Source: an uncultured bacterium
GTDB lineage: Bacteria; Verrucomicrobiota; Verrucomicrobiia; Verrucomicrobiales; DEV007
NCBI GenBank assembly: GCA_963977015.1
Contig: CAXBMO010000009.1
Coordinates: 128,001 to 192,000 of the forward strand
DNA: 64,000 nucleotides
Reading direction: 5' to 3'
Shown here: in pieces, positions 1 through 64,000 of the stretch
How the letters are laid out: the number at the start of each line of letters is the position of its first letter
Position numbering within the stretch: the stretch's first letter is position 1
Made by a program: the position numbers and the translations under genes
Notes under the pieces: model-generated
The model's input: only the letters and a program-made list of their open reading frames with translations
Databases searched by the model: none
What the model was told of the DNA's origin: nothing

Positions 1-193
1 TGAAGAAGTCTCCATAGGGGACTTCAACTTCCTTCGGGAGAGAATCTTCCATCATCGCACCGAGCTGGTGCATGGATTCTTTTTCTTCAACGAGTTCAGG
101 ACGGTCTTCGAGTAGGTCTGCAACATCATCGTCCGATAGTTCGCCGTCGATCCACCGCATTACGCGGAAATCTTCGTCGGTTAGGTTCTTCAT
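1..193 (-). CDS. Putative anti-sigma factor, N-terminal part (runs off the left edge)
   Basis: Not in the ORF track. Manual translation from ATG at 193 gives MKNLTDEDFRVMRWIDGELSDDDVADLL..., with the IDGEL motif typical of anti-sigma N-termini. The ATG overlaps the TGA of the ECF sigma (ATGA at 190-193). Confidence 0.7.
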   Translation of the reverse strand, partial: MKNLTDEDFRVMRWIDGELSDDDVADLLEDRPELVEEKESMHQLGAMMEDSLPKEVEVPYGDFF

Positions 194-834
194 TGTGTAC
201 TTGGTGTGTAAGCGTCTTTCAGTAAGACTTGTAGTTTCTTGCGTGCGTAGAAGAGGCGCGACATCACGGTGCCGATGGAGCAACCGACATGATCCGCGAT
301 TTCCTGATACTTCAGGCCATCGACCTCTTTTAGAAGGATCACCGCGCGATGATCCGGCGATAGTTTCTCGATCGCAGCTTCAATCCGATCCCGAAGCTCA
401 CCCTTTTGCGCGTTCTCGTCAGGCTGGTTTTCGCCTTTCGGCGCAGTCGGTGCACTGAGTTCCATGGAGGAGCGGACATTATCGTCAAACTCCGTGCCAT
501 CTCCGCGCACTTTCTTTTTGCGTAGCCAGTCGTAGGTCACGTTGTGGGCAATCCGGTAAAGCCAAGTGTAGAAGTTTGATCGTGCTTCGAACCGAGGCAG
601 GGCTTTCCATGCCTTTACGAATGCATCTTGAGCTAGATCCCAAGCATCCGCTTCATTGTGGATCATGTTAACGATCATGGCGTAGACTTTGCCGCGATAG
701 CGAGTAACTAACATATCGAAGGCTGCCATATCACCTCCCTGGCTCCGTGTTACCAGTTCAGCGTCAGATGGTCCTTCGTCTGCTTCTGACGCGTTTGCCT
801 TTTTCTTATTCGATGTTGCTGGACCTTTTTTCAT
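190..834 (-). CDS. ECF (sigma-70 family) RNA polymerase sigma factor, RpoE-like
   Basis: Region 2 (DLAQDAFVKAW, FYTWLYRIAHN) and region 4 (LKYQEIADHVGCSIGTVMSRLFYAR). Confidence 0.93.
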   Translation of the reverse strand: MKKGPATSNKKKANASEADEGPSDAELVTRSQGGDMAAFDMLVTRYRGKVYAMIVNMIHNEADAWDLAQDAFVKAWKALPRFEARSNFYTWLYRIAHNVTYDWLRKKKVRGDGTEFDDNVRSSMELSAPTAPKGENQPDENAQKGELRDRIEAAIEKLSPDHRAVILLKEVDGLKYQEIADHVGCSIGTVMSRLFYARKKLQVLLKDAYTPSTQ

Positions 835-1211
835 AGGAGGACACGAAGAATCGACCCACGGGGCCGGAAGATCGGCGCCACATTAACACAGGTGGGAAAA
901 TGTCGATGATATTCTTCCGAGGAATTTAGTTTTTCGTTCCCCGTCCACGGTTCAGCATGGGATCGAGAGTGTTCGCGATTTTCATGATTCAAATCACCAA
1001 AACTCTAATAAAAACGACAATCCAGAACCACCTCAAAGTCACCAGGCATCCTGATTTTCCCGTAGTGCGCTTAGGTTGTTCCTTGCATGGTTTGGGATGA
1101 GTTTCGCCAACTGGGCGAACTGCGTCGTCAACCTCCCAAACCTATCGCACGTTGGTCAAACAAGACCTCGCCCGGCCCCTTGCCACTGCCCGCTCACTGA
1201 TTTGAAACGCC

Positions 1212-2309
1212 CTACGGAATTTTCTGGCTGCCGCTGCGAATCTCGATTTCTACCCGGCGATTTGCCGCTTCCAGAACGCGGTCGCGCGCATAATCGCCAG
1301 TCGGCATCACCAGCGGATTTCGAGCTCCATATCCAATTGCACGGATATCATACTGATTGAGCCAGAGTGATTTGACCAGATAGTCGCGAACGGCTTCTGC
1401 CCGCAGCTGGCTCAATTGAATGTTGTTGATCGGGCCATCCTCGACCCCCACTTTGGGTTTGAAGGGAATGGAATCGGTAAAGCCCTTGATGATGAACTGA
1501 GACTCCTTGTTGTTGGTGATAATAATCCCCAGACGCATCAGGCTCAGTTTCGCCTCCTCCTTCAGCTCCCACTGACCAAACTCAAAAAGGAGATCGGTCG
1601 GAATCATCGCCTCAGTCCGCTCCGGAAGATTCTCCCCTTTCCCCATCAGTTCTTCCAGGGTGCTGAAGCGCCCCTTAATGTTGGCCCGGGCCTGGCTGCT
1701 CATTCCCTTGGTCATCGCATCAATGAGCTCATCGGAATTCGCACCATCATTTCCAAAATCCCGTTCCTCAATGATCAACGACTTTTGATTGATCGAGACA
1801 CGAGACGCTTCGGCCAATTTTTGGCGCATGGCCCCCAATTCTGCTTCTGAGGCCTGCGTATCGATCTTTGCATCGAGCGCCTGAACGTTCACGGATTGGG
1901 GAACAATGGGCGATTCCGAGGTAAACAGATTCTTAATCGTGTCGGTCTCGGGGGTCAGTTTCACGATTTCGGGAAACGATTCCGGCATTTCCGGAGGCTC
2001 CTCATCCCACGTCAGGTCGGTATCCTTGGTGGGAGCGGTCTCCTCAATCGGGGCTTCCTCGGCAAAAATTCGTTCCAAATCCGCTTCATCAACCACGGTT
2101 CGATCCCGCGGGGAAGTGTTGATCTGGATCGCCTCTGCCGCCGTCTTCATCATGACCTGAACCCGCTCAAACATGAGAAAAAGCCCGAGATGAACCAAAA
2201 CAGAAAGAAGAACCGCAAGGGAAACCCAAACGCTGTAATTCTTCATCGGCTGGCTCTTGTAGCCGGCTGCATTTTTGGCCGATTGCCAACTATACTCGGA
2301 ACTTTGCAT
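1212..2309 (-). CDS. OmpA/MotB-like C-terminal domain membrane protein (start may be 2246)
   Basis: N-terminal TM (VSLAVLLSVLVHLGLFLMF); OmpA_C motifs LLFEFG, GFTDS, NIQLSQLRAEAVRDYL, GYG, NRRVEI. Confidence 0.88.
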   Translation of the reverse strand: MQSSEYSWQSAKNAAGYKSQPMKNYSVWVSLAVLLSVLVHLGLFLMFERVQVMMKTAAEAIQINTSPRDRTVVDEADLERIFAEEAPIEETAPTKDTDLTWDEEPPEMPESFPEIVKLTPETDTIKNLFTSESPIVPQSVNVQALDAKIDTQASEAELGAMRQKLAEASRVSINQKSLIIEERDFGNDGANSDELIDAMTKGMSSQARANIKGRFSTLEELMGKGENLPERTEAMIPTDLLFEFGQWELKEEAKLSLMRLGIIITNNKESQFIIKGFTDSIPFKPKVGVEDGPINNIQLSQLRAEAVRDYLVKSLWLNQYDIRAIGYGARNPLVMPTGDYARDRVLEAANRRVEIEIRSGSQKIP

Positions 2310-2442
2310 ACAAATGCGGAGGTTAAGACTCGGACGAGATCAGGCTAGCAGACGTTCAGTTTTCGGGAAAGTTCATTTCCATGTTGCCAGAAAGGCAGCG
2401 GAGTTGTTCAGTTGCGCGCCCAACAGTCATCCACCTTCTAAC

Positions 2443-4020
2443 ATGTCGCAACCAGCCAATTCAGCCAAATCAATGGAGAAAATCGTCAGCCTTTGCAAGC
2501 GACGCAGCTTCATCTTTCAATCGGCCGAGATTTACGGAGGACTCAACGGTTGTTGGGACTACGGTCCGCTTGGAGCCGAATTGAAGCGCAATCTGAAGGA
2601 TTACTGGTGGAGGCGAAATGTGCAGAATCGCGAAGATGTCGTCGGGATGGATGGCTCGATCCTTACTCATCATGCCGTCCTCAAAGCATCGGGGCATGTA
2701 GACACCTTCAATGATCCGATGTGCGACGACCTCTTGACGAAAGAGCGTCTGCGAGCAGATCAAATTGAACCTCAAAGCGGAACGGTCCTCCACTTCACGG
2801 GCGCTTCGCATGAAGAATCCGGTTGGTCGGTGGAAAAAAACTACTCTGTGCTGATCCGGGAGAACGATGAAGGAGCCAAAGCCCGCAAGACGGCCAAGCT
2901 CTACTACTCCCAGTTTCTCAGCGACAAACAAATCTCCCCGAAGAAATTGGAGCTTACTGGTGAAAAGCCGGAAGAGGTCACCGATTCAATTGCTTACAAC
3001 CCCGAAACCGGCTCACGGTTGACCGAGGCCCGCGCGTTCAACCTCATGTTCAAGACCACCATGGGAGCATCTGCAGATCAAGATGATCCCAACGCGGTTG
3101 CCTATCTCCGCCCGGAAACGGCTCAAACCATTTTCACCCAGTACAAGAACGTGCAGGATTCGAATCGGGTGAAGTTGCCGTTTGGGATCGCCCAACTTGG
3201 AAAAGCCTTTCGCAATGAGATCAATCCCCGAAACTACACGTTTCGGTCGCGCGAATTCGAGCAGATGGAGATCGAGTACTTCTGCCGCGGAGAAGACGGC
3301 CTCCGCCTTACCGATGAGTGGCTCGAAGAACGTTTGAGCTTTTATGAAGACATCGGGATTCCGCGCGAGAAGCTACATGTGCTCGACGTTCCAGATGGTG
3401 AGCGCGCTCATTACTCGAGCAAAACTTATGACATCGAATACGAATTCCCGTTCGGGATTCAGGAACTCGAGGGAATTGCCTATCGCACAGATTACGATCT
3501 CAAGAAGCATGCGGAACACTCAGGCAAGCCGATGGAGTATTTCGATGAGGCGACCAAGGAAAAGTTCATACCTCACGTGGTAGAGCCAAGTGCAGGATGC
3601 GACCGAACCGTTCTCGCGTTGATCTGCGAGGCTTACGACGAAGAAACGATAACGAACGAGAAAGGGAAGGAAGAGACCCGGATCGTGATGCACTTCCATC
3701 CTCGGGTGGCACCGATCAAGTGCGGCATCTTCCCATTGGTTAAGAACAAGCCCGAATTGGTCGAGAAAGCCCGCGAAGTACAGAAGCTACTTCAACCGCA
3801 CATGACGGTCTTTTATGACGAAACCGCTGCGATTGGCCGCCGCTATCGCCGCCAAGATGAGGTCGGAACTCCGTTCGGAGTGACAGTCGATTTCGACACC
3901 CTGGGAGAAAGCGGAGACGAGTTGAAAGATACCGTCACCCTTCGTCACCGAGACAGCATGGAGCAAGAGCGTGTCGCGATTTCCGACCTTCTGGCCTTTC
4001 TGCTGGAGCGGATCGCGTAA
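2443..4020 (+). CDS. glyS: Glycine--tRNA ligase, alpha2 (homodimeric) type
   Basis: YGG..DYGPLG, LRPETAQ, GKAFRNEI, REFEQMEIEYF, EPSAG, IGRRYRRQDEVGTP. Start set at ATG 2443 (MSQPANS). Confidence 0.96.
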   Translation: MSQPANSAKSMEKIVSLCKRRSFIFQSAEIYGGLNGCWDYGPLGAELKRNLKDYWWRRNVQNREDVVGMDGSILTHHAVLKASGHVDTFNDPMCDDLLTKERLRADQIEPQSGTVLHFTGASHEESGWSVEKNYSVLIRENDEGAKARKTAKLYYSQFLSDKQISPKKLELTGEKPEEVTDSIAYNPETGSRLTEARAFNLMFKTTMGASADQDDPNAVAYLRPETAQTIFTQYKNVQDSNRVKLPFGIAQLGKAFRNEINPRNYTFRSREFEQMEIEYFCRGEDGLRLTDEWLEERLSFYEDIGIPREKLHVLDVPDGERAHYSSKTYDIEYEFPFGIQELEGIAYRTDYDLKKHAEHSGKPMEYFDEATKEKFIPHVVEPSAGCDRTVLALICEAYDEETITNEKGKEETRIVMHFHPRVAPIKCGIFPLVKNKPELVEKAREVQKLLQPHMTVFYDETAAIGRRYRRQDEVGTPFGVTVDFDTLGESGDELKDTVTLRHRDSMEQERVAISDLLAFLLERIA

Positions 4021-4052
4021 CATCGCCCTTTTCAAATCAATCTTCCGGAATC

Positions 4053-4084
4053 AAAAAAAGGCGCTTCTTGCGAAGCGCCTTTTT
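4053..4084. terminator. Bidirectional rho-independent terminator between convergent genes
   Basis: aaaaaaaggcgcttc-ttgc-gaagcgccttttt: perfect stem with A and T tails on either side. Confidence 0.85.
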
Positions 4085-4124
4085 GATGAACTATTCCAAA
4101 TTTGAAAGGGATCGCCTTTCCCAA

Positions 4125-6518
4125 TCACCCAAGATTCTTCTGCGTGGTTGGCAGGTAGCGATAGTAAACTTCCAGCATCAGGGTGCAGAGGCAGGTGTGG
4201 TAAATAGCTGCAGTAACAGGATCCTTTGGACCATGCCCGCCGTTGACTTTGAAGAAACCGCTCTCGTCCTGGGATGCGAGGATCTTCGGCATCGCAAATT
4301 CATTCCAATTTTTCCAGTCCTCTCCCCCCTTCAGAAAATAAGCCTGCATGATGTAATACCAGCCGTAGGCGTGAACATTGCCCTTACCCAAATGGTATTT
4401 GTTCATGCCTTCGAAAGCCTTCTGAGTTTCCGGGGCATCGTCCAAGCCCTTCATCAAAAAGGCCAGCGCACCAACGCCAGCGAGACCTGGATTGACCTTG
4501 TTCTTGTCTCCCTCAACCCGATACAGCAATCCACCCTTGGGGTCCTGGGCCCTCTTCATATACTCGATTGCTTTCTCCATCCCCTTTTCAAGTCCGCTAA
4601 TACTTTCACCCGTATTGGATGCAGCCTTGAGAGCTTGAAATTGCCAACCACTTACCGATCCGTCGGGATTATTTCCTTGGCGGTAGCCGTAATCCCAACC
4701 TCCAGTTTTCTGCTGCCCTTCCAAAATCACCTTAATTCCTTTTTTCATGGTGGACTCAAGTCGCGGAATGCGTTTCGCAGCTCCCGAAGCCTTTGTCATC
4801 GTGTACATTTCAGCCAACGCGTAGCTGCAAATCGCATTCTCGTAGGCAGCCTTTCCACCCTCAGACATAATCGCTCCGGTCGGGTGATCGGAGTCCTTTG
4901 CCCGTTCCATCAAAAACAACGTCGCCTTGGTTACGGTTTCACCAAACTCCACCGAATCGGGAGTTTCGCAGTGTCCCAGAAGCGCCAAGACCACCAATGC
5001 CGTCATGGAAGCCTGATATTCGCGACCGAACGAACCATCTTCGTTTTGGTTCTCCTTCAGGTAACGAAGGGCCTTTCGAACCGCGCTTTCACACTTGGTG
5101 GTGGCTCCGCTCTCTTTCAAACGCGCCATTCGTTGCCCCATACTGCACCGGCCAGCCATGGAAGGCGGAATACTGGACATTCCAGCACCTCCTCCCGGAG
5201 GAGAAAAGGACATTCCAAAGTCCATGCCCATCTCGGCCCCCATCCCGACAACGGCAGAAGTGGCCGCCGTATCCACCGTTGGCATCGCGATGTCGGAGAA
5301 CATTGAACTGGTCAACACCTGCTGGGTCGCAGGCGCCGGAGCCGTCTGCTGCATCTGCGGCTTCTTGATTTCGTTCGCCTGCATGTCTTCCGATGAATCG
5401 GCAGACGAAACAGAGGCATAAATTTCCGGTGGCTTGCTTTGGGGGATATTCATCGCCACCAGCGTGAACAACCCCAGAATGACCACGTGCGCGACCACCG
5501 CAATCGCAATTGAGGAGACTTTGTCATTCGTGCTCTTGACTTCCCTGACCTGAGGCTTCGCGCTCATTTCATCTACCGTTCCCGACATCGCAGCCACCAT
5601 TGCGGTTTGTCTCCCAACGATTTGCGAAACCAGATCTTCCGGCTCCTCATCTCCTTCTGAATCCACCGCAGCAACGACAAGAGCAGGATCTTCGGTCGCG
5701 CTTATGGGAGTGACAACGAGGCCCGTTCCTTCCATCTTGATCTGTTCCGCAGAACGCTTCGGAAGCGAAGCTTGAGGAGCTCCCAATGGAACCACATCCG
5801 GCGTTAGGGCCGGAATCTCATCAATTGCACTGGTGCTTTCCACTGCCGAATCGTCATCAACGATCGCGGCGACAATCTCTTCATCAGCTTCAGCCGACAC
5901 CGCCGCAGGAATACTCGTTGGAGAAGTTGGCGGCTGAATTGGAGCAACCCCAGGAACCGTGGGCACTGGAGTTTCATCAACGGGCAGCGCTTCCGCAATT
6001 GGAGCAACGACAACATGACTCGTCGTCCGCTTGGCTGCTTTTGCCAACCCTGGAAGAGCGACAGGAACAGCTTCTTCAAACCCTTCCATCTGAATCGGCG
6101 CCACCGCAAAGGGGTCGTAACCGTCCGTGCCCAAATGCGGATTCAATACCAAGGCGACTTTCCGATGGGTTTCCGCCTTGGCATCCAGCCCCTGAAGTTC
6201 ATACAGCCGGGATTTCAACAAATGCGCCCGAGCGCTCGAAGGGTGATGAACCAAAAAGCTGTCAATCAGTTGGTGTGCCCTCTTGATGCTGTGTCCACCT
6301 GCCAATTGACAAGCAAAGAGCGCATGATCTTCGGTATCAGGAGCAACCGGCGCTGTCGTGGCCAAACTGAGGGCGCTCGACTCGTCTCCCAGCCGAAGAT
6401 AATGCTCCGCGATGTAGCGCCGAGTATTCCAGTTGGCCGGTTCGGCCTCAAGCGCACTAAGAAGGAAGGGGATTTCGTCTGAACTCACAAGCAATCTGGG
6501 AAAAAATTCTGGGATCAA
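4125..6518 (-). CDS. Membrane protein: TPR-like N-terminus, acidic/Pro linker, TM, then a prenyltransferase/squalene-cyclase-like (QW repeat) domain
   Basis: QW-like repeats (LKENQNEDGSF, ILEGQQKTGGW, MKRAQDPKGG, ILASQDESG); C-terminal LMLEVYYRYLP; central TM IAIAVVAHVVILGLFTLV. Confidence 0.75.
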   Translation of the reverse strand: MIPEFFPRLLVSSDEIPFLLSALEAEPANWNTRRYIAEHYLRLGDESSALSLATTAPVAPDTEDHALFACQLAGGHSIKRAHQLIDSFLVHHPSSARAHLLKSRLYELQGLDAKAETHRKVALVLNPHLGTDGYDPFAVAPIQMEGFEEAVPVALPGLAKAAKRTTSHVVVAPIAEALPVDETPVPTVPGVAPIQPPTSPTSIPAAVSAEADEEIVAAIVDDDSAVESTSAIDEIPALTPDVVPLGAPQASLPKRSAEQIKMEGTGLVVTPISATEDPALVVAAVDSEGDEEPEDLVSQIVGRQTAMVAAMSGTVDEMSAKPQVREVKSTNDKVSSIAIAVVAHVVILGLFTLVAMNIPQSKPPEIYASVSSADSSEDMQANEIKKPQMQQTAPAPATQQVLTSSMFSDIAMPTVDTAATSAVVGMGAEMGMDFGMSFSPPGGGAGMSSIPPSMAGRCSMGQRMARLKESGATTKCESAVRKALRYLKENQNEDGSFGREYQASMTALVVLALLGHCETPDSVEFGETVTKATLFLMERAKDSDHPTGAIMSEGGKAAYENAICSYALAEMYTMTKASGAAKRIPRLESTMKKGIKVILEGQQKTGGWDYGYRQGNNPDGSVSGWQFQALKAASNTGESISGLEKGMEKAIEYMKRAQDPKGGLLYRVEGDKNKVNPGLAGVGALAFLMKGLDDAPETQKAFEGMNKYHLGKGNVHAYGWYYIMQAYFLKGGEDWKNWNEFAMPKILASQDESGFFKVNGGHGPKDPVTAAIYHTCLCTLMLEVYYRYLPTTQKNLG

Positions 6519-6654
6519 GCAGAGACTGTCGCAGTCTCTCCCTGAGGAACACCTCGGTCAAGACGCAATTCTTAACAGGCTTCTTAGAAAAAATCAGGAT
6601 TTTCCTGCCACCAATGCTTGACTGAGGAATTGCCACCACCACTATGCGAGCCTT

Positions 6655-7539
6655 ATGGCTGAGAATTCACCTCAACTCCGCTTGGGCCTCCCGAAAGGCA
6701 GCCTCCAAGACGCTACCCTGAACCTCTTCGAAAAAGCAGGATTCAACATCTATGTTTCCAGTCGCGGCTACAAGCCTAGCGTCGATGATCCCAGTCTCAC
6801 ACTTCGCCTGATCCGTGCTCAGGAAGTCGGAAGATATGTCGATCATGGCTTTTTGGACTGCGGAATCACTGGCAAAGACTGGATTGCTGAAAATAAAGCT
6901 GACGTCGAGGTCATTTGCGATCTTCAATACAGCAAGGCGACATCGAACCCGACACGCTGGGTTCTTGCCGTTCCCGAAGATTCCGACATCCAGAGCATCG
7001 ATGACCTTGCTGGGAAGCGGATCGCGACCGAAGCCGTGGGCCTGACCGAACAACTTCTGGAGGCCCGTGGAATCAAAGCCCATGTCGAATTCAGCTGGGG
7101 CGCAACGGAAGTGAAAGTGCCCGAATTGGTTGATGCCATCGTTGATATCACCGAAACAGGCTCGTCACTGCGCGCCAACAATCTCAGAATCGTCGACACC
7201 CTGATGGAGTCCTTTCCTCAGTTGGTTGCGAACAAGTCTGCCTTTGCTGATCCCTGGAAGCGACAGAAGATCGAGCAGATTTCGCTCCTTTTGCGTTCTG
7301 CACAGAATGCCCGGGACAAAGTCGGCTTGAAAATGAATCTCCCTGAAAAAGATTTGCAAAACGTTCTGGACTGCCTACCCTCCCTCCGCCGTCCGACCGT
7401 AGCTAATTTGGCTGAAGAAGGCTGGGTGGCAGTGGAAACAGTAATCGACGAAGCTGTCGTTCGGGAGATTATCCCCAAGCTCACCAATTTAGGGGCAGAG
7501 GGGATTATCGAATACCCTCTCAACAAGCTCGTGCCGTGA
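6655..7539 (+). CDS. hisG: ATP phosphoribosyltransferase (long form)
   Basis: [37 protein letters not shown] and a C-terminal regulatory domain. Confidence 0.96.
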
Positions 7540-7590
7540 CCCCTGCTATCTGGAACCCTGGCGACTAAACTTGTAAGTATCACGACTCCT

Positions 7591-7695
7591 ATGGGATCGC
7601 TCAAAAAACGAAGAAAAACGAAAATCAACAAGCACAAACGCAAAAAGCGCATGAAGGCTAACCGCCACAAGAAGCGCTTGCGTTACAAATCCTAG
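7591..7695 (+). CDS. Small basic protein, bS22 / AURKAIP1-COX24 (mS38-like) family
   Basis: Below the ORF-track cutoff. ATG 7591 to TAG 7695 gives MGSLKKRRKTKINKHKRKKRMKANRHKKRLRYKS, matching the family pattern MGS..KKRR....KHK.KK. Confidence 0.85.
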   Translation: MGSLKKRRKTKINKHKRKKRMKANRHKKRLRYKS

Positions 7696-7714
7696 GAAGC
7701 TAGGATTGTGCTCC

Positions 7715-9616
7715 ATGAAACCGGGACGGAATATCACCTTGTTCTGCCGCTCCGGTAAAAGTCGCAGAACTTCTCGCTTAGCGCATGTTGGCGTTGCGGC
7801 CCTGATTTGTCTTGGAGCCGTTGATGGTGCCCACGCGCAATCGTTGTCGCGGGAACCGTCGGCTGTCGCCAGTAAAGAGTTCGCCGAAGCCTCGGTCGAT
7901 CGCTACACGCCTCCAGACCCACGGCATCTTCTAAACCAAGAGGGTGCCGCCAAAAGTCAGGCGCTTTCACAATATTACCTGGGTCTCTCGCGCGAAAAAG
8001 CGGGTGATATCGAGGGAGCCTTGGACTCTTTTGAGAAAGTTCTGGAGGTAAGCCCGGGTCAACTCCGCTTGGCAGGAAAAGCTGCAGACTTGGCTGGACA
8101 GTTTGGCGATAGCGAACGAGGCCGCAAAATCCTCGAAACCAGCTTCAAATCAAACCGGCATCTTCCGGCCGCTTATTTGCGCCTTTCCGAGTATCTTTGG
8201 ACCTATCACAACAATCAGCGCTCCAACCGGGAACGTGCGCTTGAACTCGTGGAGGATGCCGCCGAACAGTTTCCCGACAATCCGTCGATTTACGATCGCC
8301 TCATTACCCTGCATCTCGCCAAGAAGGACCGCGCCAAAGCCAGGGAAACACTAACCAAGGCCCTGGAGCGTTCGAACTCCGATCCTGAGTTTTGGCTTGG
8401 AATGGCAAGGGTAGCTCAAAGACTGTATCCGTTGCAGCAGCAACCAGTCCCGGTTCTCATCAACAAGATTTATGAAAAGGCGTTGGCTCTTGGACAAGGG
8501 AATCCCGAAGTCGAAAACCGGGTTGCTGATTATTACAGCCTGACCCGTCAATTCGAATTGGCGCGCGATTTATACATTACGATCATCAAAGAGCGCCCGG
8601 AAGAACTCATCGTTCGGGAGAAGCTGGCCAGGGTTTACAGTTTGCTGGGTCAGGAAGACAAGGTTCTGGAAACGCTCGTCGAATTGGAGCAAATCAATCC
8701 CCACCGCCTGGAAACCCAGCAGTTTCTGGCCCGGATCTACTACGACAAGGAGAACTGGTCGAATTCGATCAAGCACTACTTGAAGGCCTTCAAAATATCT
8801 CGCGGCCAGCCTCTGGAATATCGCATCGTCAGCACGATGATGCTTTGGGAAAACCGAGCCGACGAAGCAGTGGACCTGCTCATGCGAGCGCAATTCCATT
8901 ATCCGGAAGACCTTCAACTCCAGGTCGAAATGGGCGTGGCTCTCAATGCATCCGACCGCTATGACGAGGCTTTCGATCTGTTCCGGGAAACCGAAGAGTT
9001 GGCGGAACAATCTCAGCCTGAGTTACTGACAGACGGCTTCTATTTTTCCTACGGAGCCTCGGCTGAACGGTTAAAGAAATTTCAGGAGGCGGAGAAGCTT
9101 TTTCAGAAATCGATCGATCTCGTTCCACAGAACAATGCGGAAAGAGCCGCCATGCCCTACAACTATCTTGGCTACATGTGGCTGGAACAGGACATGAAAA
9201 TTGAAGAAGCCGGGCAACTCATCATCATGGCGAATGATCTGAGACCCGATTCCGGGGCCTATGTCGATAGTCTGGGATGGTACTACTTTAAGAAGGGGGA
9301 CCATGATAGTGCCGTTGAAACGTTGCTCCGCGCGATCAAGCTCATGGAATCCCAGGATCCCCCAGAAGAAGACGCCGTCGTCTATGATCACCTCGCTCAA
9401 GCTTACTTCATGCAGGGCAACATCAAGGAAGCTGTCAACTACGCCCAAAAGGCTTCGAAACTGGAGCCGGACAACAAGGAGATGGCAGAGCGCCTCAAAG
9501 AGTATCTCGCAGCGAAAACGGCATCAACCCAATCGGATCTTGAGCAGCCACAACCCGTTGTTGCTCCCGATCCCAAAACGGACGTAGCTGCGAAAGAGCT
9601 GCCCAATGCGGCCTGA
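7715..9616 (+). CDS. Exported multi-TPR protein
   Basis: Signal-like segment, many TPR repeats, and NYLGY..L / DSLGW motifs near the C-terminus. Confidence 0.85.
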   Translation: MKPGRNITLFCRSGKSRRTSRLAHVGVAALICLGAVDGAHAQSLSREPSAVASKEFAEASVDRYTPPDPRHLLNQEGAAKSQALSQYYLGLSREKAGDIEGALDSFEKVLEVSPGQLRLAGKAADLAGQFGDSERGRKILETSFKSNRHLPAAYLRLSEYLWTYHNNQRSNRERALELVEDAAEQFPDNPSIYDRLITLHLAKKDRAKARETLTKALERSNSDPEFWLGMARVAQRLYPLQQQPVPVLINKIYEKALALGQGNPEVENRVADYYSLTRQFELARDLYITIIKERPEELIVREKLARVYSLLGQEDKVLETLVELEQINPHRLETQQFLARIYYDKENWSNSIKHYLKAFKISRGQPLEYRIVSTMMLWENRADEAVDLLMRAQFHYPEDLQLQVEMGVALNASDRYDEAFDLFRETEELAEQSQPELLTDGFYFSYGASAERLKKFQEAEKLFQKSIDLVPQNNAERAAMPYNYLGYMWLEQDMKIEEAGQLIIMANDLRPDSGAYVDSLGWYYFKKGDHDSAVETLLRAIKLMESQDPPEEDAVVYDHLAQAYFMQGNIKEAVNYAQKASKLEPDNKEMAERLKEYLAAKTASTQSDLEQPQPVVAPDPKTDVAAKELPNAA

Positions 9617-9640
9617 TTCGCATTCAGCCCTACTGAATCA

Positions 9641-10447
9641 ATGCCGGAGTTGGCAGAAGTCGAATTTTATCGAAAGCAGTGGGATTGTGGCATTGGGAAA
9701 GCCGTCGATCGCATCCACCTGAACGGAAGCGCGAGAATTTATCGGGACGCCAATCCTCGCAAGATCCGCAAAATGCTACCGGGCACGACCTTCCGAACTT
9801 CTGAAGCCCACGGCAAACAGATGCTGTTCGGATTCGAGCCGAATCTCTGGTTGGCCGCTCATTTGGGAATGACCGGAAAGCTCCTCGTCGCGGGCCCCGA
9901 GCACCAACCCGAGAAACACGATCATCTCGTGATTTATCAGCCCGATCATTCCCTGATCTTTCGTGATTCAAGGAAATTTGGCAGGATTCGATTCGATCAG
10001 GGCAAGGCGCCTCCTTCGTGGTGGACCGAGTTGCCTCCTCAACCGATATCACCAGAGTTCAGCCGTGACCGGGTCACTGCTTACCTTGCTCGCCACCCCA
10101 AGTCTGTCATCAAAGCCCTTCTTCTCGACCAGGGAGGTTTTCCTGGAATCGGTAATTGGATGGCGGACGAAGTGCTTTGGCGCATTCGGCTTCACCCCGC
10201 GACGCGCGGCCGTGATATTCCCCGATCCCAAGCTCATCTCCTGAGAGATGAAGTGCGGAAACTGAGCTTTGAAGCCCTTTCCATCATTGGAACGGACTGG
10301 AGCGATCCTCCAGATTCCTGGCTCTTCAACCATCGCTGGAAGGATGGCGGCGTTTGCCCGCGTCCCACGTGTAAAACGCCGCTGATCCGTGAAGATTTAA
10401 GGGGAAGAACCACTTGCTGGTGCCCCAAGTGCCAGATCGCAACCTGA
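9641..10447 (+). CDS. Fpg/Nei family DNA glycosylase/AP lyase
   Basis: N-terminal PELAEVE, HGK, HLGMTG, H2TH (LLDQ..FPGIGN..ADE) and a C-terminal zinc finger (CPRPTC...CPKCQ). Confidence 0.93.
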   Translation: MPELAEVEFYRKQWDCGIGKAVDRIHLNGSARIYRDANPRKIRKMLPGTTFRTSEAHGKQMLFGFEPNLWLAAHLGMTGKLLVAGPEHQPEKHDHLVIYQPDHSLIFRDSRKFGRIRFDQGKAPPSWWTELPPQPISPEFSRDRVTAYLARHPKSVIKALLLDQGGFPGIGNWMADEVLWRIRLHPATRGRDIPRSQAHLLRDEVRKLSFEALSIIGTDWSDPPDSWLFNHRWKDGGVCPRPTCKTPLIREDLRGRTTCWCPKCQIAT

Positions 10448-10468
10448 AGTGCGAAAAACGGCCCGGTC

Positions 10469-11494
10469 CTAACTGTATTTGCCCCGGTGCTCGGCACCAA
10501 ACCACCTCCACGCGCTCTCGACAATGTCATAGACATCCGTGTGCTCCGCTTTCCAGCCCAAGACACGTTCGGCAAGCTCTGGGTTGGCGACCAGCGTCGG
10601 AGCATCCCCGCCACGGCGCTCTCCATACTTCACCGGAACGGTTTTCCCGGTTACCTTCTCAGCGGCCTCGATCATCTCCTTCACGCTGAATCCCGTTCCC
10701 GTTCCCAAATTGCAACGCAATGACTCCCCTCCCCCAACGAGATACTTGAGAGCCTTGATGTGAGCCCTCGCCAGATCCAGCACGTGAATGAAATCCCGGA
10801 CGCAGGTTCCATCCGGCGTCTCATAATCCGTTCCAAAAACGCTGAAGGAGTCGGTTTCGCCATTGATCGCCATTAGGATGCGAGGGATCAGATGCGTCTC
10901 GGGTTGATGAGCTTCTCCAATCAGACCATCGGGAGACGACCCACTCGCATTGAAGAAACGAAGGCAAACGCTCTTCAAGCCGAAGGCCGTGTCGCAATCG
11001 GCCAGAATATCCTCGAGAAAGCTTTTGCTCGCCCCATACGGATTGATGGGGTGCTTGGTATGCGTCTCATCAATCGGCATGCTCTCGGGCTCGCCATAAA
11101 CTGCGGCAGTTGAGGACAGGATGAACTTGGCGCACCCGGCATCCTGCATGACCTCCAACAACGTCAGCGGGGCAGCTGTGTTGTTTCGATAGTATTTCAG
11201 CGGATCTTTCACCGATTCACCAACTTGGATAAATGCCGCAAAGTGAATCACCGCATCGATGGAATTCTTCTCAAAGATCGAGCGAACGACCTCTCTATCA
11301 GCCACATTTCCCTCAACCAACTCCACTTCCGGAGATACGATGGCCTGCTTGTAGCCCTCACTCAAATCATCCAACACGATCACCTTTTCAGCAATCTTCC
11401 GCTCGACCAGCATCCGCGTTGTATGGCTTCCAATGTAGCCAGCACCACCAGTCACCAGGAGTCCACGAAGGGGGCTTTGATCCGGATTCGACAT
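10469..11494 (-). CDS. galE: UDP-glucose 4-epimerase
   Basis: VTGGAGYIGSH, HFAA..VGES, YGASK, GTCVRDFIHV. Confidence 0.95.
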   Translation of the reverse strand: MSNPDQSPLRGLLVTGGAGYIGSHTTRMLVERKIAEKVIVLDDLSEGYKQAIVSPEVELVEGNVADREVVRSIFEKNSIDAVIHFAAFIQVGESVKDPLKYYRNNTAAPLTLLEVMQDAGCAKFILSSTAAVYGEPESMPIDETHTKHPINPYGASKSFLEDILADCDTAFGLKSVCLRFFNASGSSPDGLIGEAHQPETHLIPRILMAINGETDSFSVFGTDYETPDGTCVRDFIHVLDLARAHIKALKYLVGGGESLRCNLGTGTGFSVKEMIEAAEKVTGKTVPVKYGERRGGDAPTLVANPELAERVLGWKAEHTDVYDIVESAWRWFGAEHRGKYS

Positions 11495-11547
11495 TCGGGC
11501 TGTTACGCTGAGTTTGCCAAAAAATCCAGTCAGGCCTAGACTCTTTT

Positions 11548-12627
11548 ATGATCGCAAGACTGCTGCTGGTTTCTCTCCTCACAAGTTTCTCGTGGGCTCA
11601 GCAGACTCCGTTGCCGGACTTCAGCGTTCCTTCGGGAATGGTTCGGCGGGATTTCTCTCTCGGAATGGCCGACCTGACGCTGGTTGAACAGCTCTGCCAG
11701 GAAACCCTGTCCCCCGGGGGAAAATATCACGTTTTTAAAACGCAGCGAAAAATTCGGGTGATCGACAAGCCCGAGCACGTCGAGACCATTCGCCAGATGC
11801 TTCCGCATATCTCGCAAGCCGCACCGAACGTGAAAATCGAGTTCACTTCGCGCACGGTGGACAACTCCAGGCTCGCCGGTGGCCAGGTTCGCGGAGTAAT
11901 CAGAGGTGGCAATGGTAGAATTGCCGTTCAGGGCCAAAATCCGGGAACTCCCGGCGTTTTTGAGCGTTCCATCGGCGGAGGTGACCGCGGAGACATTTCC
12001 CGCCAGGTCACTCCCGGGGGCGTGACGGTCTTTGACTCCGGCGGCCGCGGCGCCATCGAGATTGACCTCATCAATCAAACGAATCGGGGAGCGGGACTCA
12101 ACAGCCAATTCATTTTGGTTCGAGCTGGCCGTGATGGATTCATCGAAACAGCGCGTGAGATCCCAATGATCGACTATTTTACCCGATTTATCGCCGACGG
12201 GAGTTTCGGTGGCGTCCTGGGAATCGATCCAAGGTTGGTCGGAAACAATCTACTTTTCCCACTCGGTGGAGGCCGTTTCGAAGTCCCCGAAATTCGCTGG
12301 GAAAAAGCCGGCAGTCGACTCCTCGTGCGCCCGACAATCGAAGGCGACCTGATTCATCTGGAGATCATGCCGCAAATCTCAGCCGTCGTCATCGTTGATC
12401 CCGAAGCGTTGCGGCGACGCGGATTAAACGACTACCTCACGGGTCGCGAGCAATACGTGACCTACACCAAGCTCAATACCAGTGTCACGGTTCGGAACGG
12501 TCAATCCGTCCAAATCGGCGGTTTCCAAAAGGCCACGCCGGAATTCAACCGCTTCTTCTTTGGCGGAACGCAATCTGGTGGCGTCAGCTCCGGAAACTTC
12601 ACGGTGCGAGCGACGATTCAGAAATAG
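11548..12627 (+). CDS. Exported short secretin-like protein
   Basis: Signal peptide, an N3-like segment (VIDKPEHVETIRQML...NVKIEF), a beta-rich C-terminus with RLLVRP and TSVTVRNGQSVQIGG as in secretin domains. Confidence 0.55.
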   Translation: MIARLLLVSLLTSFSWAQQTPLPDFSVPSGMVRRDFSLGMADLTLVEQLCQETLSPGGKYHVFKTQRKIRVIDKPEHVETIRQMLPHISQAAPNVKIEFTSRTVDNSRLAGGQVRGVIRGGNGRIAVQGQNPGTPGVFERSIGGGDRGDISRQVTPGGVTVFDSGGRGAIEIDLINQTNRGAGLNSQFILVRAGRDGFIETAREIPMIDYFTRFIADGSFGGVLGIDPRLVGNNLLFPLGGGRFEVPEIRWEKAGSRLLVRPTIEGDLIHLEIMPQISAVVIVDPEALRRRGLNDYLTGREQYVTYTKLNTSVTVRNGQSVQIGGFQKATPEFNRFFFGGTQSGGVSSGNFTVRATIQK

Positions 12628-12638
12628 TCTCTAACTCG

Positions 12639-14459
12639 TTACGCGGCCGACTTTCCTGCGCGCTTTCGTTCGTGCCGGCAAAGAATTTTCTTTCTCAAAC
12701 GCAGGCTCTTGGGCGTTGCTTCGACCAACTCGTCGGAAGCAATGTATTCGATCGCACGTTCCAGAGAAAAACGCTGTGGAGGAGAGAGCTGGATTCCTTT
12801 TCCATCGCCGCTGGAGCGGTGGTTGGTGACGTGCTTGGCCTTGGTCGGATTGACGGGAAGGTCGTCAGCACGTGGATTCTCGCCGATAATCATGCCTTCG
12901 TAGACTTCTTCGCCCGGGGCAATGAAGAGCTTCCCGCGACTTTCCAAGCTATCGAGACTGTAGGCCATTGAAGTGCCTTTCTCCATGCTGATCAGTGTTC
13001 CGGTATTTCGAGTCCGGATTTCGCCGGCAATCGGACCATACTCCTTGAACAGGTGGGACATGATGCCTTCTCCACTTGTGAGGTTGAGCAATTCGAATTC
13101 GAAGCCGATCAGACCACGGGTTGAAATCGTCGCCTCGATTGTGGTGCGCCCGTTCTTGGCTTCCATGTTATCCATCTGGCCGCGCCGATTTGCGAGCGAC
13201 TTCATGATCCCTCCCACAGCTTCGTCAGGAGCTTCAACATAGATTGTTTCGTAAGGTTCGCAGCGTCGTCCATCGACTTCGCGCTCGATGACCTGCGGTC
13301 TGGAAACCAGAACCTCATAGCCCTCCCGTCGCATTGATTCGACAAGAACGGCAACCTGCATCGCTCCACGAGCGCTGACCCGAAAAATTCCAGCCTCGTC
13401 GGTGTCCTCAACCTGGATGGAGACATTGGTTCGGGCTTCACGCAGCAAGCGATCGCGGATCTCACGCGACGTCACGCGATTGCCTTCCTTTCCTGCAAAT
13501 GGACCATCATTGATCGAGAATGCCATTTGCACCGTTGGCGGATCGATCTCAACAAATGGCAATGGTTCCGCGTCCTCTGACAACGCGAGCGTTTCGCCAA
13601 TATCGGTGTCTTCAAATCCGGAAAGACCAATAATGTTGCCAGCGATCCCGACCGTGGAATCCGTCGTCGCCAGGGCATTGTATTCAAAGACCTTGGTAAT
13701 CTTGGCCCGCTCCCGCGTTCCATCGACTTTCATACGCCAAATGTTGTCACCCAGCTTTACGCTTCCGCTCAGGACCTTGCCGATGGCAATACGACCGACA
13801 TAGTCACTCCAGTCGATATTGGAAACCAGCATCTTGAAATCCTCGTCCGGATTCGCATCTGGCGGAGGAATGACTTCCATGATGGCTTCCAACAACGGAA
13901 CCATCGTGTCTTGCTCGTCACCCAAATTTTGGACGGCAAATCCATTCTTCGCACTCCCGTAGAGAAACGGGGCATTGAACTGTTCATCATTCGCCTCCAA
14001 ATCCAGAAACAGCTCCAGCACCTTGTCATGGACGGCAACCGGGTCTGCGTTGGGACGATCGATCTTGTTGACGAAAATGATCGGCGTAAGTCCTTCCGCC
14101 AAAGCTTTCCGGAGAACAAATCGTGTCTGTGCCTGAGGCCCCTCGTAGGCATCAACCACCAACATGACTCCATCGACCATTTTCATCACCCGCTCGACCT
14201 CGCCCCCAAAATCAGCATGGCCGGGGGTATCGACGATGTTGATAATGTTCCCATTCCAGCGAACCGATGTGTTCTTCGCTTTAATGGTGATACCTCGCTC
14301 GCGTTCCTGATCCATCGAATCCATGGCTCGTTCTTCGACGACTTGGTTGTCTCGGAAAGCTCCGCCCTGGCGGAGAAGCTGGTCCACGAGAGTGGTCTTG
14401 CCATGATCAACGTGTGCGATGATGGCAATGTTGCGGATTTGGTCAGGAGTAGGCTGCAT
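12639..14459 (-). CDS. typA: Translational GTPase TypA/BipA
   Basis: [33 protein letters not shown], and a C-terminal [14 protein letters not shown]. Confidence 0.97.
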
Positions 14460-14669
14460 AGCGGCCCTTAGGCGGGCGGCGGGGAATGAGCACGATTTTT
14501 GGCAATTTGCAAGTTCGGGGACAATTCCATTTCAGGAAGGAAGCAGAGATCCGTTCCGTTTTCGGCCCATCACCGGCTTCGTTAAGAGGCTAAAATCCGG
14601 AGCCTTGACCCTTTTGCGTTTTCTCTTCCGCCTAAGCGAGGCTGGGCCGTGAAGGCGAATTGGGCGGAC

Positions 14670-15500
14670 CTATTTATCAAAACGTAAATAGAAGTAGCGA
14701 AGATGCCCCTCCCGATGCAACCAACGAAGGGTTAGCGCAGAAGTTAGCATTGGATTTACTGGATCCTGATCTTCGCTGGTTCCCGGCGGAACCGTGAAAC
14801 GGTGCGTCGGCAACGTTGCCGAGGTGGCATCGTGAATCCCCATCAATTTCAACCCATTGCTGGATGCCATTTCCTGATAGTTCACGCGACTCTCCCATAT
14901 TTGAGGCCAGGGGCTGTATCCTTCCCGCAAGAGCTTCTCCACCATAAATCCCGGAACTCCGGAACCCGTAACGGTGTCGGCAACCAAAATGTCTGACACC
15001 ACCAGGCTCGCGCCCGGACACATGACGCGCGCAACTTCCTCAAAAAATCGTTCACGAGAGGAAAAATGGAACATCGCCTCAATGCAAAACACTCGCTCAA
15101 ATTGTTGCTCTTTGAAAGGCAGGCAACAGGCATCCGCGTTGACCCAACGGAACTCATTTCCGTTTGTTGATTTGATGCTCCGGCAAATGTCGAGCTGCCG
15201 GGAGTCGATGTTGATTCCCGCCAACAGCATCTCGGAGTAAATGGAATTGATTCGAGCCAGGTTTCCACCGAAGCCGCATCCCACGTCCAACACCCGTTGG
15301 CCATTTCCCAAATCTGCCATCTCCAGCAAAACAGCATTCAGCCGTGCCTGAGCCTTCTCGAATTCACCGGGAACCGGAGGCTGGCTGAGCGGCGGAGGGT
15401 TGTCCCAATGACCTAAATGTACGTGCCTGCCAGTTCCACCTTCATAAAACGCCTCGATCAGGTGATCAAAATAGGGAGGAACGGGAAGAGATGGGTTCAC
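14670..15500 (-). CDS. Class I SAM-dependent methyltransferase
   Basis: HVHLGHWD, VLDVGCGFGG, DACCLPF, IEAMFHF. Start moved to GTG at 15500, just after the upstream stop at 15505. Confidence 0.88.
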   Translation of the reverse strand: MNPSLPVPPYFDHLIEAFYEGGTGRHVHLGHWDNPPPLSQPPVPGEFEKAQARLNAVLLEMADLGNGQRVLDVGCGFGGNLARINSIYSEMLLAGINIDSRQLDICRSIKSTNGNEFRWVNADACCLPFKEQQFERVFCIEAMFHFSSRERFFEEVARVMCPGASLVVSDILVADTVTGSGVPGFMVEKLLREGYSPWPQIWESRVNYQEMASSNGLKLMGIHDATSATLPTHRFTVPPGTSEDQDPVNPMLTSALTLRWLHREGHLRYFYLRFDK

Positions 15501-15504
15501 CTGA

Positions 15505-16329
15505 CTAACCCCAGCAAAAAACTTGATCTCCGGCGCGGTTCTCAGCCAGAAAACTACAGAGCGTCCACCGCTTTCGGGTCCCTTCAATTTTACTGACTCG
15601 GTGGAGATAGCGCCCCGAGTCCAGCACAATCAAGGATCCGGGTTGCAACTGCAGTTTCACCGAAGGAATGGTCGAAAAATCAGGAGCTTGCCGGGAACGC
15701 GCGGGTTGAACCGAGTCACTTGAAACCGCATTCATTTGGTAGTCATAAACCTCCAAAAATCCGCCGCCAGTTGGACAGGATAAGGCCAGGACGAAAGACA
15801 TCATCGGAGGCCGGATCTGCGTGTGAAGTTGCGCAAACGAAGGACGATAAGCCTGCTCATTGTCGCAATGCGGGGGAATGAATCCACCTTGGTCATGAGC
15901 CCGGATGGTTGTAAACATATAGGACTGACCTGCCCGCGGCCCGGGTGGGGCGACAAATGGTTTTCCACGGTCCAATTTGGAAAGGAACGGCGCCAGGTAT
16001 TCAAAGACTCCCCAGGGTGAGGGAAACAGTTCGCCCAACTGCCGGTGAAATTTCTCCGTTTCCGCAAAATAACCCGGCAGTTGCTCCGGATTCGTCAGGT
16101 TCAAATTCATTCCGTAAAAGCAGGATCGGAACTTTTCCGGAAACCAGGTCTGAACAAACGGAGGATCATGGCGCTCCAGCCGCGCCACAACTTCACTCAG
16201 GATTTCTGAAGGGTAGAGATTGTGAACCAGAACGCCTTGAAGTTCTCGTCGCCTTATCTGATCAAAAACGTCAGAGTGCGATTCCACCTCCGAAGCTTCG
16301 ATTTCAGCTAGCTCAAAAAAATGTGCCAT
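15505..16329 (-). CDS. 2-oxoglutarate/Fe(II)-dependent oxygenase
   Basis: H-x-D (PHCDN), GGFL, distal H and R (YLHRVSKIEGTRKRWT). Confidence 0.8.
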   Translation of the reverse strand: MAHFFELAEIEASEVESHSDVFDQIRRRELQGVLVHNLYPSEILSEVVARLERHDPPFVQTWFPEKFRSCFYGMNLNLTNPEQLPGYFAETEKFHRQLGELFPSPWGVFEYLAPFLSKLDRGKPFVAPPGPRAGQSYMFTTIRAHDQGGFIPPHCDNEQAYRPSFAQLHTQIRPPMMSFVLALSCPTGGGFLEVYDYQMNAVSSDSVQPARSRQAPDFSTIPSVKLQLQPGSLIVLDSGRYLHRVSKIEGTRKRWTLCSFLAENRAGDQVFCWG

Positions 16330-16361
16330 GGCTCATACGGAAGAACTCCCCGTATCCAGAA

Positions 16362-17585
16362 TTACGGCTTGGAACCAACTCCCAACGACTCAATCAACGA
16401 TTCGCCACCTTCGGGAGCCCGGAACGTTCCGACGGTCTCCTTGATACTGTCTCGATAGTCCGAGGACTCTTCCATCAGCTGGTGATGAGCTTCCTTCAGA
16501 TTGTAGTGGGGAATATTGGGATAGATGTGGTGGATCAGGTGAAAATCGTTTCCATAACCAAGAACAGCCCACCTCGTAAACGGATCCGCGATAATGATTC
16601 GTGAATTGTTGAGCCGGTCGGTCCCCAAGTTGGCATGCTGATAAACCTCCCGTAACAGCATCAGATAGGGAAAGACATAAATGAGCGGAAGCAGCCAGAA
16701 ACCAAAATAGAACGGAGCCAGATCAAAGTTTCCAAAATGCCGAATCCAACTGATGGTCACAAACGCCACCGCGTAGAAGGAGACACGTAGCAGGCCACTC
16801 AACTTGGGATCGTAGCTTAACTTTGAAGATGATGTCCGGAAATGTTGCCCCGGGATCACCAACCAAATTGCGACACCAACCAAGTAAACCGCAATGGGTC
16901 CACCAATCACAAAACGTGGATTTCCCGTCGCTTCGAAGGCGTAAATCAACCCCACCATCGTGAAGAGGAACACGATTCCGAGCTTCGTTGGAGACAGGAA
17001 AAACGGAAGATTCTTCGGCTTCTCCGCACCGACCGACAAGACATGGAACAGATCAGCCAAGTTCCGGAAGACGAATGGTGGCCAGAAAAACTTGGCATAG
17101 TAGTTCCAAATAAACGAAGGCCGCGGCATCGGGAATTTGGAAAAGATGAGTTCGTCCTTGGTCCCCGCAAAGTTGGGGTCCTTATCCGGATCATTGGGGT
17201 GTAAATGATGCCCCAAGTGTTTGGCCCGGTAGCTCAAGAGGCTGCTCCAAAGCGGAAAGAAGCAGATGAGGTTTGCCAGAATGTCGTTCGCTCGCCGATT
17301 GGGCAATAGCATGTGATGAGAAGACTCATGCCCCATCAAACCGATACGATGCATGAGACATCCGGTCAGGATGACAAAGGGAGCACCAATCGGAATTGAC
17401 CACAGCACGCGCTCCCTCCCCGTAAGTCCCCAATCATCAAGATGGGTCAGGATGAATATGCCGGTAGCCTGCACAAAAATCATGCACAACCAATCGATTG
17501 AGATTCCTAGCAAATTGCGGAGAGGACGAACTTTCGCCCAATTACGCAGCCTGACAGAATCCATGAGCTGGACTGTCTTAGTCAC
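16362..17585 (-). CDS. Membrane fatty-acid desaturase family protein
   Basis: Three His boxes (HESSH, HLGHH, HLIHH) and multiple TM segments. Confidence 0.88.
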   Translation of the reverse strand: MTKTVQLMDSVRLRNWAKVRPLRNLLGISIDWLCMIFVQATGIFILTHLDDWGLTGRERVLWSIPIGAPFVILTGCLMHRIGLMGHESSHHMLLPNRRANDILANLICFFPLWSSLLSYRAKHLGHHLHPNDPDKDPNFAGTKDELIFSKFPMPRPSFIWNYYAKFFWPPFVFRNLADLFHVLSVGAEKPKNLPFFLSPTKLGIVFLFTMVGLIYAFEATGNPRFVIGGPIAVYLVGVAIWLVIPGQHFRTSSSKLSYDPKLSGLLRVSFYAVAFVTISWIRHFGNFDLAPFYFGFWLLPLIYVFPYLMLLREVYQHANLGTDRLNNSRIIIADPFTRWAVLGYGNDFHLIHHIYPNIPHYNLKEAHHQLMEESSDYRDSIKETVGTFRAPEGGESLIESLGVGSKP

Positions 17586-17756
17586 AAAAAAGAGTTGAGG
17601 AGAAGCTGAGGGTAATTGTTAACAGAACCAAAAAACCAAGCATAGTGCAAGGTTAATCTTAGTCCTGTAAAACCGTCGAGATCTTACTGCGACTTTGCTT
17701 GAAACGGCTAGCAAAATCGTGGCATTTTTTTCACATACCGACCGGAAATCCACCAC

Positions 17757-18926
17757 TCAAACCACCTCGATTCCCTCGGGAATTTCGTAAGGCCACTCCT
17801 TGAGCGCAAATTCCCAGTCTTTCTGGATTCGGTCCACCTGACACTGAGTGAGTTGGTGCACATTGCGCTTGTAGGTCTTTTTCTTTTCCGCGTAGGGAGA
17901 AATGGCCTCCAAGCCTGGCTTTTTGTTAGGAATCCTTAATTGATCAAAGAGCCTTTCAATCTCACCCATCGGATCTTCGGTGATTTTTTCATAGGTCGTC
18001 TCGGCCATATCGGTATCAGGAACTTTTCTCCTCTGATCGAGATACGCACCAATCAGTCGCCGATATTTGTAGAAGACCATCTCTTCAAAATCGACGTCTT
18101 CGAAATCCTGCCAGGCAAACACATTCATCAGCCTGAAGTAGCGATTCATGCTGGATGCAAAAACTTCGTAAGGATTGCGGTGGATGTAGATAAAACGCGC
18201 GCCCGGGAACAACTCTTTTAACAACGTGATCCGAGCCGTGGAAGGCGGATTCTTGAACAGCAACTGCTTCCCGTTGTATGCCAGACTGAGCTTCTTCGCC
18301 AAGGTTTGATAAGCGTGGCAAAACCCTGCGGCTTCCTCTTCCGTTGTCCCATTCAGGAACACGGAGCGCTCAAAGTGCTGCTTCATGTTCTGCGGAAAGT
18401 AATACACGCTGTAGTAGCCAAGCGGGTTGAGGCTTCCCAACGCCATTTCCTCCTCCTGCGGTTCCTCAATGGCCAACTCCACGTTGTCATACCCCCGCTT
18501 TTTCGGCAACGCTTTGGAAATAAAATGGCGCCCCAATTTGTTATGGCTCAAGAGGTTGTGAGGCATCGCCGTTTGCCCAAAATCGAGAAACGCAAACTGG
18601 GGATCACGGCTCAAGAGGTTGTGCAAGTGGGTCGTGCCGCTACGCCAATGCCCAACAATAAAGATCGGGTCGTTGGGTAACTTGTAGTCCCGAATTCGCG
18701 CTTTCCAGTTCAAGTTCTCCAGCGCCGTAAACGGCTGGCGCAACCCGACGACAGCCGTCGCCAGAATTCGCTGCTTCAGGCTGCGCTCACTAAATTGGGA
18801 GTTGAAACGCAAGTGAGAAAGATAGGTATCGAGATCGCAACCCGCCAAAGGATGCAGCAGAGGCGCACGATCCGTCATCGCTCTCTGAACATCCCATTTT
18901 GTGCTACTTCCGGAATTGGAACTCAT
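17757..18926 (-). CDS. PAPS-dependent sulfotransferase
   Basis: 5'-PSB loop GHWRSGTTHL, KNP, and 3'-PB motif HRNPYEVFAS. Confidence 0.9.
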   Translation of the reverse strand: MSSNSGSSTKWDVQRAMTDRAPLLHPLAGCDLDTYLSHLRFNSQFSERSLKQRILATAVVGLRQPFTALENLNWKARIRDYKLPNDPIFIVGHWRSGTTHLHNLLSRDPQFAFLDFGQTAMPHNLLSHNKLGRHFISKALPKKRGYDNVELAIEEPQEEEMALGSLNPLGYYSVYYFPQNMKQHFERSVFLNGTTEEEAAGFCHAYQTLAKKLSLAYNGKQLLFKNPPSTARITLLKELFPGARFIYIHRNPYEVFASSMNRYFRLMNVFAWQDFEDVDFEEMVFYKYRRLIGAYLDQRRKVPDTDMAETTYEKITEDPMGEIERLFDQLRIPNKKPGLEAISPYAEKKKTYKRNVHQLTQCQVDRIQKDWEFALKEWPYEIPEGIEVV

Positions 18927-19048
18927 ATTCGTAAGGCTTCGCCCCTCCCATCATCCGGATCAAAAGAAAATTCCGCATTCCCCTCACATTCGTCAGGAAT
19001 CGACCTTCTCCTGAGTTGTGATTTCGACGGTCAGTTGGAAGCTAGGTC

Positions 19049-20239
19049 ATGAAACCCCACCTTGCCTTTGTTTTGCTTACGCTTGTCACCGCTCAGGGAG
19101 AGCCGTGGAAACGTCACACCATTGACGCGTTTGAACCGGAAGCGGGCAAGAAAGGGGCCGATGGCGTTCGTCTCGCAGATGCGAACGGCGATGGTTTGCC
19201 GGATATCGCGACGGGTTGGGAGCAGGGAGGCGCCGTTCGCATATGCCTCAATCCCGGCCCGGACGCCGCCACAACGATCTGGCCGGCCTTCACGGTGGGA
19301 AACGTCAAAGGCGTTGAAGATGCGGTCTTTGCCGATCTCGATGCGGATGGAAACGTCGATGTCGTTTCCTGCGCGGAAGGCCGCGTCAACAGCGTCTTCA
19401 TCCATTGGGCCCCCGCTCCGCCCATCGATCCCAAACTGGGAAACTGGCCAACCGAAGCCATTCCCGCGACGGCCAAAAGGCGTTGGATGTTTGCCCTGCC
19501 GATGGACGTGAATCTAGACGGCAAACTCGACATCGTGGTCGGCTCGAAGAAAGGAAATGCGATCGTGGGTTGGCTGGAACAACCTGCCGATGCCCGGGAT
19601 CTCAAAACCTGGAACCTCCATCCCATGACTCAGGCCGGCTGGATCATGTCCCTGCGAAATCTGGATGTGGATGGAGATGGTGATGAAGACATTGTCTTCA
19701 GCGACCGTTATGAGGATGATTGCGGCGTTTTTTGGATCGAAAATCCGGGGCCGGAATCCTTGCAAATTCGCGAAACGTGGCCCCGCCACTTGATTGGAGG
19801 CGCCGGGCGTCAGGTGATGTTTCTGACGGCCGGTGAATTAAACGGTGAAGGCCGTCCGGAAATCGTCTGCGCGACGCTTGAAGGCGATTTGCTGGTGTTT
19901 GAGCAACTGGAGGATGGTTGGAAGGAATCGGTCTTGCCCCTCCCCTTTGGACTCACCGCTGGGAAAGGCGTCGCCATTGCCGATGTAAACCTGGATGGTC
20001 GAGCCGATCTGATCACCACGTCGGAAGCTCAGCGTGAAAAACCGGGCATGGTGTCCGTTGCCTGGATGGAGCAGAACGAGGACGGCACCTGGAGTGATCA
20101 TCGAATCAGCGATGAAAAAGGCCGGAAATTCGATCGGATCGAGATGCTGGACCTCGATGGAGACGGCGATCTCGATTTGATCACCTGTGAGGAGGTCCAC
20201 AACCTCGGCGTATTCTGGTACGAGAACCCGCTGAAGTAA
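19049..20239 (+). CDS. Secreted FG-GAP/VCBS repeat protein
   Basis: Signal peptide; repeated DxNGDGxxD motifs (DANGDGLPD, DLDADGNVD, DVDGDGDED, DLDGDGDLD); ends WYENP. Confidence 0.88.
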   Translation: MKPHLAFVLLTLVTAQGEPWKRHTIDAFEPEAGKKGADGVRLADANGDGLPDIATGWEQGGAVRICLNPGPDAATTIWPAFTVGNVKGVEDAVFADLDADGNVDVVSCAEGRVNSVFIHWAPAPPIDPKLGNWPTEAIPATAKRRWMFALPMDVNLDGKLDIVVGSKKGNAIVGWLEQPADARDLKTWNLHPMTQAGWIMSLRNLDVDGDGDEDIVFSDRYEDDCGVFWIENPGPESLQIRETWPRHLIGGAGRQVMFLTAGELNGEGRPEIVCATLEGDLLVFEQLEDGWKESVLPLPFGLTAGKGVAIADVNLDGRADLITTSEAQREKPGMVSVAWMEQNEDGTWSDHRISDEKGRKFDRIEMLDLDGDGDLDLITCEEVHNLGVFWYENPLK

Positions 20240-20246
20240 CCCCGAG

Positions 20247-20714
20247 CTAACCGTCAGCCGGTTCCTCCCGGCCCCAGAACCACGCTCCGCGATCCATCAT
20301 CACAAGCGCCAGCGCGATTCCCAGGAGGACGATGTTCCGCCCGATGGCGAGCGCATAATTGGTCACTTCCTCTGAATCGCCAAAACAACCACAGCTGATT
20401 TCCAAACCGCGCATCCACGCCGATCCCAACGCGAGATTGAAAACAAATATCGACGTTCCCAAAATCGCCAAGCTTCCCAGATAACATCGATGGATGATCA
20501 ACCCGATGCCGCAAAAGATCTCCAACCACGGCAACGTCACACCGATGATCGCGGGCCAGGGGTCACCCACGATATTGAAATCAAGAACGGACTTCGCGAA
20601 CAATTCCGGGTTTCGAACCTTGAGATAGCCGGAGAAGACGAACATTCCTCCCAGAAAAATGCGCATGATCCTCTCCAGCCACAGGCCGATTTTCTCCGCG
20701 TGTTCAGAATCCAT
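20247..20714 (-). CDS. MauE/DoxX family membrane protein
   Basis: LPWLEI..G, RGLEISCGCFG and RN motifs; four TMs. Confidence 0.85.
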   Translation of the reverse strand: MDSEHAEKIGLWLERIMRIFLGGMFVFSGYLKVRNPELFAKSVLDFNIVGDPWPAIIGVTLPWLEIFCGIGLIIHRCYLGSLAILGTSIFVFNLALGSAWMRGLEISCGCFGDSEEVTNYALAIGRNIVLLGIALALVMMDRGAWFWGREEPADG

Positions 20715-21099
20715 CTTCGTCGCAACAAATGACCGCGTTCGCGGCGGCATATTGATCGGTGTGGGTGAGGCTAATCATGATTTTGGTGATGCTCTTCCGC
20801 TTGGCATAGTCTTTCCCGCGCCCACAAAGCACGACATAAGGTTCGCCGGAATCGCGCCGGAGAATTTCCATGTCGGTCCAGTTTAAATCCGCACCGATTC
20901 CCGTTCCAAACGCCTTGGCGATCGCCTCCTTTGCCGCAAAACGGGCTGCGTAATGCCGGCTGGAGAACTTCATCGCATCACAGTATTTGCGCTCGGAAGC
21001 CGTGAACACACGATCAAGGAACGCATCGCCAAGCCGATCAATCGACTGCCGGATCCGCGCGTTCTCGACGACATCGACGCCGATGCCAAAAATCATCAT
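20704..21099 (-). CDS. acpS: Holo-ACP synthase (phosphopantetheinyl transferase)
   Basis: GIGVDVV, ARFAAKEA..KAFGTG, ISLTH. Follows pdxJ, a conserved pairing. Confidence 0.93.
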   Translation of the reverse strand: MMIFGIGVDVVENARIRQSIDRLGDAFLDRVFTASERKYCDAMKFSSRHYAARFAAKEAIAKAFGTGIGADLNWTDMEILRRDSGEPYVVLCGRGKDYAKRKSITKIMISLTHTDQYAAANAVICCDEDGF

Positions 21100-21104
21100 A
21101 GGGA

Positions 21105-21863
21105 CTAGATACCGGGATCGTAGCGACTCATCAAGTCCAACATGTCGGCAACGCTTTGCTTCAATCCCACAAAGACAGCCCGCGAAACCAGATGGTGACC
21201 GACGTTTAATTCCGCCAAATAGGGAACCTGAAAGAGGGTCGGCAAATTCATCAAATTGATCCCGTGCCCGGCATTGACTTGCAATCCAGCCCGGTGGGCT
21301 TGATCCGCCGCCGCGATGAGGCGCTTCAATTCCTCGGGACAACCTGCGGGAGCGCCATTGGCGAACGCTCCGGTATGGAGTTCGATCATTTTTGCCCCCA
21401 ACTCCGCGGATTTCGCGACTTGCTCAGGATCGGGATCGATAAAGAGGCTGACCAACGTGCCATTTTCCTGAAGTCGATCAATCGTGCCCTGCAATTCCCC
21501 GGCATTCCCAACGACATCAAGCCCTCCTTCCGTCGTAACCTCCTGACGGTTCTCCGGAACGAGGCAAACGAAATCAGGCTTGATCGAAATCCCGATTTCT
21601 ACAATCTCCGGCGTGTTTCCCATCTCCAGATTCAGGGGGAACTTCTGGATCTCCCGAACGCGAACGACATCCGTATCCTGGATATGACGACGGTCTTCCC
21701 GCAAATGCATCGTGATCGAGTCAGCCCCCGCCTCGATGCAGATTTTCGCAGCTTCCAACAGATCGGGCTCCGCGTTGTGAGCATCCGGCATGGTGGAATA
21801 CCGCGCCTGTCGCAACGTTGCGACGTGGTCGATGTTTACGCCTAATTTCAGCTTTCTCGGCAT
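21105..21863 (-). CDS. pdxJ: Pyridoxine 5'-phosphate synthase
   Basis: LGVNIDHVATLR, HLREDRRHI, TTEGGLD, NAGHG. Confidence 0.97.
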   Translation of the reverse strand: MPRKLKLGVNIDHVATLRQARYSTMPDAHNAEPDLLEAAKICIEAGADSITMHLREDRRHIQDTDVVRVREIQKFPLNLEMGNTPEIVEIGISIKPDFVCLVPENRQEVTTEGGLDVVGNAGELQGTIDRLQENGTLVSLFIDPDPEQVAKSAELGAKMIELHTGAFANGAPAGCPEELKRLIAAADQAHRAGLQVNAGHGINLMNLPTLFQVPYLAELNVGHHLVSRAVFVGLKQSVADMLDLMSRYDPGI

Positions 21864-21920
21864 GGTCGGAACAAAGCGCCAAAATGCGGAGAATCGAAGT
21901 GCGAATTTCCAGTTCCTGTG

Positions 21921-22397
21921 TCAGCAGCCCAGCTTGCCGGCTTTGAACTGGCGAAAAATCTCCTCGCAGCCATCCTCAAGCAAATCGAGAACCAACTCAA
22001 ATCCGGCTTCCCCACCGTAGTAGGGATCGGGAACTTCCTTGTGAGTATGCTCCGTGCAAAAATCACAAAACAACCGGATCTTTTTCACCTGATCCCCGTT
22101 GGAAGCCAAATTCTCAAGGTCGACAAAATTCGCGCGATCCATCGCCAGAATCAGGTCAAAATCGTCCAAGTCCTGAGGTCGCACTTGTCGGGCGCGTCCG
22201 TGCATTTCAATTCCCCGGGCCTGCGCCGCCTTGGTCATGCGCGAGTCCGGCGGATTCCCGGCATGCATTCCGATCGTCCCCGCTGAATCCAACTCCATCT
22301 CGCTCGTCGCACGTTCACGCTCAAGCAGATGGCGTATCACGTTCTCCCCGGAGGGAGAGCGACAGATATTTCCCATGCAGACAAACAGAAGCTTCAT
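21921..22397 (-). CDS. Low molecular weight protein-tyrosine phosphatase
   Basis: CMGNICRS active-site loop and DPYYG. ATG at 22397 overlaps the upstream stop. Confidence 0.93.
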   Translation of the reverse strand: MKLLFVCMGNICRSPSGENVIRHLLERERATSEMELDSAGTIGMHAGNPPDSRMTKAAQARGIEMHGRARQVRPQDLDDFDLILAMDRANFVDLENLASNGDQVKKIRLFCDFCTEHTHKEVPDPYYGGEAGFELVLDLLEDGCEEIFRQFKAGKLGC

Positions 22398-23251
22398 CGG
22401 CGAACCAATTGGATTGGCTGCACCGGTTCTGCAAGTTGGAATCTGGCGAGGGCGCGATACATCTGCAGGCAATGTGGATGACTGAGGCGACTGGAAAGCA
22501 CCGCACGGGAGTCATCGTAGCACCCCAACTTTAGAATTTCGATTTCCACCTGACGCACTCCCCAGCGATTCATGGAGGATCTCGAGGGGTGATAAATGTC
22601 AATCGTATTGGTTCCAACCAAGGCGCTTCCGTAGTCTTCCACGACGTAAATCTTGTCCTCCCCTACGATCCGGAAGGTTGTTCCCAAAGGGAATCGCGAC
22701 CAGTCTGCGGCCGCCGAATTGTGGCTGCGGCTGGACCTCAACTTCGTTCCAATCGCAGTCGAGCGTCCGTATTCCTTGTGATCGGCTTCCGAATGCGTGT
22801 AGGCCGTTGTCCGAACCGTTCGGCGCATTGCCCCCGAGACCGGAGTCAGATTTTCGGGAGGCGCGATCAAACTGGAACGCAATCTTGCCAAACTGCCAAT
22901 CCTCGTATCGACAGTGGAATCGACGGCCTGCCGAATGGTGGGTTGGGAACGTTGGGCAAGAGATGACGAAGCCACAGGAATTCGCGTCGATGACGACGAT
23001 GGCGGTCGCACCTGAGGTTGCATTGTCCTGAGTACCGGTTGCGCACGATAGCGGGTATCTTGGGTCAGCTTTTTATTGGAAGAGACCGGAATGACGCTTC
23101 GGAATAAACTGGCAACCCGTTTCGAAGAGCCTTTAAGGCCGGTGGAGGCGGATGGTGAAGCTTTATCGCGGCGAAAAATGCCCGCATCACTGCTCTGAGC
23201 CGAGAGCAAAACTGTCCCACAGATGAGACCGTATAGGAGGTTCGATTTCAT
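22394..23251 (-). CDS. 3D-domain (three-Asp) cell-wall protein
   Basis: Signal peptide, Ser/Arg-rich linker, TTAYT...AAD..RFPLGT...EDYGSA...IDIY. Confidence 0.82.
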   Translation of the reverse strand: MKSNLLYGLICGTVLLSAQSSDAGIFRRDKASPSASTGLKGSSKRVASLFRSVIPVSSNKKLTQDTRYRAQPVLRTMQPQVRPPSSSSTRIPVASSSLAQRSQPTIRQAVDSTVDTRIGSLARLRSSLIAPPENLTPVSGAMRRTVRTTAYTHSEADHKEYGRSTAIGTKLRSSRSHNSAAADWSRFPLGTTFRIVGEDKIYVVEDYGSALVGTNTIDIYHPSRSSMNRWGVRQVEIEILKLGCYDDSRAVLSSRLSHPHCLQMYRALARFQLAEPVQPIQLVRR

Positions 23252-23392
23252 GATTATTCCGTCCACAATAATCATAAAGATTATAACATGTAAAGAGAAA
23301 CAGATTTTAAAGCAATCTTAAGCAAATCTGCAGGTTTGAGATTCCTTTATCTTGACTAGGACTGCCTCCTGCTGACAAAGGGTGTCTCCCGA

Positions 23393-24175
23393 ATGACATC
23401 TCGTACCGAGCTCAAAGTCGTGGCTCTCGTCACGGCCTATAATGAAGAGTCAACAATTGGGGAAATTGTGGATGTTCTGAAGCAGTGTCCGATGATCGAT
23501 CAAGTGCAGGTCGTTGATGACGGTTCAACTGACCAAACCCGGTTTGAGGCCGAGTCGAGAGGCATCAAAGTGATCTCCCTGAAAGAGCGGGTTCCGGTGG
23601 GTCAAGCCATCATGCATCACCTCACCGAAATTGAAGACGAGTGCATTCTTCTTTGGTGCGATGCGGACTTGGTGGGCTTGAAGCCCGATTACATGGAGAC
23701 GCTGATTCACAGGTTTCGCCAGGAAACAGTCACCCAATCGCTCAGTTCACGCGGCGTGCCGCTGGATTGGCCGAAATGGCTTCGAGGCTGGCCCATCCGT
23801 CAAATCTGGGCCGCAGCGTTCGGCCCAATCACCGGAGAACGCGCCATTCTCCGGTCGGATTTCGTAAAGGCCATCGAACTATCTCGTACACTCAATTGGG
23901 CAGAAATGATGCGCGGCTACGGAATTGTGCTTTTCCTGAATTGGTATGGCAACGCATTCGGAAGTGGACACGTCATCTCCTATTTCGACCAATTACGCCA
24001 GCGCCAGAAGTACGAGAAATGGGGAAAACGATCTTTCCGTGAAATGGTGATGCAATGGATCCAGTTCGGCTTGGTCTGGATAAAAATCCGGATCCATTCC
24101 CGCCAAATTCGGGCTTCGCATCGCAGAGTTTCGGCAGATTCAAGTCTCAGCCCTGAAACTCCTCAAGCCGGCTGA
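23393..24175 (+). CDS. Glycosyltransferase family 2
   Basis: AYNEE, VDDGSTD, DAD. Confidence 0.85.
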   Translation: MTSRTELKVVALVTAYNEESTIGEIVDVLKQCPMIDQVQVVDDGSTDQTRFEAESRGIKVISLKERVPVGQAIMHHLTEIEDECILLWCDADLVGLKPDYMETLIHRFRQETVTQSLSSRGVPLDWPKWLRGWPIRQIWAAAFGPITGERAILRSDFVKAIELSRTLNWAEMMRGYGIVLFLNWYGNAFGSGHVISYFDQLRQRQKYEKWGKRSFREMVMQWIQFGLVWIKIRIHSRQIRASHRRVSADSSLSPETPQAG

Positions 24176-24409
24176 CTAGTTCGCGCCCTGAAGAACGTTT
24201 TCATTCCCCGCGCGCTGAGGCCGTTCATTGACCCACTTTTCCCGATGATTGATCACCCAATCGATCAGGGCCGCGTCAAAACCAATATCCCTTCCAGCGT
24301 CCTCACTCCGCAGCCATTTGTGTTTCAGAACTTCTTCCCGTTCGGCCAAAAATTCTTTGTAGAACAAGGGGTGGTCCGCGGAGGTGTTGGTGTTGAGTCT
24401 AGGTTTCAA
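24176..24409 (-). CDS. Small DUF4032-like protein
   Basis: EREEVLKHKWLRSE..GRDIGFDAALIDW resembles the DUF4032 C-terminal motif. Confidence 0.65.
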   Translation of the reverse strand: MKPRLNTNTSADHPLFYKEFLAEREEVLKHKWLRSEDAGRDIGFDAALIDWVINHREKWVNERPQRAGNENVLQGAN

Positions 24410-24493
24410 ATTACAAGGGGTGTTATGTGACTATTTCTCAACTACGGGAATAATCCAAGGAAAAGATAAGGGAAATCCTTATACGCTTTCAAC

Positions 24494-24979
24494 CTAGTCG
24501 AATGGAAACGGATAGAGCTCGTCATGCTCCGTTCGCTCCTCTTCGGTCATTCGACCTCGTTCCACACGAGTGGTAAATGCTCCAACAATTTTCCCATCAG
24601 CAAAATACTGCCAATCCACAATCTGGTTTTCGGTAAAGCGAACTTCCTCAAGGGCCTCAACCTTTTGAAGCTTCATGGGCGCTTCGTTCACGATTCCACT
24701 GAATCCGTCTTCCTCGGCTTTGATGCCGTTGACCCAAAGATCCTCAAACACATCACCTTCTCCGATCCGCACCTTTGCCAGAAATCCGGTTCCCTCCGTT
24801 TCGGTATCTTGTGAGGTAGCCACAAAGTCCGCGAAGGTATCCCTCGCATGATCCATTGCTGCGTTGATTTCCTCGTCATCCGAAGAAATCGGATCAACAT
24901 CCACGAGAGGAGCATCCTCACGTGAACAACCGGCCACAAACAGACTTATCAGTAGGATAGCTTTGAACCTCAAGAGCAT
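24494..24979 (-). CDS. YegJ/DUF2314 family lipoprotein
   Basis: Lipobox VAGC after ATG 24979; AM..AR.TF..F, VR...EDLWV, G.V.NE.P, I.DWQY...G.FT. Confidence 0.75.
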   Translation of the reverse strand: MLLRFKAILLISLFVAGCSREDAPLVDVDPISSDDEEINAAMDHARDTFADFVATSQDTETEGTGFLAKVRIGEGDVFEDLWVNGIKAEEDGFSGIVNEAPMKLQKVEALEEVRFTENQIVDWQYFADGKIVGAFTTRVERGRMTEEERTEHDELYPFPFD

Positions 24980-25010
24980 CTGATGATGCTCGCCGATTGA
25001 ATTCAGAACC

Positions 25011-25670
25011 TCAAGGCTGAAATTCAGTGGGTTTCCCCTCCATCGGCTGAGCAAACCGGTCTCCTGAATTGCCGCTGGTCGGTGGATGATAGTCCGCATC
25101 ATCAATTCTCCCGGCATCTTCAAAAATAGGAACGTCCAGCCCGGTCAACACTCCAGACTTGGGTAGCTCGTCTTCCGGTTCAGCCTGGGGAGCGCTGAGC
25201 TGTTTCAACTGATGAATCCGAAGGCGGAACACGTAGAGGTAGCTGATGAAGCACTCGATCAAATCAAGCGTAATCTCAGCAATCTGCTGATTGCTTTCGC
25301 GCTCCATGTCGAAATGCGCGCCCAATCCGTGGCCATCTTTGAGTGACGCGGCCAACTCAACCAGAGGCTGGTCCGTATTGACGGCTTTGATCAACTTCTC
25401 GACCAACTGCGCCAGATTCCCATTTTGCTCGGTAAAGGAAAGCTCGGTCCTGGCAATGTTCTCAAGCACCTTGCCGCACAAGGCGACAGACGCGTCCCAA
25501 CTCCCCGAATTGTAGGCGCTCACTGATGCGTTGTAAGCCCGCATGATTTTGTGAGACTCTTCAAGGATCCTTCGATCGCCATTGAAGCAGCTCTGGCGCT
25601 CAAAATTTACTTTCTGAAAGGGGGAGAGAGAGGGGTTAGGCATGGCGTGCTTATCCATATAACCGCCCAT
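25011..25670 (-). CDS. DUF4145 (HEPN-fold)-like protein
   Basis: AS..LCGKVLE, L.QLVE.L and G.GLGAHFD resemble DUF4145. Confidence 0.5.
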   Translation of the reverse strand: MGGYMDKHAMPNPSLSPFQKVNFERQSCFNGDRRILEESHKIMRAYNASVSAYNSGSWDASVALCGKVLENIARTELSFTEQNGNLAQLVEKLIKAVNTDQPLVELAASLKDGHGLGAHFDMERESNQQIAEITLDLIECFISYLYVFRLRIHQLKQLSAPQAEPEDELPKSGVLTGLDVPIFEDAGRIDDADYHPPTSGNSGDRFAQPMEGKPTEFQP

Positions 25671-25723
25671 GATTGAGAATCTGTCAGGATTAGCAAGCAA
25701 TAAGTCCGAATTTTTTGGACTCC

Positions 25724-27133
25724 TTAATGAAGTTGGGGGTAGATCGCTTTCAGGTTCAAACTATCCTCCATTTCATCCTGGAGTTGCAAGAGCTTGGAAA
25801 AGAGAAGCTTAACAATTGGTAACTTCTCAGGATTCTTTGCCAGGTTCTTGGTTTCGTGCGGATCGTCGGCAAGGTTGAAAAGCAACGCAACCGGCTCTTT
25901 CGGGTAGAGAATCAACTTGTAGTCGCTGTGAATCACAGCCCTCTGCCCATCCAGATAAGCCCCATAGATCGACTCATAGCCGTTTTCTTCGCCTCTTAGA
26001 ATCGGCATCAAGCTGTTGAACTCGACGTAGTCCGGCTTGTCCGCTCCCGTCAGGTCGATCGTCGTCGCCATGATGTCCTGCAGATAAACACGCTCGTCGA
26101 TCTTTGCTCCTTTTGCAATTCCCGGTCCCTTCACCATCAGGGGAACCCGAAGGCTATGATCAAACATGTTCTGTTTTCCCATCAATCCATGTTGGCCAAC
26201 AGCCAAACCATGATCAGCGCTGAAGAAGATGTAGGTATTGTCCGCTTTTCCGGAAGCTTCCAACTCATCCAGAATTCTCCCAATTTGGTGATCCATGTGA
26301 GTGATGATCGCATAGTATTCCTGCCGATTGACCTTCACCGCATTCTCTGTGCGCGGAAACGGAGCCAGCTTCTCATCGCGAAGCCCTCGACCGGACTTCA
26401 TCACTTCATTGAAGGGATACTCCGGCATGAAGTTGACCGGCATCGCGATTTCCGACAAGGGATAGCGGTCAACGTAGGATTGGGGACTCTGGCGGGGATC
26501 ATGTGGCGCATTGAACGCGAGATACATGAAGAACGGCGTGCTCATTCCCCCTGCCACTTGCAGGTAATCGACCGCGTCATCCCCCAGCACTTCACTCCAA
26601 TGTTTGCCACCTTTCCAGAAGCCTTCAAACTTGGGATCAGAAGGGCTCCAGGGATCAGGTTTCCCGTCGATCGGGCGATTGTAGCCTTCCTTGGTCTGAT
26701 TCGGCATGCCGGGACGAACATTCCGACTGATCGAGAAAATTTGCTGCGTGTCGGCCTTCACATGCCACTTGCCTGAAAAATAGGTGTCGTAACCTGCGTC
26801 CTGCAACACCTGACTCCACATCTGACCTTCCTCCTGCATCACCTTCAGATCCGATTGGTTCGCCCGCCAGATAAACTTGCCGGTGTTCAACATGGTTCGG
26901 CTCGCGACGCAAACAGCCCCCGACCAGCTCCCCATATTGTAGGCATGCGTGAAGGTCGTCCCTCCAGCCACCAGTCGATCAAGATTGGGAGTCTGAACCT
27001 CTCGATTTCCCAAGGAGTTGATCGTGTCAAAACACTGATCATCCGCGAAGATGAACAGGAGATTCGGCTTTTCGGCTCCGAAGCCGGAAACAGCAAAACT
27101 CAACGCCGAGAGAAAGACAAAGAAGGGTTTCAT
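25724..27133 (-). CDS. Sulfatase (Cys-type, formylglycine-dependent)
   Basis: Signal peptide, PNLLFIFADD, CVASR, GKWH, APHDP, DHG, GKQN. Confidence 0.93.
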   Translation of the reverse strand: MKPFFVFLSALSFAVSGFGAEKPNLLFIFADDQCFDTINSLGNREVQTPNLDRLVAGGTTFTHAYNMGSWSGAVCVASRTMLNTGKFIWRANQSDLKVMQEEGQMWSQVLQDAGYDTYFSGKWHVKADTQQIFSISRNVRPGMPNQTKEGYNRPIDGKPDPWSPSDPKFEGFWKGGKHWSEVLGDDAVDYLQVAGGMSTPFFMYLAFNAPHDPRQSPQSYVDRYPLSEIAMPVNFMPEYPFNEVMKSGRGLRDEKLAPFPRTENAVKVNRQEYYAIITHMDHQIGRILDELEASGKADNTYIFFSADHGLAVGQHGLMGKQNMFDHSLRVPLMVKGPGIAKGAKIDERVYLQDIMATTIDLTGADKPDYVEFNSLMPILRGEENGYESIYGAYLDGQRAVIHSDYKLILYPKEPVALLFNLADDPHETKNLAKNPEKLPIVKLLFSKLLQLQDEMEDSLNLKAIYPQLH

Positions 27134-27294
27134 GGGCGGCACCGAAGAGTAGTTTCAGAGGGGATGCAACTCTGATCCGTCTCCATGGATCGGCCTTGGA
27201 CTCACCTCCTCGCCACAATCCCTGCAACTCATCGTCTCATACGGGTTTCCATTCGACGCACCGCTATGAACCACCTAGATTCCTCCATTGCTTC

Positions 27295-28536
27295 ATGAAT
27301 CGCACCAAAGCCCTGATCATTCGCGCAGCGATCGCCCTCCTCATTTTCGTGGCGGGCGCCAGTTACTATGCCTATTTGATCAAGACCGGTCCGCAACCTG
27401 AGCAACGCCCCGCCATTCGCTCCTATCCCGTCATCGAGGTCATGGAGCTGGAGCGGTCCGATTTTCAGGTCAGGATTCCCTCACAGGGAATTGTAACGCC
27501 CCGCACCAACACCGATCTCACCGCTGAGGTTTCCGGGAAAATCGCCCATATTCCCAACCAGTTTCTCAACGGCGCGTTCTTCCAAAAGGGGGAAGTCCTC
27601 GTCGAATTGGATGCGCGGAATTACGAAACCGCGTTGGCCAGAACCGAAGCGGAGCTCACCCGCACCCAGACGGCATTGGCGCTGGCAAAGGCCGCGACCG
27701 ACCGGGCCCGTGAAGACTGGAAACGGTTGGGTCTGAGAGGGACGCCGACCGATCTCAACCTGAAAATCCCCCAATTGCGGGAAGCCGAAGCCAACGTGAA
27801 AGCTGCGGAAGCAAATGTCGCCGAGGCCAAGTTGAACGTCGAGCGCTGCAAAATCTCCGCTCCCTACTCCGGTCGCGTCCTCGAGAAACTGGTTGATGTC
27901 GGACAATTCGTGAGTCCAGGAACCATGTTAGGGCAAATCTATTCCACCGAGTTGTTCGAGGTCCGCCTCCCTCTTCGCAACGATCAACTGGCTTTTCTGG
28001 AATTGGAACGCGCCGACGGCCGGAAGCCTGCCGTCGCCCTTTCCGGTGAAGCAAGTGCGGACGCCCAGTGGCCCGCCTGGATTGAGCGGACGGAGGCCGC
28101 CGTCGATGCGCGAAGCCGCCAGCTTTTCGTGATTGCGGCGATCGATCTTTCTCTGGCTGACTCACCTCCCCTTCCCAGCGGCACCTTCGTGGAAGCTGAA
28201 ATTGAAGGGAAACTCCTCAAAGACGTGTTTGTGATTCCTCGCACGGCCACACGATCGGGCAACCACGTGATGCGGGTGACCCAGAATCAGAAAGTCGAGT
28301 TCCAGGAGCTGGATGTGATCTATGATGGTGACGCGAACTTTTTGATCGCAAAAGCTGGCGGAAACCTGGATGCGGGTGATCAGATCTCGCTGACTCCGCT
28401 TCCCTTCGTCAGCAATGGTGATCAAATCACGATCAAGGGAGCGCAAAGCAACTCTCCCGAGCAACGCCGTCCTCCACTCGTCAAAGGGCCAAATGGCCCG
28501 AAAGCGCAGAAGAACGAGCCGAAAACCGAGTCATAG
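27295..28536 (+). CDS. RND efflux periplasmic adaptor (membrane fusion protein)
   Basis: N-terminal TM, AEVSGKI, KGEVLVELD, coiled hairpin, ISAPYSG.V, GQFVSPG. Confidence 0.9.
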   Translation: MNRTKALIIRAAIALLIFVAGASYYAYLIKTGPQPEQRPAIRSYPVIEVMELERSDFQVRIPSQGIVTPRTNTDLTAEVSGKIAHIPNQFLNGAFFQKGEVLVELDARNYETALARTEAELTRTQTALALAKAATDRAREDWKRLGLRGTPTDLNLKIPQLREAEANVKAAEANVAEAKLNVERCKISAPYSGRVLEKLVDVGQFVSPGTMLGQIYSTELFEVRLPLRNDQLAFLELERADGRKPAVALSGEASADAQWPAWIERTEAAVDARSRQLFVIAAIDLSLADSPPLPSGTFVEAEIEGKLLKDVFVIPRTATRSGNHVMRVTQNQKVEFQELDVIYDGDANFLIAKAGGNLDAGDQISLTPLPFVSNGDQITIKGAQSNSPEQRRPPLVKGPNGPKAQKNEPKTES

Positions 28537-28622
28537 CCGCTTGAGGCGGCGCAACCTGGCGGATTCGGAGATACGATTCTGGACGGGAGCCATTTTCTCC
28601 CCAAGTTTTCGCTCCACCGTCC

Positions 28623-31220
28623 ATGGACTGGCAACACCCCTATCTTCTCCTCATCATTCCGATCGCGCTGGCGTTTTTGATATTCGTCGATTCCCGGTCA
28701 TCCCACCCGATGTCGCCGCTGCGTCATCGGTTGTTGCTGATTTCCCGCTCGATCCTCGTGATTCTCGTCACCGTGGCGTTGGCGAATCCGGCTTGGGTGG
28801 TCAAAAGTCGCGAACAGGCCGTCGTATTTGTGCTCGATCATTCGCAAAGCCTCGGAGAAAAGGGGCTCGATTCGCTTTACGAGCAGTTTGACCGGTTGCG
28901 TCAAAAAATCGGCGGAGGCGTCCAAATCGGAGTCGTCTCAGCGGGTCGCGACGGTGAAGTTTTGACCTATCCCGGCAAACCCACTCCCAATGCTGGTATC
29001 GGCAAGGCGGTGATGGATCGCGACGGCGCCGCGACGAATCTGTCGAAAGCTGTGACTCTCGCTTCCGCGATTTTTCCGGCCGGCACATCCCGTCACATCG
29101 TGGTCTTGAGTGATGGCCAGGAAACCACCGGCAGTCTCGAATCCCAAGCCAAGGCCTCCGCCGTAACCGGCATCAAGATCCACGCGCTGCCCATTGGTGG
29201 AGAACAACGGCCCGATGTTCGAGTCACCCGGTTGGCGAGTTCCCAGAGCCGAATCAACGAAGGTGCGACCGTCGACCTCACCGCCACCATCGAATCCTCG
29301 ATCACCGGTTCGGGACGCGTTCGCCTCTTTGAAAACGGTTTGGAAGTCGACAGCCAGGATATCACCGTTGCTCCCGGCGAATCGCAGACGCTGCGCTTTC
29401 GTCGTTCGCCGGATCAACGAAACATCTACAATTACCGTGCGGTGATCGAGGGCTTTGATCGCGAAGACGCCATTCCCGACAACAATGAATCGCTCGCGAT
29501 CGTCGATGTGCGCGGCAAACCGCTGCTTCTCTACATCGAAGGCGAGGCCGGAGAATCGAAGTACCTGGTGCGTGCCATGGCCAAGGAAGGAATTCGTCTC
29601 GATGTTCGGGCGGCGAACGGCATTCCCCACAATCTCCGCGAACTCGCGGGTTACGACGCGATCGTTTTCTCCGACATCGCAGCTCATGAAATTGGCGAAA
29701 ACCGGATGATCGCGATCCGCGATTACGTCGACAAACTCGGTGGCGGCTTCGTCATGATCGGAGGTCCCAACTCCTTCGGAGTCGGCGGCTATCATCGCAC
29801 CCCCATCGAAGAATTGCTTCCCCTGAAACTGCGCGGCCCCGATCACGAAGAGCAGCAATCGTCAGCCCTGGCTCTGGTAATCGATCGTTCCGGATCCATG
29901 TCGGGCCAGAAAATCGAGATTTGCAAATCGGCGGCCATCGCGACGGCGGAATTGCTGAACGATAAGGACCACATCGGCGTTTATGCCTTCGATTCCAGCG
30001 TCCACACCGTCATGCCCATGAGCCGGGTCGGCTCCAGCCGATCCATCGCCGATCAAATTTCCATGCTCAGCTCCGGTGGCGGAACGAACATCTATCCGGG
30101 AATGACCACGGCAAAGAAGGAGCTCGGCAAGGTGAAAGCCAAGATCCGGCACATGATCGTGCTGACCGACGGCCAAACCTCGGGCTCAGGGTATCAGGCG
30201 CTCGCGGCGCAATGTCAGAGTGAAGGAATCACGATTTCGACCGTGGCCGTTGGATCGGGCGCGCAAATCGGGCTTTTGCAGGCAATCGCGGCGGCTGGAG
30301 GCGGTCGAAGCTACGTGACGATGGATCCCACGGCCATCACCCGCATTTTCACGCAGGATACGATGATGCACACCGGGCGGTTGATTCAGGAGGAGCCCTT
30401 TCAAGCGGAATTGGTCGAGCAACATCCCATGCTTCGAAATTGGGACCAAACGCCGGCTCCACCGCTCCTCGGATACGTAAAGACGAACCGCAAAGCGACT
30501 TCCCAAGTTCCCCTCGTCACGGAATCGGGCGATCCCCTCCTCGCCCATTGGCGATTTGGGCTGGGCAAAGTCACGGCCTTCACCAGCGATTGTAAATCGC
30601 GTTGGGGAGCCCTGTGGGTCAATGGATGGGATGGATACAGCCGCCTTTGGGCGCAGATTCTGAGAGAAACCGCGCGCCCGCCTCAGGGGCGCAACATGGA
30701 TTTGCGCCTTGAGGCCAAAGGTGAGGAAATGGAAATCGTGGTCGATTTGCTGGAAGACGCCGGAACGCGGAAAAACAACGCTGATGTCGATTGCGACATC
30801 TTCTTCGTCCCGGCCAATGCTCTGGGTTCGAGCATGAAACCGGTCGCCACGAAACAGCTCGAACAGGAAGGACCGGGGTTGTATTCCACCAGTTTCCGCC
30901 CCACCGACGCCGGCGTTTATCTGGTGCGGGCGAAGACGGGAGCCCAAATGGTTTCCGCCGGTCACGTTCACAACCCCTCCAGCGAAGTCGCGACCGGCCA
31001 GATCAATCGCGAGCTACTCAAAACTGCGGCCGAAACGACTGGCGGTCAGCTTCTCGAATCAGCCGATGACAAGCTTGCGCTCACCGGAACCGATGTTTCC
31101 CGCTACGTCGAAATTTGGCCGTATCTGATGGGCATTTTTCTCGGCGTTCTCCTTGTCGACGTAACGATTCGACGCTGGGAAAACGTTCTCGGGATGATTG
31201 AAGTCGCAAAAGGGCGTTGA
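28623..31220 (+). CDS. Membrane protein with two vWA domains and a GATase1-like domain
   Basis: BatA-like N-terminus, DHSQS and DRSGSM MIDAS motifs, LSDG/LTDG, GGG..MIGG..SFG.GGY, C-terminal TM. Confidence 0.85.
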   Translation: MDWQHPYLLLIIPIALAFLIFVDSRSSHPMSPLRHRLLLISRSILVILVTVALANPAWVVKSREQAVVFVLDHSQSLGEKGLDSLYEQFDRLRQKIGGGVQIGVVSAGRDGEVLTYPGKPTPNAGIGKAVMDRDGAATNLSKAVTLASAIFPAGTSRHIVVLSDGQETTGSLESQAKASAVTGIKIHALPIGGEQRPDVRVTRLASSQSRINEGATVDLTATIESSITGSGRVRLFENGLEVDSQDITVAPGESQTLRFRRSPDQRNIYNYRAVIEGFDREDAIPDNNESLAIVDVRGKPLLLYIEGEAGESKYLVRAMAKEGIRLDVRAANGIPHNLRELAGYDAIVFSDIAAHEIGENRMIAIRDYVDKLGGGFVMIGGPNSFGVGGYHRTPIEELLPLKLRGPDHEEQQSSALALVIDRSGSMSGQKIEICKSAAIATAELLNDKDHIGVYAFDSSVHTVMPMSRVGSSRSIADQISMLSSGGGTNIYPGMTTAKKELGKVKAKIRHMIVLTDGQTSGSGYQALAAQCQSEGITISTVAVGSGAQIGLLQAIAAAGGGRSYVTMDPTAITRIFTQDTMMHTGRLIQEEPFQAELVEQHPMLRNWDQTPAPPLLGYVKTNRKATSQVPLVTESGDPLLAHWRFGLGKVTAFTSDCKSRWGALWVNGWDGYSRLWAQILRETARPPQGRNMDLRLEAKGEEMEIVVDLLEDAGTRKNNADVDCDIFFVPANALGSSMKPVATKQLEQEGPGLYSTSFRPTDAGVYLVRAKTGAQMVSAGHVHNPSSEVATGQINRELLKTAAETTGGQLLESADDKLALTGTDVSRYVEIWPYLMGIFLGVLLVDVTIRRWENVLGMIEVAKGR

Positions 31221-31388
31221 TCTGGTCAGTTCGGGAACCGGGCGATGACAGACACGGAAACGTACGGATCAACGAGGATTTGAGCTTCATGCACATGGAA
31301 CAGTCTGATGTTTGAGCACAAAGTTAGAAGTTGAACCGCAAGTTGCGTGATTGGCGGAGTCTTTCCGTCTAAGTTAAAATGCTTTTGC

Positions 31389-32324
31389 ATGCCCTCTCCC
31401 TTTGAAGATCCATCCTTTTCGACTTCCGATTTCGATCTCGGGGATACCGGTTTGACCTGGAAGACCGGCAATCAGCGCAAGCGCCGGGGGATGGGCCCCC
31501 TGCCGATCCTTTTTCTCGGCGGACTGCTTTGCCTTGGGATCGTCGTCACCTTCATCAAGGCTTCAAGAAGCGCCGCGCGAAACGACTCTCACCTCGCAAA
31601 AATCGAAAAACCGGAGGTCAAGGTCGAGCCAAATCACAGCGCTTATATCCCCACCGTCCCTCGCGAATTGCCGACCACGATTGTGCTCCCCAGTGTAGAG
31701 GATTCGCCGCCTACAGACTCCCAGTTTGAGCCGAACGCGGAACCACCGGAAATTGCTCGAACCGAGCCGGAACCGTTACCTCAGCCTCCGGAAATACCTC
31801 CGATTTCCGAAGAACCGGCGCCCGAGGAGCCACCCGAAGTCGCGTCCATTCCCGAGCGGCCCCAAGAACCAGCCGTCGCCTCCGTCGAACCGGCTGATCC
31901 GAGAATGCAGCCTCCGCTTCCAATCCCGCAGGACCGCCCCATCCCGCGTCAGCGCCGAATTGGAGAAGCCAGGTTCGCGTTGCTCATTCCGGTTGCTCAA
32001 GATCCCGTGTTTCTTTCCACCCGCCAGATTTCGACGAGTTACTTTCGACCATACGCCAGCGCCAAAAGCCGAGCCATGGTCCCCGGAAGCTACGCTCGCG
32101 TGACAAAAGATGAGGCCATGGACTTCGCGAACTGGCTGACCCAGGTCCATCGCGCGAAAGGACTGATTGGAAGAAGCGAATACTATCGCCTGCCGGCCCA
32201 GCATGAGAATCGGAGCAACGACTCCTGGCAAAGTGATGATCGAGGCGGTTCGAGTGCCGAGCGTCGCGTATTTCGCCTGGCGCTGGTTGCTACCCGGTCA
32301 ACCGAGCGTCCCTTCTCTGGATAA
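31389..32324 (+). CDS. Pro-rich membrane protein with a degenerate FGE/SUMF1-like C-terminus
   Basis: One TM and a long P/E-rich stalk; VTKDEAMDFANWLT...YRLP and FRLAL resemble FGE-sulfatase motifs. Confidence 0.5.
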   Translation: MPSPFEDPSFSTSDFDLGDTGLTWKTGNQRKRRGMGPLPILFLGGLLCLGIVVTFIKASRSAARNDSHLAKIEKPEVKVEPNHSAYIPTVPRELPTTIVLPSVEDSPPTDSQFEPNAEPPEIARTEPEPLPQPPEIPPISEEPAPEEPPEVASIPERPQEPAVASVEPADPRMQPPLPIPQDRPIPRQRRIGEARFALLIPVAQDPVFLSTRQISTSYFRPYASAKSRAMVPGSYARVTKDEAMDFANWLTQVHRAKGLIGRSEYYRLPAQHENRSNDSWQSDDRGGSSAERRVFRLALVATRSTERPFSG

Positions 32325-32329
32325 CCGTC

Positions 32330-33733
32330 GTGGCGAAGATCCGGCATCCCTTCGTCCACTGGCCTGCTCGTCTCCCATTTGGCGTGCGCATTGGCATGAC
32401 GGCCGCCCTTCTGTCCGGCCTGGTGCTGCTGATCTTCATCATCGCCTCCGCGGCAATCGTCTTCGACAATATGATGGAAGAGGCCGATTTTGTTTTGGCG
32501 GAACGAAGCGAAACCCTCATCACCCAATTCGATGCGAAAGCACCTTCGACCAAGGACCTGAAGAACGACAAGTTCAGCGCGCCACTGAACGCTGAACTCG
32601 CCGAAGTCAGACTCGTTCGCTACACCAGCCCGGACATGGATTGGACGACCAAAGATTCGAAGTGGAAGATCGACTGGATTCAGGACGAAGACTGGCTCAA
32701 AAAAAAGAAGCGCACGGTGTGGAATGGTCTCGACGTCTGGCGAACCTACGCCGCCAAAACGCACGGTGATCACGGCATTCTCCTCGCGATGGACCTTTAC
32801 GAGATTCGTCGGGAGGTCTGGCGCATGTGCAAAACCTTCCTCTCTGCCCTTCCCCTGACCCTTCTCTTCGTGGGAATCGGCGGCTGGTGGACGGCGAGAC
32901 GAATTGTCAAACCGCTCGACACGTTGGCAACGGCCATGGAGAGCGTGGCCGACGGAGATCTCACTGAGCGGCTCGAATTGACGCACGCGAGAGACCTGAT
33001 TGATCGTCTCTCCCGGATTTTTAATGAGATGACGCGCCGGCTTCAATCCAGTTTTCGTCAGGCCAACCGTTTTTCGTCCGATGCTTCTCACGAATTGCGC
33101 ACGCCACTCACAATCCTCCGCGGCCAACTCGAACAAGCGCTGCAAAAAGCGGAGGGAGACCACGCCGTCGAGTTGGCCGGCCTTCTCGACCAGACCGAGC
33201 GACTCCGCGGGATCATCAATGGGCTCCTGCTGCTTTCGCGTTCTGACGCTGGGAAATTGGCGATCGGATCGGACGAGCTGGATCTTTCGAAGCTGGCGAG
33301 CGACGTGGTTCAGGATTTCGAATCTGCGCTCTCCGAATCAGGAATCACCGTGGAATCCGATATCGCTCCCGAGCTGAAGCTTCGTGGCGACCCCGGCCTG
33401 CTTCGCCAAGCGCTTGGCAACCTCATCAGCAACGCCGAAAAGTTCAACCTTCCGGAAAACGGTCGAATCAGCATCAAACTCGAAGAGAATGGCGACGAAA
33501 TCTGGTTGAGCGTGGAAAACACCGGAACGCCAATCGCCCCGGATCAAACCCGAGACGTGTTTCGACGCTTCTTTCGAGCAAGCGGCGACCGGGAATCGCC
33601 AAAGGCCCCCGGAACCGGCCTTGGCCTCTCGATCGTGGAAGCCGTCGCGGAAGCCCACGGCGGACGATCGTGGTGCAAGCCGCTCTCGGCCACCAATCGC
33701 TTCTACCTCGCGTTTCCCAAGGGCGAAGTCTAA
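32330..33733 (+). CDS. HAMP-domain sensor histidine kinase (CusS/CzcS-like)
   Basis: Two TMs, HAMP, H-box SHELRTPL, N-box NLISNA, G2 GTGLGL. Confidence 0.93.
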   Translation: MAKIRHPFVHWPARLPFGVRIGMTAALLSGLVLLIFIIASAAIVFDNMMEEADFVLAERSETLITQFDAKAPSTKDLKNDKFSAPLNAELAEVRLVRYTSPDMDWTTKDSKWKIDWIQDEDWLKKKKRTVWNGLDVWRTYAAKTHGDHGILLAMDLYEIRREVWRMCKTFLSALPLTLLFVGIGGWWTARRIVKPLDTLATAMESVADGDLTERLELTHARDLIDRLSRIFNEMTRRLQSSFRQANRFSSDASHELRTPLTILRGQLEQALQKAEGDHAVELAGLLDQTERLRGIINGLLLLSRSDAGKLAIGSDELDLSKLASDVVQDFESALSESGITVESDIAPELKLRGDPGLLRQALGNLISNAEKFNLPENGRISIKLEENGDEIWLSVENTGTPIAPDQTRDVFRRFFRASGDRESPKAPGTGLGLSIVEAVAEAHGGRSWCKPLSATNRFYLAFPKGEV

Positions 33734-33802
33734 CGGCGACGAATCACCTTCGGCGTAAAAAAATTCCTTTCGCCGGGGCCCGAACCAACCCATCCTACCC
33801 CC

Positions 33803-34732
33803 ATGACTCCCACTTTTCGCCGATCGCTCTTCCCAGCGTCATCTTTTCCAATTCGAATCCTTCTCTCCGCCTGCGTCCTGCAGTTCGCCGGGTCCATCGC
33901 CTTCTCGCAAATCGAAGAAGCCGAGAAGCTCCGCGAGGAAGCCCAGGTTCACCTGCAAAACCAGGATCTCCCCAAAGCCATCGAGACGTTCCTCAAAGCC
34001 TTCGAGCTTTCTCCCGGCACGTCACAGGAATTTCGACTCGTCTCCCAACTTTTGTTGATCGAAAATCGCGCTGACGAAGCTGTTGAGCTTCTCAAAGAAG
34101 GCGAGAAAGAACATCCGGACAGCTTGCCGATTAAAGCGGACCTCGGAATCGCCTACAACGCGACCGAGCAGTTTGAACTCGCGCTTGAGACGTTTGAGCG
34201 CCTCGAAATCCGCGTTGGCCAGACCAATCCCACCATCACCAACGACTCCTTCTACTTCTCCTACGGGGCCGCTGCCGAACGCCTCAAGAAGTATGATCTG
34301 GCGGAGAAAAATTTTCGCAAGGCAATCGAACGCGTTCCGGTCACCGATCCGCAACGCGCCGCCATGCCGATGAATTATCTCGGCTACATGTGGCTCGATT
34401 TGGACAAGAACCTCGACGAAGCCGGCACCTTCATCGTGCAGGCCAACAACCTCGTTCCCGATTCCGACGCCTACGCCGACAGTCTCGGGTGGTGGCACTT
34501 CAAAAAGAAGAATTACAAAGCCGCGCTACGCGAACTCCTGCGCGCCGACCGTCTCATGGGCGATGCGGAAGACCCGGTCATCTACGATCACATCGCGCAG
34601 ACCTATTTCGAAATGGGACAGAAGGAAAAGGCGATCGAATATCTGGAGAAAGCGACCAAGCTTGCCCCGGACAATGAAGACATCGCGAAGCGCTTGCAGC
34701 AATACCAGCAACCGGCGCCAGAAGGTCTCTAA
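33803..34732 (+). CDS. Exported TPR protein, paralogue of the C-terminal half of 7715-9616
   Basis: Shares FYFSYGA.AERLKK, RAAMP.NYLGYMWL, AY.DSLGW and YDH.AQ.YF with the upstream TPR gene. Confidence 0.85.
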   Translation: MTPTFRRSLFPASSFPIRILLSACVLQFAGSIAFSQIEEAEKLREEAQVHLQNQDLPKAIETFLKAFELSPGTSQEFRLVSQLLLIENRADEAVELLKEGEKEHPDSLPIKADLGIAYNATEQFELALETFERLEIRVGQTNPTITNDSFYFSYGAAAERLKKYDLAEKNFRKAIERVPVTDPQRAAMPMNYLGYMWLDLDKNLDEAGTFIVQANNLVPDSDAYADSLGWWHFKKKNYKAALRELLRADRLMGDAEDPVIYDHIAQTYFEMGQKEKAIEYLEKATKLAPDNEDIAKRLQQYQQPAPEGL

Positions 34733-34765
34733 CGCGGGTCTTCGCGCCTACTGACTCCCACCCAC

Positions 34766-35992
34766 TCAGGACTGATGCTTCGAACGTTCGATCGCATCGG
34801 CATAGGCATCCTCGAGCGCGGCGATTGATTGCGCTTCCCCATATTTTTTGACGACGGACTCCCGCGCTTGGCGCGACCAGGATTCCAGCAAATCCGGCGA
34901 ACCCAGCAAACGTGAAATCGCGTCGCCTAACTCGCGAGGTGACTTTTCGGGAACGAGCACGCCGTCCACTTCGTTCTCGACCGCTTCCGGAATTCCACCG
35001 TGCAAGGTGGCGACCACCGGTAAGCCTGCGGCCATGGCCTCGAGCATGGAATTGGGGACGCCTTCCTGGTCGCTTGAGGCCGTCAGCTCGCTGGGATGGA
35101 GAAAAACGTGTGCCCGTTCGAACTCAGCCCGAAGCTGGGTTTGATCCATCCAGCCCCGCAATTCGACGTTCGCCTCGAGTCCTGCTTCGCGGGCAGCCTG
35201 ACGAATTTCATCCTCCTGCGGCCCCGTGCCGCAAAGGATGTATTTCAAATTCGGCCAGCGTTCCACGACCGGCTTCAGCGCTTCAATCGCCGTCAGGATT
35301 CCTTTCTTCGGGATCAACCGGCACGCTTGGACCAACCTCCAGGCACCGTCCTCCGGTGCACGGCGAACCTTGGGGGCAATTCCCTCCAACGGGATCGGCG
35401 TTCGATTCGAACGGAGCTTTTCCCGCGGCACGCCCAGATTCGCCAGTTCATCGAGCAGAGACTCACTCCGCGCCAGGACGATTTGAGCACGGTCGAGCAC
35501 GCTCTCGAACTCTTCCGTCCGATCCCCTTTTGCGAAATGCGCCACATCAACACCGTGAAACGAAACGACGAAGGGGATTTTCGTCTTCAGCAGGATGTTC
35601 CGATACGTCACCGCCTTGTGGCCGTAGTAAACGTGGATCAGATCCGGCCGGTGCGCGTCAAGACGCGGCAGAAGATCGAACGGATAATACGGCTTCACAT
35701 CCTTTTCGATCCGAACCGGAGGCGGCCATTGTTTCACCACATATTTGTAGTAAAACCGCAGCGCAAAATTCCCCCGTGGTTTGGGCCGCAACAACTTCGT
35801 CATCACCTCCACCGGTTCGAAAGGAAATTGCTCCGGATTTTTGTGTTCCTCTGTGAACACAATCGTCCGAAATCGCTTCAATCCCACGATTTGGCGGTAG
35901 ATGCTCTGCATCTCCGGCTTGAGAAAGGTGCCGCAAACGCTGGCGACAAGGGGCTGGCGGCTTTCAGGATCAGTATCCATAATTCGCCCCAT
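34766..35992 (-). CDS. Glycosyltransferase family 4 (WcaL-like)
   Basis: SFHGVD, RLIPKKG, EGVPNSMLEAMAAG, HGGIPE. Confidence 0.9.
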   Translation of the reverse strand: MGRIMDTDPESRQPLVASVCGTFLKPEMQSIYRQIVGLKRFRTIVFTEEHKNPEQFPFEPVEVMTKLLRPKPRGNFALRFYYKYVVKQWPPPVRIEKDVKPYYPFDLLPRLDAHRPDLIHVYYGHKAVTYRNILLKTKIPFVVSFHGVDVAHFAKGDRTEEFESVLDRAQIVLARSESLLDELANLGVPREKLRSNRTPIPLEGIAPKVRRAPEDGAWRLVQACRLIPKKGILTAIEALKPVVERWPNLKYILCGTGPQEDEIRQAAREAGLEANVELRGWMDQTQLRAEFERAHVFLHPSELTASSDQEGVPNSMLEAMAAGLPVVATLHGGIPEAVENEVDGVLVPEKSPRELGDAISRLLGSPDLLESWSRQARESVVKKYGEAQSIAALEDAYADAIERSKHQS

Positions 35993-36093
35993 TCAAGCCT
36001 TGGGCAGGGACGAATGCACCGGAGAATTTCCCCAAATTTCCGGCAAGCCGGGAGAGATGACCGGCAACCGAATCGGAGCTTCACCTTCGATGA

Positions 36094-36456
36094 CTACCTC
36101 CGATAACCGACGGTACGATAGCTGTTCCGAGAAAGCTTTTTCGCAAACTTTTGCTGCTGCTTCACAAAACGCTTTTGATTCTTGGCATGGATTCTCTGCT
36201 GCTTGCTGTAGGATTGGGGCTTGTATCGATAGGAGCGGCTGTTGCGGCTGCCGAGGGCGGCTCCGGATACCGCACCAATCGTTCCACCAATGAGAGCACC
36301 TTTGCCGCGCCTTCCGTCTCCAGCAACAAGCGCGCCGATCGCGGCTCCGCTCAGTCCGCCTTTAATCGCCCCACGCTTGGGATTGGAGTAACCACTCGTC
36401 ACCATGAACATGGAGACGACACAGACAGCAACAATGGATTTGGGTAGTGATTTCAT
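36094..36456 (-). CDS. Small exported glycine-zipper protein
   Basis: Signal peptide, [14 protein letters not shown]...[14 protein letters not shown] and a basic tail. Confidence 0.75.
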
Positions 36457-36575
36457 AGGATCAATATTCTTCCTGACATTGCCGCGCAGGACGATGTCGA
36501 TTGGGTTGAGCGGTTAGAGACGACCGGCTTGCGACGGCTTGCAAAATTTCTGGGCCGTTCCTCACATTCGCCAAA

Positions 36576-39467
36576 TCAGTCGTAGCGAAACTGCACCGTG
36601 GCTGTGGTCGCGGAATCGCTGACGGCCCTCACCCAGTAAGCGCTGAATCCTTCCGGAAAGGTGTGTTGGATGGATTTCCCGGCTTCCAGCGCGAACGAGC
36701 GATACGGAATCCAGAGCCCGGTTCCGTCGATGTCCACTTCGAGCTGAATTTGAGCGTTGCTACGGGACGAAAGCTCGACCGATTTTTGATCGTAGGCCGT
36801 CATCAGATAGGGATCTGAGGGAACGTCGGCTTCAACTTCAGAATCGAACCACGGCCCGCCGGATCCCCGGGGCTTTCCAAGCTTCCAGAGGTCATCGACC
36901 ACGCCCGCCCAAATCGCGGCTTTGCCATCGGCGCTGCGGAAGACATGCTCGCTCTTGGTATCGTCATCAAGTCCGGTAAACAGCAGCAAGCCGTTGTGGG
37001 AACAGAAGTCGTGAATCGCGAGATTGTGGGTCGAGATTGGCCGGATCTTGGCAAGACCTTGCGCGTTCCGGGCCGGAAGTTCGTAAAAACTGCCGTGAAG
37101 ATTGAGGAGATCCCGCTCGGTCGCGACTTCCCGGCAAATGCGAGCGACGCCAAAACCGTCCGTCGGAGGCGCAATCTCCAATACCTGCTCAAACAGGGCG
37201 ATTTCGTAAACTCGCGAATACCCGGTTTTCTTCGCTGAAATCCGAAGGTGCTGAGCTGAAACCGGCTCGTCGAAAAGGAGTCGCCGTTTCACTGAAGAAT
37301 TCCCCCGAACCTCCCCGCCGGGAACAAGCTGCCATTCGCCACCATTCCGAATCTCAACATCAAAGTCAGACATCGCGTATTGCGGATCGTCGTTCCAACC
37401 GGAAACCACCCACAGGCTGCGGAAGGATTTCTGCTCGCCCAGATCCAGTTCGATCGAAGCAATCTCCGTGTTTTGGCTGATCCAACGATCGTCCTCTGCG
37501 ACGCTTCCATCAACGGCATTGGCCGCGTCGTAGGTCAGGTGGGTAGAACTCGCCGTGACGGCGGCTCCAATCGCCAGACTTTCGGAAAGGAAATCCGCCA
37601 ACGTTTTTCGGGGCTCTCCTTGAACCGATGCCTGGTAGCGTTCGTTCTTCGGAAGCCGGTAACGTTGCCCATCTTCCTCCACAATGACGGAAGCGGCATC
37701 AACCTGAACCGAACGAAGCGGTTGCCTTACCGCCGAGACGATCTCAGAAATTGCGGCGGGCTCGTCCACCGAAACCAGTTCCATTTTCTGGCTCAGCTCG
37801 TAGTAGGCGGCATCGCTGCCGTCCGGAGAAGAAGCCGCGACCAACCCGAGACGGTCGAAGGCGAGACTGCGCATCAAGCCAAAGGACTTGGCAGGTTCAT
37901 CCGGCGTGGCAATCCCGGCAAACTCAGCCGCGTTCTCATTATCGCGTTCATCGCGATCGCGAAACTGGAAATTGGCGGTAACCGCCTTTGCTGCTTGTTG
38001 ACTGGTCAGGCGAATCCACGCCCCGGCTTCGCTTTCGCTGAACACCACCGATTCCACTCCGTTCGCGGGAACGGTAATCTCGCGAAGCGTTTCCCAATCG
38101 TTGTTCCCCGCCCGGTCCACTTCCAACTGAAACGTCACTGCGGATTCCGATTGATGGGTCAGGTGAATCTGGCGGAAATCATAGCCGGAGAACAGAAACG
38201 GATCGCTCGTTTGCTGGGCTTCGAGGTCTTCGCGAAGCCAGACCGAGCCACGGCCAATCGCCGGACCAAAGGCATCGAGTTGAGCCGCGTCGATGAACCA
38301 GAGGTTGGAGTTCGATTGCTTGGGCGAGGCATGCGCAGCCTTGAAGTGCCGCGTATTGAGGAACTCCGATTTCGCGGAATCATCGCAACCCAGCACGAGC
38401 CGATCGCCCCATTTGCAGAAATCGCCGATCACCTTGAGGTAGTTCGAACGTGGCGCGATCCCAGCTGAATTTTCGCGCGAAAACTCTACTGGAAAGCGCC
38501 AAAACGTTCCGTGCATCGTCGCGAGCAGATCATCTTCGCCAATCTCGCGAATCCGCGGCCACTCCGTGTTCCAACCATGGGCGCCATCGTAACTGTGACT
38601 CGCCTTGGGCAGCCGGTAAAAATGCCATTCGCCGCCCTCCAACAACCCGAGCAACAACGACCGCGAATCCCAACCCATTGCCCAAACCGGGTCCTTCTCA
38701 GGATTGGCGTTTCCCTCAATTCCGCCCGGGCCGGTCAATTCCGTGAATTGATTCCGGCGGACCAATTGCCAATCTCCCTCGCCAAACCATTGCGCCAACG
38801 CGCCCGATGAACTCGTTGGATCCGTCTTGGCCGCAGTTCCAACTTCACCGTTGTTGGAATACATGAGCCGGCCTTGCCCGGAATAAAGTCCCTTCCCATG
38901 ATAGCCAGGCAACGTGCTCGCGATTCCCTCGCTTCCCTTCGCGGCATGCCCGTCCAGAATCAGGTTCTTCACACCTAACGAATGAACATCGACTTCGTAG
39001 AGCCCCTCCTCCATCGTGGCGTAATAGACCTTGTTTTCCGGATCCGTGAGATGCCTCGCATTGCCAGTCAACCGCCCCAACATCTGCGTGGATGGAATCA
39101 CCCGGATGTTTTTCTCGGCATCAATCAAATAGGGACCGATCAGCAGCTGATTCGATTCCTGGTGAATCAGTCGATTTGCCGGCGTTCCTCCCACGCTTCC
39201 CTCAAAGATCGTCTGGGTCAGGTCTTCGCCAATTTCATAAAGCTTGTCGCTCGAGCCCTTCGGTGCATGAGGCGCGTAGGTGATCGCCCAGAGACTCCCC
39301 TGCCAGGGAACAATCGCCCCCGTGCCGCATTCCCCTTCCAGATTTCGCATCGTCAAATGCGGGTAAACACCGGAAATGCTGATCGGCTCTTCCGCCTTGA
39401 GGATCGAAATCGAAATTCCTGCAACGAGCAGGGAACAGAAGGCAAGAAAGGGGTTTCGTGGATTCAT
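36576..39467 (-). CDS. Large exported hypothetical protein with an internal discoidin (F5/8 type C, CBM32-like) domain
   Basis: Signal peptide from ATG 39467; ASS...AANAVDG...RWIS...LDLG...AQHLRI...EIALF discoidin pattern. Confidence 0.7.
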   Translation of the reverse strand: MNPRNPFLAFCSLLVAGISISILKAEEPISISGVYPHLTMRNLEGECGTGAIVPWQGSLWAITYAPHAPKGSSDKLYEIGEDLTQTIFEGSVGGTPANRLIHQESNQLLIGPYLIDAEKNIRVIPSTQMLGRLTGNARHLTDPENKVYYATMEEGLYEVDVHSLGVKNLILDGHAAKGSEGIASTLPGYHGKGLYSGQGRLMYSNNGEVGTAAKTDPTSSSGALAQWFGEGDWQLVRRNQFTELTGPGGIEGNANPEKDPVWAMGWDSRSLLLGLLEGGEWHFYRLPKASHSYDGAHGWNTEWPRIREIGEDDLLATMHGTFWRFPVEFSRENSAGIAPRSNYLKVIGDFCKWGDRLVLGCDDSAKSEFLNTRHFKAAHASPKQSNSNLWFIDAAQLDAFGPAIGRGSVWLREDLEAQQTSDPFLFSGYDFRQIHLTHQSESAVTFQLEVDRAGNNDWETLREITVPANGVESVVFSESEAGAWIRLTSQQAAKAVTANFQFRDRDERDNENAAEFAGIATPDEPAKSFGLMRSLAFDRLGLVAASSPDGSDAAYYELSQKMELVSVDEPAAISEIVSAVRQPLRSVQVDAASVIVEEDGQRYRLPKNERYQASVQGEPRKTLADFLSESLAIGAAVTASSTHLTYDAANAVDGSVAEDDRWISQNTEIASIELDLGEQKSFRSLWVVSGWNDDPQYAMSDFDVEIRNGGEWQLVPGGEVRGNSSVKRRLLFDEPVSAQHLRISAKKTGYSRVYEIALFEQVLEIAPPTDGFGVARICREVATERDLLNLHGSFYELPARNAQGLAKIRPISTHNLAIHDFCSHNGLLLFTGLDDDTKSEHVFRSADGKAAIWAGVVDDLWKLGKPRGSGGPWFDSEVEADVPSDPYLMTAYDQKSVELSSRSNAQIQLEVDIDGTGLWIPYRSFALEAGKSIQHTFPEGFSAYWVRAVSDSATTATVQFRYD

Positions 39468-39605
39468 GATTTGAGGATGGATAAACAGGCGCGAATTCCG
39501 CATCTGCAAGGCAAGAAGGCCAATGCCACGCTTTTTGGACAAATTACCTCCGTGTATTTTGGCGTCTGGATGCCTTTTTGAACGTCGCCCAGGCTTTAGG
39601 CCGCC

Positions 39606-40799
39606 TCAATATTTCGGCATCGACGGATCCACTTCCTCGGCCCAGGCGGTGATCCCACCAGCAATGTTGATGCTGCGATCAATGCCGGCTTCGTGCATGA
39701 GTTTTACCGCCTTTGCGCTGCGTCCGCCCATTTTGCAGTGAATGTAGATCTCGCGATCGCGCGGGATTTCATCGAGGCGATCGGCGATTTCACCAAGCGG
39801 AATGAGAGTGCTGCCCGGAATCCGGCAAATCTGGTATTCGGAATGCTCGCGGACGTCGATCAAGGTGATTTCACCTTGGTCCATGCGCTCTTTCAGCTCA
39901 GATACGGTGATTTCAGGAAGTGGTGATGAGGAGTGCATGGAGTCAGGGGACGGATCGGGGCCACTGCAGAATTGGTCGTAATCGATCAATTCATGAATCG
40001 AGCGGTTGGGCCCACAAACAGGACATTGTTCGTCGCGGCGCAACCGGATTTCGCGAAACTTGAACTGGAGCGCGTCAAAATGAACGAGTCGCCCGACCAG
40101 TGGATCCCCGATTCCGGTGATGAGCTTGATCGCTTCCAGCGCCTGCATCGAGCCAATGATGCCGGGCAGCACGCCGAGAACGCCGCCTTCGGCACAGGAC
40201 GGAACGGAGCCCGGATCCGGTGGGTTCGGGAAAAGACAGCGGTAGCATGGCCCTCCCAAATTCGGGGCAAAAACGGAAACCTGGCCTTCGAATCGGAAAA
40301 TGGAGCCGTAGACGTTCGGTTTCCCGGTCAAAACCGCCAAATCATTGCTGAGATAGCGCGTCGCGAAATTGTCGGTTCCATCGAGAATGAGGTCGAAGGG
40401 TTCGGCGATCGATTTGGCGTTCTCGCCGGTAAGGCGTTCCTCAAAACCGACGAGTTCGAGATGCGGATTGATCTCCCGCAAGGTCTCCTTCGCCGATTCC
40501 AGCTTGGACCGGCCAATGTCGCTTTCGCCATGAACGATCTGACGTTGCAGATTGGAGCGATCCACGTGGTCAAACTCGACCAAGCCCAACTTTCCAACCC
40601 CCGCAGCGGCCAGGTAGAGGGACGCCGGGCTCCCCAGTCCGCCAAGGCCGATGCAGAGAACCGAAGCGGCCCGAAGCCGTTTTTGAGCCTCAACGCCAAA
40701 ATCCGGGATCGTGATGTGTCGCGCGTAGCGTTCCAACTCGCGGGATGACAGGTCAACCGCTTCGCTTTTTTCGGTCGGGATGAGGGGAGAAAAAGACAT
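39606..40799 (-). CDS. moeB: MoeB/ThiF adenylyltransferase with C-terminal rhodanese (MoeZ-type)
   Basis: GLGGLG, SNLQRQ, DGTDNF, CYRC, SCAEGGVLG, CPVC, DVRE, HCKMGGRS. Confidence 0.93.
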   Translation of the reverse strand: MSFSPLIPTEKSEAVDLSSRELERYARHITIPDFGVEAQKRLRAASVLCIGLGGLGSPASLYLAAAGVGKLGLVEFDHVDRSNLQRQIVHGESDIGRSKLESAKETLREINPHLELVGFEERLTGENAKSIAEPFDLILDGTDNFATRYLSNDLAVLTGKPNVYGSIFRFEGQVSVFAPNLGGPCYRCLFPNPPDPGSVPSCAEGGVLGVLPGIIGSMQALEAIKLITGIGDPLVGRLVHFDALQFKFREIRLRRDEQCPVCGPNRSIHELIDYDQFCSGPDPSPDSMHSSSPLPEITVSELKERMDQGEITLIDVREHSEYQICRIPGSTLIPLGEIADRLDEIPRDREIYIHCKMGGRSAKAVKLMHEAGIDRSINIAGGITAWAEEVDPSMPKY

Positions 40800-40857
40800 C
40801 GTTGGGCTTTTCAATCAGTCAGGTTGCGTCCAGCTTTTCGCAACCGTAATGACGTAT

Positions 40858-42339
40858 ATGCTTACTACCACCACATTTTGGAAACCTCGATGGATGTTCG
40901 GTCTGGCCGTCATGGTCACCGGATTCCTTTCGGTCCACGCTCAAGAAGCGAAGGTCGAACTCAAGTATGAGGAATTGGAGCCGATGCTGACGTTTGACCC
41001 CTCCCCGATCAAGCCGATGGGGCCACAGAGCAGCTACGCGGACATGCTGGAGAAAATCACCCCTTCCGTGGTCACGATTTTTTCCAAGCGGGGCAAAGAC
41101 CCGCGAATGGACGAGATGATGGATGATCCGTTGTTCAAGCGGCTCTTCCCGGATCAGATGCCGAACATTCCGGTGACGGGCGCAGGCGTGGTCATCACCT
41201 CGGACGGCTATATTTTGACCAATAACCATGTCGTTGAGCTTTCCGAGGAACTCCGGGTTCATCTCGATGCAACGAATGAAGAATACGATGCCAAACTGAT
41301 CGCGGCGGATCCGAAATCGGATGTGGCGCTGATCAAGCTGGAAGGCGCGAAGGACCTGAAAGTCATGCCCATCGGCGATAGCAAGAAGCTCCGGGTGGGC
41401 GACGTGACCTTCGCGATCGGCAACCCGTTTGGGCTCGCTCAAACCGTGACCATGGGAATCGTGAGCGCGCTGGGTCGAAGCAGTAGTGACGTCAGCATCC
41501 TGGAATATGCGAATCTGATTCAGACCGATGCCGCCATCAACCGGGGAAACTCGGGTGGAGCGCTGGTCGATGCCCAGGGCCGATTGGTCGGCATCAACAC
41601 CGCGATTCAAGGCGGGATGAATGGGGGCAATGTCGGAATTGGTTTCGCGATTCCCTCCAACATGGCGCTCGATATCGTGAATCGACTGCTCGAGGGCGGC
41701 GGCAAGGTTCGACGCGGCTTCCTCGGAGTGAGCTTGCAGCCGCTGGATCGTGATCTGGCGACGGGACTCGACTGGAAAAAGCGTTATGGCGTCCTGATTT
41801 CCCAAGTCGGTCCGGAAACGCCGGCCGCGATCGCAGGATTGGAAGCCAGCGACATCATCACGAACTTCGAAGGTGAACAGGCTCGTTCGCTCGACTCTCT
41901 CCGGCTGCGAATCAGCAACACGCCCCCCAACAAAGAGGTGACGTTCGGCATTTTCCGCAAAGGCAAGGAAATGGAAGTCAAAGTCACTCTCGCAGAGCTT
42001 CCCGAAGATCCCGCCTCCGTCATGGGAATCGGACGCGGCCCGGGAATCGAAGAAATCATCGAAGGGGTTGAGATTGCGGATCTCAACGAGGAAAACCGCG
42101 CGGCGAACGACATCGCGGACGACATCGAAGGCGTTCTCGTCCAAAGCGTGGATCCCAACTCCGTCGCTGCCGAGTCGGGACTGCGTGAAGGTCAGGTGAT
42201 CCTTGAAGTGAACCAGATTGCCGTATCGTCTGTAAACGACGCCATGAAGGCGCGGCTTCAATTTGAAGGGTCCGTCTTACTCCTGCGAGTTAGTTCGCAA
42301 GGGGCAAGCACCATTCTCGCGGTCCGACTGAAGGACTAG
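40858..42339 (+). CDS. HtrA/DegP-family serine protease with two PDZ domains (start 40849 or 40858)
   Basis: TNNHVV, SDVAL, AIGNPFGL, TDAAINRGNSGG and two PDZ domains. Confidence 0.93.
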   Translation: MLTTTTFWKPRWMFGLAVMVTGFLSVHAQEAKVELKYEELEPMLTFDPSPIKPMGPQSSYADMLEKITPSVVTIFSKRGKDPRMDEMMDDPLFKRLFPDQMPNIPVTGAGVVITSDGYILTNNHVVELSEELRVHLDATNEEYDAKLIAADPKSDVALIKLEGAKDLKVMPIGDSKKLRVGDVTFAIGNPFGLAQTVTMGIVSALGRSSSDVSILEYANLIQTDAAINRGNSGGALVDAQGRLVGINTAIQGGMNGGNVGIGFAIPSNMALDIVNRLLEGGGKVRRGFLGVSLQPLDRDLATGLDWKKRYGVLISQVGPETPAAIAGLEASDIITNFEGEQARSLDSLRLRISNTPPNKEVTFGIFRKGKEMEVKVTLAELPEDPASVMGIGRGPGIEEIIEGVEIADLNEENRAANDIADDIEGVLVQSVDPNSVAAESGLREGQVILEVNQIAVSSVNDAMKARLQFEGSVLLLRVSSQGASTILAVRLKD

Positions 42340-42418
42340 AAAACGCGCTTCCAACCTTTATCCACGAATCACAGGTCTCTACTCACGTTTGGGTAGAGGC
42401 CTGTGTTAGTTTGGCCCC

Positions 42419-43240
42419 ATGGAATTTCTCAAGCCGGTGTTTCGGATCATCCTGGTCCTGCTCGTCGTTGTTCCGCTTCTCATTTACCTGGTGCAGGCCA
42501 AATTGATTTATTTTCCCCGGACCTACGGCAACTACGGAACCTATCTGCGGCGCGTTGAGCATTTGAAGTTCGAGAATCGCGGCAAATCCCAGACCGCGTT
42601 TCTCATCAACAAGGGTCATGAGCCGATTGAGAGAGTTTGGTGGGTTTTCGGCGGGAATGGCTCGCTCGCGCTCGATTGGCTTGATCAAATTGAAGCGGTC
42701 AATGCTCCCGGAGTCATCTTTGTCATGGTCGATTATCCCGGTTACGGCATTTGTGAAGGCCGTCCCAATCCCTCTTCCATTCGGCGTTCGATTGATCGCC
42801 TTATTCCGGTGGTCGCAAAACGCTTGAACCTTTCCGAGGAACTGTTGCTGCAGAAATCCGCGACACTGGGCCATTCACTCGGGGCGGCGGTTGCCCTGGA
42901 AATGGCGGCGCGTTTTGACCTTCAGTTGGTGGTCGCGATTTCGCCATTCACCACAATGAAAGCGATGGCGTCGCGAACGGTCGGACCGGTTTTGTCGAAT
43001 TTGTTAACCCATCGCTATGACAACCTCAGTTCCCTTCGCTCCCTCCACGAGAAAGGAACGGCACAGGTCTTGATGTTTCACGGCGATCGCGACCAAATCG
43101 TTCCGTTTGAGATGGGCAAACAGCTCAGCCAGAATTTTTCGGCGGTGGTGAAGTTTCAGTCCGTCCCCGGGGCGGGACATAACGACATCATCAACTTCCT
43201 TGAGGAAGAACTTACCCGGGTCATCTCCCACGGAAGTTGA
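42419..43240 (+). CDS. Alpha/beta hydrolase
   Basis: GHSLG nucleophile elbow, HGDRD, GAGHND; N-terminal TM. Confidence 0.9.
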   Translation: MEFLKPVFRIILVLLVVVPLLIYLVQAKLIYFPRTYGNYGTYLRRVEHLKFENRGKSQTAFLINKGHEPIERVWWVFGGNGSLALDWLDQIEAVNAPGVIFVMVDYPGYGICEGRPNPSSIRRSIDRLIPVVAKRLNLSEELLLQKSATLGHSLGAAVALEMAARFDLQLVVAISPFTTMKAMASRTVGPVLSNLLTHRYDNLSSLRSLHEKGTAQVLMFHGDRDQIVPFEMGKQLSQNFSAVVKFQSVPGAGHNDIINFLEEELTRVISHGS

Positions 43241-44535
43241 CTTTTGTTAGGATATGTTTACTTCTTAGTGGTATTAATTCTCGAATCCATCGCTTTTTTG
43301 GGCGTTGCCTCTTTTTCTCCGCTCCTTTCTGGATCTGCGCATCCCTTCAGGCTGAGGTCCGGTCTTTCACGGTCGATTCCGACGTTGAATTTGCCGTCTC
43401 CCACAATCTGGAGCTTCAAGCTGCTCGGCAACGAATCGCGATCGCGGAATCAAACCTTAAATGGTCGGGTAGATTGGCGGATCCGGAGATTGAGATTGGC
43501 GGGAGCATTGATCAGTTTGGATTGAACGACGACGAAAGCGTCTGGGAAGTCGCCATCGCGCAGGAGTTTCCCCTGACCCACCGGTTGGCACGGGAACGCG
43601 ATCTTTCCGCTGCGGATCTGGCCCTCGCCCAAGCCGAAGTGCGGATGAAGGAATGGGAATTTGCGGCGATCGTCCGGCGCGACGCGATCGACGCCCTGGC
43701 CATCAAAACCAAGGCCGATTTGCAGGAGCAGCTTCGAGCGGGAGCCGAGGAAGTGGCCAGCGCCATCAAACAAGCGTTTCAAGCGGCCGAAGCCTCCCAA
43801 CTCGACGTCACCGACTCGGAATTGGAACTGAGAAGCCAGATTGACGAGTCCCGGCGACTGCGGGCTCAGGAAATTGAAGCCAACGGCAAGCTCCGCAGTC
43901 ACATGAGTTTGCCTCCTGATGCGACCGTCAACATGGCGGGGCGTTTGGGCATTTCCTCCAGGTTTGTTCCGATTACGATCACCGATGAGGTGCTTTCGCG
44001 CCGACCGGATTTGCAGCTGCACATGCTGAAGGAGGGACGAGCCGAAGCGGCAATTGCCCTGGCCAAATCCCAGCGCTGGCAGGACGTTGCCGTAAAATTG
44101 TTCATGGAGCGTGAAGCCGGCGTCGACGAGCCCGACGGTTTGGAGCGCAACACCTTTTTGGGAATCGGCTTGTCGTTTCAACTTCCGCTTCGCACACCGG
44201 TTGATCGGTTGACGGCGGAACCGCGCGGCGAACTAGCAATGGCCAAAGCCACCACCGCGGCGTTGGCGGCTCAAATTCGCAATGAAATCGCGACCGCCAA
44301 CCAAATCGCGGCCGAGCGTCACCGGATCTGGCAACAAGCCAGCGGAGAAACGCTGCAATTGGCACGACGCCACGTCAGCGAAGTGAACGAAGCGTGGCAA
44401 ATCGGCAAGGTCGACTTTTTCCGCCTTCGTCAGGCTCAGGAACGGGCTCTCAATCTGGAAAAAATTGCGGTCGAAAGTTTGCGGGATTTTCACCAGGCCC
44501 GGGCCGAACTTCAGTTCGCCGCCGCGCTGCCTTAA
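43237..44535 (+). CDS. TolC/CzcC-family outer membrane efflux protein
   Basis: A..HN.ELQAAR, DPEIEIG, QEFP, RRPDL, GLSFQLP. The start overlaps the upstream stop (TTGA). Confidence 0.82.
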   Translation: MTFVRICLLLSGINSRIHRFFGRCLFFSAPFWICASLQAEVRSFTVDSDVEFAVSHNLELQAARQRIAIAESNLKWSGRLADPEIEIGGSIDQFGLNDDESVWEVAIAQEFPLTHRLARERDLSAADLALAQAEVRMKEWEFAAIVRRDAIDALAIKTKADLQEQLRAGAEEVASAIKQAFQAAEASQLDVTDSELELRSQIDESRRLRAQEIEANGKLRSHMSLPPDATVNMAGRLGISSRFVPITITDEVLSRRPDLQLHMLKEGRAEAAIALAKSQRWQDVAVKLFMEREAGVDEPDGLERNTFLGIGLSFQLPLRTPVDRLTAEPRGELAMAKATTAALAAQIRNEIATANQIAAERHRIWQQASGETLQLARRHVSEVNEAWQIGKVDFFRLRQAQERALNLEKIAVESLRDFHQARAELQFAAALP

Positions 44536-44622
44536 TTTCTGCATTCCGTTTTTCGCCGGCCGCGTATATCATTGAAGAATATGCCAAGTTCGCCCCGTGT
44601 GATTGGCTGTACATTATCATCG

Positions 44623-45930
44623 ATGAAAGCCCTGCTATCCAACTCCGGAGAACTCACTCGTCGCCGTTTCGTCTCCAACGCAGCCAAAACCCTGCTCGGA
44701 GTTTCCACCCTCCCGGCAAGCATGATGTTCGGGAACTCGGTTCTGGCGGCAGGCAAAGGCGCTTCGGCACTCAAGCAGGTCCAAACCGCGAAACGCGTCA
44801 TTTACGTCTACCTGAGCGGTGGGATGAGCCATCTCGACACCTTTGACCCGAAACCGGGCCAGGAAGTGATGGGGCCGACCCGCGCGATCAAGACCAAAAC
44901 GGACGGCATCCAGATTAGCGAATATCTTCCGCGACTGGCGCGACTGTCCGAGAAACTGGCCATCATTCGTTCCCTCAGCTCCACACAGGGTGCCCACAAA
45001 CAGGGTAACTACATGATGCACACCAGTTACGAGCTGCGCAGCTCGATCCGGCACCCCGCCATGGGAGCCTGGATGCTGAAGTTCCAGAAGAACGACAATC
45101 CCGCGCTTCCCGGCAATATCATGATTGGAAACGACAGCCAGCACCCGGGCGCCGGGTTCTTTGAGTCGCGGCTCAATCCGTTGATGATCAGCGATCCGGA
45201 GGGAGGCTTGAAGAACAGCCAACGCATCAAACGGCTGGATGAGGAGACGTTCACCCGCCAGATCAGCATGGCGGAGAAACTCGATGCCGGATTCGTCCAA
45301 AAATACGATCAAAAGAATGTCCGCGCCTACAGCGACATGTATGACGATGCGTTGAAGTTGATGCAGAGTAAGGATTTGGCCGCCTTTGACATCAAGCAGG
45401 AGCCGGAAGGCCTTCGGGAACGCTACGGCAAGGATCGATTCGGCCAGGGAATGCTGCTCGCGCGCCGATTGGCGGAGAATGGCGTTCGGTTCGTCGAAGT
45501 TTCCTTGGGCGGATGGGACACCCACAATGCCAACTTCGTGAACCTGCCCGAAAAAGCGGAAGAACTCGATCAGGCGTTGTCCGCGTTGCTGGTCGATCTC
45601 GAGCGGCGTGGCATGCTCGATTCAACCCTCGTTGTCCTCGCGACCGAATTCGGCCGAACCCCGGAAATCAACTCCAATGAAGGCCGGGATCACCATCCTC
45701 AGGCGTTTTCCTGCCTGTTGGCAGGTGGCGGTATTCGGGGGGGGCAGGTTTGGGGCCAAACCGACCAAACAGGGAGCAAAATCGTCGATGGAAAGATTAC
45801 GATTCCGGATTTCAACGCGACGATCGCCTATGCGCTCGGGCTCCCGCTGGATCATGTGTTGTATTCCCCATCCATGCGCCCGTTTACGGTGGCAGACAAA
45901 GGAAAGCCGTTGGCTTCCCTGTTTGGATAG
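44623..45930 (+). CDS. DUF1501 domain protein (Tat-exported)
   Basis: TRRRFV Tat motif, GGMSHLDTFDPKP, GGWDTH, TEFGRTP, GRDHHP. Confidence 0.93.
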   Translation: MKALLSNSGELTRRRFVSNAAKTLLGVSTLPASMMFGNSVLAAGKGASALKQVQTAKRVIYVYLSGGMSHLDTFDPKPGQEVMGPTRAIKTKTDGIQISEYLPRLARLSEKLAIIRSLSSTQGAHKQGNYMMHTSYELRSSIRHPAMGAWMLKFQKNDNPALPGNIMIGNDSQHPGAGFFESRLNPLMISDPEGGLKNSQRIKRLDEETFTRQISMAEKLDAGFVQKYDQKNVRAYSDMYDDALKLMQSKDLAAFDIKQEPEGLRERYGKDRFGQGMLLARRLAENGVRFVEVSLGGWDTHNANFVNLPEKAEELDQALSALLVDLERRGMLDSTLVVLATEFGRTPEINSNEGRDHHPQAFSCLLAGGGIRGGQVWGQTDQTGSKIVDGKITIPDFNATIAYALGLPLDHVLYSPSMRPFTVADKGKPLASLFG

Positions 45931-46013
45931 ATTTCGCCGTCACCGCTCCATTTGACTCTCCCAGAAGTCGAATTTGACCTATACGAACGCGAGAAGTATG
46001 GCTAACGTACCTC

Positions 46014-48233
46014 GTGTCTGACCCTAACCAAAAGACGACCCGATTCTTTTGGATTCCCGTGGCAATGTCCGGGACGGGAGCAGTGTTGGCGTGGACCGTG
46101 GCGGGGTTTCAGGCGGCGGCAGGAAACTGGCCGATGTTTGTGTGTTTGCTGCTGGGTGGGCTCCTCAGCGCAGGGGCTGCCGCTTTTTTCCGGGTCAGCT
46201 TGTCGAAAGAACATCACGAAGCGATCGAGGCCATTCGACAGCGAGACGTTGAGCATGAACAGCTTAAGGGACTGAAGAGCGAGTTGGAGACGGAAGCCTT
46301 GGCCTTCGAGCGACGTCGGCAAAAATTCGAGGACCGGCTGATGACCTATCACGAATGGCTCGAGTTCCCCAACATGGAGGAGATCTCCAAGGCCGAGGAG
46401 GTGAACGATGAGATTGATGCCCGGGATAAAGAGGTCCTCGCGCTCGTCCAGGAAGCCGCAGACTCGATTTTCGAAGGCTTTCGCAAAGACCGCTACAGCA
46501 AGGATGGCCAGTTTGTTCCCCGGCTCCTGACCGATGAGGTGCTGCTTTTCGTGACCGACATTGCCCGGGTTTACCAGCCAGATGCCAAAGAACCGCTTTT
46601 GGAAACCAGTGTCGAAAAGCTGCTCAAGTCGCTGAACCACATTTCCCTCCAACTGCTCTTCCAGTTGGAGCAACTGCCCTTGAACGTGAAGGATTACAGT
46701 TTGGCGAAGGCTTACGAGCACATTCGGACCGGGGCTCGCGTTTACGACGCCTACAAGTCGGTGAGCCCCTATCTCCCCTATGCCAGTTACACGTGGAATC
46801 TCGGCCGCATGGTGCTCGGCTTTGCCAACCCGGTGCTGACGGGCACCTGGATGTTGGGCTCCGAGATTGTGCGGCGAACCGGCCAGAAAATTTCGCAGCA
46901 ATACATCGACCGCTACTCACTGAAGCTTACCGGCGAAGCGATCCGGATCATCGCCAACGAAACCGCGATGACGTTTGACGAAAATTTTCGTTATCGCGAT
47001 CCCAACTGGGTCTACGGCCTCGAGCTCACCGAGATGGTTTACCAGTTTCCACTCTCTCGCGAGACCTTGCAGCAGGCACTCTGTGAGATTGGGAATCTCC
47101 CGCTGCGAAATAGTTACGACCGGGTATTTCTCTACCGCTGCCTTGCATCCGGGCGCAGCCCCAAGCCCCAGACCTTTGTGAAGCAGGAAGCACTCACTGC
47201 TGAGCAACGGCGTCAGATTGTGGAACGGCTGGAACGGTTTTTCCGCCACCACGTCCATGGCCGCAGACACGATCGCGTCGCCGCGTGGTCCGCCGGCGCC
47301 AGCGAACGTCTCGGCATGCCGCTCAAAGTGCTGGATGGAGGTTCCCAGACCGTATCTGAACGTGATTTGGGCAGCGCGTTGGCGTCGTTGGGGGCCTTCC
47401 TGTCTGCGGTCAAGGAAATGCCGCCTCCCGAGATGAGGGAGAAGCTGCTCGAATGTCAGGTCTCAGCCGAGTTCGCCCCCGAACTCCGCGACGAAGTGAT
47501 CGATGATCTTGTCGAACGACCTCCGATGTTTTTCGATTTTCCCGATTTGGATCCTGAGAACCCTCTGGTTCCGGTCTATTTTGAGGATCTGATGCGGTTG
47601 GAGACGGAAGTTCGGCCGGAAGACTTGCAGGGGCTTTGGGCCATTCGCGAAGCGGCTGAGTATTTTCGCCGCGACCGCCCAGCTCTTGAAGGACAGCTGT
47701 TCAAGGCTTATGCGGAACGGTTGGGCCGACTCCTTGATCCCGAATCCCCCGAGCAGACGCTCCATCCTCAGTTGATTATGGCGCTGCCACGCATCCTGGA
47801 CCGGGAAGAGTTCCCCAGCTTTATCTACGCGAAGATCGGGGCAGAGGACGAGTCCGAACCTTCAGCGCTGGCATCCATCCGGTTGCCCGGCCTCGGGAAT
47901 TCGAAGATCCATCGCTGGCTGGTTGGATCAGAGAAGCGACTCATCGTAGTGGAAGTTCGAGAGGGGCTCGAACTGGATGACTACAACCGGTTTCAGATTC
48001 TTTGGACGCTTGCCGAAGACGATCCACTCCTCGAAGACGTGACGCTTGACCGTTCCAAGACATTGATGAAAACACAAGTCGTCATCCGCGGTGGAAGGTG
48101 GCTGACTTCGAATCGCCGCTCGTCAGAGAAGAGTCTGATTGGATTGCGGATTCAAGGCGACAAGCTGAAAGGCTACGAATCCCATTTCGGCCCCTTGCTC
48201 CGTTGGTTTGAGAAAAAGAACGTGGAGGTCTGA
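46014..48233 (+). CDS. Hypothetical membrane protein (two N-terminal TMs, coiled coil)
   Basis: Long 739-aa ORF with protein-like composition, followed by a terminator. Confidence 0.75.
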   Translation: MSDPNQKTTRFFWIPVAMSGTGAVLAWTVAGFQAAAGNWPMFVCLLLGGLLSAGAAAFFRVSLSKEHHEAIEAIRQRDVEHEQLKGLKSELETEALAFERRRQKFEDRLMTYHEWLEFPNMEEISKAEEVNDEIDARDKEVLALVQEAADSIFEGFRKDRYSKDGQFVPRLLTDEVLLFVTDIARVYQPDAKEPLLETSVEKLLKSLNHISLQLLFQLEQLPLNVKDYSLAKAYEHIRTGARVYDAYKSVSPYLPYASYTWNLGRMVLGFANPVLTGTWMLGSEIVRRTGQKISQQYIDRYSLKLTGEAIRIIANETAMTFDENFRYRDPNWVYGLELTEMVYQFPLSRETLQQALCEIGNLPLRNSYDRVFLYRCLASGRSPKPQTFVKQEALTAEQRRQIVERLERFFRHHVHGRRHDRVAAWSAGASERLGMPLKVLDGGSQTVSERDLGSALASLGAFLSAVKEMPPPEMREKLLECQVSAEFAPELRDEVIDDLVERPPMFFDFPDLDPENPLVPVYFEDLMRLETEVRPEDLQGLWAIREAAEYFRRDRPALEGQLFKAYAERLGRLLDPESPEQTLHPQLIMALPRILDREEFPSFIYAKIGAEDESEPSALASIRLPGLGNSKIHRWLVGSEKRLIVVEVREGLELDDYNRFQILWTLAEDDPLLEDVTLDRSKTLMKTQVVIRGGRWLTSNRRSSEKSLIGLRIQGDKLKGYESHFGPLLRWFEKKNVEV

Positions 48234-48248
48234 CCGGAAAAGAAGCAC

Positions 48249-48287
48249 AAAAAAAGCCGAGCGGAGAATTTCTCACGCTCGGCCTTT
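48249..48287. terminator. Rho-independent terminator between convergent genes
   Basis: aaaaaaa-gccgagcg-gaga-att-tctc-a-cgctcggc-cttt. Confidence 0.75.
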
Positions 48288-48308
48288 GAAAAAAGTGTTA
48301 GCGGGTTG

Positions 48309-48482
48309 CTACTGAGTCTGCGGAAAAAAGCTTCCCATCGCAGCAGATCCTTCCCAGCCTTGAGGACTGTTTTGAGGAAGATTGCTCACATTGTCATCGT
48401 AGGGCTTGGGACCACTCGAACAACTAGCGAGAAATAAGGCAGCTCCAGCTGCAAGTGAAATGATGATGGAACGAACGTTCAT
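48309..48482 (-). CDS. Small lipoprotein
   Basis: Lipobox LASC; short tail S.LPQN.PQGWEG. Confidence 0.7.
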   Translation of the reverse strand: MNVRSIIISLAAGAALFLASCSSGPKPYDDNVSNLPQNSPQGWEGSAAMGSFFPQTQ

Positions 48483-48569
48483 GGGTTGGGGTAGGTTAGA
48501 ATTCAACGGATCCTATCACGACTCTTAAAGAGCGAAAGCAAAATTCGCCCTGCTCCAGCACTCGAACAA

Positions 48570-49349
48570 TCAGCGAGTGTTCTCGAAGATGACCTTGTCG
48601 CGCACCATGATTTGGGCTCCGGGACTAATCGTTCCCGGAATAATGTCAGCCACGGTCACCTTGGGCTCCACCGAAACGATTCGCAGGCGACCGATTCGGT
48701 CGACCCCACGCTGAACGAGAAGCGAAGCATCCGACGAGACACCAAGGTCTGACCCGACATTCACAATCACAAAGCCATACTCTCGATTGACGGCGATCAC
48801 GTCCGCTTCCATCCCGTTCAAAGCAACCTTCTCCCGGCGCTCTTTCTCTTCCTGAACGAGGTCTCCAATCCGGGACTCGTTCTTTTCAACCTTGTTGTTG
48901 GTGGAAACAATTTCCCCCCGCACTTGATCCAACTCCTGGCGTTGTTGATCCCGGCGCATCTTCTTACCTTCGAATTCCGCACGCACCGTTTCAGGGCGAC
49001 GGCCCATCAGCTTCTTCTCGAGCATCGCGAACTCTTCCAATTCCGCTTTCTTGCTATCAAATTGAGCAACCAAACGTTCAACCTCGGTGTTGGCGCGGCG
49101 AAGCGACTCCTGAGCCAGCGAAAGATTTGCACTGGCCTGGTCATTCGAAGTTTTCGCGACCATCAACTCTTGCTCGGCTGTTTCCAGATTCTGCTGCACT
49201 TCATCAAGGTCGGAAGTCAACTGGTTGAGCTTGACGGTGAGTTGGGCGTAAAGCTCTCGCTCTCCGGTGAGCTTTTTGTTGTTCAAGCCTGCAACAACTG
49301 CGGACGCGATGAGGGCCGCCATTGAAATGGCCATGAGAAACTTAATCAT
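48570..49349 (-). CDS. Membrane-anchored coiled-coil protein with a C-terminal beta domain
   Basis: N-terminal hydrophobic segment, long heptad region, YGFVIVNVG...ADIIPG. Confidence 0.8.
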   Translation of the reverse strand: MIKFLMAISMAALIASAVVAGLNNKKLTGERELYAQLTVKLNQLTSDLDEVQQNLETAEQELMVAKTSNDQASANLSLAQESLRRANTEVERLVAQFDSKKAELEEFAMLEKKLMGRRPETVRAEFEGKKMRRDQQRQELDQVRGEIVSTNNKVEKNESRIGDLVQEEKERREKVALNGMEADVIAVNREYGFVIVNVGSDLGVSSDASLLVQRGVDRIGRLRIVSVEPKVTVADIIPGTISPGAQIMVRDKVIFENTR

Positions 49350-49397
49350 ATGGCTGGTAAGTTAGTTGAGTAATTTGGGGGAAAGTGAAGAACGGTT

Positions 49398-50186
49398 TTA
49401 CTGGAGTTTGACGGAAGCGAGCTTGGTTACGGAGTCACCAACCTGAACCATTTGTCCGGGAAGAAGCGATCCTGGAATAATGTCGGCAACGGCTTGGGTG
49501 GGCTCGATTTCGGTCACGAGAAGCTTGCAGATGGGTTTTCCCTGCCGGGAAACGTCGAGGGTCGCAGCCGGAACCAGCCCATCGGCATCTCCCGCTGAGA
49601 TCACGACAAAGCCCCAGTCGTTGTAGGCAGCTTTGATCGTGGAATTCAGATCCTTTGACATGATGCCAGCCTTGCGATTCTTGGCTTCGCTCTCGCGGCG
49701 GTCAATTTCCCGCTGCGTCTCTTCCTGCTTCGCATTGGCAACCGCCAAAAGATTACTCGCGTTGTTGATATCGTCCTGCAGCATTTGGCTTTCCTGCTCA
49801 ACCTCAGCGATTTGGCGATCAATGGTCTCGATCTGAGTTCCAATCTCCTTGAGTTGGTTGAAACCGGCGATCTTGTCGTTGGCAGCGGCAATGTCGTCGT
49901 TCAGTTGCTGCTTGCGGAGATTCATTTCGGAAACCTGGGTCTCGGTTGCGGCCAACTGCGTGGTTTTCGCTTCGGTATCCTGTTCCAGAGTCCGGATTTC
50001 CATCTGCGTGTTGGCGAGTTCGTCGCGCTTGCGGACCAAATTCTCCTCGGTTCGCTGAACTCGACCTTCCTGAGCTTCGCGCTCTGCGATCTGGGCTTTG
50101 AGGGCTTGGCCGTTATCGTATGACAGCCACACAGAGGCCAGCGCCGGGATGGCAGCGACGAGAAGGAGGACTTTCCAAGGTTCCAT
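49398..50186 (-). CDS. Membrane-anchored coiled-coil protein, tandem paralogue of 48570-49349
   Basis: Same architecture; WGFVVISAG...EP..AVADIIPG. Confidence 0.8.
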   Translation of the reverse strand: MEPWKVLLLVAAIPALASVWLSYDNGQALKAQIAEREAQEGRVQRTEENLVRKRDELANTQMEIRTLEQDTEAKTTQLAATETQVSEMNLRKQQLNDDIAAANDKIAGFNQLKEIGTQIETIDRQIAEVEQESQMLQDDINNASNLLAVANAKQEETQREIDRRESEAKNRKAGIMSKDLNSTIKAAYNDWGFVVISAGDADGLVPAATLDVSRQGKPICKLLVTEIEPTQAVADIIPGSLLPGQMVQVGDSVTKLASVKLQ

Positions 50187-50459
50187 AACTATTTAGAGAG
50201 GTAAATGATGAGAGATTAAGGGCGCTTTAGAATACAGGAAGGGCCAGTTGAAACACAATCGTAAAATTTTTGCAACTGTACTCCCAATTTTTTATTGCTC
50301 TCAATTCGGGTTTCAAAGGGCGATTTCCGGTGAAGTCGCAGGTTCTACTAGGAAGTCGGGGGTTTTCCTAGCTTTTTCTTTTTAGATTTCGCAGAACCTC
50401 GCCACAGGGCCCGAAAAGGGACCTGCGTTGTTTTATTAAAAACAGAGGACAAATTCAGG

Positions 50460-50488
50460 TTGTTAGACAAAAATTTCGGTTTCATATT
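50460..50488 (+). promoter_or_regulatory. Putative sigma-70 promoter of the SRP RNA
   Basis: TTGTTA (50460-65), 17 bp, CATATT (50483-88), placed about 6 nt before the RNA 5' stem. Confidence 0.45.
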
Positions 50489-50493
50489 CAGGG

Positions 50494-50591
50494 GTCTGTC
50501 AGAGACCATGGATTGTCGGTTTGTGAACCCCGCCAGGCCCTGACGGGAGCAACGGTAGCATGTCCTGCATTGCTGTGGCTTTCTGGCAGGC
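50494..50591 (+). ncRNA. ffs: Bacterial small signal recognition particle RNA (4.5S)
   Basis: Helix-8 core GTGAACCCCGCCAGG-CCC-TGAC-GGG-AGCAACGGTAGC; terminal stem gtctgtcagaga / tttctggcaggc; T-run after it. Confidence 0.9.
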
Positions 50592-50675
50592 ATTTTTCAT
50601 CCTCCCGGCCGGCAGCCGATCATGGGAAAGGCGGAAATTCTTCCCCAAAATTCTCCCCGAACCCACCGTGTTTTT

Positions 50676-51500
50676 TTACGGAGCCTCTTCTCCCTTCAAT
50701 TGAAACGCGCCGGCTTTTCGCCCCAACTCCACTCCCCGCTCCGGATCGGTAACGTCCGTGAGTTCAACGAGAGACAGATTGAGCAGTGACGCTCTTGCTC
50801 CGCGTTCTTTGCGAATCACCTGCTCCGCAGCAAGCCGACTCAACGCCAGCGGCGAGTAGCCGTCGCCAACGTCCAGATTCATGGATTGGCGCATTTCAAA
50901 GTGGAGATGGGCCAGATAGTTCCCATTTCCGGTTCCAACGGTGCCAATCTGCTGCCCACGATTCACGAGATCACCGACGGTGACCCGCATGGTGTCCAAA
51001 TGCGCGTAGACCGTTTGGAAAACGCGGTCGTCCGCTCCGCGATGCTGCAGAATGATGATTTTTCCCCACTTTTCAGACGCCTCTGCCGCATACATCACCC
51101 GCCCATTCCCTACGGCAAAAACGGGATCCCCCAGATCAGAGTCTTCCCCTCCAATCCCGTTCAAATCCTCGCCGAGATGCCCGACTTCGCGAAATGGCCT
51201 CGCGTTGTAGGTCATCGCCGCGTGCTCACTCCCCAGTGGTTGATCCAGCCGAGCCGCACGCGGAACTTGAGCCATCTCGAGCGGCGACGGCAACACCAGC
51301 CCGGTCCTGAGAAGCTCCAACGCCTCACCTTTCGTTTCCGTAAGAATCAATCCGACCCGATTTGGACTTGGATACTCCGGCTTGATCGCCAAATGCCGAA
51401 TCAGGTTCCCAAAAGCCATCAGGAAAAAAACGAGCATCACGATCTTTGGAACAATCTTGGATGGATGCGGGAGCGAAGGCTGGTTCAAATCAAAGGCCAC
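50676..51500 (-). CDS. M23 family metallopeptidase
   Basis: HLGED, YAHL, HLHFE motifs; N-terminal TM. Confidence 0.9.
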   Translation of the reverse strand: MAFDLNQPSLPHPSKIVPKIVMLVFFLMAFGNLIRHLAIKPEYPSPNRVGLILTETKGEALELLRTGLVLPSPLEMAQVPRAARLDQPLGSEHAAMTYNARPFREVGHLGEDLNGIGGEDSDLGDPVFAVGNGRVMYAAEASEKWGKIIILQHRGADDRVFQTVYAHLDTMRVTVGDLVNRGQQIGTVGTGNGNYLAHLHFEMRQSMNLDVGDGYSPLALSRLAAEQVIRKERGARASLLNLSLVELTDVTDPERGVELGRKAGAFQLKGEEAP

Positions 51501-51632
51501 AAATTGGAGTCTCTCCGTTCCCGATCAAATTTCAAGTTCCGTCGCTGGATGGGACCGCGCCTTCCGAAATTTTCTGAATCGGGAAAAGACCCGGCATTGA
51601 CGGTTGGCCGTGTAAAGCTAGGGTTTCAGAAC

Positions 51633-52094
51633 GTGGACAAGACCGTAAGTGAAAAAGTCGATGCCTTTCTTCAACTCAAAGGGCTGCGCCGTACCAACCA
51701 GAGGGACGTGATCATCCGAGCCGCTTTTGGCACGCATGACCATTTCACTGCGGAGGAGTTGTGGGAAATGGCGCGCAAGCTCGACTCAACAACCTCCCGA
51801 GCCACCCTGTATCGTACCCTCTCCCTTCTGGTCGAAAGCGGCTTGCTTCGAGAAATTGATCTGGGCAGGGATCAGAAATGCTATGACCCGAATTTCGTCG
51901 ATTCGCCGCACCATAACCACCTGATCTGCACCGATTGCCAAAATGTGTTCGAGTTTGAGGACACGCACCTTGAAGTGCTGGAGGACTGCATCGCCCGCCG
52001 GATGGGCTTTTCGCCCTCCAACAAAGGCGTTCGGGTCGAGGCCAGTTGCGACCAACTGCAACAGACCGGAAAATGCGACCGGAAAGGTCAGTAG
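51633..52094 (+). CDS. Fur-family transcriptional regulator
   Basis: HFTAEEL, SRATLYRTL, HHNHLICTDC. Start set at GTG 51633; the rest of the track ORF is antisense to the M23 gene. Confidence 0.92.
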   Translation: MDKTVSEKVDAFLQLKGLRRTNQRDVIIRAAFGTHDHFTAEELWEMARKLDSTTSRATLYRTLSLLVESGLLREIDLGRDQKCYDPNFVDSPHHNHLICTDCQNVFEFEDTHLEVLEDCIARRMGFSPSNKGVRVEASCDQLQQTGKCDRKGQ

Positions 52095-52095
52095 A

Positions 52096-53310
52096 CTACT
52101 CGAGGCCGGACGCGGCCTGATAACTTGAGTATGCCGCGTCTGATTCCGTGAATTGGCTGGAAATCGCGATTCCCTCGATCATTCCGTTCCAATTTCGCCC
52201 TTCCAGGTACTCGTCTCCAAACACGAGTTCCTGTTGCACGTCCCAATTGCTGAAATCGCCCTCCACATCCTGGGTGCGAAGCACTTCTTCTCCATCCAGA
52301 TAAGTGACCAACTCTCCCGGCCGGTAGGTGACCAAAACGTAGTGCGAGACATTGGCCTCAATGGGGCAGAGCTTGATTTCAGGGCGGCTGCCGTTCAATC
52401 CCGTCTCAACCGTCCGCAACCTCAAAATCAGCGAATTTCTGGACTGACCAAGAGTGAAGTTCCGCAAATCTCCATCCGTTGAGAAAGTTATGATGCGAGC
52501 GGGGCCGCTCTGGTCGAGATCGAAACTGGTAAAAACGGTTTCCAAGGTCATCTCCCCTGCCCTGCCAATCGCGGAGGTCAGGGGACGGCTCGCCCGGCGA
52601 GCGAGAAAGGACCCATCCACGAGTCGCATCCTCCCCTCATCGTCAAACACCGCCTCGTTTCGCGCCATGAGCCGCACTTTGTTTCGCGAAAGGCCTCCGA
52701 TTTCGGCTTCTTCATCCATTCCACATTTCCAGGCAAAAACGAGCGAGGACTCCCGATCAACCGGCCAATCACGCTGTTCCCAGGACTTGGGTTCCCGCGA
52801 TCCACCTGCCTTGGAACTGCCGGCACTGACGCGGCGGGCTTCTTCCAACACCGCGTTCACGGCTTCAGATTCTCCGGCTAAAAGCAGCGAACTGCGCAAT
52901 GTTTTGAGCCGTTCCAGATACTGAACACGAATCGTTTCCCGCTTGGCATCACGTGCGGCTTGGATTTTTGCAGCTTCCTGACTGAGTTTTTCCCGCACGG
53001 GGCCAATGCCAGGAAATTCGCCTTTCCCAATTTCCTGCCGCATTCGGGCCAACTTGGCTTCAGCTTTTGCCAACGTTGCATTCTCAACATCGCCATTCTC
53101 TTCAAATGCCTGCCCCAACCGTTCAACCGCGACGGCATATTGCTCAAAGAGCGTTCGCTCCCGATCCTCAAAAGGTTCGCAAACAATGTCGAGCATCGCC
53201 TCATACTGTCCGCGCATGACCTCCAACGGAGGTTGTGAATCCTGCGCCAGGATTGACGCGGCTATCCAGAGCTTCAGAATAACGAAGGCAGATGGTTGGA
53301 ATTTAATCAT
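52096..53310 (-). CDS. Exported protein with a helical N-terminus and a LamG-like jellyroll domain
   Basis: TLE..F...Q.GPARI..FS...NFTLGQ...RLRT, H....TY, YLDG, W.G.IE.IAI. Confidence 0.72.
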   Translation of the reverse strand: MIKFQPSAFVILKLWIAASILAQDSQPPLEVMRGQYEAMLDIVCEPFEDRERTLFEQYAVAVERLGQAFEENGDVENATLAKAEAKLARMRQEIGKGEFPGIGPVREKLSQEAAKIQAARDAKRETIRVQYLERLKTLRSSLLLAGESEAVNAVLEEARRVSAGSSKAGGSREPKSWEQRDWPVDRESSLVFAWKCGMDEEAEIGGLSRNKVRLMARNEAVFDDEGRMRLVDGSFLARRASRPLTSAIGRAGEMTLETVFTSFDLDQSGPARIITFSTDGDLRNFTLGQSRNSLILRLRTVETGLNGSRPEIKLCPIEANVSHYVLVTYRPGELVTYLDGEEVLRTQDVEGDFSNWDVQQELVFGDEYLEGRNWNGMIEGIAISSQFTESDAAYSSYQAASGLE

Positions 53311-53381
53311 CAGCAGATTTGGTGAACCAATCGCTAAAAACAGGTTTTCACCGCAAGGTGTTCGCGCTTTGGTCCGGGATT

Positions 53382-54743
53382 ATGTGGAAAGGCCGTTTTG
53401 AAACTGAAACTTCTGATCTTGTTCAACAGCTGGGAGAATCGATCTCGTTCGATTGGCGACTCTATCGTCATGATGTCCGCGGATCGATCGCTCACTCCAA
53501 GGCATTGCTGAATGCTGGCATTCTAACCAGCGAGGAGCAAGCGGCCATTGAAAAGGGACTGCTGGAAATCTGCGACGAAATCGCGAAAGGCGATTTTGAG
53601 TTCAAGATCGAGCTTGAGGACGTTCACATGAATATTGAATCCGCATTGACCGCTCGAATCGGCGATGCCGGGGCCAAGCTTCACACCGCGCGAAGCCGAA
53701 ACGATCAAGTCGCGCTGGATTCACGCATGTATTGCCGGGATGAGGTCGCCGAAATCGGGAACCTGATCTCCGGTCTCCAAACCGCCTTGCTCGATTGCGC
53801 CGAACGCTTCCCCAAAGCCGTCGTTCCGGGATACACCCACCTGCAACGCGGCCAACCCGTCCTCTTCGCCCACCATTTGCTCGCCTACGTGGAGATGTTC
53901 AGCCGGGACGCCGATCGCCTTGCCGATGCACAAACCCGGATTGACGTCATGCCGCTCGGTTCCGGCGCGTTGGCGGGTTCCACCATCGTCCTTGATCGAG
54001 AACTGGTCGCCAAAGAGCTCGGCTTCTCCAAGATCAGTCAAAACAGCATGGACGCCGTCAGCGACCGCGATTTCATCGCCGAAATTCTCTTCGACCTCAG
54101 CCTGCTCGGCCTTCACCTGTCCCGATTGAGCGAGGACATCGTGCTTTGGGCCAGCGCTGAGTTCGGATTCGTCACCTTGAGCGACGCCCACACCACCGGT
54201 TCCAGTCTCATGCCGCAGAAGAAGAACCCGGACGTCGCGGAATTGACGCGCGGCAAGTCGGGACGGCTTGTCGGCAATCTCGTCAGCCTCATCACTACGC
54301 TGAAAGGTCTTCCCATGACCTACAATCGCGACCTTCAGGAGGACAAGGAACCGCTCTTCGACTCCATCGACACCGCCAAACTCGTCCTCAAGGTTTTCAC
54401 TGAAATGATCGCCGAAATGCGCATCAATGAGGAAACGACCCGCGAGGCGGCCAGCGACCCAATGCTCCTGGCAACGGACATTGCCGATTACCTGGTTCTC
54501 AAAGGCATTCCGTTTCGCCAGGCTCACGAAATCGTCGGGAAAGCCACCGCCCACTGCGTCAAGGAGAAGTGCGGTTTCCCGGATCTCACGCTCGACCAAT
54601 TCCGGCAATTCAGCGACGCGTTCGATGATTCCGTGTTCGATCTCTTCAACGTCGAAAAGGCCCTGGCAGCCCGAAAAGGAATCGGTGCGCCATCCCCCGA
54701 AAACGTCGCCTTCCAGATCGAACGTTGGCGAAAAATTCTCTAA
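53382..54743 (+). CDS. argH: Argininosuccinate lyase
   Basis: MWKGRF, EDVH, HTARSRNDQ, PGYTHLQ, GSSLMPQKKNPD. Confidence 0.97.
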   Translation: MWKGRFETETSDLVQQLGESISFDWRLYRHDVRGSIAHSKALLNAGILTSEEQAAIEKGLLEICDEIAKGDFEFKIELEDVHMNIESALTARIGDAGAKLHTARSRNDQVALDSRMYCRDEVAEIGNLISGLQTALLDCAERFPKAVVPGYTHLQRGQPVLFAHHLLAYVEMFSRDADRLADAQTRIDVMPLGSGALAGSTIVLDRELVAKELGFSKISQNSMDAVSDRDFIAEILFDLSLLGLHLSRLSEDIVLWASAEFGFVTLSDAHTTGSSLMPQKKNPDVAELTRGKSGRLVGNLVSLITTLKGLPMTYNRDLQEDKEPLFDSIDTAKLVLKVFTEMIAEMRINEETTREAASDPMLLATDIADYLVLKGIPFRQAHEIVGKATAHCVKEKCGFPDLTLDQFRQFSDAFDDSVFDLFNVEKALAARKGIGAPSPENVAFQIERWRKIL

Positions 54744-54770
54744 CGGCGGCAGCTCTCTCGAAACCGCACC

Positions 54771-55442
54771 TCAACGGGTGATGACCGTCGCCCGAATCGG
54801 GGTTTTTGAGCGAGCTTTGCCATAGAGCCTTTCCATCGGAATATCCAACACCGGATACTGCTCCCACCCCACCGCATCAAAGTGCCACCATTCCGTCTTC
54901 ATGATTTTGAACCCATGGCGAACCATGACGGATTGAAGCGTCTTTCGATTCTCGAGAACGCGGCCTTTGAGTTTGAGATACTGGGCGTGGGCTTGCGGCG
55001 TAAAGACGTCGTAGCCAGTCGGCATTTCGAGCTCCCTGCCCATGGCATCGACGAGTGTCAGATCAACCGCCGCGCCTCGATTGTGTCGTGAGCCTCTGGC
55101 CGGGTTCGCCACGAATTTGGGGTTCGGCATGACCTTCCACAACTCCCGCTGGACGGCGAGAGGCCGATATCCGTCCCAGAGTTTCAACCCAAGTCCCTGG
55201 TCTTCCAGTTCAGCCTGAACATTGGCCAACCGTTCCGCGACCGGGCGAAGCAGGTAGGCCCGATGCTCCGGGTAAAATTGTCTGCCACAAAAGTTGTTGG
55301 CCGTCGCATACGGCAGTTCCACAATGATTCCGGGGATGAAGTCATTGATGCAAACCAAGTCTGCGGCCCGAGTTGCCGACGAAGACAGACTTACAATGCC
55401 AACGGTGAGCATCAGAATTCTCATGAGCGGAACCAACATCAT
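54771..55442 (-). CDS. D-alanyl-D-alanine dipeptidase (M15D, VanX/DdpX family) with signal peptide
   Basis: DGYRP, SRHNRGAAVD, MPTGYD, EWWHF. ATG overlaps the kinase stop (ATGA at 55439-55442). Confidence 0.92.
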   Translation of the reverse strand: MMLVPLMRILMLTVGIVSLSSSATRAADLVCINDFIPGIIVELPYATANNFCGRQFYPEHRAYLLRPVAERLANVQAELEDQGLGLKLWDGYRPLAVQRELWKVMPNPKFVANPARGSRHNRGAAVDLTLVDAMGRELEMPTGYDVFTPQAHAQYLKLKGRVLENRKTLQSVMVRHGFKIMKTEWWHFDAVGWEQYPVLDIPMERLYGKARSKTPIRATVITR

Positions 55443-57859
55443 TTGGGACGCATCAAGATTTTACCACTGCTTTGAAGCCGCGTCGCCATCCATCCGACCA
55501 ATTCGGCGTAAACCCAATGCTTCCCATCGACATACCGTTCACTCAGTTGCTTGACGTAGACGTAGTTGTTCACCTCAGCAATTTTGTCACTTCCCGTGTC
55601 CGTGCCTGCGCGCATGGAAAGCACCCCATCGCTTGACTGGACACTCCAGGTTCCGTTGCCGGTCGACTTCATGTAGGTGGTTTGGGTCCCCTCGGCCACC
55701 ATCCACCCTCTCACTCGAACTTCGACCCACCGATTGTTTGCGGTTCGCCCGGTTGCGACCAGAGGAACCGAAAACTGTCGAAACGCGGCGCCCAGACTGG
55801 CCGCATCGCTGTCAGCGGCCGCCCTGACCGTGACACCTTCTTTTCCCGCATAGACCACCTCATAATTGGACACGGCTGGACTTTGCTGAACCGGCGTTGG
55901 ATTCTCCGGGAAGGAAATTTCCGCGTCTTCAATGCGGGCGGAAAGGATAAACCCGGCATCATCAGTTCGGCTCGACTTGATCTCAAAGTAATTGGTTCCG
56001 GTAATGATTTTGCGAGTTGCCCCATCAGAAACGTAGTAGCGGGCCTTCAAGGAAACGGAATATCGCTCGCTCCGAATCTCGCTCACATGGGGCTCACTCA
56101 GAATTTCATGCGTCCTTTGAGTCCACCTCGAATTGTACGCGTTCAGCTTCTCGGCAATTTCATCTCGACCGAGATAACCGTAGTCAAAATAGCGCGCCCG
56201 GTTCGCAAAAAAGCGAAGCTGGTCCTGACCCGAATCACTGTCGCCGGCGCTCAAATAGGCGAGCGCATAGTTTTTGACCGCTTCGCTGTGATCTTCTTTG
56301 ACGGGTTCGGTTTTCGGCTCATCCGGAGGCGGAGTTACGGGTTTGGCGACCGACGCCAATTCGTTGGCTACGTCCATTCGAATTTTTCGAACCCGGTCGC
56401 TCAGTTTGGTCACGGACTTGGAGTGCTTCCTCATTTCGTCCGCCAATTGATTTGCTTCGGCATGAACTTCAGCCGAGGCGCCCTGGCGTTTGGAGATCGA
56501 CAACAATTCGTCCATTCGGTCCATGTTGGCTGACGCTTGATTCGTCATTCTTTCCACTTCATCAACATTGCTTCTGGCCTGGCTACGAAGTGCCGTCAGC
56601 CTGCCCCCCGAAGCGGTGCTGGTTTCCTTGTTAATGGCAATCCAATAGCCGTCTGCCCGATCCCTTTCGCTGCGAATCGTGGCAAAGGTGGTCGAAACCG
56701 ATTGTCGTAGATCCCTCATCGCCGTTGGCGAAGTGCTTCCCGGAACGAAGCCGGCGACGGGATCAACCTTTGGCGGGGGATCGGCAGCATAGGTGATGCG
56801 AGCGGTTGTGCTCTGCACGTCTCCGGGAGGATGGAAACGTTCCCAGGCCAACCATCCTCCTACTCCCAGAATGGCAATGGAGGCAAAAACGACCGCAAAC
56901 AGAAGACCACTTCTCCGATTCGGTTGACGTCCGGTGGCCAATCGTTCTGTTCGCTTTTTGAGTGCGGTTCGTCGTTTCCGGGCATTCTCGAAACATTCCC
57001 GCCATTCCCCCACAGTTTGAGGGCGATGGGTTTCTTCGAAAGATAGGGCGACATCGACGCCGTCAACGAAACCGCTCGAAAAATCCCCCAGGTCCAAGTT
57101 CTGAAAGTTCAACGGATCGACCGCTTTTGTCCGGCCGGCAGCTTCCGGAGGAGCCTTGCCAACCATCGCCCGATACATGACCGCACCCAGCGAATAAATG
57201 TCCGTCCAGGGTCCCTGATTCCCGCTCTCATGATACTGCTCGAACGGGGCATAAGCAGGTGTCAGGACAGCGGTCATCGCCCGGGTCTTTCCGCCCACCG
57301 CCAGTCTCGCACTCCCAAAATCGATCAACACCGGACTGCCATCGCGCGTGATGATGATGTTCTCCGGCTTGATGTCGCGATGCAGATAGCCATTCTCATG
57401 CACAACTTCCAATCCTTCCATGAGCTTGCTGAGAATGGTCCAGAGTTCATCCTCCGAAGGAGTCCGGTCCAATTTTTCCAACCAGTCTCCCAAACTCTCA
57501 CCGTCGAGGAAGTCCGTTACCATGTAGCCGGTGCCATTCGCCTGGAAAATTTCATGAACGCAGACAATGGACTCGTGGTCGCAGGCGGCAAGGATGCGCC
57601 CCTCCTCCATAAATCGCTGTAGCGCCCATTGAAAGGTATCAACATCAGCCTGGGTTTTCGGCGCCACCCTCACTCCATCGCGGGTGGCAAAATCAGACGG
57701 GAGCAACTCTTTGATTGCCACCTTTCTTTTGAGCTCCAGATCCTTAGCCTCGTAGGTGATGCCAAACCCTCCAAAGCCCAGAATTCGGCCCAACTTGTAA
57801 TGACTCAATTGCGTTCCCTCAGCGAGGGCCAACCGATGCGATCTAGCGGTTTGACTCAT
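55439..57859 (-). CDS. Transmembrane Hanks-type Ser/Thr kinase with extracytoplasmic coiled-coil, NTF2-like and two SH3b-like domains
   Basis: GFGGFG, VAIKE, HRDIKPEN, DFG, APFEQ; TM GLLFAVVFASIAILGVGGW; C-terminal repeats VTVRAAADSD...WVEV...GWM and LSMRAGTDTG...WVYA...GWM. Confidence 0.9.
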   Translation of the reverse strand: MSQTARSHRLALAEGTQLSHYKLGRILGFGGFGITYEAKDLELKRKVAIKELLPSDFATRDGVRVAPKTQADVDTFQWALQRFMEEGRILAACDHESIVCVHEIFQANGTGYMVTDFLDGESLGDWLEKLDRTPSEDELWTILSKLMEGLEVVHENGYLHRDIKPENIIITRDGSPVLIDFGSARLAVGGKTRAMTAVLTPAYAPFEQYHESGNQGPWTDIYSLGAVMYRAMVGKAPPEAAGRTKAVDPLNFQNLDLGDFSSGFVDGVDVALSFEETHRPQTVGEWRECFENARKRRTALKKRTERLATGRQPNRRSGLLFAVVFASIAILGVGGWLAWERFHPPGDVQSTTARITYAADPPPKVDPVAGFVPGSTSPTAMRDLRQSVSTTFATIRSERDRADGYWIAINKETSTASGGRLTALRSQARSNVDEVERMTNQASANMDRMDELLSISKRQGASAEVHAEANQLADEMRKHSKSVTKLSDRVRKIRMDVANELASVAKPVTPPPDEPKTEPVKEDHSEAVKNYALAYLSAGDSDSGQDQLRFFANRARYFDYGYLGRDEIAEKLNAYNSRWTQRTHEILSEPHVSEIRSERYSVSLKARYYVSDGATRKIITGTNYFEIKSSRTDDAGFILSARIEDAEISFPENPTPVQQSPAVSNYEVVYAGKEGVTVRAAADSDAASLGAAFRQFSVPLVATGRTANNRWVEVRVRGWMVAEGTQTTYMKSTGNGTWSVQSSDGVLSMRAGTDTGSDKIAEVNNYVYVKQLSERYVDGKHWVYAELVGWMATRLQSSGKILMRPK

Positions 57860-58038
57860 GTTCTCCTGTACCTTTCTCCCCTTGACGCTCTCAATTTTTG
57901 GCCCTGAAAGTCAAGCACGAAGTCAGCCTCGCAACAGGGTCGCATTCTACGGGTCAAAAACCCAGAATTTGGTTTGACCAGGAGAACCCAACTAGGCTAG
58001 CAATAGGCCAATGATGATAAAAGGAGGGGCGAACATTC

Positions 58039-59499
58039 TTGGTTAATTCACCGCTAGCGACCAGACGCACGAACGTTGCGTTCAGAAGGTTGGGATTTCT
58101 TCTGCTTTTTATCGGGATGGTTGCTCTGGGGTGGGCACGGTTCGATTTCCGACAAATAAAGGATGGAGTGGTCCGAATTGTCGTGTTGAGTGAGGAAGCG
58201 GAAACGACGGGCAAGGGAATGATTTCGCTAGGTTCCGGATTCGTCATTTCCTCCCAAGGTCATATCGTTACAAATCAGCATATGATCGATAAACCGGGTA
58301 GGATTCTTGCGGTTCAACTTCGGGACAACAAAGTCAAAGTCTGGAGAGTCGGCGCCGTGGTGTATGAAAGCCGGGAAAAGGACTTGGCAGTCCTGCTGGT
58401 CCCCGAGCTCGGGGGCCTTCCAATCCGCCTTGCCAAGAACGATCCTTACCCTGGCGACGAAGTGATTACGATCGGATTCCCTGGCATGGCCGATGCCCAA
58501 CAGGAAAAGGATTTTTTCGTCAATGCGTTGCTGGAATCCGGGTTCCGCGACTTGCCACTGAAAGACGGTTACGTGAATTTCGTCCGGCCCTCCGTGATCC
58601 GCGGAAATGTGGAGGATGTCAGGATTCAATCAAATTGGGGACGCGACAACAATGCCCGGTGCACGATCATTCGGCATAACGCACCCACAGCCAGTGGAAA
58701 TAGCGGAGGCGCTCTGGTCAACGATTCCAACGAAATTGTCGGAGTGCATACCGCCAGCGATGCCGAGGCACGTGATGACAAAACCAAGGCCTCACAGGGC
58801 AAAAAAGTCGGCCTGGGCCTCGCCGTCAGCGAACTGATCGAAGTCCTGGAATCCGTAGGCATTCCCTACAACGAAATTCCTGCCAAGACGACCGGTGAAG
58901 TCGAACCAGGAAATTCCCGCTCGGAAACCTCCACAGCTGAAGAGGCGGCTCCCACTTGGGCCAAAGCATTGCCCTTTGTAATGATCGGTTTGGCCGTGGT
59001 ATTGGTTATTCCCGCGCTCAAGTTGCTGTTGGGAGATCGGACCTCAACAAAGACCGCACGCAGAAAGCCTCATCAACGAATCGCGGGCGAGTTCCCTTCT
59101 GCCCCGGCTTCAGAGAAGGGAGCCACGGTCGGAAACCAGAGGTCCAACCACCAATCCAACGGAAGATTACTCGGCTCGTTATCGGGCACGGACGAGCAAG
59201 GAAAACGCTACTTTTTTCAACTTTCTGCTTCCGATTTTCAGGGAAGGGGCGATAGCTTGAAAGTCGGCAGGACAGGCAATCACGTCGAGATAGCTATCCC
59301 ACATCCCAGCATTTCTCGAGTGCATGCATCCCTCCGTTATTCCCCTGACAATAATGAAATTGCACTACGTGATGAAAACTCTGCAAATGGTTGCAGAATC
59401 AACGGCAAAAAGTTGACGGCTAAGGACGGTTTTCAGCCAATCGGAGGCGGTGATTGTCTCCAGTTGGGAACTGTGAAACTGGTTTACCAGCCCGAATAA
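58039..59499 (+). CDS. Trypsin-like serine protease, TM, FHA domain fusion (exact start uncertain)
   Basis: GSGFVI, TNQH, DLAVL, GNSGG triad; TM ALPFVMIGLAVVLVI; FHA motifs VGR, SRVHA, NSANG..ING. Confidence 0.88.
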   Translation: MVNSPLATRRTNVAFRRLGFLLLFIGMVALGWARFDFRQIKDGVVRIVVLSEEAETTGKGMISLGSGFVISSQGHIVTNQHMIDKPGRILAVQLRDNKVKVWRVGAVVYESREKDLAVLLVPELGGLPIRLAKNDPYPGDEVITIGFPGMADAQQEKDFFVNALLESGFRDLPLKDGYVNFVRPSVIRGNVEDVRIQSNWGRDNNARCTIIRHNAPTASGNSGGALVNDSNEIVGVHTASDAEARDDKTKASQGKKVGLGLAVSELIEVLESVGIPYNEIPAKTTGEVEPGNSRSETSTAEEAAPTWAKALPFVMIGLAVVLVIPALKLLLGDRTSTKTARRKPHQRIAGEFPSAPASEKGATVGNQRSNHQSNGRLLGSLSGTDEQGKRYFFQLSASDFQGRGDSLKVGRTGNHVEIAIPHPSISRVHASLRYSPDNNEIALRDENSANGCRINGKKLTAKDGFQPIGGGDCLQLGTVKLVYQPE

Positions 59500-59518
59500 C
59501 GACTCAAGTTTTCAATAA

Positions 59519-61315
59519 ATGGCATTAGAAAACCGACAGGCACTTATTCCAGGCACCATCTTGGGCGAAAAATACGAAATTCTTTCGTTACTCGGAAGCG
59601 GGGGATTCGGAATCACCTATCTCGCCATCGACAATACGCTCAATCGCAAAGTCGCGATCAAGGAGTTGATGCCAGGCGAGTTTGCGATGCGGGATTGGGA
59701 CTCCGAGGAGATCGTCGCAAAAACGCTGTCAGAGGAAACCTCACTCCAGTGGGCCAAGGATCGCTTCATTGAGGAAGCACGGGTACTCGCCCAATTTGAT
59801 CATCCTAACATCATTCATATCCACGACTATTTCATCTCGAGAAACACCGCCTACATGGTGACTTCTTATGAAGAGGGAGCTGATCTCAATACGTTTTTAA
59901 AGGAGAAAGGGCTCTTTCATCAGGAAGACATCAACACTTACATTCTCCCGATCCTCAATGGACTGCAGCTGGTCCACGAAAGCGGATTTCTGCACCGCGA
60001 CATCAAGCCCGACAATATCTACATCAATCACAAGGGCATCCCCATTCTTCTCGACTTTGGAGCGGCCCGCCAAGCCATTGGCAACAAAACCCGGGACATG
60101 ACGGCGATCGTCACGCCCCGATTCGCGCCGTTGGAGCAATACTCCAGCGATGGGAATATGGGGCCGTGGTCAGATATCTATTCCCTCGCCGCCGTCATCC
60201 ACAAAGTCATCACTGGCGATGCCCCACCTGACGCGACGACCCGGATTCGGTCCGATACCTACGAACCGTTGGCGGAAAAGCGCATCAAGGGCTTTGATCA
60301 CGCGTTCTTGACCTGTGTTGACTGGGCCTTGGAACAGTCCGAGGAACGGCGACCGCAAACCATTGCTCAATGGGTCGACCACTTCACGGTTTCGGGAGGC
60401 GCTCCACCAATCCCCACCGATCACTTTTCAGAAACCGTGGTGGCCGGAGGCAGTCGCGCCCCGTCGAGGCCTGTGAGAAGATCCACAGAAGAAACGGTCT
60501 TGACTCAACCTCGCCCCTCTTCAGCGGTTTCCGAACCCAGGAAATCACGCACAGGTCTCATCGCCGCCTTGTTTCTGGGATCAGCACTGTTTCTCGGCTT
60601 GGGAGGATTTGTGGCGCTGCGCCAATATTCCCCCGATCTCATCGCGTTCTTCGATAGCAGCGAATCCGACAATGATTCATCCGGTCCCATTGACGACGGT
60701 ACAGGCGGAAATGACACTGGGGCTCCACCACCCAACCCAATTCCCGAGGACGACAGCAAGCCCGACGTTTCCGAGGAAGAACCGGACAAGCAAACCGAAT
60801 CCCCGATCATCCTCCCACCGACTCCTCCAAAACCGCCGGACGAGACCAAGCCTCCGGTAGAATCAGTTTCACTCGATGAGTTGGTCGACTACGTGACCGC
60901 TGTGGACCGCCGACTGTGGGATGCCTGGTATGCGGACCGAATCATTCGAGCGTCGATCCAACCGCAGATGAACCTTCGTGATCCGGATATGAGCGAAGCG
61001 GAATTTCGGGCCAACCAGACCAAACTCCAGGAAGCCTTCACCGCCCGAAACAATCAGGTCATCCAGTACTGCGAGGACGTTCGCCTCGACGTCGCGAAGC
61101 TGATGAAATACGAAGAGTCGCAAGTGGATCAGGCCTTTGCCGCCAGACTCAGCCAAATCCAGCAAACCGGAGTTGAGCGCAAGGTTAATACGGAAGTTCA
61201 ACAGAAACTTCTTGGAATCGCAAAGTCCATTTATAAGGATGAAAAGGCGGGTTTGATCGTGAACGCAAACGCCATCAGGGAACGAATCAAAGGCCTTTCT
61301 GCATTGCAGAAATAA
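59519..61315 (+). CDS. Transmembrane Hanks-type Ser/Thr kinase with a Pro-rich stalk and helical extracytoplasmic domain
   Basis: GSGGFG, VAIKE, HRDIKPDN, DFG, APLEQ; TM LIAALFLGSALFLGLGGFV. Confidence 0.92.
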   Translation: MALENRQALIPGTILGEKYEILSLLGSGGFGITYLAIDNTLNRKVAIKELMPGEFAMRDWDSEEIVAKTLSEETSLQWAKDRFIEEARVLAQFDHPNIIHIHDYFISRNTAYMVTSYEEGADLNTFLKEKGLFHQEDINTYILPILNGLQLVHESGFLHRDIKPDNIYINHKGIPILLDFGAARQAIGNKTRDMTAIVTPRFAPLEQYSSDGNMGPWSDIYSLAAVIHKVITGDAPPDATTRIRSDTYEPLAEKRIKGFDHAFLTCVDWALEQSEERRPQTIAQWVDHFTVSGGAPPIPTDHFSETVVAGGSRAPSRPVRRSTEETVLTQPRPSSAVSEPRKSRTGLIAALFLGSALFLGLGGFVALRQYSPDLIAFFDSSESDNDSSGPIDDGTGGNDTGAPPPNPIPEDDSKPDVSEEEPDKQTESPIILPPTPPKPPDETKPPVESVSLDELVDYVTAVDRRLWDAWYADRIIRASIQPQMNLRDPDMSEAEFRANQTKLQEAFTARNNQVIQYCEDVRLDVAKLMKYEESQVDQAFAARLSQIQQTGVERKVNTEVQQKLLGIAKSIYKDEKAGLIVNANAIRERIKGLSALQK

Positions 61316-61370
61316 TGGACGACTTTTCTCAACAACTCTCCAACCAACAAAACACACACACAAAAACACA

Positions 61371-62006
61371 ATGAAAATACGAATTGTAGCCCTGGCTCTG
61401 ATTCCCGCACTGTTCCTATCCAGTTGCCAAACGACGAACATCGCAGAGACCCCGGATGAACTGAAAACGATGCGCCAAGCCAAAATCACATGGGCTGGAG
61501 CCGGAGCGATTTCAGGAGCAGCCGTGGGTGCAGGCATCGCGGCATTGAGTGGCGGAAGCTCGACGGCGATTCGTAATGCCGCAATTGGGGGCGGTATTGC
61601 AGGACTGGTGGCAGGACATCAAGTTGGAACACAGAAAGGCACGCAAACGGTAGAGAAAAAGCGGAGCTACACGGCAACCGAAGATTACCTGGCTGGCCAA
61701 ATCAGCAATGCGCAGAAGTTCAACTCCGCCTTGGTTTCCTATAACAGCAAGTTGAGGGGCCAAATCGCCTCTGCTAAGTCAAGTCCCGACGGTGCTGCGA
61801 TTCGCGGTCAGATCAAAACCGCAAACGCCGTGCTGAAAGAGGTTGACTCGGAAATGACCACACGGACCAAGCTTTTGGAAAATGCGGAAAGTGGTCCATC
61901 CAAAAACACGCTTACCCAGAAGAAGAACAGCCTGGCTCAACAAAAGAAGCAGCTGGAAAACAGCATTGCTGAGCTCGAGGAATTGGAGAAAATCTCCAAG
62001 GTATAA
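61371..62006 (+). CDS. Glycine-zipper/coiled-coil lipoprotein (TagQ-like architecture)
   Basis: Lipobox LSSC; GAGAISGAAVGAGIAA...AAIGGGIAGLVAG; heptad-rich C-terminus. Confidence 0.8.
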   Translation: MKIRIVALALIPALFLSSCQTTNIAETPDELKTMRQAKITWAGAGAISGAAVGAGIAALSGGSSTAIRNAAIGGGIAGLVAGHQVGTQKGTQTVEKKRSYTATEDYLAGQISNAQKFNSALVSYNSKLRGQIASAKSSPDGAAIRGQIKTANAVLKEVDSEMTTRTKLLENAESGPSKNTLTQKKNSLAQQKKQLENSIAELEELEKISKV

Positions 62007-62039
62007 CCTTCGAGGAGTAGGACGACAACGAACCACCCT

Positions 62040-62426
62040 ATGAATTGGATTTATCATACTCTAAGAGTTACAGGCATCGCTGGTGTGTTGATCTTCGGCA
62101 CCGCATGTGAGACAACCGGCGATCCAAGAGCAGGCGGCTACTGGAACTGGAGCGAGACCAAGGCAATTCAACGCCAGGACGATCTCCGCGGCACCCTTGG
62201 TTCGCTCAACAGGGAGAACAGCCGTTTGCAAAGTGAACAGGCCAGCCTCAAAGCCCAATTGCGGAGCAAACAGTCGCAATTGAGTTCCTTGCAGCAGCAG
62301 AAAAAACGCGCTCAGCAGGAGTCAAAACCGGATCTCGTGGCCGCAACCACCAAAGAAATCAACCAACTCCAAGGTGATATCTCCTCGTTGGAAGCGGATC
62401 TTCGCCGGATTGAAAGCCGCATGTAG
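62040..62426 (+). CDS. Small coiled-coil lipoprotein
   Basis: Lipobox GTAC, then ETTGDPRAGGYWNWSE and heptad repeats. Confidence 0.78.
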   Translation: MNWIYHTLRVTGIAGVLIFGTACETTGDPRAGGYWNWSETKAIQRQDDLRGTLGSLNRENSRLQSEQASLKAQLRSKQSQLSSLQQQKKRAQQESKPDLVAATTKEINQLQGDISSLEADLRRIESRM

Positions 62427-62453
62427 TCATGGAGTAGCGATCACGAATATCTT

Positions 62454-62493
62454 CCCCGCCTTCTCTCGCCACGCCAGAGAAGGCGGGGTTCTT
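62454..62493 (+). terminator. Strong intra-operon hairpin (terminator or mRNA stabiliser)
   Basis: Perfect 13-bp stem ccccgccttctct / agagaaggcgggg with a 9-nt loop, followed by ttctt. Confidence 0.65.
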
Positions 62494-62569
62494 GGTGGCA
62501 GGCTTGGGAAATAACATGATAACTTTTCACAAAACACCGTGGAGGCGAACGCTACTACCGGGCTGATTG

Positions 62570-63850
62570 ATGAGTTGGTTAGGCACAGATTATAGTCACA
62601 TTGGCACAAGGGACGAACAACAGGACGCCCTCGTTGTTCTCAGCAATGAAACCAAGGACCAAGTCTTTGCCGTGCTGGCCGATGGCGCAGGCGGTCACAG
62701 TGGGGGGAGATTGGCATCGGAAGCGATCGTCGCCGTCGCGACCAAACGGTGGGAAACCGCCGCTGGAGAAATACCCGACCCCGAAACGTTTTTACTCGAC
62801 TTTTTTGCCCACGCCCAAGCCCGAATTACGGCGACCGGAAAAAAGGCAGGCATCGAACCGCGGGCAACCGTCGTGGCAGTCTATGCCAACGGGAAAAGAG
62901 CAGTTTGGGGGCACTCGGGAGATTCTCGACTCTACCTGTTTCGGAAAGGTCAATTGGTCAAGCGAACCAAAGATCATTCCGTGGTGCAGATCCTCGTCGA
63001 TCAGGGAAAGGTTCGTGAAGAGGAAATGGGAACTCACCCCGACCAAGGTCGACTGCTTCAGTCGCTGGGAGGTTCCGACTATCAAGTACCAGATATTGGG
63101 AGCGCAAATATTCAGGGTGATGAAGTGATTGTTCTCTGTTCTGACGGCTTCTGGGAACACCTGCCAAAAGAAGCCATTGCCCAACTCTCCGTTCCCGGAA
63201 AATTAAAGCCTCCCAAACTGATTAAGAAGCTCGCTCACGCGGCCGTCAGTCGAGCCGGCCAGAAAGCCGACAATACAAGTGCGCTGGCGATCTACAACAT
63301 TGCCGCCAATCGGCCGGCCTTTTTCATGGGAGGAATCCATTGGGCTGCAGTTGCCTTGTTCTGCCTGTTGGCGGGAATGGTGACCTATCTTGTAATGTAT
63401 CTGATCAAGCCTGACAGCTCTCCAGGCAACCAACCTCCCGATGCTCCAGTCCAAAACGTTGCATCCCAAGTGGTTTCCGGCGGCCCCAAAACTTCTCCAG
63501 CTGATCAAGCCCCCATTCCGAACGAAAGCGAAGATATCCGCGAGGCTGGTGAAAATCCCCTTCCAAAGGCACTGGATCCAACAACAGGAAAGCCAAAAGT
63601 AAGGATTATCCCCAATATTATCCAGCCGGCTCCAGATGCCCCCACAGCTATCGTGGAGCCTGCCTCCCCAGTTGAAGAGGTGCCTGTCGAACCCACGCCC
63701 CCGCCCACCTCTCCTACAGATCAGCCAACGACGCCAGAGAACACCGGCGAGGTTCCTCCCATGTCGCCGGACTCACCACCGGCAGACGAGGAAAAGGGCA
63801 TTATTCGCAAAGGATTCGAAAAGTTAAATCCGATTAAGAGAGACAAATGA
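62570..63850 (+). CDS. PP2C/PPM-family Ser/Thr phosphatase with a TM and Pro-rich tail
   Basis: GTRDEQQD, LADGAGGH, GDSR, CSDG, DNTS; TM WAAVALFCLLAGMVTYLV. Confidence 0.92.
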   Translation: MSWLGTDYSHIGTRDEQQDALVVLSNETKDQVFAVLADGAGGHSGGRLASEAIVAVATKRWETAAGEIPDPETFLLDFFAHAQARITATGKKAGIEPRATVVAVYANGKRAVWGHSGDSRLYLFRKGQLVKRTKDHSVVQILVDQGKVREEEMGTHPDQGRLLQSLGGSDYQVPDIGSANIQGDEVIVLCSDGFWEHLPKEAIAQLSVPGKLKPPKLIKKLAHAAVSRAGQKADNTSALAIYNIAANRPAFFMGGIHWAAVALFCLLAGMVTYLVMYLIKPDSSPGNQPPDAPVQNVASQVVSGGPKTSPADQAPIPNESEDIREAGENPLPKALDPTTGKPKVRIIPNIIQPAPDAPTAIVEPASPVEEVPVEPTPPPTSPTDQPTTPENTGEVPPMSPDSPPADEEKGIIRKGFEKLNPIKRDK

Positions 63851-64000
63851 AGCGCCTTCACCTACTCATCGCCCTGCTACTGGCCGCTCTTCAATCCAGT
63901 TCACTGGGATGGGATGCGAAAACTGCCGAAGACGTCGTGGTGCGAGTCGCGATTTTCACGAGTAGCGGAAAATATTCCGGTCACGGATCAGGCTTCGTCG
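63847..64000 (+). CDS. Probable secreted trypsin-like serine protease, N-terminus only (runs off the right edge)
   Basis: Not in the ORF track. ATG overlaps the PP2C stop. MKRLHLLIALLLAALQSSSLGWDAKTAEDVVVRVAIFTSSGKYSGHGSGFV has a signal peptide plus VVRV...GSGFV, as in 58039-59499. Confidence 0.7.
   Translation, partial: MKRLHLLIALLLAALQSSSLGWDAKTAEDVVVRVAIFTSSGKYSGHGSGFV

Follow-up and report, generated by a model that had tools for sequence, protein, structure and literature searches.

An apparently stand-alone, membrane-spanning phosphothreonine signalling locus with FHA-tethered proteases in a Verrucomicrobiales genome

Two precedents for phosphothreonine control of envelope functions are summarized here from the consulted parts of the cited papers. 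In the Pseudomonas aeruginosa H1-T6SS pathway, activation of the kinase PpkA after membrane damage is promoted by TagQ/TagR (PMC13713981), and PpkA itself combines a kinase with a vWA domain (PMC1262709). In Mycobacterium tuberculosis, the two-FHA ABC exporter Rv1747 is positively regulated by PknF, the kinase of its operon (PMC3138270, PMC3908365). As far as the consulted parts describe them, Deinococcus radiodurans DRA0331-DRA0334 show push-pull regulation by kinase and PP2C via FHA docking (bioRxiv 10.64898/2026.01.23.701218), the TerY-P triad consists of vWA, PP2C and kinase (PMC11090510), and the Esr systems of Actinomycetales use MoxR, vWA proteins and beta-propeller filaments, with transcription or Esx secretion as output (PMC13622651).

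Here we describe a locus that, with a probability of roughly 0.6, is a stand-alone membrane-spanning phosphothreonine signalling system and not a T6SS regulator. Its kinases, phosphatases and FHA readers appear to control proteases tethered to the inner membrane on its outer face, and no secretion system accompanies them. No description of this gene cluster was found in print.

Gene content of the two operons

The window, i.e. the whole 64,000-nucleotide stretch analysed, corresponds to G000:C9:128001-192000 (contig position = window position + 128000). The locus is seen in it at 58039-64000 (+), from a trypsin-TM-FHA gene through a TM kinase, two lipoproteins and a TM PP2C to the start of a second trypsin-TM-FHA gene. 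The divergent gene set proposed by an earlier sequence-only reading was confirmed, with every gene present at its position in Table 1. Its remark that the window edge cuts the locus also proved correct: the contig adds a third kinase and a convergent operon, making the system about twice the size shown by the window. The same reading had suggested looking past position 64000 for vWA, ABC and T6SS genes; vWA and FHA-ABC genes were found there, and T6SS genes were not.

Table 1. Features of the locus and its leftward neighbours in window coordinates; positions past 64000 are extrapolated.
Feature	Position	Strand	Description
D-Ala-D-Ala dipeptidase (Peptidase_M15)	54771..55442	-	223 aa, secreted; PF01427 E 1e-31
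STK1	55439..57859	-	806 aa; Hanks kinase 1-300, TM 319-337, 470-aa ectodomain
TrpFHA1	58039..59499	+	486 aa; signal/anchor, periplasmic HtrA-like S1 protease, TM helix, cytoplasmic FHA
STK2	59519..61315	+	Hanks kinase, TM 347-365, Pro/acid-rich linker, five-helix periplasmic domain ~445-598
p211	61371..62006	+	Lipoprotein; lipobox LSSC, glycine zipper ~43-86, C-terminal coiled coil
p128	62040..62426	+	Small lipoprotein; TTGDPxxGGYxxWS motif after Cys, then coiled coil
PP2C1	62567..63850	+	PP2C 1-250, TM 262-280, Pro-rich extracytoplasmic tail
TrpFHA2	63847..64000, runs on to extrapolated 65271	+	Trypsin_2-TM-FHA, 474 aa; first 51 codons in window
STK3	extrapolated 65280-66542	+	Kinase closing the + operon
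FHA-FHA-ABC exporter	extrapolated 66564-68978	-	804 aa, FHA-FHA-ABC_tran-ABC2_membrane
PP2C2	extrapolated 69054-69833	-	PP2C phosphatase
FHA_228 adaptor	extrapolated 69833-70519	-	Small soluble FHA protein
MotA/ExbB-like channel	extrapolated 70545-71375	-	276 aa
FHA_139	extrapolated 71372-71791	-	FHA protein
vWA-TM-FHA	extrapolated 71809-73269	-	Periplasmic vWA fused to FHA
65-aa ORF, doubtful	extrapolated 73266-73463	-	
Single-pass coiled-coil vWA protein	extrapolated 73477-74463	-	
STK4	extrapolated 74729-76561	+	Pseudokinase with degenerate FHA

The + operon spans extrapolated coordinates 58039-66542 and is met by a convergent eight-gene operon (extrapolated 74463-66564, - strand); both are tightly packed. 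According to the gene coordinates, neighbours within each operon are separated by at most 140 nt or overlap by 1-4 nt, the latter at four junctions. The two operons encode two to three active-looking single-pass Hanks kinases, two PP2C phosphatases and seven FHA domains in six proteins. Four of the FHA proteins sit in the membrane with their other part facing the envelope or acting across it; they are a pair of HtrA-like S1 proteases, a vWA protein and the ABCG-type exporter. Of 15 Pfam FHA matches in the genome, six fall inside 12.8 kb of contig C9, where an even spread over 6.89 Mb would give about 0.03, and six of its 28 Pkinase matches lie inside 33.5 kb. With no transcription factor gene in the cluster, the output would be post-translational.

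In TrpFHA1, Pfam places Trypsin_2 at 65-236 (E 7.3e-20) and FHA at 408-476 (E 3.8e-11), with TM helices at 13-31 and 313-331; the FHA reader is joined via one TM helix to the S1 protease, a fusion already recognized in the sequence-only reading. H81, D115 and S222 of the protease and G410 and R411 of the FHA domain are invariant in 40/40 aligned family members (38 of the 150 matches listed plus the two own copies); this conservation of the H/D/S triad and the FHA Gly-Arg pair indicates that protease catalysis is under selection. Among solved structures DegS comes nearest (E 2.8e-13), with HtrA1, DegP and AlgW also near. The proteases carry no PDZ domain and score far below both the DegS model (56.9 vs cut-off 422.95) and the DegP model (55.7 vs 416.2). 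TrpFHA2, whose start overlaps the PP2C1 gene by 4 nt, has the same architecture. Since the two proteases are old paralogues from different lineages, the locus may comprise two separately working systems.

Writer, eraser and reader are all present, as had been claimed: the Hanks kinases keep the VAIK/HRD/DFG motifs, PP2C1 its metal-site motifs and the FHA domains GR/SxxH/N. The Pfam matches are Pkinase for STK2 (E 9.8e-40) and PP2C_2 for PP2C1 (E 2.4e-11); PP2C1 scored 142.7 bits against NCBIfam Stp1_PP2C, under the cut-off of 230. The STK2 ectodomain was modelled as a five-helix bundle (pLDDT 91.2, pTM 0.82), and a search of solved structures gave no clear relative.

Orthologues of the lipoprotein p211 occur in the same-genus genome G001 and at loci L019 and L021, with 35 invariant alignment columns. 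Its Atlas feature score of 0.92 to Gly-zipper lipoprotein clusters serves as a lead only, and its match to Pfam Rick_17kDa_Anti is under the cut-off (E 0.046). The sequence-only reading had taken TagQ for a "glycine-zipper" lipoprotein; this is unsupported, as the phrase occurs 0 times in the consulted part of the TagQ/TagR paper (PMC13713981). For p128, Pfam gave nothing beyond coiled-coil noise; its Cys and the adjoining motif are common to 4/4 aligned orthologues. Prediction of a complex between lipoproteins and kinase ectodomain reached a score of 0.34 vs 0.04 for the best control (partner pLDDT at least 77), the three runs giving 0.02, 0.36 and 0.34 with contact agreement of at least 0%; by the tool's own counts, such passes are more often wrong than right unless the pairing is likely beforehand. 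The modelling thus lends weak support to their pairing.

In the convergent operon, the disordered N-terminus of the FHA_228 adaptor holds three conserved acidic-x-T-R-[IL]-[IV] motifs (0.02 expected; 0/2000 shuffles reach three), for a motif defined post hoc, after being seen. It also occurs in the L019, L021 and L022 orthologues. The MIDAS motif of the vWA-TM-FHA protein is degenerate (DLSAP). Further downstream lie genes for a kinase-TIR protein (STK-TIR) and another STK, and an nSTAND1 NTPase is also among the neighbours.

The channel protein exceeds the Pfam MotA_ExbB cut-off (38.2 vs 22.9 bits), and its gene is flanked by FHA proteins at 6/6 loci with close homologues. At 5/6 of these its operon also encodes the single-pass partner; the sixth is a 4.8-kb contig ending before the partner position. 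The partner carries a coiled coil and vWA or, in family f2, no known domain, and the Asp in its TM helix is invariant in 8/8 sequences. No homology to MotB or ExbD was detected: Pfam MotB_plug and ExbD are unmatched, and an hhalign comparison with the N-termini of ExbD from this genome reached a probability of 0.7%.

In Myxococcus Agl-Glt, TolQR-like motors are combined with FHA proteins of the single-pass type, GltG among them, and vWA domains are often surface-ligand binders. By analogy, the FHA-flanked channel could indicate control or powering of a surface-motility or adhesion apparatus, and the vWA-FHA protein and TrpFHA2 do show weak matches of their FHA domains to NCBIfam GltG (51.5 and 25.3 bits; cut-off 650). 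However, this match is confined to the FHA domain, other Glt, Agl, pilus or gliding genes were not seen at any locus, and the five-gene core described below lacks the channel, which leaves this role very improbable.

A T6SS threonine phosphorylation regulator, as in the H1-T6SS, with structural genes just outside the window, would account for the same kinds of parts: TM Hanks kinase, PP2C, FHA protein, lipoprotein, ABC transporter and vWA (consulted part of PMC13713981). However, no T6SS family was found among the 24 proteins scanned from window position 52096 to extrapolated 93440, nor among the scanned neighbours of related loci, and the earlier observation that no T6SS gene is in view still holds 30 kb downstream. 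TssC (PF05943) and Hcp (PF05638) gave 0 matches in the 95.26%-complete genome, with a positive E. coli control, and the FHA scores against the T6SS TagH model TIGR03354 were 30.1 and 48.3 bits (cut-off 120.25). The T6SS-regulator reading is largely refuted and scarcely credible.

Conservation, variants and distribution

In the conserved core, ectodomain-TM-FHA comes first, followed by the small FHA adaptor, PP2C, protease-TM-FHA and kinase. This order is kept at five loci in two phyla, other Verrucomicrobiales among them: Luteolibacter (L019), Verrucomicrobiaceae (L021), genome G275 (L215), Roseovarius (L078, with one extra kinase) and an Azospirillum lipoferum 4B plasmid (L238, with an extra PP2C and a DUF805 gene), where IS elements adjoin. 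All five are without the MotA/ExbB-like channel. Two Bacillota loci have only the protease, kinase and PP2C genes in common with the system. In G001 the two operons are present with unchanged gene order (45-74% identity) and a TPR-S/trypsin/GDSL gene inserted. The FHA-ABC exporter is missing from the G001 locus and from most related loci; on comparative grounds, it is dispensable for the module.

An 11-gene form with every part on one strand occurs at L226, L227 and L228, in the order vWA-FHA, FHA_139-like, MotA-like, adaptor, PP2C, single-pass vWA, Tryp-FHA, three kinases and PP2C. Because these loci hold all parts on one strand, we regard the two convergent operons as one system. Sensors vary between a helical ectodomain with lipoproteins and an FGE-sulfatase domain: the latter forms the kinase ectodomain at L022 (E 1.3e-35), which is without p211 and p128, and is borne by the PP2C at L227. 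Effectors vary between S1 and HExxH proteases, with an HExxH metalloprotease-TM-FHA protein at L229 and L230 and an S1 protease elsewhere. Judged from these comparisons, the swapped parts fit a sensor-core-effector logic.

Kinase and PP2C genes were each found at 14/16 protease-FHA fusion loci (the window's own left out), the exceptions being two contigs, 2.2 and 5.2 kb long, and a locus whose downstream sequence extends for 2 kb. In contrast, a kinase, PP2C or FHA label occurs at only 8/148 loci with an unfused protease. The neighbourhood comparison proposed in the sequence-only reading thus showed that the genes co-occur in other genomes, and neither a T6SS nor another characterised cluster lies immediately downstream. 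A chance pile-up of paralogous, functionally unlinked signalling genes might be expected in a PVC genome as rich in kinases as this one (28 Pkinase matches, and 15 or more for FHA), and the extra kinases downstream and the non-conserved leftward genes would agree with it. It is nevertheless highly improbable given the order kept at the five core loci and the three loci of the 11-gene form, the overlapping gene junctions and the neighbours predicted by the fusion.

The leftward dipeptidase has a signal peptide and the zinc motifs SxHxxGxAxD and ExxH, and scored 164.8 bits against NCBIfam PRK10178, under the cut-off of 176. Its gene overlaps that of STK1 by 4 nt. STK1 (Pkinase E 1.8e-36; GxGxxG, VAIK, HRDIKPEN and DFG intact) is transcribed divergently and is paralogous to the module kinase; its ectodomain is beta-rich, and the AF2 model of that part was unusable (pLDDT 37.1). 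In G001 its orthologue is on another contig, followed by a tandem kinase paralogue and without an M15 gene, and an M15 relative appeared at 0 of the 167 related loci that were labelled with the M15 query. By this measure STK1 and the DD-dipeptidase are neighbours outside the conserved module, and the earlier proposal that they belong to it is unsupported. The same therefore holds for cell-wall remodelling as an output.

The adaptor was found in 11/151 sampled genomes of the order (about 7%) and, G000 aside, in 0/36 sampled genomes of its own family; the system is absent from the 92%-complete same-genus genome G002. It is patchy and therefore cannot be a core envelope function. Its kinases could instead serve accessory envelope quality control or biogenesis by monitoring outer-membrane, lipoprotein or peptidoglycan state, with tethered HtrA-like proteases degrading misplaced envelope proteins in a DegS/DegP-like manner, driven from inside. 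The nearest solved protease relatives, the resemblance of p211 to glycine-zipper outer-membrane lipoproteins, and the neighbouring beta-rich-ectodomain kinase and secreted DD-dipeptidase agree with such a regulator. However, PDZ domains and anti-sigma or sigma partners are missing, the DegS and DegP cut-offs are far off, the dipeptidase link is not conserved, and the roughly 7% occurrence means that the system is not general housekeeping. We consider this role improbable.

A role in biological conflict overlaps with the stand-alone signalling reading, as it concerns role and not mechanism. The system would sense envelope breach or attackers (phage, epibionts, contact-dependent or predatory neighbours), and the periplasmic proteases and exporter would destroy or expel the intruder or kill the cell. 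The patchy distribution, with apparent horizontal spread across Verrucomicrobiota, Alphaproteobacteria (including the plasmid with adjacent IS elements) and Bacillota, points this way, as do the sensor and effector swaps, the conflict-type neighbours (nSTAND1 NTPase and kinase-TIR here, the TPR-S/trypsin/GDSL gene in G001) and a channel that recalls Zorya (ZorA match E 5.9e-5, domain level only). By the consulted part of its description, Esr provides a kinase/phosphatase/FHA precedent for threat sensing (PMC13622651). Against it, PADLOC returned generic kinase, protease and ABC domain matches with no system-specific model, nuclease, NADase and pore-former are all absent from the two operons, and no MoxR ATPase is present. 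Such a role is unlikely, though to be taken seriously.

Proposed mechanism

For the stand-alone signalling system, we infer direction and role as follows. The kinase ectodomain (a five-helix bundle here), together with p211 and p128, would sense a periplasmic or outer-membrane cue. The kinases would then autophosphorylate and phosphorylate the adaptor Thr motifs and Thr-rich linkers. Cytoplasmic FHA tails of the proteases, vWA protein and exporter would dock on these pThr marks, and docking would cluster the single-pass proteins, turning on periplasmic-side proteolysis and export until the PP2Cs reset the system. In the extended version, the MotA/ExbB-like channel may supply proton-motive energy or mechanical sensing, its likely partner being the single-pass protein with the invariant TM Asp and a periplasmic vWA domain.

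Comparison with known systems

As far as the consulted part of PMC13713981 describes it, the H1-T6SS pathway (PpkA, PppA, Fha1, TagQ, TagR, TagS/T) has much in common with the locus: a Hanks kinase that crosses the membrane once and has a periplasmic domain, PP2C as its antagonist, an FHA reader, one or more lipoproteins upstream of that kinase, ABC-type and vWA components, and a purely post-translational output. The FGE-sulfatase domain of the L022 kinase and L227 PP2C belongs to the superfamily assigned to TagR in that source. Unlike in that pathway, there is no T6SS at the locus or in the genome; FHA domains, below the TagH cut-off, are joined to proteases tethered to the membrane, to a vWA protein and to an exporter instead of a soluble T6SS scaffold; vWA is carried by an FHA protein instead of the kinase; the ABC protein, a half-transporter of the ABCG type, bears two FHA domains; and there are several kinases and two phosphatases.

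DRA0331-DRA0334 likewise hold vWA, STPK, FHA and PP2C in one operon (bioRxiv 10.64898/2026.01.23.701218, as consulted). By the consulted descriptions, that operon and TerY-P are tied to DNA-damage kinases or restriction systems, and TerY-P kinases end in a zinc ribbon or OB fold, whereas the kinases here are single-pass with ectodomains, the vWA proteins have a signal peptide or TM helix, and proteases are in the set. Esr, by the consulted part of PMC13622651, resembles the locus in that an extracytoplasmic sensor acts through a kinase/phosphatase pair, which determines how far a variable FHA protein with diverse output domains is phosphorylated; unlike in Esr, MoxR, propeller and Esx genes are all absent here. 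The vWA-MoxR ternary system, as outlined in the consulted part of PMC7159879, was ruled out because no MoxR ATPase is encoded.

Like MotAB, ExbBD, TolQR and ZorAB, the locus pairs a MotA_ExbB-family channel with a co-encoded single-pass partner with an invariant TM Asp. Unlike in those systems, the partner has no OmpA-like or TonB/TolA-coupled domain and no detectable MotB/ExbD homology, and the channel gene is FHA-flanked. As in DegS, a periplasmic S1 protease is held at the inner membrane, presumably off until a signal arrives. Unlike in DegS/HtrA, PDZ is lacking and the anchor is C-terminal to the protease; because this anchor connects to an FHA domain in the cytoplasm, the regulatory signal would arrive from the cell interior.

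The M. tuberculosis PknF-Rv1747 pair is similar by architecture, as the exporter here has the same FHA-FHA-ABC_tran-ABC2_membrane order in 804 aa and adjoins a Hanks kinase. Unlike Rv1747, it is one of four FHA-bearing membrane effectors and a dispensable one. As far as the consulted parts describe it, Rv1747 shows by precedent that a membrane effector can be positively regulated via FHA/pThr (PMC3138270, PMC3908365).

Gene content of the locus and its flanks

Gene calls for the locus (source assembly 6.89 Mb, 95.26% complete) were based on an ORF listing, Pfam matches, a hydropathy scan and motif checks. All genes that the sequence-only reading had described between positions 54771 and 64000 were confirmed. 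Its remark that the locus was cut off by the window edge was borne out, as the system proved larger and more widespread than the window shows. Extension of the contig past 64000, where that reading had suggested a search for tss, srfABC, vWA, FGE or ABC genes, revealed vWA genes and an FHA-ABC exporter gene but no T6SS; the nearest FGE-sulfatase gene lay about 18 kb away.

Genes of the locus and its flanks. Positions are those of the window; extrapolated positions carry the same numbering past 64000. Genes of the convergent operon are listed in reading direction.
Feature	Position	Strand	Remarks
Laminin_G_3 (concanavalin-like) protein	52096-53310	-	404 aa; ordinary flank gene upstream of the dipeptidase
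Argininosuccinate lyase (ArgH)	53319-54743	+	Ordinary flank gene
Peptidase_M15 dipeptidase	54771-55442	-	Secreted; 4-nt overlap with STK1
STK1	55439-57859	-	Single-pass Hanks kinase, 806 aa
TrpFHA1	58039-59499	+	Signal/anchor, Trypsin_2, TM helix, FHA
STK2	59519-61315	+	Kinase, TM helix, ectodomain
p211	61371-62006	+	Lipoprotein
p128	62040-62426	+	Lipoprotein
PP2C1	62567-63850	+	PP2C, TM helix, Pro-rich tail; 4-nt overlap with TrpFHA2
TrpFHA2	63847-65271 (extrapolated)	+	Trypsin_2-TM-FHA
STK3	65280-66542 (extrapolated)	+	Tail-anchored non-RD kinase (HCD; VAIK and DFG intact), 8 nt past TrpFHA2
Convergent operon, 1st		-	Single-pass protein, 328 aa; coiled coil and VWA_3 domain with perfect MIDAS motif
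Convergent operon, 2nd	73266-73463 (extrapolated; L002:19266-19463)	-	Doubtful 65-aa ORF
Convergent operon, 3rd		-	Signal-peptide-vWA-TM-FHA protein, 486 aa
Convergent operon, 4th		-	FHA_139, FHA protein
Convergent operon, 5th		-	MotA_ExbB-family protein, 276 aa, three TM helices
Convergent operon, 6th		-	FHA_228, small FHA adaptor
Convergent operon, 7th		-	PP2C2, soluble PP2C, 259 aa
Convergent operon, last		-	FHA-FHA-ABC_tran-ABC2_membrane exporter, 804 aa
STK4	74729-76561 (extrapolated; L003:729-2561)		Pseudokinase with degenerate FHA_228-like C-terminus

The rightward genes diverge from STK1 across a gap of 179 nt, and STK3 ends 21 nt from the exporter gene that closes the convergent operon, which starts at extrapolated position 74463. 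Neighbouring genes of each operon either overlap by 1-4 nt or are separated by at most 140 nt. STK2 and STK3 each carry the catalytic motifs and one TM helix (motif check, hydropathy), and the metal motifs are present in PP2C1 and PP2C2. The 65-aa ORF, probably not a true gene, overlaps its neighbour by 4 nt on one side, matched no family in Pfam, NCBIfam or PADLOC, and was without a relative both in the same-genus genome G001 and in the labelled loci. A promoter and terminator scan of 20 kb returned 8 promoter-like sites (11.2 expected) and 26 terminator-like sites (24.7 expected), counts that are uninformative. The 12.8 kb that hold the FHA genes account for 6 of the 15 FHA matches in the genome, and 6 of its 28 kinase matches fall within 33.5 kb.

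STK4, which adjoins the cluster in G001 as well, has lost the VAIK Lys (to Glu), HRD (to HLG) and DFG (to EFG). Towards the C-terminus it shares 52% identity with the FHA domain of FHA_228, with loss of the pThr-pocket Gly-Arg (to Gly-Ser) and Ser; the protein may act as a scaffold. Further downstream (L003:2592-16705, extrapolated 76592-90705), an nSTAND1 NTPase of 1778 aa (E 4e-87), a kinase-TIR_2 fusion of 895 aa and a further kinase of 655 aa were found, along with a 1218-aa protein without a Pfam or PADLOC family. This stretch looks like a conflict-system neighbourhood. A ThuA gene and then the FGE-sulfatase gene follow the further kinase.

Conservation of the gene set and exchange of its parts

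ORFs in loci fetched from other genomes were labelled by phmmer with the cluster's own domains, and key neighbours were checked by Pfam. A search with a 10-row alignment returned 160 loci; because it ran on a single protease-motif pattern, most of these are unrelated proteases, and they were used as a control.

In G001 both operons were kept in the same order at 45-74% identity, without the FHA-ABC gene. ArgH does not stand beside the cluster there, so the cluster occupies a different genomic place. In the G001 copy, the orthologues of p128 and PP2C1 are separated by an inserted 889-aa gene of the opposite strand, which encodes TPR-S sensor repeats, a Trypsin_2 domain and a GDSL lipase domain (L018:14691-17360, -).

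A five-gene core in the order ectodomain-TM-FHA, FHA_228-type adaptor, PP2C, protease-TM-FHA and kinase recurs in Luteolibacter (L019), a Verrucomicrobiaceae MAG (L021) and a genome of another family (L215, G275). It is also present in Roseovarius (L078), with one extra kinase. A further copy, at about 535.2-542.4 kb of AZO_p4 (NC_016587.1), a 645-kb plasmid of Azospirillum lipoferum 4B, includes an additional PP2C and a DUF805 gene (L238); its gene products are named by domain only. The genes thus occur together in other genomes. After the core, L021 carries p211 and p128 and then a further PP2C and FHA-ABC. Housekeeping genes flank the core in L019, L021 and L215, which sets the borders of the module. 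In the plasmid locus (NC_016587.1:527944-547137), genes for DUF4384 and OmpA-family proteins come before the module, and genes for ISL3 and IS630 transposases come after it. Firmicute loci carried a protease, PP2C and kinase set, with FHA fused to the protease in one locus (L089) and placed on a separate small protein in two (L088, L093).

Across the 16 protease-FHA fusion loci other than the window's own, a kinase was found in 14 and a PP2C in 14. Neither was found on the 2.2-kb contig L138, a PP2C was missing from the 5.2-kb L136, and L137 showed no kinase within its 2 kb of downstream sequence. Where the protease lacked a fused FHA domain, 8 of 148 loci had any kinase, PP2C or FHA label, and most of those 8 look like an unfused form of the same gene set. 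Of 151 genomes sampled from the order, 11 were found to have the FHA_228-type adaptor, and the fusion was found in 1 of 400 other genomes from an even phylum sample, a figure that is a floor.

The leftward genes behaved differently from what had been proposed. The suggested cell-wall output through a kinase coupled to a DD-dipeptidase was not supported: no M15 relative occurred in the 167 labelled related loci, and the G001 orthologue of STK1 lies on another contig beside a tandem paralogue, with no adjoining M15 gene. STK1 and the dipeptidase are therefore taken to be neighbours and not a conserved part of the module. The kinase domain of STK1 shares 49% identity with the G001 orthologue of STK2, and STK1 is perhaps a recruited extra sensor. 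The middle of its ectodomain (window 55942-56362, -; residues ~500-640) recurs C-terminal to trypsin-like proteases at 27-34% identity, both elsewhere in this genome (G000:C11:166538-167554) and in another one (G003:C404), as an unnamed periplasmic domain common to the kinase and the proteases.

When 1.84 billion cluster representatives were searched exhaustively by phmmer with the protease-TM-FHA query, there were 8876 matches at E <= 0.001, 551 at E <= 1e-10 and 11 at E <= 1e-30, so the family is not rare; a word-based homologue search had given 3 matches only. Many of the 150 listed matches were 400-590 aa long, and their alignment ran unbroken from protease to FHA domain. RefSeq names members by domain only. 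The two own copies were aligned with 38 of the 150 listed matches, picked for high score or full-length alignment. In all 40 rows the catalytic H81, D115 and S222 (GNSGG) and the FHA Gly-Arg were invariant, and the FHA Ser, His and Asn were at least 90% conserved. The retention of catalytic and pThr-binding residues indicates that both halves are under selection as working domains.

A tree was built from 17 protease-FHA proteins, leaving aside partial L138, unfused proteases, L238 and unnamed library representatives. TrpFHA1 grouped with lipoprotein-type Verrucomicrobiaceae copies (support 90/96), and TrpFHA2 formed a separate old lineage. Because the two lie in separate lineages, the locus is a composite of two related subsystems and not a recent tandem duplication.

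Sensor and effector parts were exchanged between copies. The lipoproteins p211 and p128 occurred only where the kinase has a helical ectodomain, namely in the own locus, G001, L019 and L021, the last with an ectodomain that aligns at only 17% identity. The Phragmitibacter kinase (L022) has an FGE-sulfatase ectodomain instead (E 1.3e-35), with p211 and p128 both absent, and an FGE-sulfatase domain is carried by the PP2C of L227. In small genomes of family f2 (L229:7861-10515, -; L230:6423-9482, -), a signal-peptide-HExxH (M12-like) metalloprotease-TM-FHA protein beside a MotA-like gene takes the place of the S1 protease-TM-FHA of other variants; its HExxH motif and topology are clear, although its Reprolysin matches lay close to the cut-off or under it. 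From these swaps, sensor and effector vary, while the kinase/PP2C/adaptor core and the principle of an extracytoplasmic effector joined through a TM helix to FHA stay constant. Genes for a 646-aa STAS and OmpA protein, a GYF_2/DUF4190 protein and a 724-aa Lon_C protease-domain protein lie beside the Phragmitibacter copy (L022:2984-5558, -; 13910-16084, +) and may be further variable parts.

Extended form, putative sensor arm and proposed mechanism

The MotA-like protein was searched in 150 genomes of the order and had six close homologues (E <= 1e-38). In L226, L227 and L228 a single strand carries vWA-TM-FHA, FHA_139-like, MotA-like, FHA_228-like, PP2C, single-pass vWA protein, protease-TM-FHA, three kinases and a large PP2C. 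This arrangement on one strand indicates that the two convergent operons form one system, including the MotA-like channel and the single-pass vWA protein.

The 276-aa channel protein scored 38.2 bits against PF01618 (cut-off 22.9, E 1.5e-9) and is the most divergent MotA_ExbB copy of the genome among those passing the cut-off with E <= 1e-9. The whole genome has 18 MotA_ExbB and 22 ExbD matches and no MotB_plug match, an unusually large Ton/Tol-type motor set with no sign of a flagellar stator. In the single-pass vWA protein the N-terminus is the most conserved part. It had no Pfam match to MotB_plug or ExbD, and hhalign of its N-terminus against the ExbD N-termini of the genome gave a probability of 0.7%. 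An Asp in its sole TM helix was invariant in 8 of 8 sequences; such an Asp is a hallmark of the MotB/ExbD/TolR partners of MotA-family channels. The MotA-like channel likely pairs with the single-pass vWA protein.

The STK2 ectodomain was modelled from a 4-row alignment as a five-helix bundle (pLDDT 91.2, pTM 0.82). Foldseek against 'pdb' gave nothing at E <= 0.001 (best 0.49), and generic helical hairpins were the best matches of a wide VIA-align search (Z 7.8), with no nameable family. For the STK1 ectodomain, single-sequence AF2 modelling reached a pLDDT of 37.1. The lipoprotein p211 resembles glycine-zipper lipoproteins (Atlas feature score 0.92), with Pfam and NCBIfam matches below the cut-offs. 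Three-chain prediction of the ectodomain with p211 and p128 scored 0.34 against 0.04 for the best control (runs 0.02, 0.36 and 0.34), with a contact agreement of at least 0% and a partner pLDDT of at least 77; by the calibration of the tool, passes of this kind prove wrong more often than right where the complex was not already likely. The prediction is at most compatible with a complex of the three.

The disordered N-terminus of FHA_228 contains three acidic-x-T-R-[IL]-[IV] motifs, with similar motifs in the L019, L021 and L022 orthologues. Three motifs compare with 0.02 expected, and none of 2000 shuffles reached three, for a motif defined after the fact. Many FHA domains prefer Thr with a hydrophobic residue at +3. 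The T-R-[IL]-[IV] motifs are likely phospho-acceptor and docking sites, and several putative pThr sites together with its own FHA domain would make the adaptor multivalent.

The cluster brings together parts of predicted membrane topology with intact catalytic and pThr-binding residues and conserved linkage, and it contains neither a T6SS nor a transcription factor. In the proposed mechanism, the kinase ectodomains, aided by p211 and p128, would sense an envelope cue, and the kinases would write pThr marks on themselves, the adaptor and the linkers. Docking of cytoplasmic FHA tails at these marks would then bring together the exporter, the vWA protein and both proteases. HtrA-type proteases work as oligomers, and gathering would switch on export and proteolysis in the periplasm. 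Resetting would fall to the two phosphatases, PP2C1 at the membrane and PP2C2 in the cytoplasm, and the MotA-type unit may supply proton-motive energy or allow mechanical sensing via its vWA-bearing partner. If the model holds, periplasmic proteolysis could be switched from the cytoplasm within seconds and without transcription, and phosphothreonine signalling would be tied to a MotA-type ion channel.

Regarding function, we lean towards a role in defence or competition: the distribution is patchy, sensors and effectors are exchanged between variants, and genes of conflict type lie nearby, although PADLOC contains no such system. The boldest reading is one we consider unlikely, at a probability of about 0.18. 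By that reading, the cluster would be the first representative of an unnamed but widespread class of machines that respond across the envelope. An inner-membrane pThr 'signalosome', in which sensor kinases write and FHA tails read, would, at an envelope breach, gather vWA adaptors and an exporter together with tethered S1 or HExxH proteases of the periplasm, and the extended form would be coupled to a new proton-driven MotA-type motor with a vWA-bearing partner subunit. Such a machine would provide fast, transcription-independent innate defence against phage, epibionts or contact-dependent attackers, and the T6SS TagQRST-PpkA pathway would be a specialised offshoot of the older logic. The proposed mechanism is directly testable because at least one carrier, Azospirillum lipoferum 4B, is cultivable.

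Comparison with known systems

Modules of Hanks kinase, PP2C and FHA are known mostly from the T6SS switch and actinobacterial growth control. The sequence-only reading had drawn on the former, and its interpretation stands in part: a kinase/PP2C/FHA-protease set without a T6SS was found, but the T6SS link, like the cell-wall output, was not supported. The Pfam scan found no T6SS family in the flanks, and TssC (PF05943) and Hcp (PF05638) had no matches in the 95.26%-complete assembly. A defining feature of the T6SS threonine phosphorylation pathway is that it is linked to T6SS structural genes (TssB/C, Hcp and others) and controls them; the cluster has no such linkage. A single-pass Hanks kinase and a PP2C antagonist are common to both at the domain level only, and the vWA ectodomain of PpkA is not found on the cluster kinases. 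A second defining feature is an FHA protein of the TagH/Fha1 family; against its model (TIGR03354) the best cluster scores were 48.3 and 30.1 bits, far from the cut-off of 120.25, and reflect a match to the FHA domain only. TagR is a periplasmic FGE-sulfatase-like protein that acts with a lipoprotein; neither cluster operon encodes an FGE-sulfatase. Judged from excerpts of the published account, the two are alike in that a kinase works with lipoprotein help alongside a PP2C and an FHA reader, and in that the output is post-translational (PMC13713981).

For the protease domain, the nearest solved relatives were DegS (best PDB match), HtrA1, DegP and AlgW. The His-Asp-Ser triad in a chymotrypsin fold is shared with HtrA/DegS (S1C), whereas the C-terminal PDZ domain is absent from the cluster proteases (Pfam), which scored 56.9 against TIGR02038 (cut-off 422.95) and 55.7 against TIGR02037 (cut-off 416.2). 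With MotAB/ExbBD/TolQR-type stators the cluster shares a MotA/ExbB/TolQ-family channel subunit.

The exporter has two matched FHA stretches, an ABC_tran domain (E 2.5e-31) and an ABC2_membrane domain (E 2.8e-25). Rv1747 likewise has two N-terminal FHA domains, an ABC ATPase and an ABC-2 membrane domain beside a Hanks kinase, PknF; the likeness is one of architecture. Positive, kinase-dependent control of Rv1747 is described in two papers (PMC3138270, PMC3908365) and offers a precedent for such control of a two-FHA exporter.

TerY-P triads, as far as the accessible text describes them, combine a cytoplasmic TerY-like vWA protein, a PP2C and a kinase ending in a zinc ribbon or an OB fold (PMC11090510). 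The vWA proteins of the cluster instead carry a signal peptide or TM helix, and a TM helix and ectodomains are present in its kinases. A domain set in common with the Deinococcus DRA0331-0334 operon and the TerY-P triads is apparent from partial texts (bioRxiv 10.64898/2026.01.23.701218; PMC11090510), as is general logic shared with the actinobacterial Esr pathway (PMC13622651). In vWA-MoxR-VMAP ternary conflict systems, again from extracts, a MoxR AAA+ ATPase lies beside the vWA gene (PMC7159879, PMC13622651). No AAA+/MoxR family was found among the cluster proteins by Pfam, so the cluster is not a vWA-MoxR ternary system. No system-specific model of PADLOC-DB 2.0 was matched; all matches were generic ones to kinase (PD-T4-6, mad6), protease, ABC and MotA domains.

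No published description of protease-TM-FHA proteins in kinase/PP2C operons was found; subscription work on FHA domains and TerY-P, and supplementary tables, may bear on this. The nearest mention, in the accessible part of a 2008 survey, is one Bacteroides thetaiotaomicron FHA-FHA-trypsin protein with the opposite domain order, given there without context (PMC2605481). The cluster is thus a variant of the known Hanks kinase/PP2C/FHA module, whose logic here appears wired to another output: across the membrane lie proteases and a vWA domain of adhesin-like type, each joined to an FHA-bearing tail.
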